Shown: positions 1 through 27,730 of the stretch, piece after piece
How positions within the stretch are numbered: position 1 is the first letter of the stretch
Layout of the letters: every line of letters begins with the position of its first letter
From: a virus
UHGV virus genome: UHGV-0278671
Direction: 5' to 3' (one strand)
Length of the DNA: 27,730 nucleotides
Program-made: the position numbers and the translations under genes
The notes under the pieces: generated by a model
What the model was told of the DNA's origin: nothing
What the model saw: only the letters and a program-made list of their open reading frames with translations
The model's database searches: none

Positions 1-89
1 CTGTGTAGTACGCCGTCTGCGTTTCTCCGGTCCTAAGACATCAATCATCTGCTCTCCAATGACTAGTCTAAAAACTAGTATTAAGACTA

Positions 90-335
90 TCACTTATTTA
101 AGTGATATTGGTTGTCTGGAGATTCATGGGGCCAGTCTACTGCTCTATCAGTTATATCTTTCCCTTCATATACTTCACCTATATTGCTAATGCTGGCAGA
201 ACATCCAAGATGCTTGTATCTTATGATGTCCAACACGCAGTCACTACACAGCATCCGACCTGTTTCTTTAGAGTAAATGTATGTTTGATCAGCGTCTGAT
301 TCGCTAATGCCGCAGAAACAACATTCTTTACTCAT
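90..335 (-). CDS. Hypothetical zinc-ribbon protein (CCFCG...CSDC), sits where P22 has the antirepressor
   Basis: 81-aa ORF; ATG overlaps the stop of the upstream Arc-like ORF (ATGA), suggesting translational coupling; four Cys in a CxxC...CxxC arrangement. Function not recognised. Confidence 0.45.
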   Translation of the reverse strand: MSKECCFCGISESDADQTYIYSKETGRMLCSDCVLDIIRYKHLGCSASISNIGEVYEGKDITDRAVDWPHESPDNQYHLNK

Positions 336-472
336 ACCGTTATCCCCTCTCTCTTCAGGCTGTCCATCACCCGTTTAATTACTTCTGCACTAAATGAGCG
401 ACACTCTTCCTTTGCTTTCTCTTCAAGGATTTTTTCTAACTTCTCTGGCATACGCAGTGTTTTTACCTTCAT
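332..472 (-). CDS. arc: Arc-like ribbon-helix-helix repressor (46 aa, below the ORF-track size cutoff)
   Basis: Translation MKVKTLRMPEKLEKILEEKAKEECRSFSAEVIKRVMDSLKREGITV resembles P22 Arc as remembered; GGAGG Shine-Dalgarno 5 nt upstream of the ATG; divergent from the Mnt-like gene. Confidence 0.55.
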   Translation of the reverse strand: MKVKTLRMPEKLEKILEEKAKEECRSFSAEVIKRVMDSLKREGITV

Positions 473-502
473 TGCATCCTCCGTTGTATGTGGTACGCAT
501 AC

Positions 503-541
503 ATAGTATTTAGGTACGTATTGATAGTCAATAGATACCTA
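503..541 (-). promoter_or_regulatory. Promoter and palindromic operator of the arc-like operon
   Basis: Minus strand: -35 TTGACT (526-531), 17-nt spacer, -10 TACTAT (503-508). Near-perfect 31-bp palindrome taggtacgtattgaTagtcaatagataccta (511-541) overlaps the -35. Confidence 0.4.
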
Positions 542-577
542 CATATCCTGTGGTAAAAAATTATTCAGGATGTGCCG

Positions 578-826
578 ATGTCTGATCGTAAGTACAAAAA
601 CCCTCAAGTGAATCTGAGGCTTCCTGTAGAGATAAAGGAACGTCTTATTGAACTGGCTGAGGCTAATTCTCGTTCATTAAATGCTGAGATGGTCGCGGCA
701 CTTGAAGCGTGGACCGAAAAAAATAAACACATTCAAGCACTAGACCTTGCAACTATAGCATCACGATTGATAGATCTTGAACACGATGTTGAGACGCTAA
801 AGACCATGTATGGTAAGGATAAATAA
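578..826 (+). CDS. mnt: Mnt-like ribbon-helix-helix repressor
   Basis: NPQVNLRLPVEIKERLIELAEANSRSLNAEMVAAL aligns with P22 Mnt (FNFRMPMEVREKLKFRAEANGRSMNSELLQIV, from memory); AGGA 7 nt before ATG 578; ORF track begins at an in-frame GTG at 572. Confidence 0.7.
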   Translation: MSDRKYKNPQVNLRLPVEIKERLIELAEANSRSLNAEMVAALEAWTEKNKHIQALDLATIASRLIDLEHDVETLKTMYGKDK

Positions 827-828
827 AT

Positions 829-1107
829 ATGACAGATACCAAAGTGAACTTCAGAGAAACCATCTTCAAGGACTCAAGTGATGCTGTAAATGAGTATGCT
901 GATGGATTTGCTTACTCGTCTTTTGGGGATGTCGGAGCAAGATTTGGTTCAATAGCATTTTTTAAGCATGTTTCAGACTGGGTTAATAATGAGGAGATTC
1001 AGCCAGTTAGATACCAAATTGCCAACATTCGCATGAGTGAAAATCAACTTCTTGAACTGGCTAAGTATATAGTTTCTCAACACGAAGAATCAAAAAAATT
1101 AAGCTGA
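829..1107 (+). CDS. Hypothetical protein (92 aa), first gene downstream of mnt-like
   Basis: ORF starts 2 nt after the mnt stop; no recognisable motif. Confidence 0.45.
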   Translation: MTDTKVNFRETIFKDSSDAVNEYADGFAYSSFGDVGARFGSIAFFKHVSDWVNNEEIQPVRYQIANIRMSENQLLELAKYIVSQHEESKKLS

Positions 1108-1297
1108 CAGAGCCATGATTACTTTTCCTGCCGTAAATGCTGATCATGCAGCGGAGAAAAAGAGAACACTTGGTCGTATGGGGTCGACAGGTGGCTTCGG
1201 AGAAAAGTCCAATGCTTCGCCTCCAGTTACCAAGAATGATATAACCAAAAACAATAATATCGCTTATCTTGGAAAACAATACACTGAGGAGCATGCT

Positions 1298-1675
1298 ATG
1301 GGCAGCCCATCAAGAGAAGAGATTGACGCGAAGCTTGGTCAAAACAAAGCAGAAATTGAGTTAATATCTGCTAACATGCGCGCTGAAATTTCAGCTTTCA
1401 GAGAATTCCAATCTAAGCAATTTACAGCTATGAATCAGTCACTTAATGAAATTAAGGGACAGATATTCGCTAGCAATGGCGAAGTTGCAGGGCTCAAAGG
1501 TCAAATTGATGGCATTAAAACATCCATGACCGCGACCCAATGGCTCGTTGGTGCGGTTCTCGCTATGCTTGCGGTAATCATAACGCTTCCGCAGATTCAA
1601 TCTTACTTCAAGGTTTCTGAGCCGACTGCGAAGGAAGCCGCTAGTGAAACCCATGATACCAAAATAAAGCAGTGA
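1298..1675 (+). CDS. Membrane-anchored coiled-coil protein (XhlA-like architecture)
   Basis: GAGGA 8 nt before ATG 1298 (ORF track extends to 1115 through low-complexity sequence); heptad-like N-terminal region then a hydrophobic helix WLVGAVLAMLAVIITLP. Confidence 0.45.
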   Translation: MGSPSREEIDAKLGQNKAEIELISANMRAEISAFREFQSKQFTAMNQSLNEIKGQIFASNGEVAGLKGQIDGIKTSMTATQWLVGAVLAMLAVIITLPQIQSYFKVSEPTAKEAASETHDTKIKQ

Positions 1676-1703
1676 TCTTACCAATAAAACCAGGGAGGAC
1701 AAC

Positions 1704-1931
1704 ATGAAGCAATGGCTCATCATAATTGCTGTTTTTTTGCTCATTTACACTATTTTCCCAGCATTAAAAGCACCAATGCAAATAATTTCACTAGCAATAA
1801 TTGCGATTAGTGCTTTCATTGCAGTAGCCGTACTTGTGTTTAAGGTTTTAAAGTTTTTAGTTTGGCTATCAAAAGATGATGGATGCAAAGTTCATCAAGA
1901 AAAAGAAGGCAAAATAACCAAAGTTGACTAA
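1704..1931 (+). CDS. Small two-transmembrane protein with charged C-terminus (holin-like topology)
   Basis: GGAGG 5 nt before ATG; two hydrophobic helices (LIIIAVFLLIYTIF and IISLAIIAISAFIAVAVLVF) followed by a KDDGCKVHQEKEGK tail. Confidence 0.5.
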   Translation: MKQWLIIIAVFLLIYTIFPALKAPMQIISLAIIAISAFIAVAVLVFKVLKFLVWLSKDDGCKVHQEKEGKITKVD

Positions 1932-4051
1932 CTGTCACTAGCGAGCCATGTAATAATCCCCGTGCGGGCAATGGTTTTTGCTTCATCTGTTGATAAGGTT
2001 TTCTCCCATCTCTTAAATGCCCCAGATTGCATCAGTTTCCTTTCTATTACGCGTCTCACTTCTGCTCTGTCTACTGGTGCGTTTTGCAGGCGAAATAGCA
2101 TTGATTTAAACTCAGGAGAAGACAGTAGAGCATCAGCAGCCTTTATCCTGCTTGTTTTCCCTGACATCAATGCGGACGTTATCACCCCTGTTGCACCTAC
2201 ACCAGGAAGACCAGATAAGCTTGTAACACCTTCCGCCGCAGCAGCTTTTGAGGCTATTCCATAAATTTTTGCTAGACTACCCTTTTCCTTCAGAAAGTTA
2301 TTAACTTGCTGATCCACAAGGCTGCTAGCATACTGCTTACCAGTATTGAGTCTATTCATAGCCTTGGCTGCTTGATAAATCGTATCAAGGCGCTTTGATG
2401 CATCTGTGCCAATAGCATCACGGAGAGCCTTCATATTGGCCCCATTGCGTGACATTCCGTTATACCATTTTACAAATCCATCAACCCCTAATTGCTGACC
2501 TGGTGATTTAGCATAGCTGGTAAATGCTTTATTCATTGAGGTGAGAGCAACTTCCTGCCGCATATCCTTTGGAATCGACTTCATTAATTGCCTAAAGTCG
2601 CCACCGTTTCCTTTTGCCATATTAACAACGGCACTTTCAACTTTTGGAATTGCTGATTGCTGAAGTTTTCTACCCAAGACGGTTACAGCATCATCTTCAA
2701 TGGATTTTCGTTTTTTTACCAACTCCTTACCAAGCGTCCATAACTCCCCTGCGCCATATTTTTCTGCGACAGCCTGTTGGTCATCTGTTATGGCTGCATA
2801 TAACTTTTTAAGAACACCTGTTTCTTCATCCTTGAATGGGCCAGAGCCTTTGCCAATAGCTTGCCCCACCTGCTTTCTAGCGAGATCTAAACGCCCATAC
2901 GTTGGCAAGGTGTTTGGATCAAGTCGGTTCAATGTCCGCTTCATTATTGGAGATAATTCATCAATTCCCCCTATGTCATCAGCAAAATCCTCTAAAAAAT
3001 TCAACGTATTAGTTGCCTCAATCCGGTCTCTTACCGGAACCTTTTCGGCAATTTTGTTGTAGATGTTATCTGACTGATTTTGTAATGATGAAATGGTTTT
3101 ATCAAAATTATCTGCAAGCCTGTCAGAAACCAGTTGCTTATCAAGGCTTCCCCCAAATGAAGTTATCATTTCATCAGCTTTTCTTCCTAATTCAGTAATA
3201 AAACGCTTATGCGCCTCACTAATCTCCGTTCCAGGAAGACTTGCCACTGCATTATCAAGAGCCCTGACAGCAGGATTATTAGAGATCATGCCTGGAGTGG
3301 CATAATTTTCCAGTTCTAGCTCACGGATGGCATTTATCGCGTTAAAATCAGGATTAACTTCATCGGCGAAACCTTGAATAGCTCGTTGCCCGCCAATAAA
3401 TTTATTATCCATTGCGCCAGCAGCTTTCTTTAACGTTGCTTTAGATGATTTACTACCCATCCCTACGGATGAGCGATAAATATCTCCGGCACTATTTTTA
3501 ATTTTTCCTGCAATCTTCCCAAGCGCTGGACCAACAATCTCTGCTACAGGGCCAGCCACAGCGCCAATAGCAGCGCCGGAAGCAACATCGCTATTTGTTC
3601 CATTGGCTACAATAGCCCCTTCTCCAGCACCAAGCCCTGCGGCGGCAGCCAGCCTTGCCGCCCCTTTCGGAACCTGAGAAATAATCCCACCACCACTAAC
3701 AAATGGCGCTGCTTGTCCAACGAACTCACCAACATCTTGTGCGGTTGATGGTTTTGCCGCTAACTTCTGCTGTAGAGACTGAATTGCGGCTTGCTCTTCT
3801 GGTGTCATATCCTGAAATAGACCAACACCTTTACCAACATCCATCAATCCACTGAGAACGCCATACATAAAACGGTCGAAACCGTTAGCATTATTAACAA
3901 CATTTTCCTGTCTGGAATTTTCCTCTGGTGAAACCAAAGGTGATTGCTGCTGCTCTGGTTGGGAATCAAGCACAAAACCATCAGGAAGCTGTGAGTTATC
4001 AGGCTGATTATCGAGAACAAATCCTTCGGGTAAACCTACATCGGTTGCCAT
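1928..4051 (-). CDS. Putative DNA injection/ejection protein (P22 gp16 position), 707 aa
   Basis: Last large gene of the late operon; N-terminal tandem LP(E/D)GFVLD(N/S)QP repeats and Ala/Gly-rich stretches; assignment is by position in the P22-like gene order. Confidence 0.5.
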
Positions 4052-5379
4052 TGTCCGTTCCTATAAATGAGTTTCTGACCAGTTTTAGGGTTCGTTGCCG
4101 TCGCGCCTTCTGATATCCCACTTGGCGCAGCTTTTGTCTGCCCATTACCACCTTGTGGTGTAGGCTGCGCTGTGACATCGTCAAATAGCTTGGCCTTCCT
4201 TCTCCCTAAGCTTTTTTTCAGCCCTTGAGGAATAGTATCTCCATACGTATCCAGATATTCGTCTACCTGCTGGTTAAACTGCTGCCCCATAGCGTTGGCG
4301 TTAATTTTGGCTGCGTTAACAATGTTATCCCTCGCTTCCTGTGACAAGCCATTCCCTGCATTAAGCTGGTCTACATATCCTTTTATCTGCCCCCATATGC
4401 CATCAGAGCGCATGACCTGAACCTGTTCACCTTCGCGAACAACTGACTGAGGGTCGAGAGACTTCATGTAATTAAAGATAATCCCAAGTTGGGCAGCGCC
4501 AGTATTTACCTTGCTAAGGGCTTGCAGAGAGTTTGCCGCCGCTCTGACAGAGTTATAATTTTTGCCAAAATTGGTAATGTCAGAATTTAATCCCTTAATT
4601 AAGTCTGCTGACGGCTTACCTTTTTGCCCCAGCTCCATTAGCTTCACCCCCATCTCATCTGAGTGCATTTGTGCCCGCTGAGCCCTGTCTAGTTGAGCGT
4701 TTTGGATATTTGCCCATCCTCTCACGTTCTCCATGTCAGCCTGACGGATGCTTTCATCCAATCGCCCTTTCTCTAGTTGGCGACCAACCATCTTATCCTG
4801 ATAATCCAGCATTTTATCAGGACCAACAGCCCCTAGCGTCATAGTAGTCAGCATGTGTGATAGCTGCTCTGGATTCTGGATACCTGTCTGAATCATCCAG
4901 TCAGCATTAGCACCAACGCGATTTAACCTGTCCTTGTTGTCAGTAATGAATTTACTGTAGGCTTCCGGTCCCTGAGAAAGAGCGACGTTAGCCCTCATGG
5001 CTAAATCGCCCATATCGTTGCGTTGCTGCTCATTAAGACCGGAAAACGCCTGTTGTGCCTGTGCAACAAACGCTGGATTTTCCTTGGCAAACTTAAATAG
5101 TCCCGATGGATCACCAGAAGCCCATGCATCAGCGTGAACCTTATTGAACGCACTAATCGCTTTCTGTTGCTGTTCCTGATTGTAAATATCAGCAACTCCA
5201 GCCAGACCACGTAACGCGGTCAGACCAACGTTATTTGCACCTGAGCGAGCCAACTCATTGTTTTCGCGGATCAGACCAAGCGTTGCGTTAATGTCGCTTG
5301 CCTTTGGCGCATTCTCATTTTGCGTACCGATGCCAGCCAGAAAACCACCAGAATTAATACCCTGTTGCCAAGTAGCCAT
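4036..5379 (-). CDS. Putative DNA injection/ejection protein (P22 gp20 position), 447 aa
   Basis: Follows the tail-needle gene; Gln/Asn/Ala-rich like internal ejection proteins; positional inference. Confidence 0.5.
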
Positions 5380-5389
5380 TGATTACCCC

Positions 5390-5764
5390 TTAAAACAGCG
5401 AACCAAGCAGACCAAGACCAGCACCGATAACCTCATCCAGCAAGTAATCAACATCGCTACGCAGTACGACTATCTTCCCTTCGGCAGTTGTTAACCTGAC
5501 CTCAAGTAGATTTATCGCTTTTGTGTTTGCGGTGATTCTTGCGTCGTGATCAGCCAGTTCGACATCCTGTTCATCGTTTTTCACCTGAGCATCGTAAGCG
5601 CCCTGACCAGCCTGATTTGCCTTCCCGGCAATTGCGCCGACATCAGCCCCCTGATTAATGACATACAGCAGGTAAGACTGGCTGAATATATTGCGTGGCA
5701 AAATTGAAGCATCAAGCCGCGTAGCCTGAACCACAACAGGTGTATTGAGATTCGAATCAGCCAT
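5390..5764 (-). CDS. Tail needle protein (P22 gp26-like), unusually short at 124 aa
   Basis: [73 protein letters not shown] matches the P22 gp26 N-terminus as remembered; start is the internal ATG at 5764 overlapping the gp10 stop. Confidence 0.6.
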
Positions 5765-6754
5765 TACTCGATCCTTATCTGGCAGCCTGACAGAGTGACA
5801 GGTGACTTCGTGATAACGCGCAATCTGAAGCCGACATTTTTCCTGATGCGCCCGACACGCTTCCACAAAACGCGCTTGTCGTAAACGAACGGTTCATTCT
5901 GCTCAATCATCTGCTCACGACCGTAATTGATGCCGTCAGTGGTTGCAGAGAGAAAAAGTCGGTCAGCATACTGCGCAACGCCAGTTGACGATTCAACTTC
6001 AAGGTCGAAAACTCTGGCGTTATCCGCTTTGAACAACGGAGTAAACAGCAGGTGTTCCTGCTGCTTGTCGTACTGGCTGCTGATATCGAACTGCAATTTC
6101 CCGGTAACAGATTCCAGCTTATCGCCGCACGTTATCTGATTGCCTTCGTAAATGAAGTCGATAGCGCGGTACACATCGTCATACAAGCCAGTTTTCAACA
6201 CACACCATTGCGGACCATTGGCGCTTGAAGATGCGTCGTACACGAGGACATGATGCGGAAGGTGGATAATCAGCAACTCATGAGCATCAAATCGCAGAGA
6301 CTCCATCACGCCATCAGCCAGTTCATCAGCAGTGTAGGAGCGGAGGATTTTCTCAATGCTCGCGCTGGCGATTGGTGACACCTGACCGGAGCCGATGATG
6401 TATACAGACGGCGCACCTGTTGCCGGATTGCTGATGAACGCATAAGAATCAGCGAATGGCGTTTTGCAGTACACGACCACTTCCGGCAACATCACCGACT
6501 TCACTTTCTCCTTTGTACAGCTTGCCGCCACACACGCGATAAACAGCACTCTGCGCCATGTTGTACTCAACTCCGCGCGATACGCCGTTCACATCAGAAC
6601 GTTTGGCAATGCCCGGGAATGAGCGAAGATATCCGCTGCTGTTCAGGATTTCTTTGGGTGTAGCCAACATATTCACTGGCAGATAGTCGATATAGTCGGC
6701 GTTTCTAAAGTCTTTGCCGACACCTTTCATAAGCGGAAGTTGCTGAATCGGCAT
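5764..6754 (-). pseudogene. P22 gp10-like tail accessory gene, disrupted by an internal deletion and frameshift
   Basis: 6449..6754 encodes a gp10-like N-terminus (MPIQQLPLMKGVGKDFRNADYIDYLPVNMLATPKE...); 5764..6570 encodes a gp10-like C-terminus from YCKTPFADSYAFISNPATGAPSVYIIGSG in another frame; junction near 6470, about 130 codons missing. Confidence 0.6.
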
Positions 6755-6763
6755 TTATTCACC

Positions 6764-7225
6764 TCACGTACTCGGATCATCTTTCTCGATGTAAAACCGA
6801 TTCCACGTAAACGCGCTTTTGTTACCACTACCGCGAGGCATATCATTTCGCCGCTCAAGTGGTGGTATTTTGGTTAAAGCGATACAGATTGTTTGATATG
6901 CACTGTCAGCAGCGGTAAGGAGAGCGTCTGACGGCTGAATGACGTTATCCATGCACACTTGCACAGCGAGTTTCAAAGCGACGCCATCATTTGCCCATGC
7001 AGGGATACCTGAATCATCGTCAGGTAACGGCATGATGCCGTTTTCTGTATCAGCAAACTGATACCCAAGCTCGATACCTTTCGCCTGCCATGCTGCCATC
7101 ATGTCTTCGAGGTCATTAATGGCATCTTCAATTGCCTGAGGGTCAGCATCTGTCAACGTGGCATTGGAATACAGCCCGGCTTTTCGTAAAGCCTTTAGAA
7201 CGAGATCACCCTTCGTTTTCGCCAT
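6764..7225 (-). CDS. Head completion/tail accessory protein (P22 gp4-like)
   Basis: MAKTKGDLVLKALRKAGLYSNATLTDADPQAIEDAINDLEDMMAAW resembles P22 gp4 as remembered. Confidence 0.7.
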   Translation of the reverse strand: MAKTKGDLVLKALRKAGLYSNATLTDADPQAIEDAINDLEDMMAAWQAKGIELGYQFADTENGIMPLPDDDSGIPAWANDGVALKLAVQVCMDNVIQPSDALLTAADSAYQTICIALTKIPPLERRNDMPRGSGNKSAFTWNRFYIEKDDPST

Positions 7226-7394
7226 CTTCTTCCGCCTTAGCCACTTTTTGCTTCGTTGCGGTTTCTTCAGGAGTTTTTACCCAACCTTTTTTCAGGTGAG
7301 ATTTAACTTCTTCGTCATCAACAATGATGTAATCGACAGCAAACTGACCACAGGTGATCATGTTGCCAGGCTTATAGAGCATTGTTCGTGCCAT
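7206..7394 (-). CDS. Small hypothetical protein (62 aa)
   Basis: GGGAG 6 nt before the internal ATG at 7394; ORF track extends to 7433. Confidence 0.35.
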   Translation of the reverse strand: MARTMLYKPGNMITCGQFAVDYIIVDDEEVKSHLKKGWVKTPEETATKQKVAKAEEDGENEG

Positions 7395-7406
7395 TATCTT
7401 CTCCCA

Positions 7407-7430
7407 ATAAAAATGGGGCCGAAGCCCCAC
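7407..7430 (-). terminator. Rho-independent terminator after the coat gene
   Basis: On the minus strand: GGGGC-UUCG-GCCCC hairpin followed by AUUUUUAUU, directly after the coat stop. Confidence 0.5.
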
Positions 7431-7435
7431 CAAAA

Positions 7436-8527
7436 TTACTGCCCGGCAATAACGATGCCCGTATATTCAGGAACAAGTACAGAGCAACCGTACAGGGTGG
7501 TGAAACGCGCAGTGGTTACACCTTTGATGTGGTCGAAGGCGTAAGACATGATCAGCGTAGCGCCCTGCTCGGTGGTTGCTGTCATTACCTGTGGACCCTG
7601 ACCAGTCGGGAACGCCAGCTTGCCGTACATCAGTTCAACAGAACCATCAGCCCAGAACAGGTTAGCCGGTGCGGCATTTTTGTTGAGAATGGTGATTGCT
7701 GCGCCACTTGCCGCATTAGCATCAACGTTTGCATATGGTCGGCTGGCGACATCCGCGTTGTCAGGCGGCAGAATTTTCGGTGAGATAGTTACTGTCGTTC
7801 CGCTTACTGCCAGAACGCGGAATACCTGCGGCTGCCCGGTGGTATCTTTGGTGATCTGGTGTACAGAATTCACCCCTGCGATGGTAAACGCATCGCCAAC
7901 CTGCAAACCTTCAGCAGATACCGTAATGGTCCCCTGTCGGTTATCCACTGGCATATCGTTAGCATCTTTGGCTTCAACCTTGTGCGCAGGTGCTGCTGCC
8001 AGCGTAATGGAAGTTGCTATACCCTTCGGAACACGACCAGAAATATCGGTCTTGTAGCTATCGAAGGACGCAACCGGAGGGATTTGCGCTTTTTCGTATG
8101 CTGTCAGGGTTGTGCCCTGAGCATAGGCACGGTGACCAAGCTCGCCAGCAAGGTCTTTGTAGTTGAAGGGGTTCCAGAAAGAGCGACGGTTGATACCCTG
8201 AGGTACACCAATCGCCGTCATGGTGGCATCAATACCTGCCGCACAGTTCCACAAATCACGGCCCTGTGAACCTGTGGTTGAGTCAGCCATCGTGATCACG
8301 TTAGTAGCACGCTGCGTAACCATGGAAATCAGGTCAGAGTCAATCTGTGCAGCAAGGCGCATACCTGCGGCGCGACCAGCTTCAGTTTTATGTTCCGGGT
8401 CACGCATTTCACGCGCATCCAGAGTGTACAGAATGTTTTTCGGCTCCTTGAACACAGAAGGAACAAGGCGCTGAACCAGTGCTGTTGGCGTTTTGCCGCT
8501 GAGGTCTAGGCCTTCCTCAATGTTCAT
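7436..8527 (-). CDS. P22-like major coat protein, probably missing its N-terminal ~50 residues
   Basis: FWNPFNYKDLAGELG, RPYANVDAN and LFWADGSVEL resemble P22 gp5 segments (from memory); the ORF begins where P22 coat residue ~55 aligns. Confidence 0.6.
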   Translation of the reverse strand: MNIEEGLDLSGKTPTALVQRLVPSVFKEPKNILYTLDAREMRDPEHKTEAGRAAGMRLAAQIDSDLISMVTQRATNVITMADSTTGSQGRDLWNCAAGIDATMTAIGVPQGINRRSFWNPFNYKDLAGELGHRAYAQGTTLTAYEKAQIPPVASFDSYKTDISGRVPKGIATSITLAAAPAHKVEAKDANDMPVDNRQGTITVSAEGLQVGDAFTIAGVNSVHQITKDTTGQPQVFRVLAVSGTTVTISPKILPPDNADVASRPYANVDANAASGAAITILNKNAAPANLFWADGSVELMYGKLAFPTGQGPQVMTATTEQGATLIMSYAFDHIKGVTTARFTTLYGCSVLVPEYTGIVIAGQ

Positions 8528-9864
8528 GTGGTAGCGACGTTGCTCGGCATGTTCTCAAGCTGCGACGCACCTGTAATTTGCTGAATAGCCGTTCCGGTGT
8601 ACTGCAATAGCCCAGCAAGAGCAGGAGGCATTTGTGTCGGAGGTGTCCAGCCAGCAACCTGAGCCTCTGAAATGACCGTTCCGTTTTTGTCCTTCTTGCT
8701 GGTCATGGGAAGAACTGCAGGTCTTTTCTTATTCCTCTCTGCCCAGTGATTCATTAATGGACCGGGAATGAAATCAACATCCACGATAGGAATGCCATCG
8801 CCGCCAGCCTGAGTAGCGTTATCTGCAATCATGGAAACCATCAGGTTCTCAAGACGCTGTGCATCCATCGCTTTTGCTGCGTGGCCTTCGATTCGCTCCT
8901 GATTATCAACAAATGAACGACGCCCATATACCGGGATGAGAGGAATATGTTCGCCCGGAATACGCTTCGGTTCTTCCAGCCATTCAGCGCCAGACAGAAG
9001 ACCGCAATAAACTCGGCGTTTCTTCACCGTTCGCTCGCCAATCAGTTCGAATGCACCATCGGTCAGCTCGTCGACAATATCTTTGATTTGCTCTTCATCA
9101 TAGATTGCCGTTTCTCCGCTGACAGGGTTACGCCATGCTGTGAGCTTTACCTTCTCTATGCGGACTTCGTAGTAGCGTCCAACATAGATGGCGTCAGGCG
9201 TTGACCAGTCATACTGAGTACCAGTGTCATCACGAGAAAGGCTTGCCGCGATGGAATCAGGGTATTCAGCCTCGAACGCTTTAGGCGTCATGGAGAACAT
9301 TTCCATAGCCCACATGGCATCAGAGCGGTCATATTGCTTGCTGTCCTGATCGAAGAAGACGCATGTCGCCGGGTCGTAAACAGGAAGAAGGCTGATGCGT
9401 CGCTGCTCGTTACTCGGATCCATTTCATCTTCGTAATCAGCGCACATGCGGAAACAACCGAATCCGCCCGTTACAGCATCATCAAATGCGTTATCACACG
9501 CTTCGCCACCGGATGTTTCCTGATAATCAGCGCGGAATTTGCCGTTCATCTTTTCGGCTAACGCTTCCGATGCCTTGTCATCCTTCGGCCTGAATTTAAC
9601 GCTGATGCGATTCTGTCGATACTCGCCAATGATGCGATCACATTCACGGGCAATCTTATTCAGTTCAAAGCGCGGGTAATGCTCAAACCTGCCTTCATCA
9701 AATGAGTAACCAGCGTTTGTGCTGCCTTCCCACTGTGCGCCGGACACCCGGACGAAACGTTGAGCCTCAATAATCTGCTTACGCATATCCTGCGTTGCTG
9801 ACCAGGCATTATCAAAGTTGCACAGCACCTTGCGATGCCAGTCAGTCATCTTTTTTTCTGCCAT
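8524..9864 (-). CDS. Portal protein (P22 gp1-like), apparently C-terminally truncated (446 aa versus ~700)
   Basis: KKRRVYCGLLSGAEWLEEPKRIPGEHIPLIPVYG matches the P22 portal IKRRRVY...AGEHIPIVPVFG region as remembered; the ORF ends where crown/barrel domains would follow and abuts the coat gene with no scaffold gene between. Confidence 0.6.
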   Translation of the reverse strand: MAEKKMTDWHRKVLCNFDNAWSATQDMRKQIIEAQRFVRVSGAQWEGSTNAGYSFDEGRFEHYPRFELNKIARECDRIIGEYRQNRISVKFRPKDDKASEALAEKMNGKFRADYQETSGGEACDNAFDDAVTGGFGCFRMCADYEDEMDPSNEQRRISLLPVYDPATCVFFDQDSKQYDRSDAMWAMEMFSMTPKAFEAEYPDSIAASLSRDDTGTQYDWSTPDAIYVGRYYEVRIEKVKLTAWRNPVSGETAIYDEEQIKDIVDELTDGAFELIGERTVKKRRVYCGLLSGAEWLEEPKRIPGEHIPLIPVYGRRSFVDNQERIEGHAAKAMDAQRLENLMVSMIADNATQAGGDGIPIVDVDFIPGPLMNHWAERNKKRPAVLPMTSKKDKNGTVISEAQVAGWTPPTQMPPALAGLLQYTGTAIQQITGASQLENMPSNVATT

Positions 9865-9865
9865 A

Positions 9866-10837
9866 TCAACCTACACCACAAGGAATTGAGTAACTGGAAT
9901 AGTCGGGTTGCGCAGCCGACTCCGGGCAATGCATACACATCATCAGCGCATCAGCCAGGTTAGGAGATGGAATACCGAGCTTCTGCTTCATTTCGACCTT
10001 AGTCATAAGCTCCAGCTTCCCGTTGTTATTGAATTTGCGCTGAATCTGCGTCAGTTCTGCAAACAGCTTCTCCAGCATCTTCTCGCCTATCGCTTCTTTG
10101 TCGAAGCTCAGCATGTCGTCTGGGTCTGCATACTCACCGTGGACAACCGCCCGATATGTCAGATACAGCCTGTCAGCCAGCGCGTAATAGAATTGCGCTC
10201 GCTTATTGCGGAACACATCGCCAATAGTGCGAACGTTGTCGCCCTGTACGACTTCATCGGCCCATGCTCCGGCCTGATATGGTGCATCTTCATCGAATGG
10301 CGATTCGCTACCCTTGAACATCGTGGCGGTGATTTTCTTGCCGGAGAACGCTTCCGTTGTCTGTCTGCGCAGCCCTGCACCGACACCATCGCCATCCCAC
10401 AGGTAATGGTCAGCGCCGTCTTCAATCGCCAGCGAAGTTGCCCAGTCAGCACCCTCGTTGATGTCCATCAGCAGACCTTCGGCAATGCGCTTAACTACCG
10501 AACCGTGACGCGATGCATAACCTTTAGCATCTGGCCCTGTATCTGACGGGTCATGTGCAGAGACAACAGCGCCTTTCGCTTTCCATCCGAGTTTCTTGTG
10601 CGCATCGGTTGCGGATTCAAGCCATTCACGTTTGATGATTGCCATATCACTTGCGCTTACTGGATCACCAAGCCAGATGTGACGATACAGTGTCGGATTT
10701 CTACGTTTACACTCTTCCATCTCCAGACGGAGAACTTCAGGAAAGTGCGGGTTCCCGGATCTACGCTCTCCATGAACTTCGCTATTACGCTGCTCATGCG
10801 CTTTTCCAGACGACCTGAATAAACCCATGCGCCCCAC
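9866..10837 (-). pseudogene. Terminase large subunit, C-terminal nuclease-domain fragment; ATPase domain absent
   Basis: Reading from about NPHFPEV... HIWLGDPV... AHDPSDTGPDAKGYA... SPNLADALMMCM looks like a terminase C-terminal domain; no Walker A region; directly upstream of portal. Confidence 0.6.
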
Positions 10838-10902
10838 AGTTCAAGCCAGCCATTCAGCCACTCATGCTGTTCTTTGGTGAGGTTTAGTTCTCTTATGCCC
10901 AC
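10657..10902 (-). pseudogene. Q: N-terminal fragment of a Q-type late antiterminator (WGAW family)
   Basis: First ~47 residues ([47 protein letters not shown]) resemble the Q82/QuuD-family N-terminus (WGAW motif); the remainder looks like read-through and overlaps the terminase fragment. Confidence 0.45.
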
Positions 10903-11564
10903 GCGCCTTCTCCCTGTACCTGAATCAATGTGAGGTTTCCGCAGAACACTGCGCCGGTATCGATATACATCTGGTTGGCAAACTTGAGTGGTTTCACTGC
11001 TGGCGTATGACCAAAGATGAACGTGTCCGCTCCTTTGATTTCTTTCACGATCCCGTCTTGTGAGTTGCTGATTCGTTCGCGGTTCCAGATTACCTGCTGA
11101 TGGTCAACTGGCTTTCCAAATTCGTATTCGTCACAAGGATAATCGGCGTGGCAGATGACATATTTTTTACCTTCGCTCACCAGTTCGATGATTAACGGAA
11201 GTTCATCTGCTTTATGGGAAAGAGCTTTAGCCAGAATTTCTTTGTCGTAATCGAGATTAAAGAACCAGCCACCGCCATTAAACAGCCAGTGATTGACGTT
11301 TCCACGCTCTGATAAGCCATCAATCATCATTTGCTCATGGTTTCCACGTACAGCTCGGAACCAGGGGAATGTGATTAATTCCAGACATTCGACGTTCTCT
11401 GTACCGCGATCGACCAAATCGCCAACCGAGATAAGCAGGTCTTTGTTGGTGTCGAATCCTATCGTCTCCAGTTTTTTCATCAGGTTCGTGTAGCATCCGT
11501 GCAGATCGCCAACTACCCAAATAGTTCGGTATTTGCTGCCATCAATTCTTTCGTAATAGCGCAT
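10893..11564 (-). CDS. ninI: Ser/Thr protein phosphatase (lambda PP / NinI)
   Basis: Near-identical to lambda phosphatase as remembered ([29 protein letters not shown]...GDLVDRG...GNHE...), ending GEGAWA; start is the internal ATG. Confidence 0.9.
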
Positions 11565-11748
11565 CTCTTTCACTCCATCCGCGATGAACCATGAGAACGT
11601 CGTTGACGATGGCGTGCATTTTCCCGTCTTTATCATCAACGTATTTTCTGACCGTACCGCGACTACATTTCAGTCTGCGTGCTACTTCTGTCTGGTTTCC
11701 GTATGCTTCAACGAGCATGTCTGGAATGGTTTTTACTGAGAACGTCAT
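11542..11748 (-). CDS. ninH: NinH
   Basis: 68 aa [37 protein letters not shown]... matches lambda NinH as remembered. Confidence 0.85.
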
Positions 11749-12356
11749 GCGGCCTCACTTCTGCTATTTCGCAGGTCTTTGAGTTTCTGTTGGTACTCTG
11801 CCTTGATCGCCTTGCACTCTTCGATAGTCCAGCGATGGCGGTTATGGTTTGATTCGATTTCGTCTACTGCTTCCTGCCCGATACGGCTAATCAGTTCGAC
11901 GCGATACGGAACGAGATTTCCGCTTTTGTGCTGGTTGCACACCACGCATTGCTTGTGAATATTGCGTTCATCAAATCGGAGTTGAGGTGCCGCAGCAGTT
12001 GTCCGGTAATGTCCGGCATCCCACTGAGCAGACGTGAGCGTTCCGCACGAGATACATGGTAAGTCGCGGTCTCTTTCTCTGATGAAGGCGTTTACGGCTT
12101 GTTGGGCTTGTTTAATCCAGTAACTGCGGGGCTTTAAGGCGAGTTTTCGAATCTTCAGTTTATCTTTCTGTTTCTGCTCCTCTCGTCGTAGTTTCTTCTC
12201 TGCTGCTTTTTCCGCTTTTTCGCGTTCTTTACTTCGTCGTTCGAGTGCTATCTTTGTTCCACACTCTGGAGAGCACCACCACTGATTAGCGAATGCAGGG
12301 TGAAACCATTCCCGACATTCACCGTTTTTACATCGTCTTCGTGCTGGTTTAGCCAT
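11745..12356 (-). CDS. ninG: NinG (Rap) recombination protein
   Basis: 203 aa [33 protein letters not shown]... matches lambda NinG as remembered. Confidence 0.9.
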
Positions 12357-12531
12357 CGTCTTCTTCCTCGTACATTGAGCTATTCGGATCGCTCATCAGT
12401 TCTGCGCAGCAGTGCTCACACACGTGAACTTCCAGCACATGCAGCTTCTGACCGCAGTTAGCGCACGTTAAAGCTCGCTCGACGCTTTCTTTCTGGTATT
12501 GAAGGGATTGGGATGGGCTAAGCATTAACAA
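12349..12531 (-). CDS. ninF: NinF
   Basis: [44 protein letters not shown] matches lambda NinF as remembered. Confidence 0.85.
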
Positions 12532-13465
12532 CCTCCATACAAACTTTCACGAATGCCGTTGCTACTTCTGCATTGATTGCGTTTCCATATCCAATAATTC
12601 GCTGATCTTGATTGCGCTTTGCCATTCTTCCCAGTGTGGACTTGCCTCGTCCCAAGCTTTTGGCAATGCCATTAACCATCGGGAATGAGCCGGGTCTAAC
12701 TGGACGATATTTTTCATCTCTACAGTAAAGCCAGTCTGCATCTCTCCAGAAGCCGTTAACCGGTAATGGGTACATAGCTTCACCGTCCCGGGAAGTTTCA
12801 AGCAGATTCTTGGGGTTCCGCTCTTGTCTTTTCCGCTGTAGCAATGCGTTGAACCTGTTGCATCGTTCGCTAAAGGAGTTTGCCATCCCGCTAGTCTCAC
12901 GCATCCAGATAGGTTCTGAATTCCCCTGCGTGTCTCTGGCTGAAAGTTGATATTTGTCGTTGGAGTAGGCCACCCAATACAATCGCTGCCTGATGTGCGG
13001 AGAACCGAAGCCCGCAGCGCAAATATCGGTACCTGCAGAGGTGTAGTTCGCACCTTCCAAGTCAGTTTGTACAAGGTCGAGCCAAGCGAGGCCGTCTGCG
13101 CTTGCAACCTGTTCGCCAATAACGATGCCAGGATTGCATTTTTCAATAAGCCAGAAGAATGCCGGCCATAAGTGCCGCTCGTCATCAACCCCTTTTCCTT
13201 TGCCTGCCGAGCTGAAAGGTTGGCATGGGCAACTTCCTGTCCAGATACTCTTGTTGTCTGGCCATCCTGCTTTTCTAAGTGCATAGCTCCAAACTCCGAT
13301 TCCTGCAAAAAAGTGGTGCTGGGTAAATCCTCGCAAATCACCTGGTGTGACATCTTCAATACTCCTTTCATCTACATACCGTCTGTCGCTGTTGTATGCA
13401 CTGCTCAGCGGCTTTTTCCACCCACGGTCTGATATTGCTGTACGGTGGGTTATTCCAGATTGCAC
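12518..13465 (-). CDS. DNA (cytosine-5)-methyltransferase-like gene, atypical; true start uncertain
   Basis: Motif I FFAGIG, motif IV GSCPCQPFSSAGK, ENV-like IVIGEQV, motif VIII PHIRQRLYWVAY, motif X-like GYGNAINAEVATAF. Only ~25 residues separate motifs I and IV; the first ~33 codons overlap the Dam fragment; a second long ORF (12562..13371) overlaps in another frame. Confidence 0.55.
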   Translation of the reverse strand: MQSGITHRTAISDRGWKKPLSSAYNSDRRYVDERSIEDVTPGDLRGFTQHHFFAGIGVWSYALRKAGWPDNKSIWTGSCPCQPFSSAGKGKGVDDERHLWPAFFWLIEKCNPGIVIGEQVASADGLAWLDLVQTDLEGANYTSAGTDICAAGFGSPHIRQRLYWVAYSNDKYQLSARDTQGNSEPIWMRETSGMANSFSERCNRFNALLQRKRQERNPKNLLETSRDGEAMYPLPVNGFWRDADWLYCRDEKYRPVRPGSFPMVNGIAKSLGRGKSTLGRMAKRNQDQRIIGYGNAINAEVATAFVKVCMEVVNA

Positions 13466-13652
13466 CGTGGCTTATCCACTCAGAATTTAGCGCGTCGTCG
13501 GCCTCAGTTAACCAGTGAGCGCACAGAGCATTTTTGTCGCTCGCTGCCGAATCCAGCCAGAATCCAAACTCAATATCCAGTGCATCAAAAAGCCAAAGCG
13601 GCGTTTGCCAGCAGTCCTTGTCGTGTGCTGGCGTATTTGATTTGATAGTCAT
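13368..13652 (-). pseudogene. Phage Dam-type N6-adenine methyltransferase, N-terminal fragment
   Basis: DKDCWQTPLWLFDALDIEFGFWLDSAAS...WNNPPYS matches the phage Dam family pattern; the ORF stops ~25 codons after NPPY; ATG overlaps the ninB stop (ATGA). Confidence 0.55.
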
Positions 13653-14089
13653 GCAGCCCGATCTCCCCATCTCGCTTTCCACTCCAGAGCCAGTCTCGCT
13701 TCGTCTGACCACTTAACGCCACGCTCTGTACCGAATGCCTGTATAAGCTCTAATAGCTCCGCAAATTCGCTTACACGCATCCTGCTGGTTGACTGGCCTA
13801 TTACCACAAAGCCATTCCCGGCAAGGTTAGGAACAACGTCCTGCTGCTTTAATGCTGCGGTAAACACACACTTCCAGCTTTCTGCATCCAGCCAACGCCC
13901 ATGCCATTCAACCTGACGAGAGACGTCACCAAGGCAAGCCCAAAGCTTTCGATTCTGGTCTAAGCTGCGGTTGCGCTCCTGAATGATCACTACGATTGGC
14001 TTGGTTGGGTCTGGAAGGATTTGCTGTACCGCGTGAATAGCGTTTTGCTGATGTGCCGGAGATCGAATTTCAAAGGTTAGTTTTTTCAT
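13649..14089 (-). CDS. ninB: NinB recombination protein
   Basis: 146 aa from the internal ATG (MKKLTFEIRSPAHQQNAIHAVQQILPDPTKPIVV...), near-identical to lambda NinB as remembered. Confidence 0.9.
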   Translation of the reverse strand: MKKLTFEIRSPAHQQNAIHAVQQILPDPTKPIVVIIQERNRSLDQNRKLWACLGDVSRQVEWHGRWLDAESWKCVFTAALKQQDVVPNLAGNGFVVIGQSTSRMRVSEFAELLELIQAFGTERGVKWSDEARLALEWKARWGDRAA

Positions 14090-14166
14090 GACTTCCCTCT
14101 CCCCCAAATAAAAAGGCCTGCGATTACCAGCAGGCCTGTTACAAGCTCAGTGATGTAGATGGTCAT

Positions 14167-16047
14167 TTAATACTCCGTCACGTTTTCCTGTCGCCACGCC
14201 TCGTCATATTCCGATTTCGGCATATTGGCGATGTAGCTATAAGGCGATCCTGATTCAAGTTGCAGGAACTGGTGCGATTGCTCGTCAAGGAACAACGGGA
14301 CACCACCTTCCCAACCTTCGCCGTTACGTTGTTTTTCAAGCATCAAAACAGATGCCGGAGATGCCAGTAGCTGTTCGTCCTTCTCTGACATCTTTTCACC
14401 ACTCTGAACTCTCTGTAACGCTCTCTCGCGAGCCTTGTTACGCCAGATGATAAAAAGGTTGTCTGTCAGGTCTGTTATCGCTCCAGAGCCTTTTACGTCC
14501 ATTTTCCCGGTTGGTTTTTCTTCGCTATCTCCTTTTCTGGAGTGAGTAACGAGAATGACGTGGGAGTTTGTTTTGTTTTTGAAGTCACAAATCGAGTCAA
14601 CAAATGCTTTCTGCCCGTTATAGTCATCGTCACCTATGCCGCATTTCATCAGGCTGTCGATGATGAATAACTGGATGCCGTATCGGCGGCGAGCGTAGTC
14701 GAATATTTCGATCAGCCTGTCGGCTTTCGCCGTTCCAGTCAGGCCAAACACCCAAAGTCTTTCGTCATAAAATTTAAATGCAGAGTCAATTTCCAGCACT
14801 GGCGGCATCTTGCAGCACGTCGCCTGACGGGTAAGGCGCTTAAGGAGAATACCAGGCTTCAGCTCAAGTGACGCGATGCACGTCTTCACACCCTGACGCA
14901 TTGCCTCAAGTGCCATATGCCCGACAACCTCCGTTTTTCCGTGACCGTTCACACCATTGACCAGCGTCAACTCGGCCTCACGAAACTGGAATTTATCTGC
15001 CAGAGATTCCCACGGTGGATTAAACAGATACTGCTGCTTGCCGTAGAAAGCGTTGATAGTGTCCTGGTAAAACTCTCGCGCGCTGTAGAGTTCTTCAGGA
15101 TCAAAGTAGGATGCCGTGCCGATGTACTGCCAGATTTCATCCTCGGTAACACCGTTCATCAGGCATTCGTTGATGTCTTTGTACGGCAGAGTAACAAGAC
15201 GGCAACGATGTTCACCGAGTCGGCTTGCGATTTCCCTTGCGGCTTCACGACCAACATCATCAACGTCCATCGAGATGAATATTTCCTCAAACCTGTCGAG
15301 GTTGTGGTACTCAAACTCAATCCACTGTTGCTTAGCGCCTTTCCCTCCACCAAACGGCACGGATAACGCCGAGATGCCGTATTGCGCATAGCTCATACAA
15401 TCAATTTCGCCTTCGCAAAGTACAACCGCCCTCACGCCAGCGTCCAGAGCCTGCCATCCGAACAGACAAGGTTCGCAATCACCTTCTGCCATAATGACTT
15501 TCTTCCCGTCCGGGCGCTCAGTGCTGATTCGCTTGACCTGCAACAACTCACCATCGCGTTTGTACGGAAGCACCAGTGCATCAAGTTCTCGTTCTCCATT
15601 CCACACCTTGCCGCTGACAACCTCGTAGCGCTTTACGACTTCTGGCGATATGCCACGCGATTGCAGGTACTCAAGATGGGATTCTGTTCTGGTAACGTAG
15701 CGGGCGATTTTCTTGCGATCAGGTCTGGAGAATTTTTTCTCACGTTTGGCATCGAAATGGTGATCGTCATCCTTGATACCGAGAAATGCTTTCGCTTCCT
15801 GCATAGCCTGATGCAGGTTAATTCCACGACATGCCATCCACAAATCAAGCATGTCACCGCCGTCTCCCTCAGCGAAATCAGCCCATTTTTTCTTGCCGCT
15901 AAGGTTGACCTTAAGGCTGTTTCCCTTGTCACCATTGACGTTACCGGCAACCCACTCATGCCCCTCTTTCTTGCCGTTTGGCAACAGGTGCGGAGCCACC
16001 CTGTCAACCTGCGCCCAAAGCAGGTCGCTAAGTTCACTTGGCGTCAT
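14167..16047 (-). CDS. Bifunctional DNA primase/helicase
   Basis: 626 aa; Toprim-like acidic motifs (VVLCEGEIDCMS, ISMDVDDVG) followed by Walker A GVNGHGKT and Walker B-like LFIIDSLMK; directly downstream of the initiator gene. Confidence 0.8.
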   Translation of the reverse strand: MTPSELSDLLWAQVDRVAPHLLPNGKKEGHEWVAGNVNGDKGNSLKVNLSGKKKWADFAEGDGGDMLDLWMACRGINLHQAMQEAKAFLGIKDDDHHFDAKREKKFSRPDRKKIARYVTRTESHLEYLQSRGISPEVVKRYEVVSGKVWNGERELDALVLPYKRDGELLQVKRISTERPDGKKVIMAEGDCEPCLFGWQALDAGVRAVVLCEGEIDCMSYAQYGISALSVPFGGGKGAKQQWIEFEYHNLDRFEEIFISMDVDDVGREAAREIASRLGEHRCRLVTLPYKDINECLMNGVTEDEIWQYIGTASYFDPEELYSAREFYQDTINAFYGKQQYLFNPPWESLADKFQFREAELTLVNGVNGHGKTEVVGHMALEAMRQGVKTCIASLELKPGILLKRLTRQATCCKMPPVLEIDSAFKFYDERLWVFGLTGTAKADRLIEIFDYARRRYGIQLFIIDSLMKCGIGDDDYNGQKAFVDSICDFKNKTNSHVILVTHSRKGDSEEKPTGKMDVKGSGAITDLTDNLFIIWRNKARERALQRVQSGEKMSEKDEQLLASPASVLMLEKQRNGEGWEGGVPLFLDEQSHQFLQLESGSPYSYIANMPKSEYDEAWRQENVTEY

Positions 16048-16154
16048 GATTCCCTCAGATTGAGATTTTTAAACCAGAAATCGACAAACGAAATACTTAA
16101 CCAGCCGTGGTTATAACCAGCAACCAGTAGCGATTTGATTTTTGATTTCATGGT

Positions 16155-17015
16155 TCACCTGTCGAAAAACACGTAGCCAGTTTTCGATACGGTGATTGCG
16201 GATGATGGTTTGGATTGTGGTTGAATAGTTTCTGGCTTCTCGTCGTTCCAGCGTTGACCGTTCAGGTAGCTCGATGGTAACAACCTGTCGAATCCGAACT
16301 GCTTACCATTCCTGCATGCGATGTCTTCTGCCAGCATCGTGGCAAACTCGCTTGCCGTACCCCTGGTAGTTTTACGCCATTCCCTGAACTGTGTTCTGAA
16401 TGCCGAAGCTGCGTTTTTCTTCCCGGCTTTCCGCATGCCTGCACACCAGAATATTTCCTCGAATGCCTTGTCGGTTTCTTCGTGACGGTCATGTGATTTT
16501 TCACACTCCGTCCGAACACTTTCGGACATAGTGTTTTTATTATTTCTTTTTTCTTTTGTAATAGTTTCTTTTGTGTGTCCCTGTTTTGGTGACAGCGCTG
16601 TCACCGTTTTGGTGACACTTTTTGTCACCAATGCAGTGACATTATCACCAGAGTAGTGACACCCTTCGATTTGCCATTCTTCGATGTTCTTGTTAGGCCC
16701 GATTTGCTGGCCTTCGCGAAGGATAACCTTCATCGCGATAAGCTCATTCTTGGCCTTGTTTACCTTCTGTCTTGGCAGCCTGGTAATTTGAGCTAACTGA
16801 CTATCAGAAATGCGATCCATCTTTTTACCGTAGCCGTATGTTTTACGGCATATGGCGTGGGCAACCTTGCTCTGATTTTTCGTTAAATCTGCGCCGATAA
16901 GCTCTTCATACAGGGCATTTGCAAGACGGGTATAACCATCTTCAACTTCTGCCACACGACGCTCCACAGGCCGTTGTGAAGGCCTTAAATGTGTTACGGT
17001 TGCAAGATTACTCAT
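16155..17015 (-). CDS. Replication initiator (lambda O-like) with the origin inside the gene
   Basis: Position after cII; AAGGAG Shine-Dalgarno; the iteron array is translated in frame as a repetitive [18 protein letters not shown] linker. Confidence 0.75.
16524..16664 (-). repeat. Replication origin: four iterons plus adjacent AT-rich tract
   Basis: Iterons with GGTGACA/TGTCACC inverted cores at 16584-16605, 16606-16630, 16631-16650 and 16651-16664; AT-rich tract 16524-16580. Confidence 0.7.
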
Positions 17016-17166
17016 GACCTTTCTCCTTCTGCATCAGCTTCACTTTTTCCAACTCAGCCCGGAATCGACCAGGCTGCTTGAAGCTGGACAGGAAGCGATC
17101 ACGTAGTATGTGTTTGTGAATTTTGTCCTGGTAAGGACTGAGTTGTTTTGTCATAATGACTCCTGT

Positions 17167-17241
17167 GGATTGATCCAGTAATGACCTCAGAATTCCATCT
17201 GGATTTGTTCAGAACGCTCGGTTGCCTCCGGGCGTTTTTTA
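17167..17241 (+). ncRNA. oop: oop antisense RNA overlapping the cII 3' end
   Basis: Plus strand gattgatccagtaatgacctcagaattccatctggatttgttcagaacgctcggttgcctccgggcgtttttt closely matches lambda oop as remembered; CATAAT -10 at 17152-17157; hairpin plus T6 terminator. Confidence 0.6.
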
Positions 17242-17480
17242 TTGGTGAGAATCGAAGCAACTTGTCGTGCCAATCGAGCCATATCGTCGTCGACGACGCC
17301 CCATTCAAGAACAGCAAGCAGCATTGAGAACTTTGGAATCCAATCCCTCTTCCACCTGCTGATCTGCGACTTATCAACTCCCACAGCTTCCGCTGTCTTC
17401 TCAGTTCCAAGCATTGCGATTTTGTTAAGCAACGCACTCTCGATTCTTAGAGCCTCGTTGCGTTTGTTTGCACGAACCAT
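17187..17480 (-). CDS. cII: CII transcriptional activator
   Basis: 97 aa [51 protein letters not shown]... essentially lambda CII; lambda-like leader taaggaaatacttacatATG; the ORF-track N-terminal extension is not used. Confidence 0.9.
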
Positions 17481-17538
17481 ATGTAAGTATTTCCTTAACA
17501 AATAAGAAGTTATGCGCATCAACTTATGCGCGTTGTAT

Positions 17539-17582
17539 TCCCGCATTTCGGCGGGAATGAGGACCATGACTGTTAAAGAGCG
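17539..17582 (-). promoter_or_regulatory. nutR: boxA CGCTCTTTAACA plus boxB hairpin
   Basis: On the minus strand between cro and cII: boxA cgctctttaaca (17571-17582) and boxB tcccgccgaaatgcggga (17539-17556), identical to the nutL copy. Confidence 0.6.
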
Positions 17583-17588
17583 GTGTTA

Positions 17589-17783
17589 CTATTTGTTTTT
17601 CTTGTTGCTTGGGAAAGGACGAACTTCCTCTCCAATCACACTGCCATCAGGCTTTACCGTAACCATGATGTTACGGCCTGCCAGAATGGCCTTGCTGATA
17701 GCGCACTGGATTACACCAAAGTCACTGGCTGCTTTAGCCTGTCCATGGATTTTGGCGTAATCGGCAAGTGTCATTCGAATCAT
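17589..17783 (-). CDS. cro: Cro repressor
   Basis: 64 aa [62 protein letters not shown] aligns with lambda Cro; GGAG 7 nt before ATG 17783. Confidence 0.85.
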
Positions 17784-17812
17784 ATGCACTCTCCGTTATT
17801 AACCATGAACAA

Positions 17813-17883
17813 AGAATACTACAGGTATTCAAAGCAATCAATACTCAGGGTATTTTTAGTTTAAGTACCTTAGCTATTAGAAT
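17813..17883. promoter_or_regulatory. OR operator region with divergent pR and pRM
   Basis: Operators AATACtacagGTATT (17815-17829), AATACtcaggGTATT (17840-17854), degenerate AGTACcttagCTATT (17864-17878). pR on minus: -35 TTGATT 17836-17841, -10 TATTCT 17813-17818. pRM on plus: -10 TAGAAT 17878-17883, ending ~7 nt before the cI ATG (near-leaderless). Confidence 0.6.
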
Positions 17884-17889
17884 TAAGCT

Positions 17890-18606
17890 ATGGAAAATAA
17901 AAAATCACTGACGACAGAACAGCTCGAAGACGCTAAGCGGCTTAAGGCTTTGTATGAGTCAAAAAAGAAAGAATTGGGGATAACCCAATACTCAATCGCT
18001 GATGAACTGGGTATCACCCAAGGAGCGGTAGGGCATTATCTTAATGGCAGAAACGCGCTAAACGTTGAGGTTGCATCTGGTTTTGCACGACTGTTGCAAG
18101 TCTCAATTGCTGATTTTAGCCAGTCAATTGCTGCCAAGGTTGCAGAACAGGCAGAAAGCCTTAAGAGCGATGCCAACGTAAGGTATGCAGGGGAATACAG
18201 AGCAGGAAAGAGGTATCCGGTGTTAAGCAGTATCCAGGCTGGCTCGTGGTGTGAAGCATGCGAACCATACACCATTAAAGACATAGATGTTTGGCTTGAG
18301 TCTGACGCGCATATTCAAGGTAATGCGTTCTGGCTTAAAGTGGAAGGTGATTCAATGACGGCACCGGTTGGGTTAAGCATTCCAGAGGGAACATTCGTTC
18401 TTTTCGATACCGGAAGGGAGGCGATCAACGGCAGCTTGGTCATAGCAAAACTTTCTGACTCTAACGAAGCAACATTCAAGAAGCTGATAATCGACGGCGG
18501 AAATAAATACCTTAAGGGACTTAATCCTGCATGGCCTCTCGTGCCAATCAATGGAAACTGCAAGATTATAGGCGTTGCAATTGAGACAAAACTAAGGCTG
18601 GTTTGA
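17890..18606 (+). CDS. cI: CI repressor (HTH plus LexA-like self-cleaving C-terminal domain)
   Basis: N-terminus LTTEQLEDAKRLKALYESKKKELGITQ and HTH; C-terminal FWLKVEGDSMTAP...FKKLI matches lambda CI FWLEVEGNSMTAP...FKKLI (catalytic Ser/Lys context). Confidence 0.9.
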   Translation: MENKKSLTTEQLEDAKRLKALYESKKKELGITQYSIADELGITQGAVGHYLNGRNALNVEVASGFARLLQVSIADFSQSIAAKVAEQAESLKSDANVRYAGEYRAGKRYPVLSSIQAGSWCEACEPYTIKDIDVWLESDAHIQGNAFWLKVEGDSMTAPVGLSIPEGTFVLFDTGREAINGSLVIAKLSDSNEATFKKLIIDGGNKYLKGLNPAWPLVPINGNCKIIGVAIETKLRLV

Positions 18607-18623
18607 TCACGCAAGGGGCGATT

Positions 18624-18992
18624 ATGGTTGGAACCGCTATAGCAAGCTTTTTTGGGATGTTGGCAATCTCGACAATTTACGGCTTAGCGCATGCTTTTAT
18701 TGCGAAATCTCTATCAGAAAAAATAAGCCAGGCTTGGGCGCATAGATCAGCTCGTTTCATGATTCTAGTGATCATAGCAATACAAGGGATATCTGCATTT
18801 ATCCTCTATGGTTCAAGCTTATACCTGTTGTATCAAGGCGCGACATTTACGCCTTACACCAGTGATTACGGAACTCTATACGATGGTAGTGAAGACATCT
18901 CTATGGCTTGGATTGTCTTTGGTTTATCTATGGCCGTGTCTGTTGTAGCAGATATCATTAAGGTAATTCTCGTCTTAACCTTCGCTGACTAA
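18624..18992 (+). CDS. Polytopic inner-membrane protein co-transcribed with cI (rexB/sieB position)
   Basis: AAGGGG 6 nt before ATG 18624, 18 nt after the cI stop; about four hydrophobic helices in 122 aa; no similarity to lambda RexB recognised. Confidence 0.55.
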   Translation: MVGTAIASFFGMLAISTIYGLAHAFIAKSLSEKISQAWAHRSARFMILVIIAIQGISAFILYGSSLYLLYQGATFTPYTSDYGTLYDGSEDISMAWIVFGLSMAVSVVADIIKVILVLTFAD

Positions 18993-19123
18993 CCTATAAT
19001 CCCGGCAGCAATAGCTATCGGGATCCACTTCACATATCCCGCATAAAAAGCACTGAACAAGCAGACACCGAAAAAATAAATATCCTTTGTATTCATTTAC
19101 TTATCATTATTTCATCAAAAATA

Positions 19124-19165
19124 AATACCTTGGGTATTTACACAATAAAATACCTACAGTATTCT
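19124..19165 (+). promoter_or_regulatory. OL operators overlapping pL
   Basis: Perfect operators AATACcttggGTATT (19124-19138) and AATACctacaGTATT (19149-19163); -35 TTTACA 19137-19142, 17-nt spacer, -10 TATTCT 19160-19165. Confidence 0.6.
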
Positions 19166-19211
19166 TTAGCCATCAGCAGGACGCTGGTAGCCAAACGGAA
19201 CATATTGGCAG

Positions 19212-19252
19212 GCTCTTTAACATTGATGGGATTGTCCCGCCGAAATGCGGGA
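19212..19252 (+). promoter_or_regulatory. nutL: boxA GCTCTTTAACA plus boxB hairpin
   Basis: boxA 19212-19222 matches the rrn-type boxA consensus; boxB tcccgccgaaatgcggga 19235-19252 (5-bp stem CCCGC/GCGGG), identical to nutR. Confidence 0.6.
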
Positions 19253-19359
19253 ACCAAAGAGTAGTTGGCTTTGGGGTGACGTGAAGTGCAGCTGCACGAC
19301 GGCAACCGGAAGATAAGCACCCGGCGCGTCACCTCCAAAGTCAATCATCGGAGATCAAC

Positions 19360-19632
19360 ATGACAGTAGTCATTACATATCTGGCTGACGATAACACCAG
19401 AAATCGCCGCAGAGCACGCAGACAGGCTCAACGTGAACAGGCAATGCAAGAGCAGCGACTGGCGCGAAAAATTGCGCTAAAGCTCTCTGGTTGCGTCAGA
19501 GCAGACAAAGCAGCATCACTCGGAAGCCTTCGCTGCAAGAAGGCAGATGAATGCAGTGGAAGTATTTGCCTGCCAGAAGTTGCGCTTTTCGCAGCTGGTC
19601 ATCGTACAAGTAAGCAGGTTACAGCGAGGTAA
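19360..19632 (+). CDS. N: N-type antitermination protein
   Basis: Arginine-rich motif NTRNRRRARRQAQREQ near the N-terminus; C-terminus LPEVALFAAGHRTSKQVTAR resembles P22 gp24 as remembered; first gene after pL/nutL. Confidence 0.75.
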   Translation: MTVVITYLADDNTRNRRRARRQAQREQAMQEQRLARKIALKLSGCVRADKAASLGSLRCKKADECSGSICLPEVALFAAGHRTSKQVTAR

Positions 19633-19635
19633 GTG

Positions 19636-19860
19636 ATGAATCAGACATACATTCCATCATGCTTGAGAAATCTGCCAAAGCAGAAAGCAAAGCCCCGCAA
19701 GCAAGCCATAAAGGACGCTAAGGCAGAGGTTATTGATCAAGCAATACAATTGCTCAGGGAGGAGTTAAGAAGTGGCAAGCTCGAAGGAATGATGATGCCC
19801 TATCAGCGCGGATATCTATCGGCGATTAGTAAGTTGGAAGTATTGAAGAGTGAATTATGA
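19636..19860 (+). CDS. Hypothetical protein (74 aa)
   Basis: Starts immediately after the N stop; GAGG 7 nt before ATG 19636. Confidence 0.4.
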   Translation: MNQTYIPSCLRNLPKQKAKPRKQAIKDAKAEVIDQAIQLLREELRSGKLEGMMMPYQRGYLSAISKLEVLKSEL

Positions 19861-19922
19861 ACTATCTGGAATTTCCGGATGGTTCATTGTTTTGGCAGCA
19901 AACCACTTATTTGAGGTGAGAT

Positions 19923-20393
19923 ATGACAAAATCATGGAGCGTACCTTTTCCTGAATCAGAAACTGAACATGATGGAATGCCTGTTTTCTGGAGATTCCAG
20001 GCGACAGTTGAAGAAGATGGGATAAAAATATTCGCACTTCAATATATAGCTTTTCATCAGACAGAGCATTATGCATGGTTGGTTCCTGCGCATTGGATTG
20101 TTAATTTTAAACCAGCACCAAATCAGTGGTTACAGGAATGGAAACAAAGGAGAAATAGATATGCAATTAAGAAAGTAGCAAAAAATGCAGAAAGATCTTT
20201 TGCATTCCCAACGAAGAAACTTGCCATTGAGAGTTTATTGCGCCGGAAGAAATACCATTTAATGAGAATCAAACAAGATTTGGCTGTTGTATCAACTCTT
20301 GTTGATGGGATGAAGAATATTGATACATCAACACCAGATATTGAATATAACTTTGGACACAACCAAGAAACAGAAAATTGGGTATTCTACTAG
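19923..20393 (+). CDS. Hypothetical protein (156 aa) in an AT-rich segment
   Basis: GAGGTGAG before the ATG; visibly lower GC than neighbouring genes; no recognisable motifs. Confidence 0.5.
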   Translation: MTKSWSVPFPESETEHDGMPVFWRFQATVEEDGIKIFALQYIAFHQTEHYAWLVPAHWIVNFKPAPNQWLQEWKQRRNRYAIKKVAKNAERSFAFPTKKLAIESLLRRKKYHLMRIKQDLAVVSTLVDGMKNIDTSTPDIEYNFGHNQETENWVFY

Positions 20394-20626
20394 GACGCAT
20401 AGTCGGCCTTTATTTTTGGCATAAACAACAGAATAAATACTGCACTGTGTATTCATTCCAACGAGTGAATACACGGAGCAATGTCGCTCGTAACTAAACA
20501 GGAGCCGACTTGTTCTGATTATTGGAAATCTTCTTTGCCCTCCAGTGTGAGGGCTTTTTTATATGCATACCAATAACGCTTCACTCGAGGCGTTTTCGTT
20601 ATGCAATCAAACAGAAGGAGCATCCT

Positions 20627-20797
20627 ATGCAACAGTTCGCTATTGCAGGGGCGGCATCGGTTCGCCCTTTCAACCCGATTTTATCGGTACAGCATTCACG
20701 AAAAAACATTCTAACCGGAGCAGACTTTAAACAACCAAGAATGAAAAGTTTGCTCGAAAAGCTTTGGGATATTTTGAAACAACAAGGCCGCCCATGA
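20627..20797 (+). CDS. cIII: CIII-like protein (FtsH inhibitor)
   Basis: 56 aa MQQFAIAGAAS...LLEKLWDILKQQGRP resembles lambda CIII (MQYAIAGWPVAG...WKRLIDILNQPG); AAGGAG 6 nt before the ATG. Confidence 0.65.
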   Translation: MQQFAIAGAASVRPFNPILSVQHSRKNILTGADFKQPRMKSLLEKLWDILKQQGRP

Positions 20798-20952
20798 GTT
20801 TTACAGATAACTGGTCAGACGAAGAATTCATTCGTCAGATGAAAGAATTAATCGGTAACGAAGGAGATATTCATGTCACTTGCAACCACAGTGAAGGAGA
20901 GCAAGTTACAGAGACGCATGTACACGCAGAAAGCTCTCTGGTATCGCCATAA
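20794..20952 (+). CDS. Small hypothetical protein (52 aa) at the kil/arf position
   Basis: ATG overlaps the cIII stop (ATGA). Confidence 0.35.
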   Translation: MSFTDNWSDEEFIRQMKELIGNEGDIHVTCNHSEGEQVTETHVHAESSLVSP

Positions 20953-21051
20953 TGGCGACCGCGAAGGAATGCGGGTATGCCTTAATTTGTCCCGAGTCGA
21001 AGTATTAAATCAGCGTTATTTCCTTGGGCCGTGTCCATTCTGAGGTGAATT

Positions 21052-21759
21052 ATGGATTTGAACAAATTCGATGAGCCATTCAGCCCTGAAGATATCGAAT
21101 GGCGAATACAGCAAAGCGGTAAAACACGCGATGGCAAAGTGTGGGCTATGGTGCTGGCTTATGTCACGAACCGGGCAATCATGAAACGCCTGGACGATGT
21201 TTGCGGCAAAGCAGGATGGCGCAATGAATACCGCGATATTCCCAACAACGGCGGCGTTGAATGCGGCATATCAATAAAGATTGATTCCGAATGGGTAACC
21301 AAATGGGATGCTGCTGAAAACACGCAGGTAGAAGCCGTCAAAGGTGGTCGTTCCGGTGCAATGAAGCGCGCTGCCGTTCAGTGGGGAATCGGTCGGTATC
21401 TGTATAACCTTGAGGAAGGTTTCGCACAAACATCTCTCGATAAAAAGCAGGGGTGGCACAGGGCAAAACTCAAGGATGGAACAGGATTTTACTGGCTCCC
21501 TCCATCGCTGCCGGGATGGGCAATCCCAGCATCAGATAACAAACCATCACCAGAAAGTACCAACCAGAAATCTCCATCGGTTGACTGCGAGAAAATCCTG
21601 AAAGACTTCAGCGATTATGCGTCAACAGAAACTGACAAGAAAAAACTCATCGAGCGTTATCAGCGTGACTGGCAATTAATGGCTGGCAATGAGGATGCGC
21701 AGGCTAAATGCGTTCAGGTAATGAACATCAGAGTTAACGAGCTAAAACAGGCGGCATAA
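21052..21759 (+). CDS. Single-strand annealing protein: Rad52/Sak-like N-terminus fused to an Erf-like C-terminal domain
   Basis: N-terminal region resembles Rad52-family annealing proteins; C-terminus YASTETDKKKLIERYQRDWQLMAGNEDAQAKCVQVMNIRVNELKQAA matches the P22 Erf C-terminus as remembered. Confidence 0.75.
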   Translation: MDLNKFDEPFSPEDIEWRIQQSGKTRDGKVWAMVLAYVTNRAIMKRLDDVCGKAGWRNEYRDIPNNGGVECGISIKIDSEWVTKWDAAENTQVEAVKGGRSGAMKRAAVQWGIGRYLYNLEEGFAQTSLDKKQGWHRAKLKDGTGFYWLPPSLPGWAIPASDNKPSPESTNQKSPSVDCEKILKDFSDYASTETDKKKLIERYQRDWQLMAGNEDAQAKCVQVMNIRVNELKQAA

Positions 21760-22233
21760 ATGGCAAGCAGAGGCGTAAATAAGGTGATCATTATTGGTCG
21801 CCTTGGGCATGATCCAGAAATCAGATATTCACCATCAGGAACGGCATTTGCAAACCTTACAGTTGCTACGTCAGAACAATGGCGTGATAAGCAAACTGGA
21901 GAGCAAAAGGAGCAGACGGAGTGGCACCGTGTGGTAATGAGCGGGAAACTGGCAGAAATTGCCAGCGAGTATCTGCGGAAAGGCTCAGAGGTTTATCTTG
22001 AAGGCAAATTGCGGACAAGAAAATGGCAGGATCAAAGTGGACAGGATCGGTTCACTACCGAAGTTATCGTAGGCGTTGGTGGAACCATGCAAATGCTTGG
22101 TGGCAAGCAAGGAGGCAATGAACAGTCTTCACCTCAGCGAAATAACGGTCAGCAACAAAGACAGCAACCTCAGCAGCATGGAAATCACAGCGAACCACCT
22201 ATGAACTTCGACGATTCGGATATTCCGTTCTAG
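21760..22233 (+). CDS. ssb: Single-stranded DNA-binding protein
   Basis: [23 protein letters not shown]...TEWHRVV...LRTRKW... near-identical to E. coli SSB as remembered; acidic tail ending DSDIPF. Confidence 0.9.
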
Positions 22234-22242
22234 GAGCTGAAT

Positions 22243-22722
22243 ATGAAAATCTGCTCAAGATGCCATCAACAGAAGGAAGAAAGGGACTTTCAAATCAGAA
22301 GAGCATCCAGAGATGGATTAACTGCCGCTTGCCGGGCTTGCCTGGCTGAATATGACAAAGAGCGCGCGGGATTGCCACATCGAGTATCAGCAAGGAGAGA
22401 ATATCAATCATCGGAACGCGGCAGAGAACGGTGTAACGCAGCCAAAAAGCGGTTCATTCAGAGCAACCCATGGAAAAGAAAAGCCCACATCATCGTGGGT
22501 AATTTTTTGCGCGACGGTAAGCTAATCCGACCACCACAATGTGAGTGCTGCGGATCAGAATGTAAACCACAGGCGCACCACTGCGACTACAGCAAACCAA
22601 CCGATGTGATGTGGCTCTGCAAGTCATGTCATGTCGAGTGGCACAAACATAACAAACCTATCTACCCAGACGAGGAGCCAGTAACTCTCCCCTTCCCTCG
22701 TCACGCTATTCACGCAATTTAA
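22243..22722 (+). CDS. HNH-family endonuclease-like protein with N-terminal Cys cluster
   Basis: CSRCH...CRAC and C-terminal QAHHCDYSKPTDVMWLCKSCHVEWH fit a zinc-bound HNH motif. Confidence 0.55.
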   Translation: MKICSRCHQQKEERDFQIRRASRDGLTAACRACLAEYDKERAGLPHRVSARREYQSSERGRERCNAAKKRFIQSNPWKRKAHIIVGNFLRDGKLIRPPQCECCGSECKPQAHHCDYSKPTDVMWLCKSCHVEWHKHNKPIYPDEEPVTLPFPRHAIHAI

Positions 22723-22730
22723 GGACTTAC

Positions 22731-23279
22731 ATGAATCACTTGATGGTTGACCTTGAAACAATGGGCAACGGGCCATACGCGCCAGTTATTTCTATTGGGG
22801 CGGTATTCTTTGACCCGAATACCGGAGAAACAGGAGAAGAGTTCTCGGTAAATATCTCGCTTGAGTCATCAATGCGATATCGGGCGCGTCCTGACGCTTC
22901 AACGATTTTATGGTGGCTGGAACAGAGTGAAGAAGCCAGAAAATCGCTAACCAGCAACATTCAGGAGCTTTCAACGGCTCTTTCATGGTTATCTGAATTC
23001 ATCATAAAGAACGCTAACCACAAATTCGTTCAGGTTTGGGGGAATGGAGCATCATTTGACTGCGTTATTCTCCGAAACAGTTATTCGCTGACAGGGCAGC
23101 CAGTTCCATGGCAGTGGTGGAATGACCGCGACGTAAGAACAATCGTCGAGCTTGGAAAGGTAATAGGATTCGACCCTAAGCGAGATATGCCATTCAAAGG
23201 AACTCGCCACAACGCTCTTGATGATGCCATTCACCAAGCCAAATACGTTTCAGCGATCTGGAAAAAGTTAGCTAAATAA
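22731..23279 (+). CDS. DnaQ-like 3'-5' exonuclease
   Basis: DEDDh-type motifs: MVDLET (Exo I), FDCVILRN (Exo II-like), HNALDDA (Exo III). Confidence 0.65.
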   Translation: MNHLMVDLETMGNGPYAPVISIGAVFFDPNTGETGEEFSVNISLESSMRYRARPDASTILWWLEQSEEARKSLTSNIQELSTALSWLSEFIIKNANHKFVQVWGNGASFDCVILRNSYSLTGQPVPWQWWNDRDVRTIVELGKVIGFDPKRDMPFKGTRHNALDDAIHQAKYVSAIWKKLAK

Positions 23280-23295
23280 TCAACAGGAGAAAACC

Positions 23296-23589
23296 ATGCC
23301 AGCGCCTCTGTATGGTGCGGATGACGCGCGCCGCTGTTCCGGCAATTCCGTATCGGAGGTGCTGGATAAATTCAGAAAAAACTACGATCGGATAATGTCG
23401 CTACCGCAGGAAACGAAAGAGGAAAAGGAATTTCGCCACTGTATATGGCTTGCAGAGAAAGAAGAACGCGAGCGAATTTACCAGACATCAATCCGACCAT
23501 TCCGCAAAGCCACATATACCCACTTCCCTGAAATTGACCCGCGCCTGCGTAATTACCGCTCACGCTATGGTGCTATCAGTAATGACTGA
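23296..23589 (+). CDS. Hypothetical protein (97 aa)
   Basis: AGGAG before the ATG; no recognised motifs. Confidence 0.45.
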
Positions 23590-23599
23590 GGAATTTACC

Positions 23600-23767
23600 A
23601 TGAGAGGACTTGCATACAATCCCGGCATTCTTCCGGCAGAAATGATTATTCGCCAACGCGTAAAGCCAATGCCATCGAGAGAGGAATTGCTTAAGAGAAA
23701 TAGTTTCGGTTCTGTTAATGACAACAAATATCTGAATGCAATGTGGCGCAAAGGAGGCAAGCAGTGA
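23600..23767 (+). CDS. Small hypothetical protein (55 aa)
   Basis: GAGGA 8 nt before ATG 23600; stop overlaps the next gene's GTG start. Confidence 0.3.
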
Positions 23768-24354
23768 GCAACATCGACAAACAGGCGCAGCGTAAAGCAA
23801 AGGTAATCACAAAGGAATTTGTTGAGGAACACCTTCACTACGATGGGAAGGATTTTTTCTGGAAGAAGCGCGAACCAAGTTCGTTTTCTGACAGCCGCAC
23901 ATGCAAGGTTTGGAATACTCGAATTGCAGGGAAGCGGGCCGGAGGAATCAGCGCTCAAGGTTATGTAGAAATTCAAATCAAAGGGAGTCGATATAAGGCT
24001 CATAGATTAGCGTGGTGTCTTGTTCATGGCGATATACCAACAGACATGCAGGTTGATCACATTAACCACGACCGAACTGATAACCGAATAGAGAATCTGC
24101 GCCTTGTTGATAATCAGGGAAACCAAAAGAACTCTTCGATACGAAAGGACAACATTGGAGGCTGCACAGGTGTTACCTGGAATCCTAGCCATAAAAGATG
24201 GATTGCCTACATACGCGAAAATGGTAAGCACAAGCACATTGGTAGCTTCATTAAATTCTCTGATGCTGTAAGAGCAAGAGAGGAAGCTCAGGCAAGGCTT
24301 GGATTCCACATGAATCACGGCGCCGCTGGCATTCGCATCAAAGGAGGTGAGTAA
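23764..24354 (+). CDS. HNH homing-endonuclease-like protein with C-terminal AP2-type DNA-binding domain
   Basis: [36 protein letters not shown] (HNH motif); C-terminal [27 protein letters not shown] (AP2-like); AAGGAGG 6 nt before GTG 23764. Confidence 0.65.
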
Positions 24355-24530
24355 TGCGTGTGGCATTTTTCGGCTTGTTACCGTACCCGACTCGTTTTTG
24401 GGCTTCTGCGCTAATTGCAAAGCCACAGGTCCTGATGGCTGACAACATCACCCCAGCACCAAAGCGCCGCCATACCGGTATTGCAGCTGCACGGCGCGCA
24501 GTAAAGAAACGCAGGAGAGCAAAACGATGA
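24354..24530 (+). CDS. Small basic protein (58 aa), below the ORF-track cutoff
   Basis: AGGAGG 6 nt before the ATG, which overlaps the HNH stop (TAATG); hydrophobic N-terminus and Arg/Lys-rich C-terminus. Confidence 0.3.
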   Translation: MRVAFFGLLPYPTRFWASALIAKPQVLMADNITPAPKRRHTGIAAARRAVKKRRRAKR

Positions 24531-24718
24531 AAAACCGTAAAGCAAAGATGCTTATTTCCCGTGTATACAGCCGTTGCTATCCCAGCCAGTGGTTGAGAGT
24601 TAGCAATCGCCGTATGGTGTTGTACTTATATTCTGGAATTGCCAGAGAGGGAATCAAAGATAAGCCCAGCGCAGCGCAAAACCGCTGGAAAAACCACTTG
24701 CGCACTAAAGGAGAGTAA
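24527..24718 (+). CDS. Small basic hypothetical protein (63 aa)
   Basis: ATG overlaps the upstream stop (ATGA). Confidence 0.35.
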   Translation: MKNRKAKMLISRVYSRCYPSQWLRVSNRRMVLYLYSGIAREGIKDKPSAAQNRWKNHLRTKGE

Positions 24719-24719
24719 T

Positions 24720-24938
24720 GTGCCAACATTATTCAGAAAAGAATATCCGCGAAGAAGTCGAATAACAGAACTCCTGTTTATCATTCTGTTTATCGTGTTG
24801 ATGATACCGATAAACCTGCTGTTTCTGGTTTGGATAATCGGAAAAATATTTGAGCCGATTGTTGAATTGTATATCGATATGACATGGGAACCATTCAGGG
24901 CGCTACACAATAAAATTAATCCGTATAAGGAAAGCTGA
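24720..24938 (+). CDS. Small single-pass membrane protein (72 aa)
   Basis: GTG start with AAGGAGAG upstream; hydrophobic helix LLFIILFIVLMIPINLLFLVWIIG. Confidence 0.35.
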   Translation: MPTLFRKEYPRRSRITELLFIILFIVLMIPINLLFLVWIIGKIFEPIVELYIDMTWEPFRALHNKINPYKES

Positions 24939-24939
24939 T

Positions 24940-25203
24940 ATGGCAACTTTGACAAAAAAAGAACAGGCATGGTTGAACGAATTACAGGAAGTTCTTGATC
25001 GCTGTCCATCACCGAAAAAAATTGGTTTTTACACCATTGGCGATAAAAGCATTTACCTGTATGACCTGCGCCGCATGGATGAAATCATGGAGGCTCTTGA
25101 TAATCGTTCGTCGATGGATTGGTGTGTTGCTGTCCATGATATGAATGCAGGGTTTGATGAAAAGATTTTGTTCCCCTCATCAGTTGAAAGCACTGCGGGT
25201 TAA
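24940..25203 (+). CDS. Hypothetical protein (87 aa)
   Basis: AAGGAAAG before the ATG; starts 2 nt after the upstream stop. Confidence 0.45.
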   Translation: MATLTKKEQAWLNELQEVLDRCPSPKKIGFYTIGDKSIYLYDLRRMDEIMEALDNRSSMDWCVAVHDMNAGFDEKILFPSSVESTAG

Positions 25204-25213
25204 GGAGTAACAC

Positions 25214-25999
25214 ATGACCACTATTACCAAAGAACGTATCGAATTGTTCATTAAATCCCCGCTTGAAAACGGGCTTACCCGTGGCGAACAAATGGAAGTG
25301 GCACGGATTGCTTTGGCATCACTGGAAGCAGATCCTATTGGTGAAGTTTCAGAGAAGCGATACGGCCTTATTATGGATGGAACGGTAGACCTTGGCGGGA
25401 AATCAACTTATCGCATCATTAAGGGAGAAAAAGCGATGAAGTTGTTTCCGCTGGGGACGAAGTTTTATACCGCCCCGCCAGCGCCGGTATCTGTGCCCGC
25501 TGCGATGGAAATTGATGATGACTTTGACAGCGCGTTTGAACACGGAAAAGCTGTCGGCTGGAACGCCTATCGCGCCGCCATGCTTCAGGCCGAACCTGTA
25601 AGTAATAGTGATGAGTTACCGCTGGACTATCTGCAAGGACACAAAGACGGCCTGGAGTGGGCTGCACAATTGGCAGAAGCCAATCATCCGCAAACAGGTG
25701 ACTGGTTGTACGACGACCAAATCGATCTTGCCAGGGCGATTCGCAAAGGTCCGGATATGCCTACTGTTCAGGGTGGCAACTCTCCGGTAACTCCGGATGG
25801 TTGGATAAGCTGTAGTGATCGAATGCCGGAAGACACCAAAATGTTACTGGCATTTAGTCAAGGTGAAATCGTGGCCGCATATTGGAACTGGGTTGTAAAT
25901 CCAATTGATTACAAAAAATATAGAGCTTTCACGTATTTATCAGGAAATATCTTGGATGACGTAACTCACTGGATGCCGCTACCAGAGCCTCCACTTTGA
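25214..25999 (+). CDS. Hypothetical protein with DUF551-like C-terminus
   Basis: AAGGAG before the ATG; C-terminal W-rich segment ending THWMPLPEPPL is typical of DUF551 phage proteins (from memory). Confidence 0.55.
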   Translation: MTTITKERIELFIKSPLENGLTRGEQMEVARIALASLEADPIGEVSEKRYGLIMDGTVDLGGKSTYRIIKGEKAMKLFPLGTKFYTAPPAPVSVPAAMEIDDDFDSAFEHGKAVGWNAYRAAMLQAEPVSNSDELPLDYLQGHKDGLEWAAQLAEANHPQTGDWLYDDQIDLARAIRKGPDMPTVQGGNSPVTPDGWISCSDRMPEDTKMLLAFSQGEIVAAYWNWVVNPIDYKKYRAFTYLSGNILDDVTHWMPLPEPPL

Positions 26000-26095
26000 A
26001 AGCGAAGCTTATACATATCTTTTACATCAGCAATCTATTGTTAATCTCCAATCAATGTTACGTTGTCATCTCTCTCATGCTTTGGAGGTAGTGAT

Positions 26096-26275
26096 ATGTC
26101 TTGTCCAAAATGCGGTTCTGGAAATATTGCAAAAGAAAAAACAATGCGTGGATGGTCTGATGATTATGTGTGCTGCGATTGCGGATACAACGACTCTAAA
26201 GACGCATTTGGAGAGCGTGGTAAAAACGATTTTGTCAAAATTAATAAAGAACGCGAAGGCAACGAAAAAAGCTAA
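26096..26275 (+). CDS. Small zinc-ribbon protein (59 aa)
   Basis: GGAGG 6 nt before ATG 26096; CPKCGSG...CCDCG pairs. Confidence 0.4.
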   Translation: MSCPKCGSGNIAKEKTMRGWSDDYVCCDCGYNDSKDAFGERGKNDFVKINKEREGNEKS

Positions 26276-26338
26276 TTTATTTATTCATATATGAAAACAA
26301 TGTAACCAATATTCGAATTGAAGAACTGAAAGAACACC

Positions 26339-26364
26339 AAGCCGCCTGATGGCGGTTTCTTTTT
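26339..26364 (+). terminator. Candidate Rho-independent terminator at the end of the early-left operon
   Basis: GCCGCC-TGAT-GGCGG hairpin followed by TTTCTTTTT. Confidence 0.4.
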
Positions 26365-26379
26365 GCCTGGAGAATTAAG

Positions 26380-26571
26380 ATGACCGATACCAGCCTGATT
26401 CCTGAGAAAGAAGTGATGAACAAGCTCGGTGTTTCATCACGTCAGACAATCTGGAACTATACCAAACGGCACGGATTTCCGAAGCCAGTCAGAACCCACC
26501 CCAAATCATACCTTCGTGAAGCTGTTGAGGGGTGGATTCTTAACGGTGGCGTTAATCAGAAATGCTCCTGA
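26380..26571 (+). CDS. alpA: AlpA-family regulator/excisionase
   Basis: 63 aa with HTH KEVMNKLGVSSRQTIWNYTKRHGFPKP typical of the AlpA/Xis family; GGAG before the ATG. Confidence 0.65.
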   Translation: MTDTSLIPEKEVMNKLGVSSRQTIWNYTKRHGFPKPVRTHPKSYLREAVEGWILNGGVNQKCS

Positions 26572-27730
26572 TGTGCCAGAACAATTTATCAGCGTGAAGC
26601 TCATACGCTTTGCGCTGAGCCTCTATCCAGTCGTGTTTATTGTATACGGACATTATCCCGCCAAGTTCATGACCGAGCATTCGCTCAGTAACATGAGGCT
26701 CGACATTCATCTCGGACAGACGTGTAACAAGCGTTCTTCTGAAATCGTGTGTTCGCCAGTAACCTAGATCCATCCCTCCCCTTATTCTATTTACGAATCG
26801 GTTGGCTGCAGCGATGCTGATCGGTTTGTTTATGTCTTCTCCAGGGAAAAGAACATCATTGTACGTTGTCATGGCCTTTTCGAGGAAAGGCTTAATTTGT
26901 TCGAAGATTGGACGGCGGATAACATTACCCATCTTGCTATGCTCTTTCGGTACGGTCCATACGTTTTCCAGCAGGTCAAATTCTGTCTTTTTTGCCAGCC
27001 TAAGCTCTGAGAGCCTCGCCCCCCACAGCATAAGCATCTGATGAAGTAGCTTATTTGACGTAGACGCACGGCTTCTTTCAATAGCAAGCCAAATCTTAGC
27101 CAGTTCGTGATACGACAGTACCCGATCCCCTACCTCAGCGCGGGAGCCGAAGTCCCTTGGTTGGATGCTCATAATTGCGCAACTATCTATCAACTGACGC
27201 CGCATGCACCAACTTATTGCTGATCTTAGTTGACTTAGCACCTGCCTTGCTCGGCGTGGATTATCTTTTTCTTCTTCGGTAAGCAGGTCAACCCATTGCT
27301 TAACCGTGATAGAAGATGCCGGACGATTAGGAAAGGCGTCATGCATGCGCTTCATAACCGTTGATCGGTAAAGTGCCTGGGTCTTTTCTCTGAGAGTTGT
27401 AGAGACGTAGTTGTCGAACCAGTAGTCGAGACACTGGGCGACCGTCATGGAGTTCTCCACCTTCTCTTCAAAATAAGTGCGTGGATCCGTTCCTGAGAAA
27501 TAGAGCTTTCGCAAGTCAGCAGTGATCTGTCTGGCATCCTTCAAAGACAGGGATGGGTATCGACCAAGCCCAAGTCGATTAGGCTTGCCATGCCAGCGAT
27601 AGCGGTACTGGAACTGGATGACCCCCTTCGGTGAAATTCGTACGCTGAGGCCATCGGCATCAGCCACTTCTTGTGGGCCCGAATATGGTTTACCATAAAT
27701 AGTACGCAGTTTTGTGTCGCTTATAGCCAT
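26552..27730 (-). CDS. int: Tyrosine-type site-specific integrase (P4-like arm-binding N-terminus)
   Basis: 392 aa; N-terminal LRTIYGKPYSGPQEVADADGLSVRISPKGVIQFQYRYRWHGK; C-terminal catalytic residues in HDFRRT...LGHE...YNKHDW; start codon is the last three bases of the window. Confidence 0.9.
   Translation of the reverse strand: MAISDTKLRTIYGKPYSGPQEVADADGLSVRISPKGVIQFQYRYRWHGKPNRLGLGRYPSLSLKDARQITADLRKLYFSGTDPRTYFEEKVENSMTVAQCLDYWFDNYVSTTLREKTQALYRSTVMKRMHDAFPNRPASSITVKQWVDLLTEEEKDNPRRARQVLSQLRSAISWCMRRQLIDSCAIMSIQPRDFGSRAEVGDRVLSYHELAKIWLAIERSRASTSNKLLHQMLMLWGARLSELRLAKKTEFDLLENVWTVPKEHSKMGNVIRRPIFEQIKPFLEKAMTTYNDVLFPGEDINKPISIAAANRFVNRIRGGMDLGYWRTHDFRRTLVTRLSEMNVEPHVTERMLGHELGGIMSVYNKHDWIEAQRKAYELHADKLFWHIRSISD

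Follow-up and report, generated by a model that had tools for sequence, protein, structure and literature searches.

hkaS, an orphan membrane-protein gene bound to one cI lineage in the defence-rich cI–N slot of lambdoid prophages

The window (the whole stretch of 27,730 nucleotides that was analysed, from UHGV virus genome UHGV-0278671) contains a lambdoid immunity region that runs in reverse to the usual lambda map (Table 1). Between positions 17500 and 19700 it is 98.7% identical in DNA, over 94% of the length, to the immunity region of coliphage HK620, in which the counterpart of the window's repressor gene is annotated as cI. The gene studied here follows cI on the same strand. Its counterpart in HK620 is hkaS (AAK28867), annotated as 'unknown', and we use this name for the gene and HkaS for its product. 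The first-pass annotation, made from the letters of the window, had given the ORF as 18624-18992, 122 aa, starting 18 nt past cI; both statements were confirmed when start, stop and + strand were read from the sequence, as cI ends at 18606 and the ORF begins at the 18th base after it.

Table 1 Features of the immunity region in the window.
Feature	Position	Strand	Basis and remarks
O	16155-17015	-	
cII	about 17187-17567	-	
cro	17589..17789	-	Divergent from cI; HK620 annotation; PF09048 Cro called in homologous loci
OR1	17815-17829	.	Operator between cro and cI; HK620 annotation and operator pattern
OR2	17840-17854	.	Operator between cro and cI; HK620 annotation and operator pattern
Candidate pRM -10 (TAGAAT)	17878..17883	+	Read from sequence; overlaps OR3 of the HK620 annotation
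cI repressor, 238 aa	17890..18606	+	First gene of the immunity operon; HTH_3 and Peptidase_S24 (Pfam E 5e-24, 8e-10)
cI-hkaS spacer	18607..18623	+	17 nt; Shine-Dalgarno AAGGGG at 18613-18618, 5 nt upstream of ATG
hkaS ORF	18624-18992	+	122 codons; ATG at 18624, TAA at 18990-18992
Hairpin AUCCCGG...UCGGGAU	18999..19024	+	7 nt past the hkaS stop, without a U-tract; RNA fold
Operator-like dyad AATATCCTTTGTATT, 15 bp	19079..19093	.	Matches operator pattern; conserved in diverged loci; probably the true OL3
OL2	19124-19138	+	HK620 annotation, operator pattern
OL1	19149-19163	+	HK620 annotation, operator pattern
pL (TTTACA-17-TATTCT)	19137-19165	+	Promoter scan, HK620 annotation
N antiterminator	19360..19632	+	First gene of the pL operon; Pfam N_peptide E 1.3e-13; PHROG 271

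Co-transcription of hkaS with cI is very likely, judging from the short spacer, the lack of any promoter-like or terminator-like site between the two genes in the consensus scan and the same layout in relatives. The last base of the candidate pRM -10 element lies 7 nt ahead of the A of the cI ATG, which by analogy suggests a leaderless cI mRNA; in lambda, the cI mRNA made from pRM is leaderless. This element was not called in the consensus promoter scan, where pL was the sole promoter-like site on the + strand. Downstream of hkaS, the hairpin may mark the 3' end of the immunity transcript or stabilise it. It was not called by the terminator scan, and the diverged loci have a hairpin at the same place after hkaS, a different one in each. 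The pattern AATAY-N5-6-KTATT occurs five times in the window, each time at OR or OL, and the AATATCCTTTGTATT dyad is one of these occurrences. It coincides with an HK620 feature labelled tIMM (about 19074-19104 in the window); since the dyad fits a pattern that is confined to OR and OL here, this site is more likely an operator than a terminator. N marks the downstream limit of the interval into which cargo genes such as hkaS are placed. Two further candidates in this region were rejected. A 35-aa hydrophobic ORF on the minus strand (18989-19096) was considered as a convergent small toxin, and its start falls inside the OL3-like dyad and its frame is broken by early stops in two diverged loci (L003, L008). 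The sRNA svsR, described 'at the 3' end of cI' in prophage NC-SV (PMC12803456), was considered as a second function of the cI 3' region, and no tie to the window's immunity type could be established.

Comparison of homologous sequences firmly supports hkaS as a gene under purifying selection, beyond a chance ORF. The PHROG 6534 profile matches its product over the full length (residues 1-122 of 122, E 2.9e-79), and the aligned full-length homologues, down to 52% identity, share the position and the 122-residue length with zero gaps or indels. In the diverged loci pN was 0.09-0.36 against pS of 0.49-0.88, with pS mostly saturated, and dN/dS was 0.12-0.2 where dS could be estimated. The Shine-Dalgarno sequence is retained in all diverged loci. 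Among 80 IMG/VR loci, all 80 hold an intact ORF, with 33 DNA alleles and 31 polymorphic codons, 15 of them amino-acid-changing. Frameshifted entries do occur (P0005, P0007, P0009, P0014), near a T6 run at 18648-18653; such alleles make up about 6 of the roughly 640 database members, and sequencing errors could explain them. The GC content of hkaS is 41.5%, compared with 45.6% for cI. This slightly lower value would suit a reading in which hkaS is non-functional, being either a conserved untranslated 3' part of the cI transcript or a decaying remnant. We consider that reading very improbable given a dN/dS far below 1 with saturated synonymous sites, a codon number constant to 52% identity, a Shine-Dalgarno sequence at every diverged locus, a frame unbroken in 80/80 loci and a confident AlphaFold2 model obtained from just 6 sequences. 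That hkaS is a real membrane-protein gene of the cI operon is held with high confidence.

The gene has a narrow and patchy distribution among enterobacterial phages. It was found in 16 phage records, the carriers including the laboratory phages HK620, HK630, HK140 and mEpX2, then HF4s, HZ41, vB_EcoP-611R6, phi296 and phi367 as well as two Stx2c-converting phages, and the module occurs in podoviruses and siphoviruses both. The protein of the window is 97.5% identical to that of HK620 and 97.5-99% identical to those of HK620, HK630, HK140 and mEpX2 taken together. Among complete E. coli genomes, 146 of 5426 (~2.7%) carry hkaS, and its product is named 'hypothetical protein' every time. A few Salmonella, Hafnia and Buttiauxella prophages also hold members of the family; a word-indexed search of 5.8 billion proteins gave 12 clusters, enterobacterial only, reaching down to 52% identity, and a search of a plasmid collection found no copy. 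As hkaS was previously annotated in the HK620 record, which dates from 2001, the gene is no new discovery. A literature search across 8 million papers under hkaS names, accessions and phage names returned no functional data, and the DefensePredictor supplements likewise held nothing. What is new is more modest: HkaS is an orphan family that lacks detectable relatives, it is bound to one cI lineage, and the slot it occupies is, behind related repressors, a dense defence hotspot.

The link to cI was seen wherever it could be followed. In all recovered loci with upstream DNA, hkaS lies on the same strand 17-20 nt past a cI-type repressor (HTH_3 plus Peptidase_S24), and the order is cI, hkaS, hairpin, OL operators, N. 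The diverged loci comprise sets from Salmonella (L003-L006), an unassigned metagenome contig (L007) and Hafnia-type loci (L008-L011), and in Buttiauxella (L038) hkaS stands behind a cI that is just 60% identical. Likewise, an intact cI precedes hkaS at a distance of 17-19 nt in 79/79 IMG/VR loci for which upstream DNA is available, and the G-run of the spacer has 4-6 G. This arrangement is common to HkaS relatives of 52-100% identity. In every locus hkaS is the sole ORF between cI and oL, and the genes beyond N vary. On these sequence comparisons we conclude firmly that hkaS is inherited with a particular repressor lineage as a single module. Within that module HkaS is the fast-changing member, at 50-61% identity between loci compared with 86-89% for cI and 81-95% for Cro.

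That genes linked to cI act in exclusion is a textbook idea, and the first-pass annotation had placed the ORF at the rexB/sieB position, a classic site of exclusion genes. For rexB this holds, since hkaS lies inside the interval from cI to oL/pL, which is the site of rexAB in lambda. The sieB part is inaccurate: sieB sits in the pL operon, beyond N, where the HK620 record shows hkaP, a gene annotated with a putative role in superinfection exclusion. To describe the slot itself, the genes following cI were listed for 80 genome loci with cI relatives of 40-76% identity. Its content proved highly variable, and 11/19 distinct sampled cargo proteins match known or candidate defence families. These include RexA plus RexB, behind a cI 76% identical to that of the window (L014); BstA (L017, L052); and the PADLOC candidates PDC-M53A plus PDC-M53B (L025), the HipA-like PDC-M03A (L059), PDC-S42 (L021), the DEDDh exonuclease PDC-S48 (L084) and PDC-M63B (L026, L054). 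Known or candidate defence systems of at least seven kinds are thus found in the slot behind relatives of one repressor. The BstA paper, which cites earlier work on mosaicism, also describes the cI-N interval as a mosaic hotspot that holds rexAB and bstA (PMC8585504), and the view of this position as a classic exclusion site is upheld by both. Other cargo looks different, such as a Tlde1-domain protein (a Tlde1-type toxin) with a small 2-TM neighbour (L039), a DUF1275 membrane protein (L016) and lipoprotein-like proteins (L065); others are uncharacterised proteins. Large 'cargo', e.g., an MscS-like protein, is probably flanking host DNA. One slot protein from Ewingella (L083), of 122 aa and with 3 TM segments, was examined as an HkaS relative and rejected, as it has a zinc-ribbon in its middle and gave E = 7 in hmmsearch.

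HkaS had been described as a polytopic membrane protein with about four predicted helices. The first part is borne out, at the level of prediction, by hydropathy and by AlphaFold2. The helix number agrees with the AlphaFold2 model (pLDDT 89.5, pTM 0.76, from a 6-sequence alignment), which has helices at 2-29, 31-38, 41-73 and 89-121 and a hairpin near 78-86; as a count of membrane spans it is too high, with three transmembrane helices only, corresponding to hydrophobic segments at about 3-27, 44-70 and 93-121. We are confident in modelling HkaS as a three-transmembrane inner-membrane bundle, to which a short helix on the cytoplasmic side and a hairpin in the periplasm are added. The predicted topology, with the N-terminus and the hairpin in the periplasm and loop 1 and the C-terminus in the cytoplasm, was assigned because the positive-inside rule holds in 7/7 diverged members: in all of them, loop 28-44 has 3-5 K/R and loop 71-92 has 0-1 K/R with 2-4 D/E.

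Invariant residues are spread over the whole protein. In TM1, G3 and G11, with A or G at position 7, form a small-residue ladder. The others are S16, Y19, K33, Q36, W38, H40, A43, R44, F45, Q54, Y67, L69, Y70, T74, W96, F99, D110, K113 and the C-terminal V117-D122. S16, Q54 and D110 are found 10-12 residues into their helices, counted from the cytoplasmic end, and this similar distance, taken from model and alignment, would put them at about the same mid-membrane depth. Regional conservation, expressed as mean pairwise identity, was highest in the periplasmic half of TM1 (0.73), followed by the cytoplasmic loop helix (0.71), the inner half of TM3 (0.69) and the inner half of TM2 (0.65); it was lower in the periplasmic hairpin (0.45) and the outer half of TM2 (0.44), and lowest in the cytoplasmic half of TM1 (0.37). 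TM1 therefore runs contrary to a simple split between a variable periplasmic and a conserved cytoplasmic side.

Searches for relatives beyond the family came back empty. HkaS had been said not to resemble RexB, and this is correct: hhalign gave a probability of 0.8% against a RexB homologue, and there was no Pfam or PADLOC RexB match. Homology to PDC-M53B was rejected along with RexB, both comparisons being below 1%. The remote-homology check against Sie and Abi membrane proteins that the first-pass annotation had proposed was made at the level of Pfam, PHROG and PADLOC families; there HkaS hit no family annotated with superinfection exclusion and showed no homology to a known Sie or Abi protein. 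None of the 5027 defence-protein models of PADLOC-DB v2.0.0 matched HkaS at E <= 10, NCBIfam gave no match, and a 6-member HkaS profile run against 1.84 billion representative proteins returned family members alone. Two Pfam matches, to Cation_ATPase_C (19.2 bits, cut-off 27.3) and TssN (13.3 bits, cut-off 30.3), were dismissed as sub-threshold and due to transmembrane composition. A sequence search of the PDB gave a single match at E = 0.2, to a GPCR, and nothing meaningful, and Foldseek of the HkaS model against viral models and the PDB found nothing significant.

Several known systems nevertheless resemble HkaS in position or in build. Like lambda RexB (PF15968, PDLC02340), it occupies the slot after cI and before oL/pL-N on the cI strand, and it is predicted to be a small polytopic protein of the inner membrane, made in lysogens presumably from pRM. 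It differs in having three transmembrane helices rather than four and 122 aa rather than 144, and an adjacent rexA-like sensor gene is absent at all hkaS loci. PDC-M53 (L025) likewise has a membrane component in the same slot after a related cI, but that is a two-gene system, and its M53B protein has 195 aa and 4 transmembrane helices, with an hhalign probability of 0.25%. With P22 SieA, T4 Imm, HK97 gp15 and lactococcal Sie2009, HkaS shares the predicted build of a small membrane protein without an enzymatic domain. Imm, gp15 and Sie2009 are resident-phage proteins that act alone at the cytoplasmic membrane against DNA entry. Genes of the Sie2009 type adjoin the repressor, as hkaS does; unlike hkaS, sieA, imm and gene 15 have other locations in their genomes. 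SieA, too, acts alone at the cytoplasmic membrane, where it blocks DNA entry (PMC10883804). BstA of prophage BTP1 is comparable in its genetic setting, as bstA lies downstream of the prophage repressor, with which it presumably shares a promoter, and reaches high expression in lysogens (PMC8585504). The proteins themselves are dissimilar, BstA being a soluble protein of roughly 300 aa that localises to phage DNA replication sites and acts by abortive infection with aba self-immunity, and HkaS a membrane protein of 122 aa. The closest entry, HK620 hkaS in PHROG 6534, is the same gene, and its function is unannotated in all records.

An anti-phage role of some kind is, by analogy, the most probable class of function for HkaS because of its position in a slot that holds defence genes, and we put it at slightly better than an even chance. 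The position argument is imperfect, as the slot also holds the Tlde1-type toxin, DUF1275 and other cargo that does not look defensive. Within this class we tentatively favour an entry block, in which the phage genome would be held up at the inner membrane. As the presumed second and last gene of an immunity operon running from pRM/pRE through cI, hkaS would be expressed alongside the repressor in every lysogen, and HkaS in the inner membrane would stop heteroimmune phages, which lie beyond the reach of cI repression. Like P22 SieA, T4 Imm or HK97 gp15, it would disturb the passage of the phage genome through the cytoplasmic membrane. The variable, periplasm-facing residues 57-66 and 76-95 might contact incoming ejection or tape-measure proteins or a host entry channel. 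The invariant S16, Q54, D110 and K113 would maintain the fold, an oligomer or contact with a host partner, and the same may apply to the cytoplasmic loop (K33..Q36.W38.H40.A43-R44-F45) and the C-terminal VLTFAD. Two considerations lead us to favour an entry block: HkaS is a single small membrane protein that has no partner gene or soluble domain, and much of its variable surface faces the periplasm, the side on which phage components arrive. Single-protein Sie factors resemble such a stand-alone gene more than two-component Abi systems do. Divergence above that of cI and Cro, together with variable periplasm-proximal parts, is as expected for an interface with incoming phage parts, although the faster divergence may just reflect low constraint on lipid-facing residues. 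As podoviruses and siphoviruses alike carry the module, we see no link to a particular injection machinery.

The same membrane bundle could be read in other ways. HkaS might be an abortive-infection effector, a self-contained RexB-like oligomer that leaks ions or protons once triggered by an infecting phage or by a sensor that the host or the prophage encodes at another site, so that the membrane potential collapses and the infection is aborted at the cost of the cell. Sharing the slot with RexB and with the 4-TM PDC-M53B partner in cI relatives points in this direction, as do the invariant charged or polar residues at mid-membrane (S16, Q54, D110, K113) and the TM1 ladder G3-x3-(A/G)7-x3-G11; ladders of the glycine-zipper type promote the packing of helices and the formation of oligomeric pores. 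The cytoplasmic loop and C-terminal tail, which are the most conserved surfaces, would suit a gating or sensor-docking face, and the rare frameshifted alleles (P0005 and the three others) might indicate a carrying cost. We nonetheless regard such an effector as unlikely: hkaS is alone in the slot of every hkaS locus, with no RexA-like or other partner gene, the profile comparisons with RexB and PDC-M53B are both negligible, and the frameshifts are few and possibly sequencing errors at the T6 run.

A function outside defence is somewhat less doubtful, though still not probable in our estimate. Here HkaS would modulate a host inner-membrane transporter, a protease (e.g., FtsH) or an envelope-stress or respiration component, raising lysogen fitness or tuning the maintenance or induction of lysogeny while leaving other phages directly unaffected. 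There is a parallel in lambda RexB, for which an influence on ClpP-dependent proteolysis has been reported that is independent of rex. The conserved cytoplasm-proximal half and the mid-membrane polar residues would fit a conserved host membrane partner, part of the slot cargo is not recognisably defensive, and the window's own apparently defective prophage has kept hkaS intact. Set against this, HkaS has no homology to a characterised regulator or transporter subunit (the Pfam matches being sub-threshold), known or candidate defence families account for more than half of the distinct slot proteins that were sampled, and a narrow, patchy distribution with fast divergence is more typical of conflict genes.

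Taking entry block and leak channel together, HkaS may be the first of a new family of membrane immunity proteins that work alone and without a sensor, and that either close the inner-membrane route shared by several unrelated phage types or form a self-triggering leak channel. In that case HkaS alone would protect the lysogen, and immunity and exclusion would be inherited together with one repressor lineage; we rate this combined proposition a little short of even. Should HkaS exclude phages, this would contribute a minimal mechanism built on a single membrane protein, with a bearing on phage therapy and on Stx-phage ecology in E. coli. Should it not, the case would usefully count against guilt by position at the cI-N hotspot. 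The answer is cheap either way because lysogens and phage panels exist already.

The prophage in the window appears defective. A NinI-like phosphatase gene (10893-11639) directly adjoins a C-terminal fragment of the large terminase (9866-10837); genes for Q, lysis and the small terminase are missing from the junction. Shortening also affects several P22-type structural genes, and a 7.6-kb part of the window is the counterpart of 16.2 kb in phage CUS-3. In this defective-looking remnant the immunity module, including hkaS, is intact.

The translation signals of hkaS, the gene for a predicted 122-aa inner-membrane protein directly after cI, contrast with those suggested for cI itself. A -10-like TAGAAT lies within 17878-17890 with its last base 7 nt upstream of the A of the cI ATG, a placement that suggests, as a sequence-based reading, that the cI mRNA from pRM is leaderless, as in lambda, whereas hkaS has a strong Shine-Dalgarno sequence (18613-18618). 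The G-run of this sequence differs among alleles in the IMG/VR hkaS loci (L094-L173), which carry AAGGGG, AAGGGGG or AAGGGGGG. As G-run length varies, the cI-hkaS spacer is lengthened from 17 to up to 19 nt in 16/79 of the IMG/VR loci, and this variation could tune hkaS translation. Early in the coding sequence there is also a T6 run (18648-18653). A handful of database HkaS-family entries (P0005, P0007, P0009 and P0014) are frameshifted from about this run and later either return to frame or end early; these could represent rare inactivation or sequencing errors.

Downstream of hkaS, a stem-loop is present in every diverged locus, with a sequence that differs by lineage (Table). An ATCCCG...CGGGAT stem is found both in the window and in Hafnia-type loci, with different loops (AATA vs GAGA). 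Among the window, L003 (Salmonella), L007 (a metagenome contig), L008 (Hafnia-type) and L012, a clear U-tract follows the stem-loop in L012 only. A minus-strand ORF convergent with hkaS was also considered in the gap before OL, with its start codon within the OL3-like dyad. In L003 and L008, both diverged loci, its frame runs into a stop after 10-12 codons, which makes it unlikely to be a gene.

The operator consensus AATAY-N5-6-KTATT occurs five times in the window, every time at OR or OL. One of these matches, a 15-bp dyad at 19079-19093, coincides with the feature labeled "tIMM" (window 19074-19104) in the record of HK620, a coliphage with a near-identical annotated immunity region, and OL3 as placed in that record (window 19101-19117) departs from the consensus. 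Judging from these motifs, the tIMM and OL3 labels may be swapped in the HK620 record.

In two loci fetched for cI relatives, the slot between cI and OL/pL-N holds other cargo. In L039, a 177-aa Tlde1-domain protein (Pfam E 1.4e-29) is followed by a small membrane protein, and the two resemble a toxin and its immunity partner more than a classical phage-defence gene. The L083 protein was considered as an HkaS relative; it is unrelated and its middle loop carries a zinc-ribbon motif, and the two may be convergent examples of small membrane-protein cargo in this slot.

Features of the window and of related loci (window coordinates unless a locus is named)
Feature	Coordinates	Strand	Remarks
Large-terminase C-terminal fragment	9866-10837		Adjoins NinI-like phosphatase gene
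NinI-like phosphatase gene	10893-11639		Adjoins large-terminase fragment
Two adjacent, overlapping ORFs	12562-13371 and 13368-13712	-	DNA methyltransferase PHROGs 1008 and 111
35-aa hydrophobic ORF, MNTKDIYFFGVCLFSAFYAGYVKWIPIAIAAGIIG	18989-19096	-	Convergent with hkaS; occupies hkaS-OL gap
Stem-loop	18999-19024		Right after hkaS stop; equivalent place in L003, L007, L008, L012
75-aa ORF after N	19633-19860	+	PHROG 5305
156-aa ORF after N	19923-20393	+	PHROG 1636
Tlde1-domain protein, then 71-aa two-TM protein	L039:4193-4935		Erwinia sp.; slot behind cI relative
122-aa, 3-TM protein	L083:3991-4356		Ewingella sp.; same slot, after cI relative

The prophage itself appears from its sequence to be riddled with deletions. 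Within 1928-12356, no Q, lysis or small-terminase genes were found at the junction of the NinI-like phosphatase gene and the large-terminase fragment; ORFs for the portal, coat, head-closure and needle proteins fall short of the length of the matching PHROG profiles; and 7.6 kb of the window spans 16.2 kb of the P22-like phage CUS-3. The overlapping methyltransferase ORFs could be one split or frameshifted gene or two separate genes. Gene content after N varies among phages with the same immunity module: HK620 carries hkaQ and the putative Sie gene hkaP there, while the window has the PHROG 5305 and PHROG 1636 ORFs.

Follow-up and report, generated by a model that had tools for sequence, protein, structure and literature searches.

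What does the small, AT-rich gene between N and cIII do for the phages that carry it? Lambdoid phages carry ral, sieB, gene 17 and ea10 in the variable stretch between these two genes, and an accessory cassette in this hotspot is a well-known kind of feature. The example studied here comes from a 27,730-nucleotide stretch of viral DNA (UHGV virus genome UHGV-0278671), the whole of which is referred to as the window. A first-pass annotation had singled out a 156-aa ORF in it as an AT-rich moron at the ral/sieB/gene-17 position, encoding a protein without recognisable motifs. Databases already list the ORF, under the label of a hypothetical protein.

Within the window lie the immunity region and the early region of a lambdoid prophage (Table 1). 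On the plus strand, cI is followed by a small membrane-like ORF, N, orf75, the 156-aa ORF, cIII and two small ORFs. Further 3′ lie genes for a Rad52-like annealing protein, an SSB, an endonuclease-like protein, an Rv2179c-like 3′-5′ exonuclease and Abc2. The placement between N and cIII given by the first-pass annotation thus stands, and in the PL (leftward early) operon the 156-aa ORF comes third. A promoter scan found PL to be the sole promoter-like site 5′ of the ORF on the plus strand. A consensus scan of 19600-19960, even at a relaxed threshold, gave no sigma-70-like site or extended -10, and no promoter belonging to the ORF itself was seen in the 320 nt upstream, so the ORF depends on PL. 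The window contains no Rfam families and no tRNAs.

Table 1 Coordinates of early-region and cassette features in the window
Feature	Position	Strand	Basis
Replication gene O	16155-17015	minus	Pfam Phage_rep_O 1.1e-37
cII	17187-17567	minus	5.6e-48
cro	17589-17789	minus	3.6e-26
cI	17890-18606	+	HTH_3 plus Peptidase_S24
PL promoter, TTTACA-17-TATTCT	19137-19165	+	promoter scan
OL operators of form AATACCnnnnGGTATT, overlapping PL	19137-19165	+	same repeats recur between cI and cro
N antiterminator, first gene of the PL transcript	19360-19632	+	Pfam N_peptide 1.3e-13; phrog_271 1e-30
orf75, small gene between N and the 156-aa ORF	19633-19860	+	phrog_5305 4.8e-38
14-bp hairpin overlapping the orf75 stop codon, then TGTTTTGG	19857-19887	+	terminator scan; RNA fold z = -4.1
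Cassette left junction, 32-nt linker with ribosome-binding site GAGGTGA	19891-19922	+	homology breakpoint
156-aa ORF	19923-20393	+	phrog_1636
Structured 3′UTR	20394-20536	+	fold of 20394-20566: -55.2 kcal/mol, z = -5.3
Perfect hairpin GTGTATTCATTC-CAAC-GAGTGAATACAC in the 3′UTR	~20445-20476	+	fold; conserved
Intrinsic terminator GCCCTCCAGTGTGAGGGC then T6, cassette right end	20537-20560	+	terminator scans
cIII-type gene, downstream neighbour	20627-20797	+	phrog_550 'CIII' 1e-22

Two other parts of the window deserve description in their own right. Directly after cI and upstream of PL, a 129-aa hydrophobic ORF (18603-18992, plus strand; phrog_6534) occupies the rexAB-type slot, co-transcribed with the repressor in lysogens, and is a better candidate for a prophage-expressed exclusion gene than the 156-aa ORF. 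The recombination module (21052-23589, plus strand) is unusual in consisting of a Rad52/Rad22-type annealing protein, an SSB, the endonuclease-like protein, the Rv2179c-like protein (3′-5′ exoribonuclease fold, 1e-72) and Abc2, without the usual Exo/Bet or Erf sets. Between the SSB and exonuclease genes, 22243-22722 (plus strand) encodes a 159-aa cysteine-rich protein that matches phrog_2340 'endonuclease' (2.6e-47) and has no Pfam match; over its first 70 residues there is also a weak match to a Lar-like restriction-alleviation PHROG (7.5e-7).

The AT-richness that drew attention to the ORF is real. Its GC content is 36.5%, that of the whole window 47.0%, and it is the most AT-rich stretch of the window; 0.34% of 471-nt windows are as GC-low, nearly all of them overlapping the ORF. 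Codon usage departs in the same direction, with GC3 at 29.3% (38-56% across 12 neighbouring genes) and A/T-ending codons at 76.6% (55.3% in the 12 neighbours; Fisher p = 4.6e-7). When the protein was recoded with the codon usage of the neighbours, the GC content came to 44.7 ± 1.3% and never fell below 40.2% in 2,000 trials, so the deficit is mostly synonymous and does not reside in amino-acid content. The ORF is compositionally foreign to its surroundings, as the first-pass annotation had it. At 11 of 11 loci checked the homologous gene has a GC content below that of its surroundings. Homologues from Brenneria and Pectobacterium (L015, L016, 3501-3977) reach a GC3 of 45-47%, which indicates that only the E. 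coli allele is so strongly AT-rich.

Since AT-rich DNA has stop-free frames by chance, if few and only on some strands, the open frame could in principle be fortuitous and the real feature non-coding: a leader, an H-NS-bound spacer or a structured 3′ element. Conservation and structure of the 3′UTR even where the ORF is missing would suit such a view. The pattern of conservation already refutes it, and its residual probability is negligible. Wherever dS is measurable and unsaturated, dN/dS is 0.07-0.16; 40 columns are invariant among homologues of 55-85% identity; and the protein is conserved down to 20-28% identity across 87 cluster representatives, with a reciprocal tblastn match. The ATG start is preceded at 5 nt by the good ribosome-binding site GAGGTGA, the structure prediction is confident, and no Rfam family lies in the window to account for a non-coding feature. 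Judged by its evolution, the ORF is evidently a genuine protein-coding gene under purifying selection.

The gene travels as a unit. Homology with HK97, H-19B, 933W and phi24B begins at 19891 and ends at 20560/20565, and these breakpoints enclose a promoter-less cassette made up of a ribosome-binding linker, the ORF, a structured 3′UTR and an intrinsic terminator; the terminator moves together with the cassette, and the HK97 annotation marks its counterpart as a putative terminator. On the left, the sequence shared with phi367 and ECP1 ends at 19925. The linker of ~35 nt (19891-19925) is matched on its own in ~300 E. coli genomes that lack the ORF, and it precedes other genes elsewhere: in phi367 the gene is ral, in ECP1 a small ORF. 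In phi367, ral is inserted between two copies of a 19-nt junction bearing the ribosome-binding site. The linker looks like a shared recombination junction for cassette exchange.

ECP1 provides the empty site. It shares the flanks 19161-19925 and 20399-20560 with the window, and ~165 nt of unrelated DNA replace the ORF. The 3′UTR is retained in ECP1 although the ORF is absent, and its perfect hairpin is found in 65 of 71 related loci. This hairpin could be an RNase III site or the source of a 3′UTR-derived small RNA; no Rfam family matches the 3′UTR, which is ~39 bases longer in the window than in HK97, 933W and phi24B.

These observations qualify the label of moron. Of the four defining features (Juhala/Hendrix), the gene has three: (i) it is inserted between genes adjacent in a related phage, as the ECP1 flanks show; (ii) its base composition is distinct, as the recoding control confirms; (iii) it is followed by its own terminator. 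A promoter of its own, for expression from a repressed prophage, was not found by the consensus scan. The name therefore holds in part, and the gene is not a moron in the strict sense.

The match to phrog_1636 (E = 2.7e-112) runs from residue 1 to 156 on profile positions 1-156. The protein is 99.4% identical to HK97 gp45 over 156 residues and 100% identical to 933W ST933Wp19 (NP_049479), phi24B vb_24B_11c and the BP-4795 protein, and the identical protein is present in dozens of Stx1 and Stx2 phages. By sequence, the ORF is the E. coli allele of the HK97 gp45/933W p19 family. The position after N, the 3′UTR and the terminator of gp45, p19 and 11c are as in the window, and in the window, too, the gene lies downstream of N in the leftward early operon. 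The members of phrog_1636 are all annotated as hypothetical, and literature searches by gene name, accession and locus tag found no paper on the protein.

At least 1,000 contigs encode exactly this protein. Of 5,426 complete E. coli genomes, 593 have a near-full-length copy, at up to four places each. At 80 IMG/VR loci the identical protein is encoded by ORFs differing by 0-10 nt, which argues that the cassette has spread horizontally in recent times, and these 80 loci show at least 55 different neighbour arrangements. Where both flanks are readable, the gene lies between N and cIII, each of several types. N, of several unrelated types, precedes it directly or with one or two small ORFs between, and ea10, gene 17 or other genes sometimes lie between it and cIII.

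Beyond E. coli, homologues of 55-85% identity occur in Salmonella, Cronobacter, Pectobacterium, Brenneria and Rosenbergiella. An exhaustive profile search yielded the 87 cluster representatives at E <= 1e-3; the distant relatives among them are mostly of 130-155 aa, they fall in phrog_13631 and phrog_25384, and one matches HK97 gp45 back in tblastn over 95% of its length. The distant relatives are all unnamed and carry neither a Pfam domain nor a fused one; three apparent domain fusions (P0066, P0080, P0031) looked spurious or chimeric. Among unrelated phages, the sequence relatives are placed in early regions. A Salmonella phage has its homologue (64% identity) at the head of an early operon, before a DNA-binding protein; a Vibrio phage has it in second place in an operon that diverges from recE; and in phages of Pseudomonas and from metagenomes it is surrounded by small hypothetical genes, with Sak4-like, YqaJ, SSB, methylase or integrase genes nearby. 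In prophages of Brenneria and Pectobacterium the homologue closes the early operon and does not adjoin N, and it is followed directly by unannotated ORFs that we take to be a xis-like small ORF and a tyrosine-recombinase-like int. No conserved gene partner emerged from 12 diverse and 80 close loci.

That the protein has no recognisable motif was borne out by searches of Pfam, NCBIfam, PADLOC and PDB sequences, run with the single protein and with a 40-member profile, which returned no family. The sole PADLOC match was a fragment of the unrelated model Cas1_II (E = 0.018, 12 bits), and identity with a known antiphage defence protein was rejected.

With a mass of 18.6 kDa and a pI of 9.1, the protein contains seven tryptophans and lacks cysteine. 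It is acidic at either end, and residues 61-120 have a pI of 11.1. Hydropathy over 19 residues peaks at 0.56, which leaves no transmembrane segment; the protein is soluble and basic. The AlphaFold model built from close homologues alone was poor (pLDDT 59.5); with the diverse 40-member alignment, the model reached a pLDDT of 92.3 and a pTM of 0.79. The predicted structure has three long antiparallel β-strands (19-30, 33-46, 50-55), two short helices (56-61, 66-74), a short fourth strand (83-86), a 33-residue amphipathic helix (98-130) and an ordered C-terminal tail. Comparison of the model with solved structures found no match, and the α/β fold is thus predicted to be a previously unseen one, lacking a solved counterpart.

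Relatives of the predicted fold occur in phages of the Schitoviridae and Ackermannviridae (E 1e-4 to 6e-7), found by structure only, at 12-23% identity and TM 0.44-0.64. The family therefore appears to span temperate lambdoid, Vibrio and Pseudomonas phages and, at the level of the modelled fold, may extend to virulent N4-like phages and Ackermannviridae. In the wide-family alignment (A2) A101 is the only invariant residue, and M1, G33, E46 and K87 are nearly so; E46 is Q throughout the enterobacterial clade, the E/Q-T pair being nearly invariant. What persists is a basic pattern, K..K....R-F/Y-A, followed on the long helix by L..RK..Q..HLKR.L. Because no catalytic residues are conserved and this basic motif is, we read the protein as a binder and not as an enzyme.

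The ral/sieB/gene-17 address proposed at the outset was sustained by comparison with other phages: the gene lies directly after ral in phi367 and directly before gene 17 in H-19B, and precedes ea10 in 933W. It is unrelated to these occupants of the slot. Profile comparison gave hhalign probabilities of 0.08% against phi367 Ral (with no Pfam hit at E <= 0.1), 1.8% against H-19B gp17 and 0.15% against Ea10, and a SieB-like protein was rejected for want of a transmembrane segment and of any Pfam hit.

The likenesses are of another kind. Ral is also a small accessory gene of the early PL operon in the N-to-cIII stretch, and the 156-aa protein would, like Ral, bind and not catalyse. Ral is smaller (~66 aa), and since the two genes stand side by side in phi367 they are not alternatives for one function. 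Gene 17 of P22, which serves escape from Fels-1 exclusion, and lambda ea10 are hotspot neighbours likewise transcribed early from PL, the former co-occurring with the 156-aa gene in H-19B and the latter in 933W. The P22 map places sieB after ral and before gene 17. The SieB protein resides in the membrane, is made from its own promoter and is active in the lysogen; the 156-aa gene shares the map slot, but its product has no hydrophobic segment and no promoter lies upstream. A functional analogy can be drawn with T7 Ocr (gene 0.3), which is among the first genes on entry and is a small, non-enzymatic binder. Ocr is a highly acidic DNA mimic, whereas the 156-aa protein is basic and structurally unrelated; if it counters a defence, it would do so in a different way. 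The recombination-linked PL region has been described as a hotspot for anti-defence genes and defence triggers (bioRxiv 10.64898/2026.07.10.737580). Oad2, the anti-OLD protein of the same hotspot in that study, was rejected as a relative, being EaE-related.

When would the protein be made? orf75 is missing from HK97 and 933W, where the gp45 gene follows N directly, and terminator scans of both phages give the order N, gp45, first strong terminator after PL. Because it lies upstream of that terminator, gp45 should be part of the N-independent, immediate-early transcript. The window differs in having orf75 and a hairpin between N and the 156-aa ORF, and because these intervene, expression in the window's phage may need N. 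From the order of genes and terminators, we infer that the term immediate-early would apply strictly to HK97 and 933W only. The 14-bp hairpin sits just outside the cassette, has a weak U-tract and may be terminator-like or a processing site; it is common to phi367 and ECP1 and absent from HK97 and 933W. orf75, which starts one base past the N stop codon (taaGTGATG), is found only in a subset of the phages with this type of N. In HK97 a promoter-like site in antisense orientation came up at the 3′ end of gene 45; the same scan reported none in the window, and the site was set aside.

Superinfection exclusion or abortive infection by a prophage-expressed gene, a true moron like SieB, Rex or HK97 gp15, is what the slot itself brings to mind, as we take it to be the P22 sieB position. 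Adjacency to ral and gene 17, the foreign base composition, the terminator and the very high prevalence in prophages all accord with such a role. Expression in the lysogen is the difficulty: without a promoter of its own the gene lies behind a repressed PL, here with a hairpin in addition. Moreover the protein, unlike SieB, lacks a transmembrane segment, the only PADLOC hit is to an unrelated model, and fold relatives reside in obligately virulent phage families. The gene is not among the lysogen-expressed phi24B genes given in the main text of two studies (PMC4651098, PMC3342100), and the available part of the supplementary text of the phi24B transcriptome study (PMC4651098) does not contain it. 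With no promoter, a soluble product and relatives in virulent phages, lysogen-expressed exclusion is improbable. The missing promoter and the virulent-phage fold relatives are compatible with an early counter-defence role. We give an equally small chance to a Kil-type factor that kills the host or arrests its growth by blocking an essential process during lytic growth, with no relation to defence. Early expression from PL beside kil-type genes, small size and the lack of an enzymatic signature are all in keeping with it, but the fold shows no link to FtsZ, RNA polymerase or the other usual targets. This reading overlaps the host-takeover half of the explanation that we prefer.

The main rival is a nucleic-acid-handling role: an accessory protein for the phage's own early programme that binds recombination or replication intermediates, DNA ends or an early transcript and has no host-defence target. 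The strongly basic segment 61-120 and the conserved basic helix speak for it, and the basic surface fits internal handling of DNA or RNA equally well as it fits counter-defence. So do the gene's neighbours. In the window the ORF lies 660 nt upstream of the recombination module, and in distant phages its relatives are found after an AAA_24/Sak4-like gene and a DUF3799 nuclease, downstream of YqaJ, RNase_T and SSB, beside RecE, or before a DNA-binding protein and a sliding-clamp-like gene. Against this, the gene is facultative; close relatives such as ECP1 have the same flanks without the ORF, so that an accessory and not a core function is to be expected. It is also paired with a Rad52-like protein in the window, Erf in HK97, Bet/Exo in 933W and several types of N, and a specific recombination partnership is unlikely for a gene that combines freely with at least three unrelated systems. 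We regard a purely internal role as rather unlikely.

The positional neighbours Ral, gp17, CIII, Kil, Gam and Abc2 act by neutralising host factors or defences, and Ral, CIII, Kil, Gam and Abc2 are established inhibitors of host proteins. We propose, tentatively and at somewhat short of an even chance, that the 156-aa protein is an early, non-enzymatic binding protein serving counter-defence or host takeover, as its position, timing and surface chemistry suggest. The proposal draws on the presumed early lytic expression, neighbours that mostly inhibit host proteins, facultative and mobile presence, and a basic surface without catalytic residues. The product would appear very soon after infection or induction and, in HK97 and 933W, ahead of any action by N. 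It would act by stoichiometric binding and not by catalysis, neutralising a host factor or an antiphage defence via a nucleic acid or an acidic protein partner. A look through the supplementary files of one large screen of accessory genes for counter-defence did not turn up the gene.

A bolder form of the proposal, which we hold to be possible but doubtful, is that the protein is the founding member of a widespread family with a new fold, whose conserved basic helix inhibits a bacterial immune system or is sensed by one.

What is new here is the delineation of the cassette, its unrelatedness to the known occupants of the slot, its link to a broad phage family and a confident structural model without a solved counterpart. 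The cassette ranks with the accessory genes that E. coli lambdoid prophages share most widely, and in the phages that spread Shiga toxin it is a well-defined candidate for a new activity in counter-defence or host takeover. Should the protein prove to be a mundane DNA-binding helper, interest would be limited to annotating a large 'hypothetical' family. If instead the immune-system reading is true, the cassette would help to decide which hosts Shiga-toxin phages can infect, since it is present in identical form in ~11% of complete E. coli genomes and in most of the Stx phages sequenced.

What the first reader, a model, noticed from the sequence alone, without database searches (positions are those of the whole stretch)
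21052..21759. Chimeric annealing protein: Rad52/Sak-like core with Erf-type C-terminal tail
The N-terminal domain looks Rad52-like while the last ~50 residues match the P22 Erf C-terminus. This illustrates domain shuffling among phage recombinases. It sits with SSB and a DnaQ-like exonuclease rather than a lambda Exo-type partner.
Basis: partly seen in the sequence, partly recalled or inferred. Interest (0 to 1): 0.4.

Follow-up and report, generated by a model that had tools for sequence, protein, structure and literature searches.

The report
Known Rad52-core annealase with Erf tail
This phage gene encodes a DNA-annealing protein whose working core is of the Rad52/Sak type and whose last ~57 residues are the same small helical domain found at the end of phage P22 Erf; the hybrid is real but common, and it was described in phage genome papers years ago.

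Summary
ORF 21052-21759 (235 aa) has a Rad52_Rad22 core (Pfam E=5e-26). The core is 59% identical to the characterised Sak of Lactococcus phage ul36. It is followed by a disordered linker and a confident three-helix C-terminal domain. That domain is 63% identical over 79 aligned residues to the C-terminus of P22 Erf (E=1e-30). P22 Erf and Sak share no detectable similarity, and Pfam's ERF model stops before the tail.

The same protein (92-99% identity) occurs in phages mEp235, ES18 and epsilon34 (Sf6 gp28 and ST64T Orf-235 are the same type). The five-gene module occurs in 105 of 5,426 complete E. coli genomes. The epsilon34 (2008) and phage L (2020) genome papers already describe this Erf 'domain swap'. 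The SAP-SSB-DnaQ-like exonuclease-Abc2 neighbourhood is the published 'ES18-type' Rec module.

The tail travels with an abutting ssb gene and an upstream arf gene (66 of 80 loci each), rarely with abc2 (4 of 80). It shows no detectable relationship to the Redbeta C-terminal domain. Its function, most likely partner docking and probably to SSB, is inferred only.

The parts
21052..21759 (+). Single-strand annealing protein gene (235 aa plus stop): a Rad52/Sak-core, Erf-tail hybrid of the ES18 gp49 / epsilon34 gp36 / Sf6 gp28 / mEp235_032 type
   Evidence: ORF. It is 98.7% identical to the mEp235 protein and 92% identical to those of ES18 and epsilon34. phrog_1097 matches full length, E=1e-129.
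21052..21531 (+). Residues 1-160: Rad52-type ssDNA-annealing core
   Evidence: PF04098 covers residues 4-136, E=5e-26. 59% identity to ul36 Sak. The AF2 core has pLDDT mostly 82-94, with dips in residue blocks 61-70 and 81-100. The top 16 Foldseek PDB hits are human RAD52 or yeast Mgm101, probability 0.90-1.00.
21532..21585 (+). Residues 161-178: Pro/Ser/Asn-rich disordered linker, which contains the intragenic mosaic junction
   Evidence: pLDDT is below 50 for residues 162-175. Length and sequence are hypervariable among homologs (alignment A2). Core similarity to Sak ends at residue 159, and tail similarity to P22 Erf begins at residue 157 at protein level and at nt 21607 at DNA level.
21586..21756 (+). 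Residues 179-235: three-helix C-terminal domain shared with P22 Erf (the 'tail')
   Evidence: Helices 179-192, 196-209 and 214-234. The tail-only AF2 model has pLDDT 93.6. 75% identity to the P22 Erf tail. No Pfam or NCBIfam family. L183, F186 and R227 are invariant among 33 Rad52-core homologs.
21607..21759 (+). Stretch with nucleotide-level homology to the 3' end of P22 erf
   Evidence: blastn gives 81% over 153 nt, ending at the stop codon. The next P22 homology is at abc2, 23286-23742.
20873..21043 (+). 56-aa ORF in the position occupied by arf in P22 (Sf6 gp29 / mEp235_033 family); not a detectable Arf
   Evidence: It is 82% identical to mEp235_033. A relative sits immediately upstream of the annealing gene in 6 of the 80 related loci.
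21760..22233 (+). Phage SSB ending in the canonical acidic tip ...NFDDSDIPF; its start codon abuts the annealing gene's stop (TAAATG)
   Evidence: PF00436, E=2e-38. Junction sequence and C-terminus. The same zero-spacer arrangement occurs in 66 of 80 related loci.
22243..22722 (+). 159-aa Zn-ribbon/HNH-like endonuclease ORF inserted between ssb and the exonuclease gene
   Evidence: phrog_2340 'endonuclease', E=3e-47. Absent from mEp235 and epsilon34. Left unannotated in E. coli E4.
22731..23279 (+). DEDDh (DnaQ-superfamily) 3'-5' exonuclease
   Evidence: PF16473, E=1e-72. 89% identical to epsilon34 gp34.
23296..23589 (+). Abc2 anti-RecBCD protein
   Evidence: PF11043, E=6e-63, and phrog_656. 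85% nucleotide identity to P22 abc2.

Best explanation
The gene encodes the strand-annealing protein of a P22-like/lambdoid E. coli phage recombination module of the 'ES18 type': annealing protein, SSB, nuclease(s) and Abc2.

The protein has two domains. The first is an N-terminal Rad52/Sak-type core, which by homology forms oligomeric rings that bind ssDNA and anneal complementary strands. After a flexible linker of about 18 residues comes the second domain, a 57-residue three-helix bundle that is the same domain found at the C-terminus of P22 Erf.

The hybrid arose by recombination within or next to the linker, and this exchange has happened repeatedly. Two distinct tail subtypes are each found on both ERF-type and Rad52-type cores in phages of Enterobacterales.

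The tail's role is inferred, not shown. Its most likely role is as a docking module that couples whichever annealing core it carries to a partner in the infected cell. The best candidate is the acidic C-terminal tip of SSB, either host SSB or the phage SSB encoded immediately downstream. Docking there would give the annealase access to SSB-coated ssDNA.

The confidence of 0.8 applies to the identity, architecture and repeated-exchange parts. The SSB-docking step alone is about 0.4.
For: SHOWN
- Domain boundaries and dual homology.
- Rad52 fold of the core.
- Disordered linker and confident three-helix tail.
- A DNA-level mosaic junction inside the gene, with the other junction at the stop codon.
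- The tail occurs on ERF cores (P22, S9-5, RCIP0034, EhrS_49, IME1369_01) and on Rad52 cores (this window, Yersinia 06.16-1).
- In 80 viral contigs with the divergent 'KCKDVTGIR' tail subtype, 56 have a Rad52 core and 24 an ERF core, with no third type.
- Tail and core histories disagree. The P22 tail is 93% identical to the ES18 (Rad52-core) tail but only 42% to the tail of S9-5, whose ERF core is 88% identical to P22's. The EhrS_49 (ERF) tail is 75% identical to the P0099 (Rad52) tail.
- Emek equals the P22 module with only the core replaced.

INFERRED (tail function)
- Every named source among the listed full-length (core-plus-tail) homologs is in Enterobacterales. The same Rad52 core has unrelated C-termini in Lactococcus and Vibrio phages. 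This fits a host-specific adaptor.
- An ssb gene starts one nucleotide after the stop codon in 66 of 80 loci, on both core types. The window's SSB ends in ...DDSDIPF.
- No single phage-encoded partner is universal. Arf is adjacent in 66 of 80 loci and Abc2 is present in 4 of 80. P22 and Emek have no phage SSB. That points towards a host factor with a conserved tip.
- Precedents: the Redbeta CTD binds lambda Exo and the SSB C-tail, and this is required in vivo (review PMC11611040). Sak4 stimulation requires the last six residues of its SSB (PMC5928155).
- Published statements that Erf has two domains and that the swap fits that structure (PMC2629481, PMC8022706).
Against: - Nothing here tests binding.
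- The tail shows no detectable relationship to the one annealase C-terminal domain known to bind SSB. Foldseek finds no PDB hit at E<=0.001 and no Redbeta or Orf chain among the 50 rows shown. hmmsearch against PDB sequences finds none at E<=10. hhalign against lambda Beta gives probability 0.3%.
- ssb adjacency is typical of annealase genes in general, including ones without this tail. About 80% of Firmicutes erf genes are next to ssb (PMC8093625), and ul36 sak is followed by ssb. The adjacency is therefore not specific to the tail.
- Arf co-occurs just as often as SSB.
- The 80 loci are phylogenetically redundant (60 distinct proteins from two or three lineages), so the counts are not independent.
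Confidence: 0.8

Rival explanations
1. The tail docks Arf, the small 'accessory recombination function' protein encoded just upstream of erf in P22, or an analogous small upstream protein, rather than SSB.
For: A true Pfam Phage_Arf gene (RCIP41-type, 52 bits against a 27-bit cutoff) overlaps the start of the annealing gene by 4 nt in 66 of 80 tail-bearing loci. It is there on both core types: 47 of 56 Rad52 and 19 of 24 ERF. It is also present in P22, Emek and RCIP0034. Arf is known genetically to assist Erf-dependent recombination, with molecular function unknown (PMC12315714).
Against: This window, mEp235, ES18 and epsilon34 carry the tail but have no detectable Arf. They have a different 56-62-aa ORF instead. 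Yersinia 06.16-1, Morganella IME1369_01 and S9-5 also lack it. No control was run on whether Arf also accompanies annealases that lack the tail.
Confidence: 0.2
2. The tail couples the annealase to the Abc1/Abc2-modified RecBCD enzyme, playing the role that the Redbeta CTD plays towards lambda Exo.
For: P22, Emek, this window, ES18, epsilon34 and mEp235 all encode Abc2 close to the tail-bearing gene. Abc2 is reported to convert RecBCD into the resecting nuclease that prepares ends for recombination (PMC5928155).
Against: Only 4 of 80 loci with the second tail subtype have Abc2 within 3.6 kb downstream, and none has a P22-type Abc1. The published classification lists EhrS_49-type modules as annealase only. 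HK620 has Abc2 with a Sak4 annealase.
Confidence: 0.07
3. The tail has no external partner. It either modulates the protein's own oligomerisation or DNA binding, or it persists mainly as a conserved patch of homology that promotes module exchange between lambdoid phages.
For: The generic helical bundle has no specific structural relatives. One mosaic junction coincides with the gene's 3' end, and nucleotide homology is confined to the tail. This is how conserved 'linker' homologies behave in mosaic phages. C-terminal tails of other Rad52-type proteins such as Mgm101 act in ssDNA binding and ring stability (abstract of PMC3655812).
Against: The tail is conserved at protein level down to 35-45% identity, with invariant L183, F186 and R227. 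That indicates selection on the protein, not just on the DNA. The domain is separated from the core by a long disordered linker, as is typical of tethered interaction modules.
Confidence: 0.15
4. The gene is not chimeric: it is a single-family protein and the Erf resemblance is compositional or due to chance.
For: PHROGs places the full length in one family labelled 'Erf-like'. All Rad52/Erf/Redbeta annealases are thought to be distantly related (PMC2896510).
Against: E=1e-30 for the tail alone, with 81% nucleotide identity. There is no similarity between P22 Erf and the core, or between Erf and Sak. Pfam assigns the two cores to different families. The PHROG family is simply the cluster of these same hybrids.
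Confidence: 0.01

Closest known systems
ES18 gp49 / epsilon34 gp36 / ST64T Orf-235 / Sf6 gp28 / mEp235_032 (the 'Erf' of many P22-like and lambdoid phages)
   Same: It is the same protein. Identity is 98.7% to the mEp235 protein and 92% to those of ES18 and epsilon34, at the same length and architecture, with an abutting ssb gene and abc2 downstream.
   Different: The window's module carries an extra HNH-like ORF between ssb and the exonuclease, so it holds both an HNH-type and a DnaQ-type nuclease.
Sak (ORF252) of Lactococcus phage ul36, the characterised bacteriophage Rad52 homolog
   Same: The annealing core: 59% identity over 155 residues, the same Pfam family, and an ssb gene immediately downstream.
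   Different: Sak's C-terminal ~88 residues are unrelated to the window's tail. The host is Gram-positive.
P22 Erf (essential recombination function)
   Same: The C-terminal three-helix domain (63-75% identity), the two-domain layout with a linker, and the position in the early-left operon upstream of abc2.
   Different: The N-terminal annealing domain belongs to a different Pfam family (ERF, PF04404) with no detectable similarity. P22 has arf upstream and abc1 downstream, and no phage ssb or nuclease.
Lambda Redbeta (annealing core plus C-terminal partner-binding domain)
   Same: The general logic: a Rad52-superfamily annealing core tethered to a small helical C-terminal domain. In Redbeta that domain binds the exonuclease and the host SSB tail.
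   Different: There is no detectable sequence, profile or Foldseek relationship between the two C-terminal domains. The partner nuclease here is not lambda Exo.

Membership tests
Rad52/Rad22 (Sak) annealase family, Pfam PF04098 | Family HMM match above the curated threshold | tested here: met
   91.9 bits against a 20.3-bit cutoff, residues 4-136.
Rad52/Rad22 (Sak) annealase family, Pfam PF04098 | Close similarity to an experimentally characterised member | tested here: met
   59% identity and E=1e-66 to ul36 Sak/ORF252.
Rad52/Rad22 (Sak) annealase family, Pfam PF04098 | Rad52 N-terminal-domain fold | tested here: met
   The top 16 Foldseek PDB hits of the AF2 model are human RAD52 or yeast Mgm101, probability 0.90-1.00. 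E-values are only about 1e-3 and TM-scores are low (0.22-0.44).
Rad52/Rad22 (Sak) annealase family, Pfam PF04098 | Ring oligomer, ssDNA binding and strand annealing | not testable with these tools
   This needs biochemistry or EM. It is inferred from homology to Sak.
ERF family, Pfam PF04404 | Family HMM match or similarity to the P22 Erf N-terminal DNA-binding domain | tested here: not met
   No ERF hit at E<=1. BLASTP to P22 Erf aligns only residues 157-235. The ERF model covers Erf residues 5-146.
ERF family, Pfam PF04404 | P22 Erf-type C-terminal domain (not part of the family model) | tested here: met
   63% identity over 79 residues, E=1e-30. 75% over the folded 56 residues.
Redbeta-CTD / lambda Orf-like partner-binding domain | Sequence or profile similarity to the Redbeta C-terminal domain | tested here: not met
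   hhalign probability 0.3%. No Redbeta or Orf chain at E<=10 in the PDB sequence search.
Redbeta-CTD / lambda Orf-like partner-binding domain | Specific fold similarity | tested here: inconclusive
Redbeta-CTD / lambda Orf-like partner-binding domain | Binds the exonuclease partner and the SSB C-tail | not testable with these tools
Lambdoid 'ES18-type' Rec module (Zheng et al. 2025) | Contiguous early-left-operon genes for an annealing protein, SSB, a nuclease (DnaQ-like or HNH) and an anti-RecBCD protein | tested here: met
   The SAP, SSB, HNH-like, DEDDh exonuclease and Abc2 genes are contiguous at 21052-23589, downstream of the cI-like repressor and an N-like gene.

The most novel reading that the evidence does not exclude
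The 57-residue tail is a portable docking module restricted to phages of Enterobacterales. It is structurally unrelated to the Redbeta C-terminal domain, and it sets in vivo partner specificity (the SSB tip, Arf or another factor) independently of which annealing core it is attached to. If so, transplanting it could re-target heterologous annealases for recombineering in enteric bacteria.
Probability: 0.35. Interest if true: 0.45.

Novelty: already known. Interest (0 to 1): 0.18.

Why it matters
As it stands, this is a correct reading of an ordinary and widely distributed phage gene. It is useful for annotation: databases call the same protein 'Erf-like', 'Rad52/Rad22 family', 'recombinase' or 'hypothetical'.

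The part still open in the literature is what the shared C-terminal domain does. The 2025 survey of lambdoid Rec modules says that 'shuffling of partner interaction domains' probably explains module promiscuity, but it left that analysis out of scope. A defined partner for this tail would help explain how unrelated annealases plug into the same host. It could also guide the engineering of recombineering proteins.

Tried and rejected
1. The search for homologous proteins with the 70-aa tail alone returned only 12 short fragments, so it gave no information on N-terminal cores.

2. The exhaustive phmmer search with the tail against 1.8 billion representatives gave only 16 hits at E<=0.001. Almost all were fragments, frameshifted copies or deletion fusions, and none showed a new core type.

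3. The search for related loci with the full tail alignment failed because the alignment was too diverse. It worked with one subtype.

4. The idea that the tail is a Redbeta-CTD / lambda Orf-like domain, suggested by PMC8093625, was rejected on present evidence.

6. The idea that the window's upstream 56-aa ORF is Arf was rejected: no Pfam hit and no BLAST similarity.

7. The idea that Abc2 always accompanies the tail was rejected: 4 of 80 loci.

8. NCBIfam has no model for the protein, the tail or the neighbours tested.

9. The ES18 genome paper and the Sak structure paper (Ploquin 2008) could not be read because they are not held. The Sf6 paper was not looked up. The earliest description of the swap was therefore not verified first-hand; it is cited only through the epsilon34 paper.

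Full report
WHAT IS THERE

The window is a mosaic P22-like/lambdoid E. coli phage or prophage. No phage record covers more than 41% of it, and the best matches are Sf6-, CUS-3- and HK620-like phages. A cI-like repressor gene at 17890-18606 and an N-like antiterminator gene at 19360-19632 head a rightward-reading (in window orientation) early-left operon.

The finding's ORF is exactly as described: 21052-21759, + strand, ATG start, 235 aa. It is followed by four genes:
- ssb at 21760-22233, with the stop and start codons abutting as TAAATG;
- an HNH-like ORF at 22243-22722;
- a DEDDh 3'-5' exonuclease gene at 22731-23279;
- abc2 at 23296-23589.

IS IT CHIMERIC?

Yes.
- Pfam places Rad52_Rad22 on residues 4-136 (E=5e-26) and finds no ERF domain even at E<=1.
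- Residues 6-159 are 59% identical (E=1e-66) to Sak/ORF252 of Lactococcus phage ul36, the characterised phage Rad52 homolog.
- Residues 157-235 are 63% identical (E=1e-30) to residues 134-205 of P22 Erf.
- P22 Erf and Sak have no detectable similarity to each other.
- Pfam's ERF model ends at Erf residue 146, so the shared tail belongs to no Pfam family. NCBIfam has nothing either.
- At nucleotide level, homology to P22 is confined to 21607-21759 (81% over 153 nt). It ends at the stop codon and resumes only at abc2. One mosaic junction therefore lies inside the gene and the other at its 3' boundary.

STRUCTURE

An AlphaFold2 model built on 33 homologs has three parts:
- a core at residues 1-160, with pLDDT mostly 82-94;
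- a disordered linker at 162-175, pLDDT about 40;
- three helices at 179-192, 196-209 and 214-234.

The tail modelled alone has pLDDT 93.6. The full model's top 16 PDB matches are human RAD52 and yeast Mgm101, probability 0.90-1.00. The tail matches only generic helical bundles.

IS IT NEW?

No.
- The protein is 98.7% identical to mEp235_032 and 92% identical to ES18 gp49 and epsilon34 gp36. Sf6 and ST64T carry the same type.
- Full-length homologs down to 56% identity occur across Enterobacterales.
- The whole five-gene module is at least 80% covered in 105 of 5,426 complete E. coli genomes, where PGAP calls the gene 'Rad52/Rad22 family DNA repair protein'.
[quoted passage not shown] - The phage L paper repeats the point (PMC8022706).
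- The SSB, DnaQ-like/HNH nuclease and Abc2 context is the 'ES18-type' Rec module in the 2025 survey of 325 lambdoid phages. That survey also remarks that partner-interaction domains are probably shuffled, but leaves the analysis out of scope (PMC12315714).
- A 2021 study of Firmicutes annealases likewise noted C-terminal domain sharing between annealase families (PMC8093625).

(a) The tail occurs on both core types.
- ERF cores: P22, S9-5, RCIP0034, EhrS_49 and IME1369_01. Rad52 cores: this window and Yersinia 06.16-1.
- In 80 viral contigs carrying a divergent 'KCKDVTGIR' tail subtype, 56 cores are Rad52-type and 24 ERF-type, with no third type.

(b) Tail and core histories disagree.
- The P22 (ERF) tail is 93% identical to the ES18 (Rad52) tail.
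- It is only 42% identical to the tail of S9-5, although the two ERF cores are 88% identical.
- The EhrS_49 (ERF) tail is 75% identical to the tail of the Rad52-core protein P0099. P0099's own tail is only 46% identical to the window's, although their cores are 75% identical.
- At least two tail subtypes therefore each sit on both cores, which implies repeated exchange at the linker.
- Phage Emek shows the minimal event: P22's kil-arf-erf-abc1-abc2 with only the erf core replaced.

(c) Neighbours in the 80 loci (60 distinct proteins).
- An ssb gene starts one nucleotide after the stop codon in 66.
- A true Pfam Arf gene overlaps the start codon in 66.
- Both associations hold on both core types.
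- Abc2 is present within 3.6 kb downstream in only 4.

(d) The tail is not detectably related to the Redbeta C-terminal domain: hhalign probability 0.3%, and no PDB sequence or Foldseek hit.

HOW IT MOST LIKELY WORKS

Shown or strongly supported:
- It is a Rad52-type annealing core, assigned by homology to Sak.
- A separately folded C-terminal domain is tethered to it by a flexible linker.
- That domain is under protein-level selection: L183, F186 and R227 are invariant across 33 homologs.

Inferred:
- The tail is a docking module.
- No phage-encoded candidate partner is universal. Arf is absent here and in ES18, epsilon34 and mEp235. A phage SSB is absent in P22 and Emek. Abc2 is absent in most loci.
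- Every named source among the listed full-length homologs is in Enterobacterales. The same core carries unrelated C-termini in Lactococcus and Vibrio phages.
- This points to a conserved host-type feature. The best candidate is the acidic SSB tip. The phage SSB here retains it (...DDSDIPF).
- There are precedents: the Redbeta CTD with SSB, and Sak4 with its SSB tail.

I put about 0.4 on SSB, 0.2 on Arf or an analogous small protein, under 0.1 on Abc/RecBCD, and 0.15 on an intramolecular or purely evolutionary 'linker' role.

The main weaknesses are these. ssb adjacency is common for annealases in general. The 80 loci are redundant. No binding was tested.

VERDICT

The feature is already known and common, so interest is low (0.18). 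The residual open question is the partner and function of the shared tail.

Noticed in passing
window 22243-22722 (+); compare L091:3209-3715 (epsilon34 ssb) and L092:2975-3471: A 159-aa Zn-ribbon/HNH-like ORF (phrog_2340 'endonuclease', E=3e-47; no Pfam hit) sits between ssb and the exonuclease gene, and mEp235 and epsilon34 lack it. PGAP leaves the same ~500-nt stretch unannotated in E. coli E4. Its last residues (...PVTLPFPRHAIHAI) equal the last residues of epsilon34 SSB (...DFDDDIPFAPVTLPFPRHAIHAI). In phages lacking this gene, the SSB reading frame therefore runs 15 codons past the canonical ...IPF tip. That looks like an insertion/deletion scar, and it would bury the terminal Phe that SSB partners normally bind.
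   Followed up: partly
window 20764-20952 (+), overlapping 20873-21043 (+): From an internal Met, the 62-aa ORF reads MSFTDNWSDEEFIRQMKELIG.... This resembles the N-terminus of Arf (P22 MQHEFSDEEFIALISPEIEEE; RCIP0034 ...WNDDEFIQLMSDAIGERD). It lacks Arf's conserved C-terminal AERQNPxIxWDEFAG and gets no Pfam Arf hit. It may be an arf remnant partly overwritten by the 56-aa Sf6-gp29-type ORF.
   Followed up: partly
window 21261-21408: This stretch has 73.6% nucleotide identity over 148 nt to the sak gene of Lactococcus phage ul36. That is unusually high for genes of phages of Gram-negative and Gram-positive hosts, and it suggests relatively recent horizontal transfer of the core.
   Followed up: no
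window ~21676-21753 (tail helix 3, residues ~209-234): A profile of the tail gives a marginal match (E=0.003, 27 residues) to the receptor-binding coiled-coil region of colicins E2, E3 and E9 (colicin ...QERQAKAVQVYNSRKSELDAA; the window's tail reads ...EDAQAKCVQVMNIRVNELKQAA). It is probably compositional, but both occur on enterobacterial mobile elements.
   Followed up: no
window 23743-24354 (+): A GTG-initiated 203-aa HNH_3 plus AP2-like endonuclease ORF lies just downstream of abc2 and the DUF2737-position gene. It resembles the epsilon34 gene 31 arrangement, which was described as an eaE-HNH homing-endonuclease fusion. With the HNH-like ORF at 22243-22722, the operon holds two homing-endonuclease-like genes around the Rec module.
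   Followed up: no
protein P0001, from a 42-kb contig: A 106-aa protein joins a lambda-N-like arginine-rich N-terminus (Pfam PF11438) directly to the linker and tail. It appears to be a deletion derivative that removed everything from the N gene to the annealase core in some prophage.
   Followed up: no
window 18603-18992 (+): A TTG-initiated 129-aa predicted membrane protein overlaps the stop codon of the cI-like repressor gene and has no Pfam hit. Its position suggests a prophage-expressed exclusion or defence gene co-transcribed with the repressor, as rexAB and sieB are.
   Followed up: no
window 26552-27730 (-): The integrase gene (Arm-DNA-bind_3 plus Phage_integrase) is on the strand opposite to the early-left operon, and its start codon coincides with the window's end. 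It may belong to this prophage in an unusual orientation, or to an adjacent element.
   Followed up: no

Follow-up and report, generated by a model that had tools for sequence, protein, structure and literature searches.

In the early-left operon of an Sf6/P22-like phage, we find two mutually unrelated HNH genes, here denoted A and B, both located within the window, as we call the entire analyzed stretch of 27,730 nucleotides. On balance, we favor the explanation that the products of both genes are His-Me finger nucleases that come from homing-endonuclease families and that the genes behave as discrete mobile cassettes; the nuclease activity, the target sites and the homing are what we infer from the observed folds, motifs, polymorphism, breakpoints and synteny. 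Gene A shows the sharper insertion signature of the two, and this signature lies inside the 3' end of ssb.

Setting of the two genes

The region shares its gene order with the early-left operons found in Sf6 and ES18, in agreement with the location given in an earlier note on this DNA, and the two open reading frames that the note had taken for HNH nuclease genes are both present on the plus strand and contain HNH-type motifs. The genes relevant for the present discussion are the following.

21760..22233, plus strand: ssb (SSB, 157 aa; Pfam SSB, 1.7e-38)
22243..22722, plus strand: gene A (159 aa, ATG start), a predicted I-KsaII-like HNH-type nuclease
22731..23279, plus strand: DEDDh 3'-5' exonuclease, Rv2179c-like (Pfam, 1e-72), a variable member of the recombination module
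23600..23767, plus strand: DUF2737 gene, the usual left neighbor of gene B, with its end ...WRKGGKQ* in a conserved junction
23764..24354, plus strand: gene B (196 aa, GTG start), HNH_3 with a C-terminal AP2 fold

The DEDDh exonuclease is missing from Sf6, where abc2 comes after gp26; the window encodes Abc2 besides this exonuclease.

Gene A, a homologue of I-KsaII

The product of gene A is 100% identical to Sf6 gp26 and, over residues 1-143, matches PHROG 2340, 'endonuclease' (2.6e-47). It can be divided into three parts: a Zn ribbon (aa 1-35) with the CxxC...CxxC signature at the N-terminus, a bundle of helices (aa 31-90) and, at aa 96-136, a predicted beta-beta-alpha-Me unit that includes the motif C100xxC103...H112 H113...C126xxC129 H130...H134. 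Among 35 homologues, C100, C103, H112, H113, H130 and H134 are invariant, conservation of C126 and C129 is at least 90%, and the ribbon cysteines vary little or not at all. The zinc-finger HNH character attributed to this protein in the earlier note is borne out. The AF2 model (pLDDT 91.8) contains a beta-beta-alpha unit formed by strands 110-113 and 122-125 and helix 127-136, and the presumed catalytic His at the end of strand 1, the presumed metal-ligand His/Asn of the helix and the CxxC...CxxC zinc site are all in place; the conserved residues would be assigned their catalytic roles on the strength of the alignment. Gene A thus looks like a zinc-ribbon, HNH-like protein, a predicted His-Me finger nuclease, with the following core.

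22528..22650, plus strand: predicted His-Me finger of gene A (C100, C103, H112, H113, D121, C126, C129, H130, H134), from invariant columns and the AF2 model

No curated Pfam or NCBIfam profile recognizes gene A; with PF01844, only two of the 35 family members reach even E 0.68; hhalign comparison of the nuclease domain with HK97 gp74 and with the gene B family/HNH_3 alignment yielded nothing, and PADLOC yielded nothing for gene A either. Searches of PDB sequences with gene A, gene B, and the profiles of the gene A family and of its C-terminal domain produced nothing significant, the best match being the T5 SciA nickase (E 0.29), for which a literature search found no description.

There is, in contrast to these profiles, full-length homology (35% identity, E 2e-29) between gene A and I-KsaII of Staphylococcus phage K/A5W. 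Both proteins have the Zn ribbon, the helical part and the CxxC...HH...CxxCH...H motif, and the Pfam HNH models miss I-KsaII as well. The two differ in their settings: I-KsaII resides inside polA and is annotated as intron-encoded, whereas gene A stands free at the ssb 3' end, with an SSB-derived tail. A literature search for biochemical characterization of I-KsaII or gene A found none. The earlier note had overlooked both this intron-encoded kin and the clearer insertion signature of gene A. The family, which numbers roughly 1100 members, also occurs in unrelated contexts in lytic phages. In RefSeq, gene A is unannotated at all 14 places checked (14/14), these being drawn from the 98 complete E. 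coli genomes with the gene.

So could one or both of these genes be decaying, inactive relics? Frameshifted or truncated copies of gene B do exist (L003, L012), and chimeric SSB::geneA and geneA::exo ORFs were found. In the window, however, both ORFs are full length and retain all invariant catalytic and zinc residues, and gene A is 95-100% conserved across the 98 genomes and identical in the functional phage Sf6. We consider decay highly improbable.

Probable insertion of gene A at the 3' end of ssb

The two edges of the gene A cassette can be placed as follows.

22207..22233, plus strand: last nine ssb codons, left edge of the cassette (DNA alignment and table of SSB tips)
22678..22722, plus strand: last 45 nt of gene A, encoding PVTLPFPRHAIHAI*, right junction of the cassette (comparison with gene-A-less prophages)

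Gene A lies directly 3' of ssb in 77 of the 78 viral contigs examined, with the SSB tip no more than 150 nt upstream, and its presence or absence is a polymorphism at one fixed site, the two states being represented by the window and the gene-A-less prophage locus L014, which have their ssb backbone and their downstream exo gene in common. The homology between these two loci stops right behind CCACCTATG, and the last nine ssb codons of the window diverge from the L014 allele. At the opposite edge, the last 45 nt of gene A are the 3' end of ssb in gene-A-less prophages, and its last 14 codons correspond to a conserved 15-residue SSB extension of gene-A-less phages; the tail PVTLPFPRHAIHAI itself is disordered in the AF2 model. 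The SSB of the window has a non-canonical tip and is devoid of the 15-residue extension that follows IPF in its gene-A-less relatives.

This pattern extends beyond a single pair of loci. On each of two different ssb backbones, SSB ends in ...MNFDD(S/E)(D)IPF* in the presence of gene A and in ...MDFDDDIPF continued by APVTLPFPRHAIHAI* in its absence, and among the 77 SSB tips that precede gene A in viral contigs, not one is the canonical ...MDFDDDIPF*, a correlation that rests on about ten independent lineages given that many of the gene-A-plus loci are close relatives. Gene A is present in 98 genomes, and the uninterrupted ssb-extension junction in 299 genomes without gene A; mEp235 and HK75 have such a junction as well. 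The site is altered in the gene-A-plus allele in that the IPF codon is parted from the extension by the insertion, which is a correlation only.

As for the order of events, the extension is conserved at the protein level, with differing codons, in the SSBs of Vibrio, Providencia, Cronobacter and Salmonella phages, and because it is kept in such diverse phage SSBs, it appears to be older than the insertion of gene A. The opposite direction, with the gene-A-less ssb arising by simple deletion of gene A, is less likely given that recombination between the AGGAGC repeats would leave TTC TAG GAG CCA whereas the observed gene-A-less junction is TTT GCG CCA, and that the extension is conserved in distant SSBs without the gene A tail. 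A literature search for a post-IPF extension of SSB found no description.

A homing scenario would accommodate these observations in the following fashion. The cassette, consisting of altered last ssb codons, a stop, a ribosome-binding site and the nuclease core, would have been placed between the IPF codon of ssb and the conserved 15-residue extension, so that SSB was shortened and the nuclease came to end in the former SSB tail. Gene A would recognize the intact ssb-extension junction of gene-A-less phages, cut it near GATATACCCTTTGCGCCAGTAACT and home there, the insertion together with the altered ssb tip rendering its own genome immune. Within the homing-cassette explanation, judging from the sequence comparisons, the 3' end of ssb is the most likely target of gene A. 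[quoted passage not shown]

A comparable arrangement exists in phage T4, where the free-standing homing endonuclease SegG is located beside gene 32, the T4 SSB gene, and cuts this neighbor in phages without SegG, with co-conversion of the flanking markers. Gene A shares with SegG the free-standing position beside the gene for an ssDNA-binding protein, and targeting of ssb by gene A, as we infer it, would add to the likeness. The components are not the same: SegG is a GIY-YIG enzyme, not HNH, and T4 gp32 is unrelated to the bacterial-type SSB. In ES18, gp47 occupies the same ssb-abc2 slot as gene A, and there, too, the ssb tip is altered (MNFDDEIPF*). This protein combines HNH_3 with zf-His_Me_endon and has no detectable similarity to gene A, which rules out the HNH gene of the ES18 Rec module as a member of the gene A family. 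Homing genes are known to cluster around conserved genes (PMC10448857), and the unrelated HNH_3 genes in the same or adjacent slots in ES18, L017 and L022 match such clustering.

The same position is, however, compatible with a role in recombination, in which case gene A would be a working member of the recombination module, namely, a nuclease, either structure-specific or nicking, that associates with SSB and supplies the Rad52-like annealing protein with processed DNA ends or branched intermediates, with its SSB-like tail docking to the partner of the SSB extension. Gene A is packed tightly between ssb and exo/abc2, its homologues with 40-49% identity are again found behind ERF-SSB or Rad52-like-SSB pairs, and the tail peptide is retained, with conservative changes, in homologues down to ~78% identity; indeed, the constant placement after ssb in combination with differing annealing proteins is equally expected of a functional recombination-module nuclease. 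Furthermore, HNH (the ES18 class) is one of the four nuclease types in lambdoid Rec modules, and the HNH genes packed into these modules have been argued to be functional module nucleases (PMC12315714). On the other hand, the module works without gene A in most relatives, as the 299 genomes with the uninterrupted extension illustrate, the DEDDh exonuclease and Abc2 are already encoded in the window, the family has an intron-encoded member and lytic-phage members in unrelated contexts, and the same slot in ES18 is filled by an unrelated HNH_3 gene. Moreover, because HNH genes are mobile, position is a poor guide to their role (PMC12315714). We regard this function of gene A as possible and rather unlikely.

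Gene B, a predicted HNH_3 nuclease with an AP2 fold

The coding core of gene B and its two junctions are located as follows.

23747..23793, plus strand: left junction, comprising the Shine-Dalgarno sequence AAAGGAGG, the GTGA overlap and the first ~10 codons (blastn breakpoints and junction listing)
23992..24126, plus strand: HNH_3 core, aa 77-121 (Pfam and 39 homologues)
24160..24303, plus strand: AP2-fold domain, with three strands in aa 137-162 and a helix in aa 165-179 (model)
24316..24354, plus strand: right junction, the last 35-39 nt including the Shine-Dalgarno sequence of the next gene (sequence comparison)

The GTG start and the DUF2737 stop run into each other as GTGA, and AAAGGAGG is situated 7 nt upstream. 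RefSeq, in which gene B is labeled 'HNH endonuclease', gives the same start in relatives. The combination of HNH with a C-terminal AP2-like domain, proposed in the earlier note, is borne out, the first domain by profile and the second by fold. Pfam HNH_3 matches at 4e-18, above the curated cut-off, with the catalytic residues present, and D98, H99, N107, N111 and L112 are invariant in 39 homologues, as is N123, just past the Pfam match. The Pfam AP2 match, in contrast, is below the curated threshold (3.6e-4; 21.2 bits vs 33.3) and covers only profile positions 4-27 of 54, whereas the model contains the three-stranded sheet on a helix that defines the AP2/ERF fold, and PF00847 is recorded for several members of the family. 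The PADLOC 'homing endonuclease' models also match gene B.

In I-HmuI of Bacillus phage SPO1, the C-terminal DNA-binding part is made of helical/HTH modules. It is I-HmuI (PDB 1U3E), an intron-encoded HNH nicking homing endonuclease, that the model of gene B resembles, with an AP2 fold following the I-HmuI-like part; gene B differs in being free-standing, in its AP2-fold DNA-binding module and in sequence, the identity being only ~20%. As far as the account in PMC10448857 (citing Magnani et al. 2004) goes, HNH-AP2 is a known homing-endonuclease architecture, and the 'IPA-HNH' genes of Vibrio phage ICP1 are, like gene B, free-standing and sporadic, with an N-terminal HNH and a C-terminal AP2 domain. 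Unlike the ICP1 proteins, gene B matches the canonical Pfam HNH_3, and whereas those lie next to essential genes of a lytic phage, its own place is the accessory ea region of a lambdoid, temperate phage.

Distribution and junctions of gene B

Of 5426 E. coli genomes, 17 contain gene B, at 98-99.8% identity. Its neighbors vary, with at least four different ones on the left and at least seven on the right (the window included), the prophages that contain it carry differing recombination modules (RecT, Erf, Rad52-like or ATPase-type), and homologues with 50-84% identity reside in unrelated accessory regions. The homology breakpoints detected with blastn, at 23747-23752 and 24350, fall at the boundaries of the gene itself. 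Gene B is thus not universal among relatives, and its nuclease motif is evident on alignment; the sporadic occurrence and shifting neighbors fit a mobile or selfish gene, which is what the earlier note had suspected. A search of the 5426 genomes with the flanks alone turned up no empty site: in all of the best-ranked 60 of 2080 matching records, the slot was filled, by Ea22-like, DUF5405, DUF7739 or other genes or by a pseudogene. Likewise, comparison of synteny does define boundaries for gene B, but in relatives these enclose an Ea22-like gene.

The overlap with the stop and start codons of the neighbors, which the note had read as a mark of insertion, is real and nevertheless has to be discarded as such because overlaps of the same type occur at three consecutive junctions of this stretch and belong to the standard, conserved junction of the ea region. 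The left junction is common to Ea22-like genes and recurs at other ea-gene junctions, and the Sf6 record calls its equivalent the 'bsq3 boundary sequence'. The right junction recurs at the 3' side of ead/Ea22-like genes, in Stx phages and phiV10 as well as in numerous prophages. Elsewhere, the slot of gene B is taken by Ea22-like genes, which have the first ~30 and the last ~31-39 nt in common with gene B; L006 is one of the prophages with an Ea22-like allele. A similar configuration is represented by epsilon34 gene 31 and g341c gene 26, in-frame EaE::HNH fusions in which HNH is found inside ea-gene remnants of P22-like phages and which are similar to endonucleases of Lactobacillus phages (PMC2629481). 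Gene B resembles these fusions in that the codons at its two ends are retained from an Ea22-like gene; the ea gene shell and the HNH lineage are different.

Under the homing explanation, the I-HmuI-like HNH_3 module of gene B, jointly with the AP2-fold DNA-binding domain, would nick or cut a specific site in gene-B-less related phages, and the gene would be copied into the cut phage during recombinational repair, with its coding core set between the conserved 5' and 3' junctions of an Ea22-like gene. Nevertheless, with the slot always filled and ea genes shuffling at the same junctions, ordinary homologous recombination may spread gene B without any role of the nuclease. Generalized to both genes, this would make A and B ordinary passengers of lambdoid mosaicism, in which phage and host recombinases use the boundary sequences as homology arms, and the nuclease activity, if any, is directed at other ends, such as competing phages or host DNA. 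Unrelated ea genes that do not encode nucleases have the same junction peptides (...RKGGNQ*, VS(K/N)ID... and ...AAGIRIKGE*), the junctions are annotated as boundary sequences in the Sf6 record, and every neighbor in the region differs between prophages. Against this interpretation speak the recurrence of HNH genes of at least two families at these boundaries, far above chance expectation, the set comprising genes A and B of the window, the tandem HNH of L008, L017, L022, ES18 gp47 and the EaE::HNH fusion of epsilon34 gene 31 (PMC2629481), and the fact that the altered ssb tip travels with the gene A cassette whereas simple junction recombination needs no such alteration. We find the passenger interpretation doubtful.

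Implications

Both kinds of nuclease are already known, HNH homing-type genes are common in phages, and gene A is already deposited with Sf6 as an identical gene; the 14 of 14 unannotated places expose a gap in the RefSeq annotation of this gene. In E. coli SSB, the C-terminal Phe is recognized by partner proteins, and a 15-residue peptide after the canonical SSB tip in diverse phages would bury this normally free residue. If the gp26-type genes indeed insert between the IPF codon and this peptide, one mobile element would remodel the interaction end of the phage SSB and possibly recruit itself to the SSB's partner. [quoted passage not shown]

Two nuclease genes in the early-left operon

Both predicted nuclease genes, gene A and gene B, were found where the earlier note had seen them, and their assignment to the early-left operon is correct because the gene order in the window, and much of the DNA, is the same as in the operons of Sf6, Bas106, mEp235, epsilon34 and ES18.

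Genes of the early-left operon in the window
21052-21759, +, Rad52-like annealing protein
21760-22233, +, SSB
22243-22722, +, gene A, predicted HNH-type nuclease
22731-23279, +, DEDDh 3'-5' exonuclease
23296-23589, +, Abc2
23600-23767, +, DUF2737 protein
23764-24354, +, gene B, HNH_3 protein with an AP2 fold
further genes, +, several small 'ea' genes, DUF551 protein, excisionase-like ORF

The apparent 221-nt gap after 24718 is probably filled by a 72-residue gene (24720-24938, +; GTG start, AAAGGAGAG upstream), the product of which contains a hydrophobic stretch (ELLFIILFIVLMIPINLLFLVWIIG) suggestive of a small membrane protein. After the excisionase-like ORF, a 392-residue ORF lies on the opposite strand (26552-27730, -); the equivalent position in prophage locus L007 is occupied by an annotated tyrosine recombinase, also on the opposite strand, in contrast to the integrase of Sf6, which is a same-strand gene.

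Gene A is related to a protein annotated as intron-encoded

The gene A protein is identical (100%) to Sf6 gp26 and matches PHROG 2340 'endonuclease' (2.6e-47); more than 1100 relatives were detected in a profile search, almost all of them without Pfam domains. Residues C100, C103, H112, H113, D115, Y116, P119, W124, L125, H130, W133 and H134 are invariant, and the N-terminal CxxC...CxxC and C126/C129 nearly so. In the structural model (pLDDT 91.8), a zinc ribbon is followed by a helical bundle and a beta-beta-alpha unit, and residues 147-159 are disordered. Given this conserved Cys/His motif and the beta-beta-alpha unit, yet no match among Pfam or NCBIfam models, the HNH assignment is held to be probable, in agreement with the zinc-finger HNH label originally proposed. 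I-KsaII, annotated as the intron-encoded protein of polA in Staphylococcus phage K/A5W, aligns with gene A over the whole length (35% identity, E 2e-29), and this homology is the decisive family link.

In rare chimeric ORFs (P0011, P0014, P0024, P0053 and P0057), SSB is fused to a C-terminal portion of gene A, or else an N-terminal portion of gene A runs into the exonuclease or an HTH protein; one joint coincides with the short shared peptide IVG. These ORFs resemble deletion products of decaying prophages.

A probable cassette at the 3' end of ssb

An SSB tip (...D[IL]PF) lies no more than 150 nt upstream of gene A in 77 of 78 viral contigs, and in other temperate phages, homologues with 40-49% identity directly follow ERF-SSB or Rad52-like-SSB pairs. 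Family members from lytic phages occupy other locations. This linkage to ssb, constant whatever the annealing protein, is equally expected if gene A is a functional recombination partner of ssb. A recent survey (PMC12315714) counts HNH nucleases among the four kinds of nuclease found in lambdoid recombination modules; the same survey cautions that the mobility of HNH genes makes position an unreliable guide to role. The homing and recombination-partner readings are compatible with one another, and the present data fit both.

Among 5426 E. coli genomes, 98 carry gene A, whereas in 299 genomes ssb instead continues beyond ...PPMDFDDDIPF into APVTLPFPRHAIHAI and a stop codon, and the 45 nt encoding this extension also form the 3' end of gene A. 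On the ssb backbone of the window, the gene-A-less prophage L014 is 98% identical to the window up to CCACCTATG; the last nine ssb codons then diverge, and homology resumes at window position 22677-22678. Both states recur on a second ssb backbone (L003/L004 versus L016-L018). None of the 77 SSB tips upstream of gene A has the canonical ...MDFDDDIPF ending, and almost all carry an altered or additional residue ahead of (D)IPF.

Coding sequence of the extension
window, 22678-22722
L003, 3383-3427
L014, 1632-1676
L111-L114

Following ...DFDDDIPF, the extension, which is conserved on many phage SSBs and is 15 residues long, has the consensus AP[IV][GT]L[PQ][FY][GP]R[HN]xI[HY]x[IL] before the stop. 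Outside E. coli prophages, it is found on the SSBs of Vibrio phage V039C, Providencia phage PSTNGR2lys, Cronobacter phage JK004, Salmonella phage PVP-SE1 (gp39) and two metagenomic phages, with the codons differing and the peptide kept. Because such diverse SSBs end in the same peptide encoded by different codons, the extension does not appear to be a by-product of gene A loss. The SSBs of epsilon34, g341c, HK75 and mEp235 carry it as well. In the reverse direction, deletion of gene A by microhomology predicts a junction other than the one observed. The simplest reading is that a cassette consisting of an altered tip, a stop, a ribosome-binding site and the nuclease core entered in frame after the IPF codon, ahead of the extension, whereupon the nuclease would have taken over the old SSB tail. 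This is how a homing site is classically arranged: the element splits the site, and the carrier has one altered half-site.

HNH genes from at least two families seem to have a hot spot around ssb. Unrelated HNH_3-type genes follow ssb in ES18 (gp47; L110 2714-3235), separate the annealing-protein gene from ssb in L017 (3060-3527) and precede ERF in L022 (2442-2909).

Gene A is also an intact ORF, identical to that of the window, without RefSeq (PGAP) annotation in prophage loci L006 (3144-3623) and L015 (2142-2621); all 12 rows sampled from the 98 gene-A-carrying genomes lack a RefSeq feature under the match.

Gene B as a core in an ea-gene shell

Translation of gene B probably starts with the GTG codon at 23764; this codon overlaps the stop of the DUF2737 gene as GTGA and has AAAGGAGG 7 nt upstream. 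RefSeq uses the equivalent start in relatives. Matches to Pfam HNH_3 (4e-18) and PHROG 99 'HNH endonuclease' (1.7e-63), together with H80, D98, H99, N107, N111, L112 and N123 invariant among 39 homologues, bear out the HNH part of the proposed homing-endonuclease architecture; the AP2 match is weak and below the cut-off (21.2 versus 33.3 bits). Proteins in which AP2 follows HNH form an established family of homing endonucleases (PMC10448857, citing Magnani et al. 2004).

With the exception of its last 35-39 nt, gene B DNA is absent from all phages of a 50,697-record collection; it occurs in 17 of 5426 complete E. coli genomes (98-99.8% identity), in prophages with RecT/Gp157, Erf, Rad52-like or ATPase-type recombination modules. 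The left neighbour is DUF2737, one of three differing hypothetical genes or another HNH_3 gene, and the right neighbour differs in nearly every locus. Where the left neighbour differs, the DNA matches the window from 23747-23752 onwards; the match ends at 24350 in all loci but one. Two copies have a 5'-end frameshift. Distant homologues (50-84% identity) reside in unrelated accessory regions, one of them a nin-like region that follows lambda-P-type replication genes. The sporadic occurrence of the gene and its varying neighbours fit mobility. No empty site was found among the best-ranked 60 of 2080 flank-sharing records, each of which has a different gene or a pseudogene at this position.

In one E. 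coli prophage (L008), a second, different HNH_3 gene (3558-4004), ending in ...QLRKGGNQ, lies just upstream of gene B (4001-4591) with a 4-nt overlap, forming tandem nucleases.

The Ea22-like genes that fill this slot start with VSKIDYQALRE or MSNIDKQALRE and end in AAGIRIKGE. The genes upstream are unrelated to one another, yet all of them, among them the second HNH gene of L008, end in (Q)(L/I)RKGG(N/K)Q, and the next start overlaps as GTGA. One such site is labelled 'boundary sequence' in the Sf6 record. The window has three consecutive overlapping junctions (23767/23764, 24354/24354 and 24530/24527). Because overlaps recur at these conserved junctions, they are the regional norm, and the stop and start overlaps of gene B, which had been taken as a mark of insertion, lose that value; the earlier interpretation as a whole is supported in part. 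The HNH-AP2 core (~23794-24319) sits within a shell of conserved Ea22-like gene sequence, like the EaE::HNH fusions of epsilon34 and g341c, for which the same core-in-ea-gene pattern was noted earlier (PMC2629481).

Modules common to unrelated ea genes (window 23747-23793 and 24316-24354; other loci) comprise the upstream (Q)(L/I)RKGG(N/K)Q end, the GTGA overlap, the next gene's VS(K/N)ID(Y/K)QA beginning and, in Ea22-like genes, the AAGI(R/G)(I/V)KGE end; they encode disordered protein ends and the next ribosome-binding site.

Implications

Both genes are of known kinds, with sequences already in public records; in the literature searched, we found no description of a post-IPF SSB extension. 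Three points are of moderate interest to specialists: the insertion signature at the end of ssb, the conserved extension and the gap in RefSeq annotation. With the extension in place, the C-terminal Phe of SSB, which is normally free, would be buried.

Follow-up and report, generated by a model that had tools for sequence, protein, structure and literature searches.

The closest described relative of the module considered here is that of the Shiga-toxin phage Phi24B (vB_EcoP_24B, HM208303), in which int is inverted relative to its λ counterpart, its promoter has been mapped by 5′-RACE and is unaffected by CI overproduction, and an ORF at the int 3′ end, needed together with Int for excision, has been validated as the excisionase Xis (Fogg et al., NAR 2011; PMC3064807). 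The two Phi24B genes (int 236..1405 on the + strand, xis 1389..1571 on the − strand) are convergent and overlap by 17 bp, and xis has been proposed to be under pL/CI control (PMC3064807). A similar transcriptional uncoupling of int from the gene for its recombination directionality factor (RDF) is seen in the IntS–TorI systems of KplE1 (CPS-53), HK620 and Sf6, where the int promoter overlaps the att region, predicting negative autoregulation (Panis et al., PLoS Genet 2010; PMC2951348); unlike the present case, the KplE1 prophage has intS at one end and torI at the other, and the attachment site is the tRNA gene argW. The xis and int of the SXT/R391 ICE are likewise two convergent genes that form no operon (PMC4344509), although these are conjugative elements under SetCD control and the likeness is one of description rather than of protein comparison.

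Two classical systems differ more clearly. CP4-57 of E. coli K-12 also pairs a small helix-turn-helix (HTH) protein of the AlpA/excisionase superfamily with a P4-type integrase, but its alpA is co-directional with intA and lies ~1.2 kb downstream, with yfjH between, and the role ascribed to AlpA is activation of intA transcription. In λ, as predicted here, xis is distal in an N-antiterminated pL operon, whereas λ int lies downstream of xis in the same orientation, is transcribed from pL as well as pI and is subject to retro-regulation by sib; since int is inverted at the present locus, this pL/pI/sib logic is not applicable. The λ xis and int genes also overlap by 20 bp, which is a coincidence.

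Our analysis of a 27,730-nt stretch of viral DNA (UHGV-0278671; hereafter the window) identifies at its right end an ordinary integration/excision unit of a λ-like E. coli prophage in sbcB. This unit is very probably of the Phi24B ‘inverted integrase’ type, with xis as the last gene of the pL operon and int expressed separately from the att side. A small HTH ORF and an integrase ORF converge and share 20 bp at their 3′ ends (Table 1), the int stop codon TAA falling within Xis codons Val58–Asn59 (GTT AAT), and a GC hairpin with a T-tract ends exactly 15 nt (26365–26379) before the small-ORF ATG. Overlap and hairpin had both been pointed out in a sequence-only reading of this DNA, and all of its coordinates were reproduced. 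That reading also took the layout to be unusual; convergent overlap is instead the norm in this integrase family and is already published, the terminator–xis–int arrangement being known from the sequences of several phages and, in the related Phi24B, from experiment.

Table 1. Features of the predicted early-left operon and of the xis–int module, in window coordinates
Feature	Coordinates	Strand	Basis
CI-like repressor gene	17890..18606	+	phrog_4 transcriptional repressor, E = 3.4e-49
pL-like promoter, TTTACA-17-TATTCT, amid palindromic operator-like sequences; putative start of the operon whose last gene is xis	19137..19165	+	sequence scan
nutL-like site (putative)	19212..19252	+	resemblance to lambdoid nut sites
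N-like antitermination protein gene	19360..19632	+	phrog_271, E = 1e-30
Predicted intrinsic terminator, last of the early-left (pL) operon	26339..26364	+	fold, relatives, HK140 annotation
xis ribosome-binding site, GGAGAA	26369..26374	+	inside conserved GCCTGGAGA block of relatives
xis, 63-aa predicted winged-helix RDF (probable excisionase)	26380..26571	+	ATG start; homology to Phi24B Xis
Tail-to-tail xis/int coding overlap, 20 bp	26552..26571	both	coordinates read from ORFs
int, 392-aa P4-type tyrosine integrase	26552..27730	−	PF13356, PF00589, phrog_1

The int ATG begins at the final base of the window (27730), and no obvious Shine–Dalgarno sequence was seen before int. The encoded protein has arm-binding, SAM-like and catalytic domains (PF13356, E = 8e-18; PF00589, E = 1.1e-16), matches phrog_1 (E = 3.8e-74) and is 56% identical to Phi24B Int across 391 residues, that is, over its full length (E = 4e-170). 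Its gene is ~99% identical at the DNA level to int of Sf101, HK140 and mEp234, and Int targets sbcB. The whole module, comprising terminator, xis, int and attP, is ~99% the same DNA in HK140, mEp234, HK544, Sf101 and the Stx2c phages 2851 and 1717, and these sbcB-integrating relatives differ only upstream of the hairpin, where their early-left regions are mosaic. Terminator, AlpA-family gene, convergent int and attP are all annotated already in the HK140 GenBank record; the small gene does not go by the name xis in records of sbcB-integrating phages, which list it as hypothetical or AlpA-family. With Phi24B the module shares a P4-type Int and a small Xis, probably of winged-helix fold, a xis gene in the direction of the pL operon, a GC hairpin upstream of it and GTACA-type repeats just upstream of int. 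It differs in the length of the overlap (20 bp against 17 bp in Phi24B), in the start codon of int (TTG in Phi24B) and in the integration target, Phi24B using another and being described as promiscuous in site choice. Stx2 phage 86 is grouped with Phi24B as the closest Int/Xis module.

As the sequence-only reading had stated, the att site and the int promoter fall outside the window. Beyond the window sbcB follows int after 181 bp, and a core, TTTCACGATTACG, is common to K-12 attB, the prophage junction and HK140 attP, in agreement with the published 13-bp sbcB att core (PMC4159516). The attachment site lies in the 5′ end of sbcB rather than in a tRNA gene, which the sequence-only reading had named as a frequent location, and Rfam and tRNA scans of the window, which found nothing, likewise argue against a tRNA site. 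HK140 attP contains five TTTGGTACRC repeats, of which three lie no more than 55 bp from the int ATG and two are on the other arm. A standard promoter scan returned no sigma-70 site at threshold upstream of int or in 25900–27730; a relaxed scan of the near-identical locus L001 gave a 9-point candidate, TTTACT-18-TGtGATATT, ending 52 nt upstream of the int ATG. In both L001 and HK140 three of the TTTGGTACRC repeats sit between this promoter-like site and the start codon.

Database labels for the 63-aa protein read ‘AlpA family’ or ‘HTH regulator’, and its gene had initially been called alpA. Within the Phi24B-type reading, which we regard as highly probable as a whole, homology argues that the protein is an excisionase and not an activator of the CP4-57 AlpA kind. 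It is 47% identical to Phi24B Xis over ~58 residues (E = 4e-19), as opposed to 29% to K-12 AlpA (E = 0.028), and matches phrog_66, ‘excisionase and transcriptional regulator’ (E = 1.9e-8). The name ‘AlpA activator’ is probably a mislabel, the score against Pfam Phage_AlpA (PF05930; 17.8 bits, E = 0.0032) lying below the gathering threshold of 21 bits. A relationship to the AlpA superfamily is nevertheless likely, since four of ten Xis-family homologues match PF05930 at E ≤ 0.01 (best 2.5e-6). An AlphaFold2 model (pLDDT 82.8) has a β-H-H-β-H layout (E6–8, H9–16, H21–31, E43–45, H46–54), for which the best Foldseek matches, all weak (TM 0.5–0.6, E ≥ 0.026), are RacA, BldC, CarH, MerR-family proteins and Pukovnik Xis. 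Sequence searches of the PDB were marginal (E = 0.27 with the single sequence, 0.027 with a profile), and hhalign of the Xis family against TorI revealed no detectable sequence similarity (probability 0.3%).

It is very unlikely that the small protein acts mainly by activating or repressing int, in the manner of CP4-57 AlpA, rather than as an architectural excisionase. The weak PF05930 matches of the protein and of its relatives would be in keeping with such a role, as would its best PDB match, 8c3t, an ‘AlpA family phage regulatory protein’; moreover, RDFs can regulate int, TorI being a repressor of intS (PMC2951348), and the two roles are compatible. Against this stand the sub-threshold score, the low identity to K-12 AlpA, the excisionase function of the nearest characterised homologue, Phi24B Xis, and the presence of several proven RDFs within the Phage_AlpA family (PMC3064807). 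The layout is also unlike that of CP4-57, with convergent in place of co-directional and widely spaced genes, which bears out the earlier suggestion that control here would differ from that of alpA and intA. The sequence-only reading had added the proviso that the ORF might be mis-called; that it is non-coding is a notion with which its shortness and the finding that NCBIfam has no model matching the protein are compatible. It is effectively refuted, and we give it almost no credence: amino-acid identity is 42–100% across 75 loci, G56, G57 and N59 are invariant across the family alignment, the ribosome-binding site is strong, the fold is predicted with confidence and a homologue has been validated experimentally.

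Gene order places xis in what appears to be a CI-controlled early-left operon. Upstream of xis on the same strand lie the CI-like gene, the pL-like promoter, the N-like gene and recombination genes, the + strand early-left set comprising CI-like, N-like, Erf, SSB, Abc2 and CIII-like genes. The nutL-like site combines a boxA-like element, GCTCTTTAA (19212–19220), with a boxB-like hairpin, TCCCGC-CGAAAT-GCGGGA (19235–19252). Five terminator-like sites besides the one before xis are present on the + strand of the early-left region. An operon that ends with xis and has an N-like antiterminator, a nutL-like site and several terminators fits the ‘read-through’ that the sequence-only reading had put forward.

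The hairpin itself (26339–26358, AAGCCGCC-TGAT-GGCGGTTT) has an eight-pair stem with five G–C pairs, a 4-nt loop and a folding energy of −13.0 kcal/mol, and is followed by the tail CTTTTT, with the T-tract reaching 26364, an architecture typical of intrinsic terminators. By single-sequence statistics it is only modestly unusual (z = −1.89 in a 55-nt window; 7 of 200 shuffles fold as well). Comparison with relatives is more telling, because six unrelated stem sequences occupy the same position, ahead of the conserved TTCTTTTTGCCTGGAGA, and retention of the position despite six different stems argues that the hairpin is a genuine terminator. Each of the six variants is then followed by TTCTTTTTGCC; these observations come from folds of the individual sequences in place of a formal covariation count, MAFFT having been unable to align the unrelated stems in structural register. 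The HK140 record annotates the identical site as a rho-independent terminator, and Phi24B has an analogous hairpin, CCGCC-ttcg-GGCGG, ~40 nt from the xis start codon and with a weaker T-tract than here. In some related clades the hairpin is missing or lacks a T-tract, so that not every xis gene of the family is preceded by a terminator. A second + strand hairpin, at 26873–26892 inside int, was considered as a terminator of the xis transcript and rejected as probably due to chance: it encodes KPFLEKAM of Int, and the aligned Phi24B residues, EPYIERLL, would not preserve it.

Conservation of the overlap was surveyed in 80 sequences (the window and 79 viral loci), 75 of which contain a Xis homologue. 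The tail-to-tail overlap is kept in 72 of these 75 loci, and thus is not a product of chance; its length is 14, 17, 20 or 23 bp, always 3n + 2. The 20-bp overlap of the window is an inherited, frame-fixed feature of the family, as the int stop sits inside the conserved GG[VI]N codons of Xis and the fixed register is readily ascribed to common descent. In one surveyed locus a 2-bp gap replaces the overlap, and in another (L036) a gene co-directional with int has been inserted after int and overlaps xis by 13 bp.

Could the overlap instead be a regulatory device? In such a scheme the int transcript would continue antisense through xis as far as the hairpin and silence leaky xis expression in lysogens, and antiterminated pL transcription after induction would in turn run antisense to int and lower Int. 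Transcriptional interference or RNase III cleavage of the duplex are two ways in which Int might be lowered. Retention of the overlap and of its register (72 of 75 loci) is what such a device would predict, and on the − strand no terminator-like site other than a weak 5-bp stem (26395–26382) separates the int stop from the hairpin. The − strand tail beyond the hairpin is moderately T-rich in the window (CTTGGTGTTCTTT), in one clade (L028–L033) only the int-direction side carries a T-rich tail, and the gene inserted in L036 again overlaps xis; the Phi24B paper discusses neither overlap nor antisense transcription nor terminators (PMC3064807). The register, however, is explained more simply by descent, the locus with a 2-bp gap dispenses with the overlap, and in several stem variants the int-direction flank is A-rich or G-rich, so that the hairpin is not bidirectional in them. 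On balance we consider a regulatory role for the overlap unlikely. The fuller proposal, that overlap and terminator form a convergent-transcription switch in which constitutive int transcription silences xis while induced pL transcription runs antisense over int and attL, and possibly sense into the phage-rebuilt sbcB, lowering Int and altering the expression of host exonuclease I, seems to us quite improbable. We are similarly doubtful that the hairpin is merely the terminator of the accessory gene that precedes it (eag or a moron nearby) at a mosaic boundary, with no part in the control of xis. Homology between phages does break off close to this point, at 26302 in HK140 and, within the hairpin, at 26349 in Stx phages, and in many E. 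coli prophages eag and xis are separated by an additional ORF of 345 bp. Nonetheless, the right arm, T-tract and ribosome-binding site stay with xis–int whether eag, a λ ea8.5-like gene or the extra ORF lies upstream, the analogous hairpin precedes Phi24B xis, and any transcription entering xis must pass a terminator placed 15 nt ahead of the start codon, whatever the origin of that terminator.

Under the favoured Phi24B-type reading, the operon would run from a CI-controlled pL through the nutL-like site, the N-like gene and several terminators to xis as its last gene. In a repressed lysogen no pL transcription would arrive and stray transcripts from upstream accessory genes would be halted by the hairpin, so that no Xis would be made; upon induction, we infer that N-modified RNA polymerase passes the hairpin and Xis is produced. 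The int gene would be transcribed in the opposite direction from a promoter of its own, located in att sequence just outside the window, and hence independently of CI and pL; the promoter-like site of L001 is our candidate for its exact position. Int probably limits its own synthesis through the arm-type TTTGGTACRC repeats, given that three of them lie between this site and the int ATG, and a precedent for autoregulation is known where the promoter of int and att overlap (PMC2951348). A low level of Int would be made constitutively, and excision would be switched by Xis alone. Xis activity, a mapped int promoter and CI-independence are properties demonstrated in the literature for the Phi24B homologue only, and would extend to the sbcB module by analogy. 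The Q-to-terL segment has apparently been lost from this prophage, and the module may consequently no longer be under selection in its host.

These results imply that the gene labelled ‘alpA’ or ‘HTH regulator’ at the sbcB locus in thousands of E. coli genomes is better read as an excisionase gene, a renaming that covers the sbcB-integrating lambdoid prophages, including the Stx2c phages. Beyond correct annotation the module is of little wider importance; in Shiga-toxin phages, convergent transcription over the overlap may perhaps fine-tune the balance of Int and Xis and thereby the stability of the prophage.

The overlapping convergent gene pair at the end of the window, together with the hairpin that precedes it, is a real feature, and the sequence-only reading had described it correctly to the single base, from the 20-bp overlap to the hairpin 15 nt before the ATG (counted from the end of the T-tract at 26364). 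By homology, the large ORF encodes a tyrosine integrase of the P4 type (Arm-DNA-bind_3, E = 8e-18; Phage_integrase, E = 1.1e-16; phrog_1, E = 3.8e-74). The small ORF had been taken for an AlpA-type activator, a reading that is poorly supported, although a recombination directionality factor (RDF) may modulate the int promoter as well. The match to Pfam Phage_AlpA is sub-threshold (17.8 vs 21 bits), and the protein shares just 29% identity with K-12 AlpA (E = 0.028), as against 47% with Xis of the Stx phage Phi24B, whose Int is 56% identical to that of the window. The match to HTH_17 is also sub-threshold, while phrog_66 ('excisionase and transcriptional regulator') is matched at 1.9e-8. An AlphaFold2 model (pLDDT 82.8) has a beta-helix-helix-beta-helix order, and its top structural matches are weak, MerR-like winged-helix domains and mycobacteriophage Pukovnik Xis among them. 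That the ORF might be mis-called, as had also been considered, is excluded by its conservation among relatives.

Coordinates of the int-xis module and of early-left control elements in the window
Feature	Position	Strand	Remark
CI-like repressor	17890-18606	+	
pL-like promoter	19137-19165	+	
nutL-like boxA/boxB	19212-19252	+	
N-like antiterminator	19360-19632	+	
Hairpin AAGCCGCC-TGAT-GGCGGTTT	26339-26358		T-tract to 26364
Ribosome-binding site GGAGAA of small ORF	26369-26374	+	
Small ORF (xis)	26380-26571	+	63 aa
Overlap of small ORF and int	26552-26571		20 bp
Large ORF (int)	26552-27730	-	392 aa, ATG at the window's final base

Taken alone, the hairpin (-13.0 kcal/mol) is only mildly exceptional (z = -1.89, 55-nt window). 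In all close relatives a hairpin stands immediately before the conserved TTCTTTTTGCCTGGAGA, upstream of xis, with folding energies among relatives of -7 to -15.7 kcal/mol and unrelated stems (CCGCC/GGCGG, CCGCT/GGCGG, GCCCTC/GAGGGC, GCCCGGC/GCCGGGC, CCCGGC/GCCGGG and GCCGC/GCGGT); a position kept with unrelated stems is the mark of a terminator structure under selection. In more distant clades the hairpin has a weak T-tract or none, or is missing altogether. In many E. coli prophages eag and xis are separated by an additional ORF of 345 bp, with the xis-int overlap intact and a variant terminator stem, CCGCT-ATAT-GGCGG. This gene, encoding a 114-aa hypothetical protein (777-1121 in the related locus L088, and present in Sf101; equivalent window site near 26300-26340), has the appearance of a moron-type insert at the edge of the module. 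Within int, an antisense + strand hairpin about 300 nt downstream of xis (GGCCTTTTCGAGGAAAGGCT then TAATTTGTT, 26873-26892) was rejected as probably a chance match, because the Int residues that it encodes, KPFLEKAM, differ in Phi24B Int.

Scanning IMG/VR with the integrase gave 79 loci (20-99% identity), and in 75 of the resulting 80 sequences, window included, a Xis homologue lies on the opposite strand. The two genes overlap tail to tail in 72 of these 75, by 14, 17, 20 or 23 bp and always 3n+2, a register fixed because Xis has a conserved GG[VI]N motif whose Val/Ile-Asn codons contain the int stop codon. A 2-bp gap separates the genes in one locus, and two loci (L036 and L040) have a gene of ~830 bp inserted after int and before xis. 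The insert examined, that of L036 (2684-3529), is a 281-aa ORF co-directional with int that starts 2 nt past its stop and overlaps the 3' end of xis by 13 bp, which suggests that int transcripts normally run beyond the int stop. It is possible that the overlap constitutes a functional antisense or convergent-transcription layer; however, common descent explains the fixed register more simply, and several of the hairpin variants are not bidirectional.

The attachment site had been placed beyond the window, and extension past 27730 located its core at sbcB. The last 1.8 kb of the window is matched in 2,588 of 5,426 complete E. coli genomes, and in the top match (99.7% identical) int is followed by 181 bp and then sbcB. 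When the unoccupied sbcB site of K-12 was aligned with the prophage junction and with attP of phage HK140, a common core emerged, TTTCACGATTACG, the reverse complement of the published 13-bp CGTAATCGTGAAA (phages 2851 and Sf101). The phage supplies a replacement sbcB 5' end, MTDTDKQPTFLFHDY for the K-12 original MMNDGKQQSTFLFHDY. Integration there also brings new upstream DNA (7832-8058 in the near-identical locus L001, a stretch just past window position 27730), so that the lysogen retains an intact gene for exonuclease I whose promoter region comes from the phage; as sbcB is co-directional with the pL operon, antiterminated transcription might in principle extend into it. HK140 attP contains five TTTGGTACRC direct repeats, by sequence typical arm-type sites, three no more than 55 bp from the int start codon and the remaining two on the opposite arm. 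In the promoter search proposed upstream of int, the standard scan found nothing at threshold; a relaxed scan gave a candidate, TTTACT-18-TGtGATATT, ending 52 nt upstream of the ATG, which would place the three repeats in the int 5' leader.

This feature is the normal recombination module of sbcB-integrating lambdoid phages, sequenced and annotated before. Its int-xis DNA is 98.8-99.5% identical in HK140, mEp234, APC_JM3.2, Sf101 and many Stx1/Stx2 phages, and the HK140 GenBank record annotates a rho-independent terminator, an 'AlpA family regulatory protein', a convergent overlapping integrase and a putative attP. Experiments have established the regulatory logic in a homologous module, that of Phi24B, where int (236..1405, +) and xis (1389..1571, -) are also convergent, overlapping by 17 bp rather than 20 bp, and where a hairpin, CCGCC-ttcg-GGCGG, likewise lies upstream of xis. 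In Phi24B, int has the opposite orientation to that in lambda. Its transcription start was located by 5'-RACE; lysogens express it, and surplus CI does not repress it. Excision is impossible with Int alone, excisionase activity comes from the small ORF next to the 3' end of int, distantly related to PF05930 by HHpred, and the authors proposed that pL/CI control still applies to xis (Fogg et al., PMC3064807). That study makes no mention of the overlap, antisense effects or a terminator. In KplE1, where the int promoter overlaps att, both Int and the RDF repress that promoter (Panis et al., PMC2951348), and xis and int are convergent in SXT/R391 elements too (PMC4344509).

The window comprises a lambdoid prophage whose virion genes are of the Sf6/P22 kind. 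On the + strand the N-like gene is followed by CIII-like, Erf, SSB, exonuclease, Abc2, HNH endonuclease, DUF551 and Eag genes, the hairpin and the small ORF; five further + strand terminator-like sites lie between pL and the hairpin, as expected where an operon relies on N antitermination. The - strand carries CII-like, O-like, primase/helicase and nin genes. No complete E. coli genome in the collection holds at least 80% of the 8.7-kb early-left region (19000-27730) in one place (best coverage 61%, at 97.9% identity); this early-gene mosaic is thus absent from the collection, though the int-xis end occurs very often. A gene for a predicted 129-aa membrane protein (18603-18992, +; phrog_6534, function unknown) is co-directional with the CI-like gene, overlaps its stop codon and resembles lysogen-expressed rex- or sie-type genes in position. 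In the nin region, two neighbouring, slightly overlapping - strand ORFs (13368-13712 and 12562-13371) each have matches to DNA methyltransferase families and may represent one methylase gene that was split or frameshifted. Homology to Sf6-like phages (NinG, NinH, NinI, start of Q) ends at ~10752, and within 55 bp after the NinI-like phosphatase gene (10893-11639) lies a 323-aa ORF matching only the C-terminal part of large terminase (region 9866-11639, junction near 10752-10893). Q, the lysis genes and the small terminase appear deleted, and the prophage is therefore probably defective.

A pL-operon xis with a separately promoted int is the best-supported reading. Gene identity, layout and conservation are direct observations; Xis activity and independence of the int promoter were demonstrated in Phi24B and would be carried over from there. 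We infer that xis is the distal gene of an N-antiterminated pL operon, N reading through the hairpin terminator, which would stop any transcription not antiterminated, and that Int is probably self-limited via its arm sites. With int expressed from its own att-side promoter independently of CI, Xis by itself would turn the reaction to excision.
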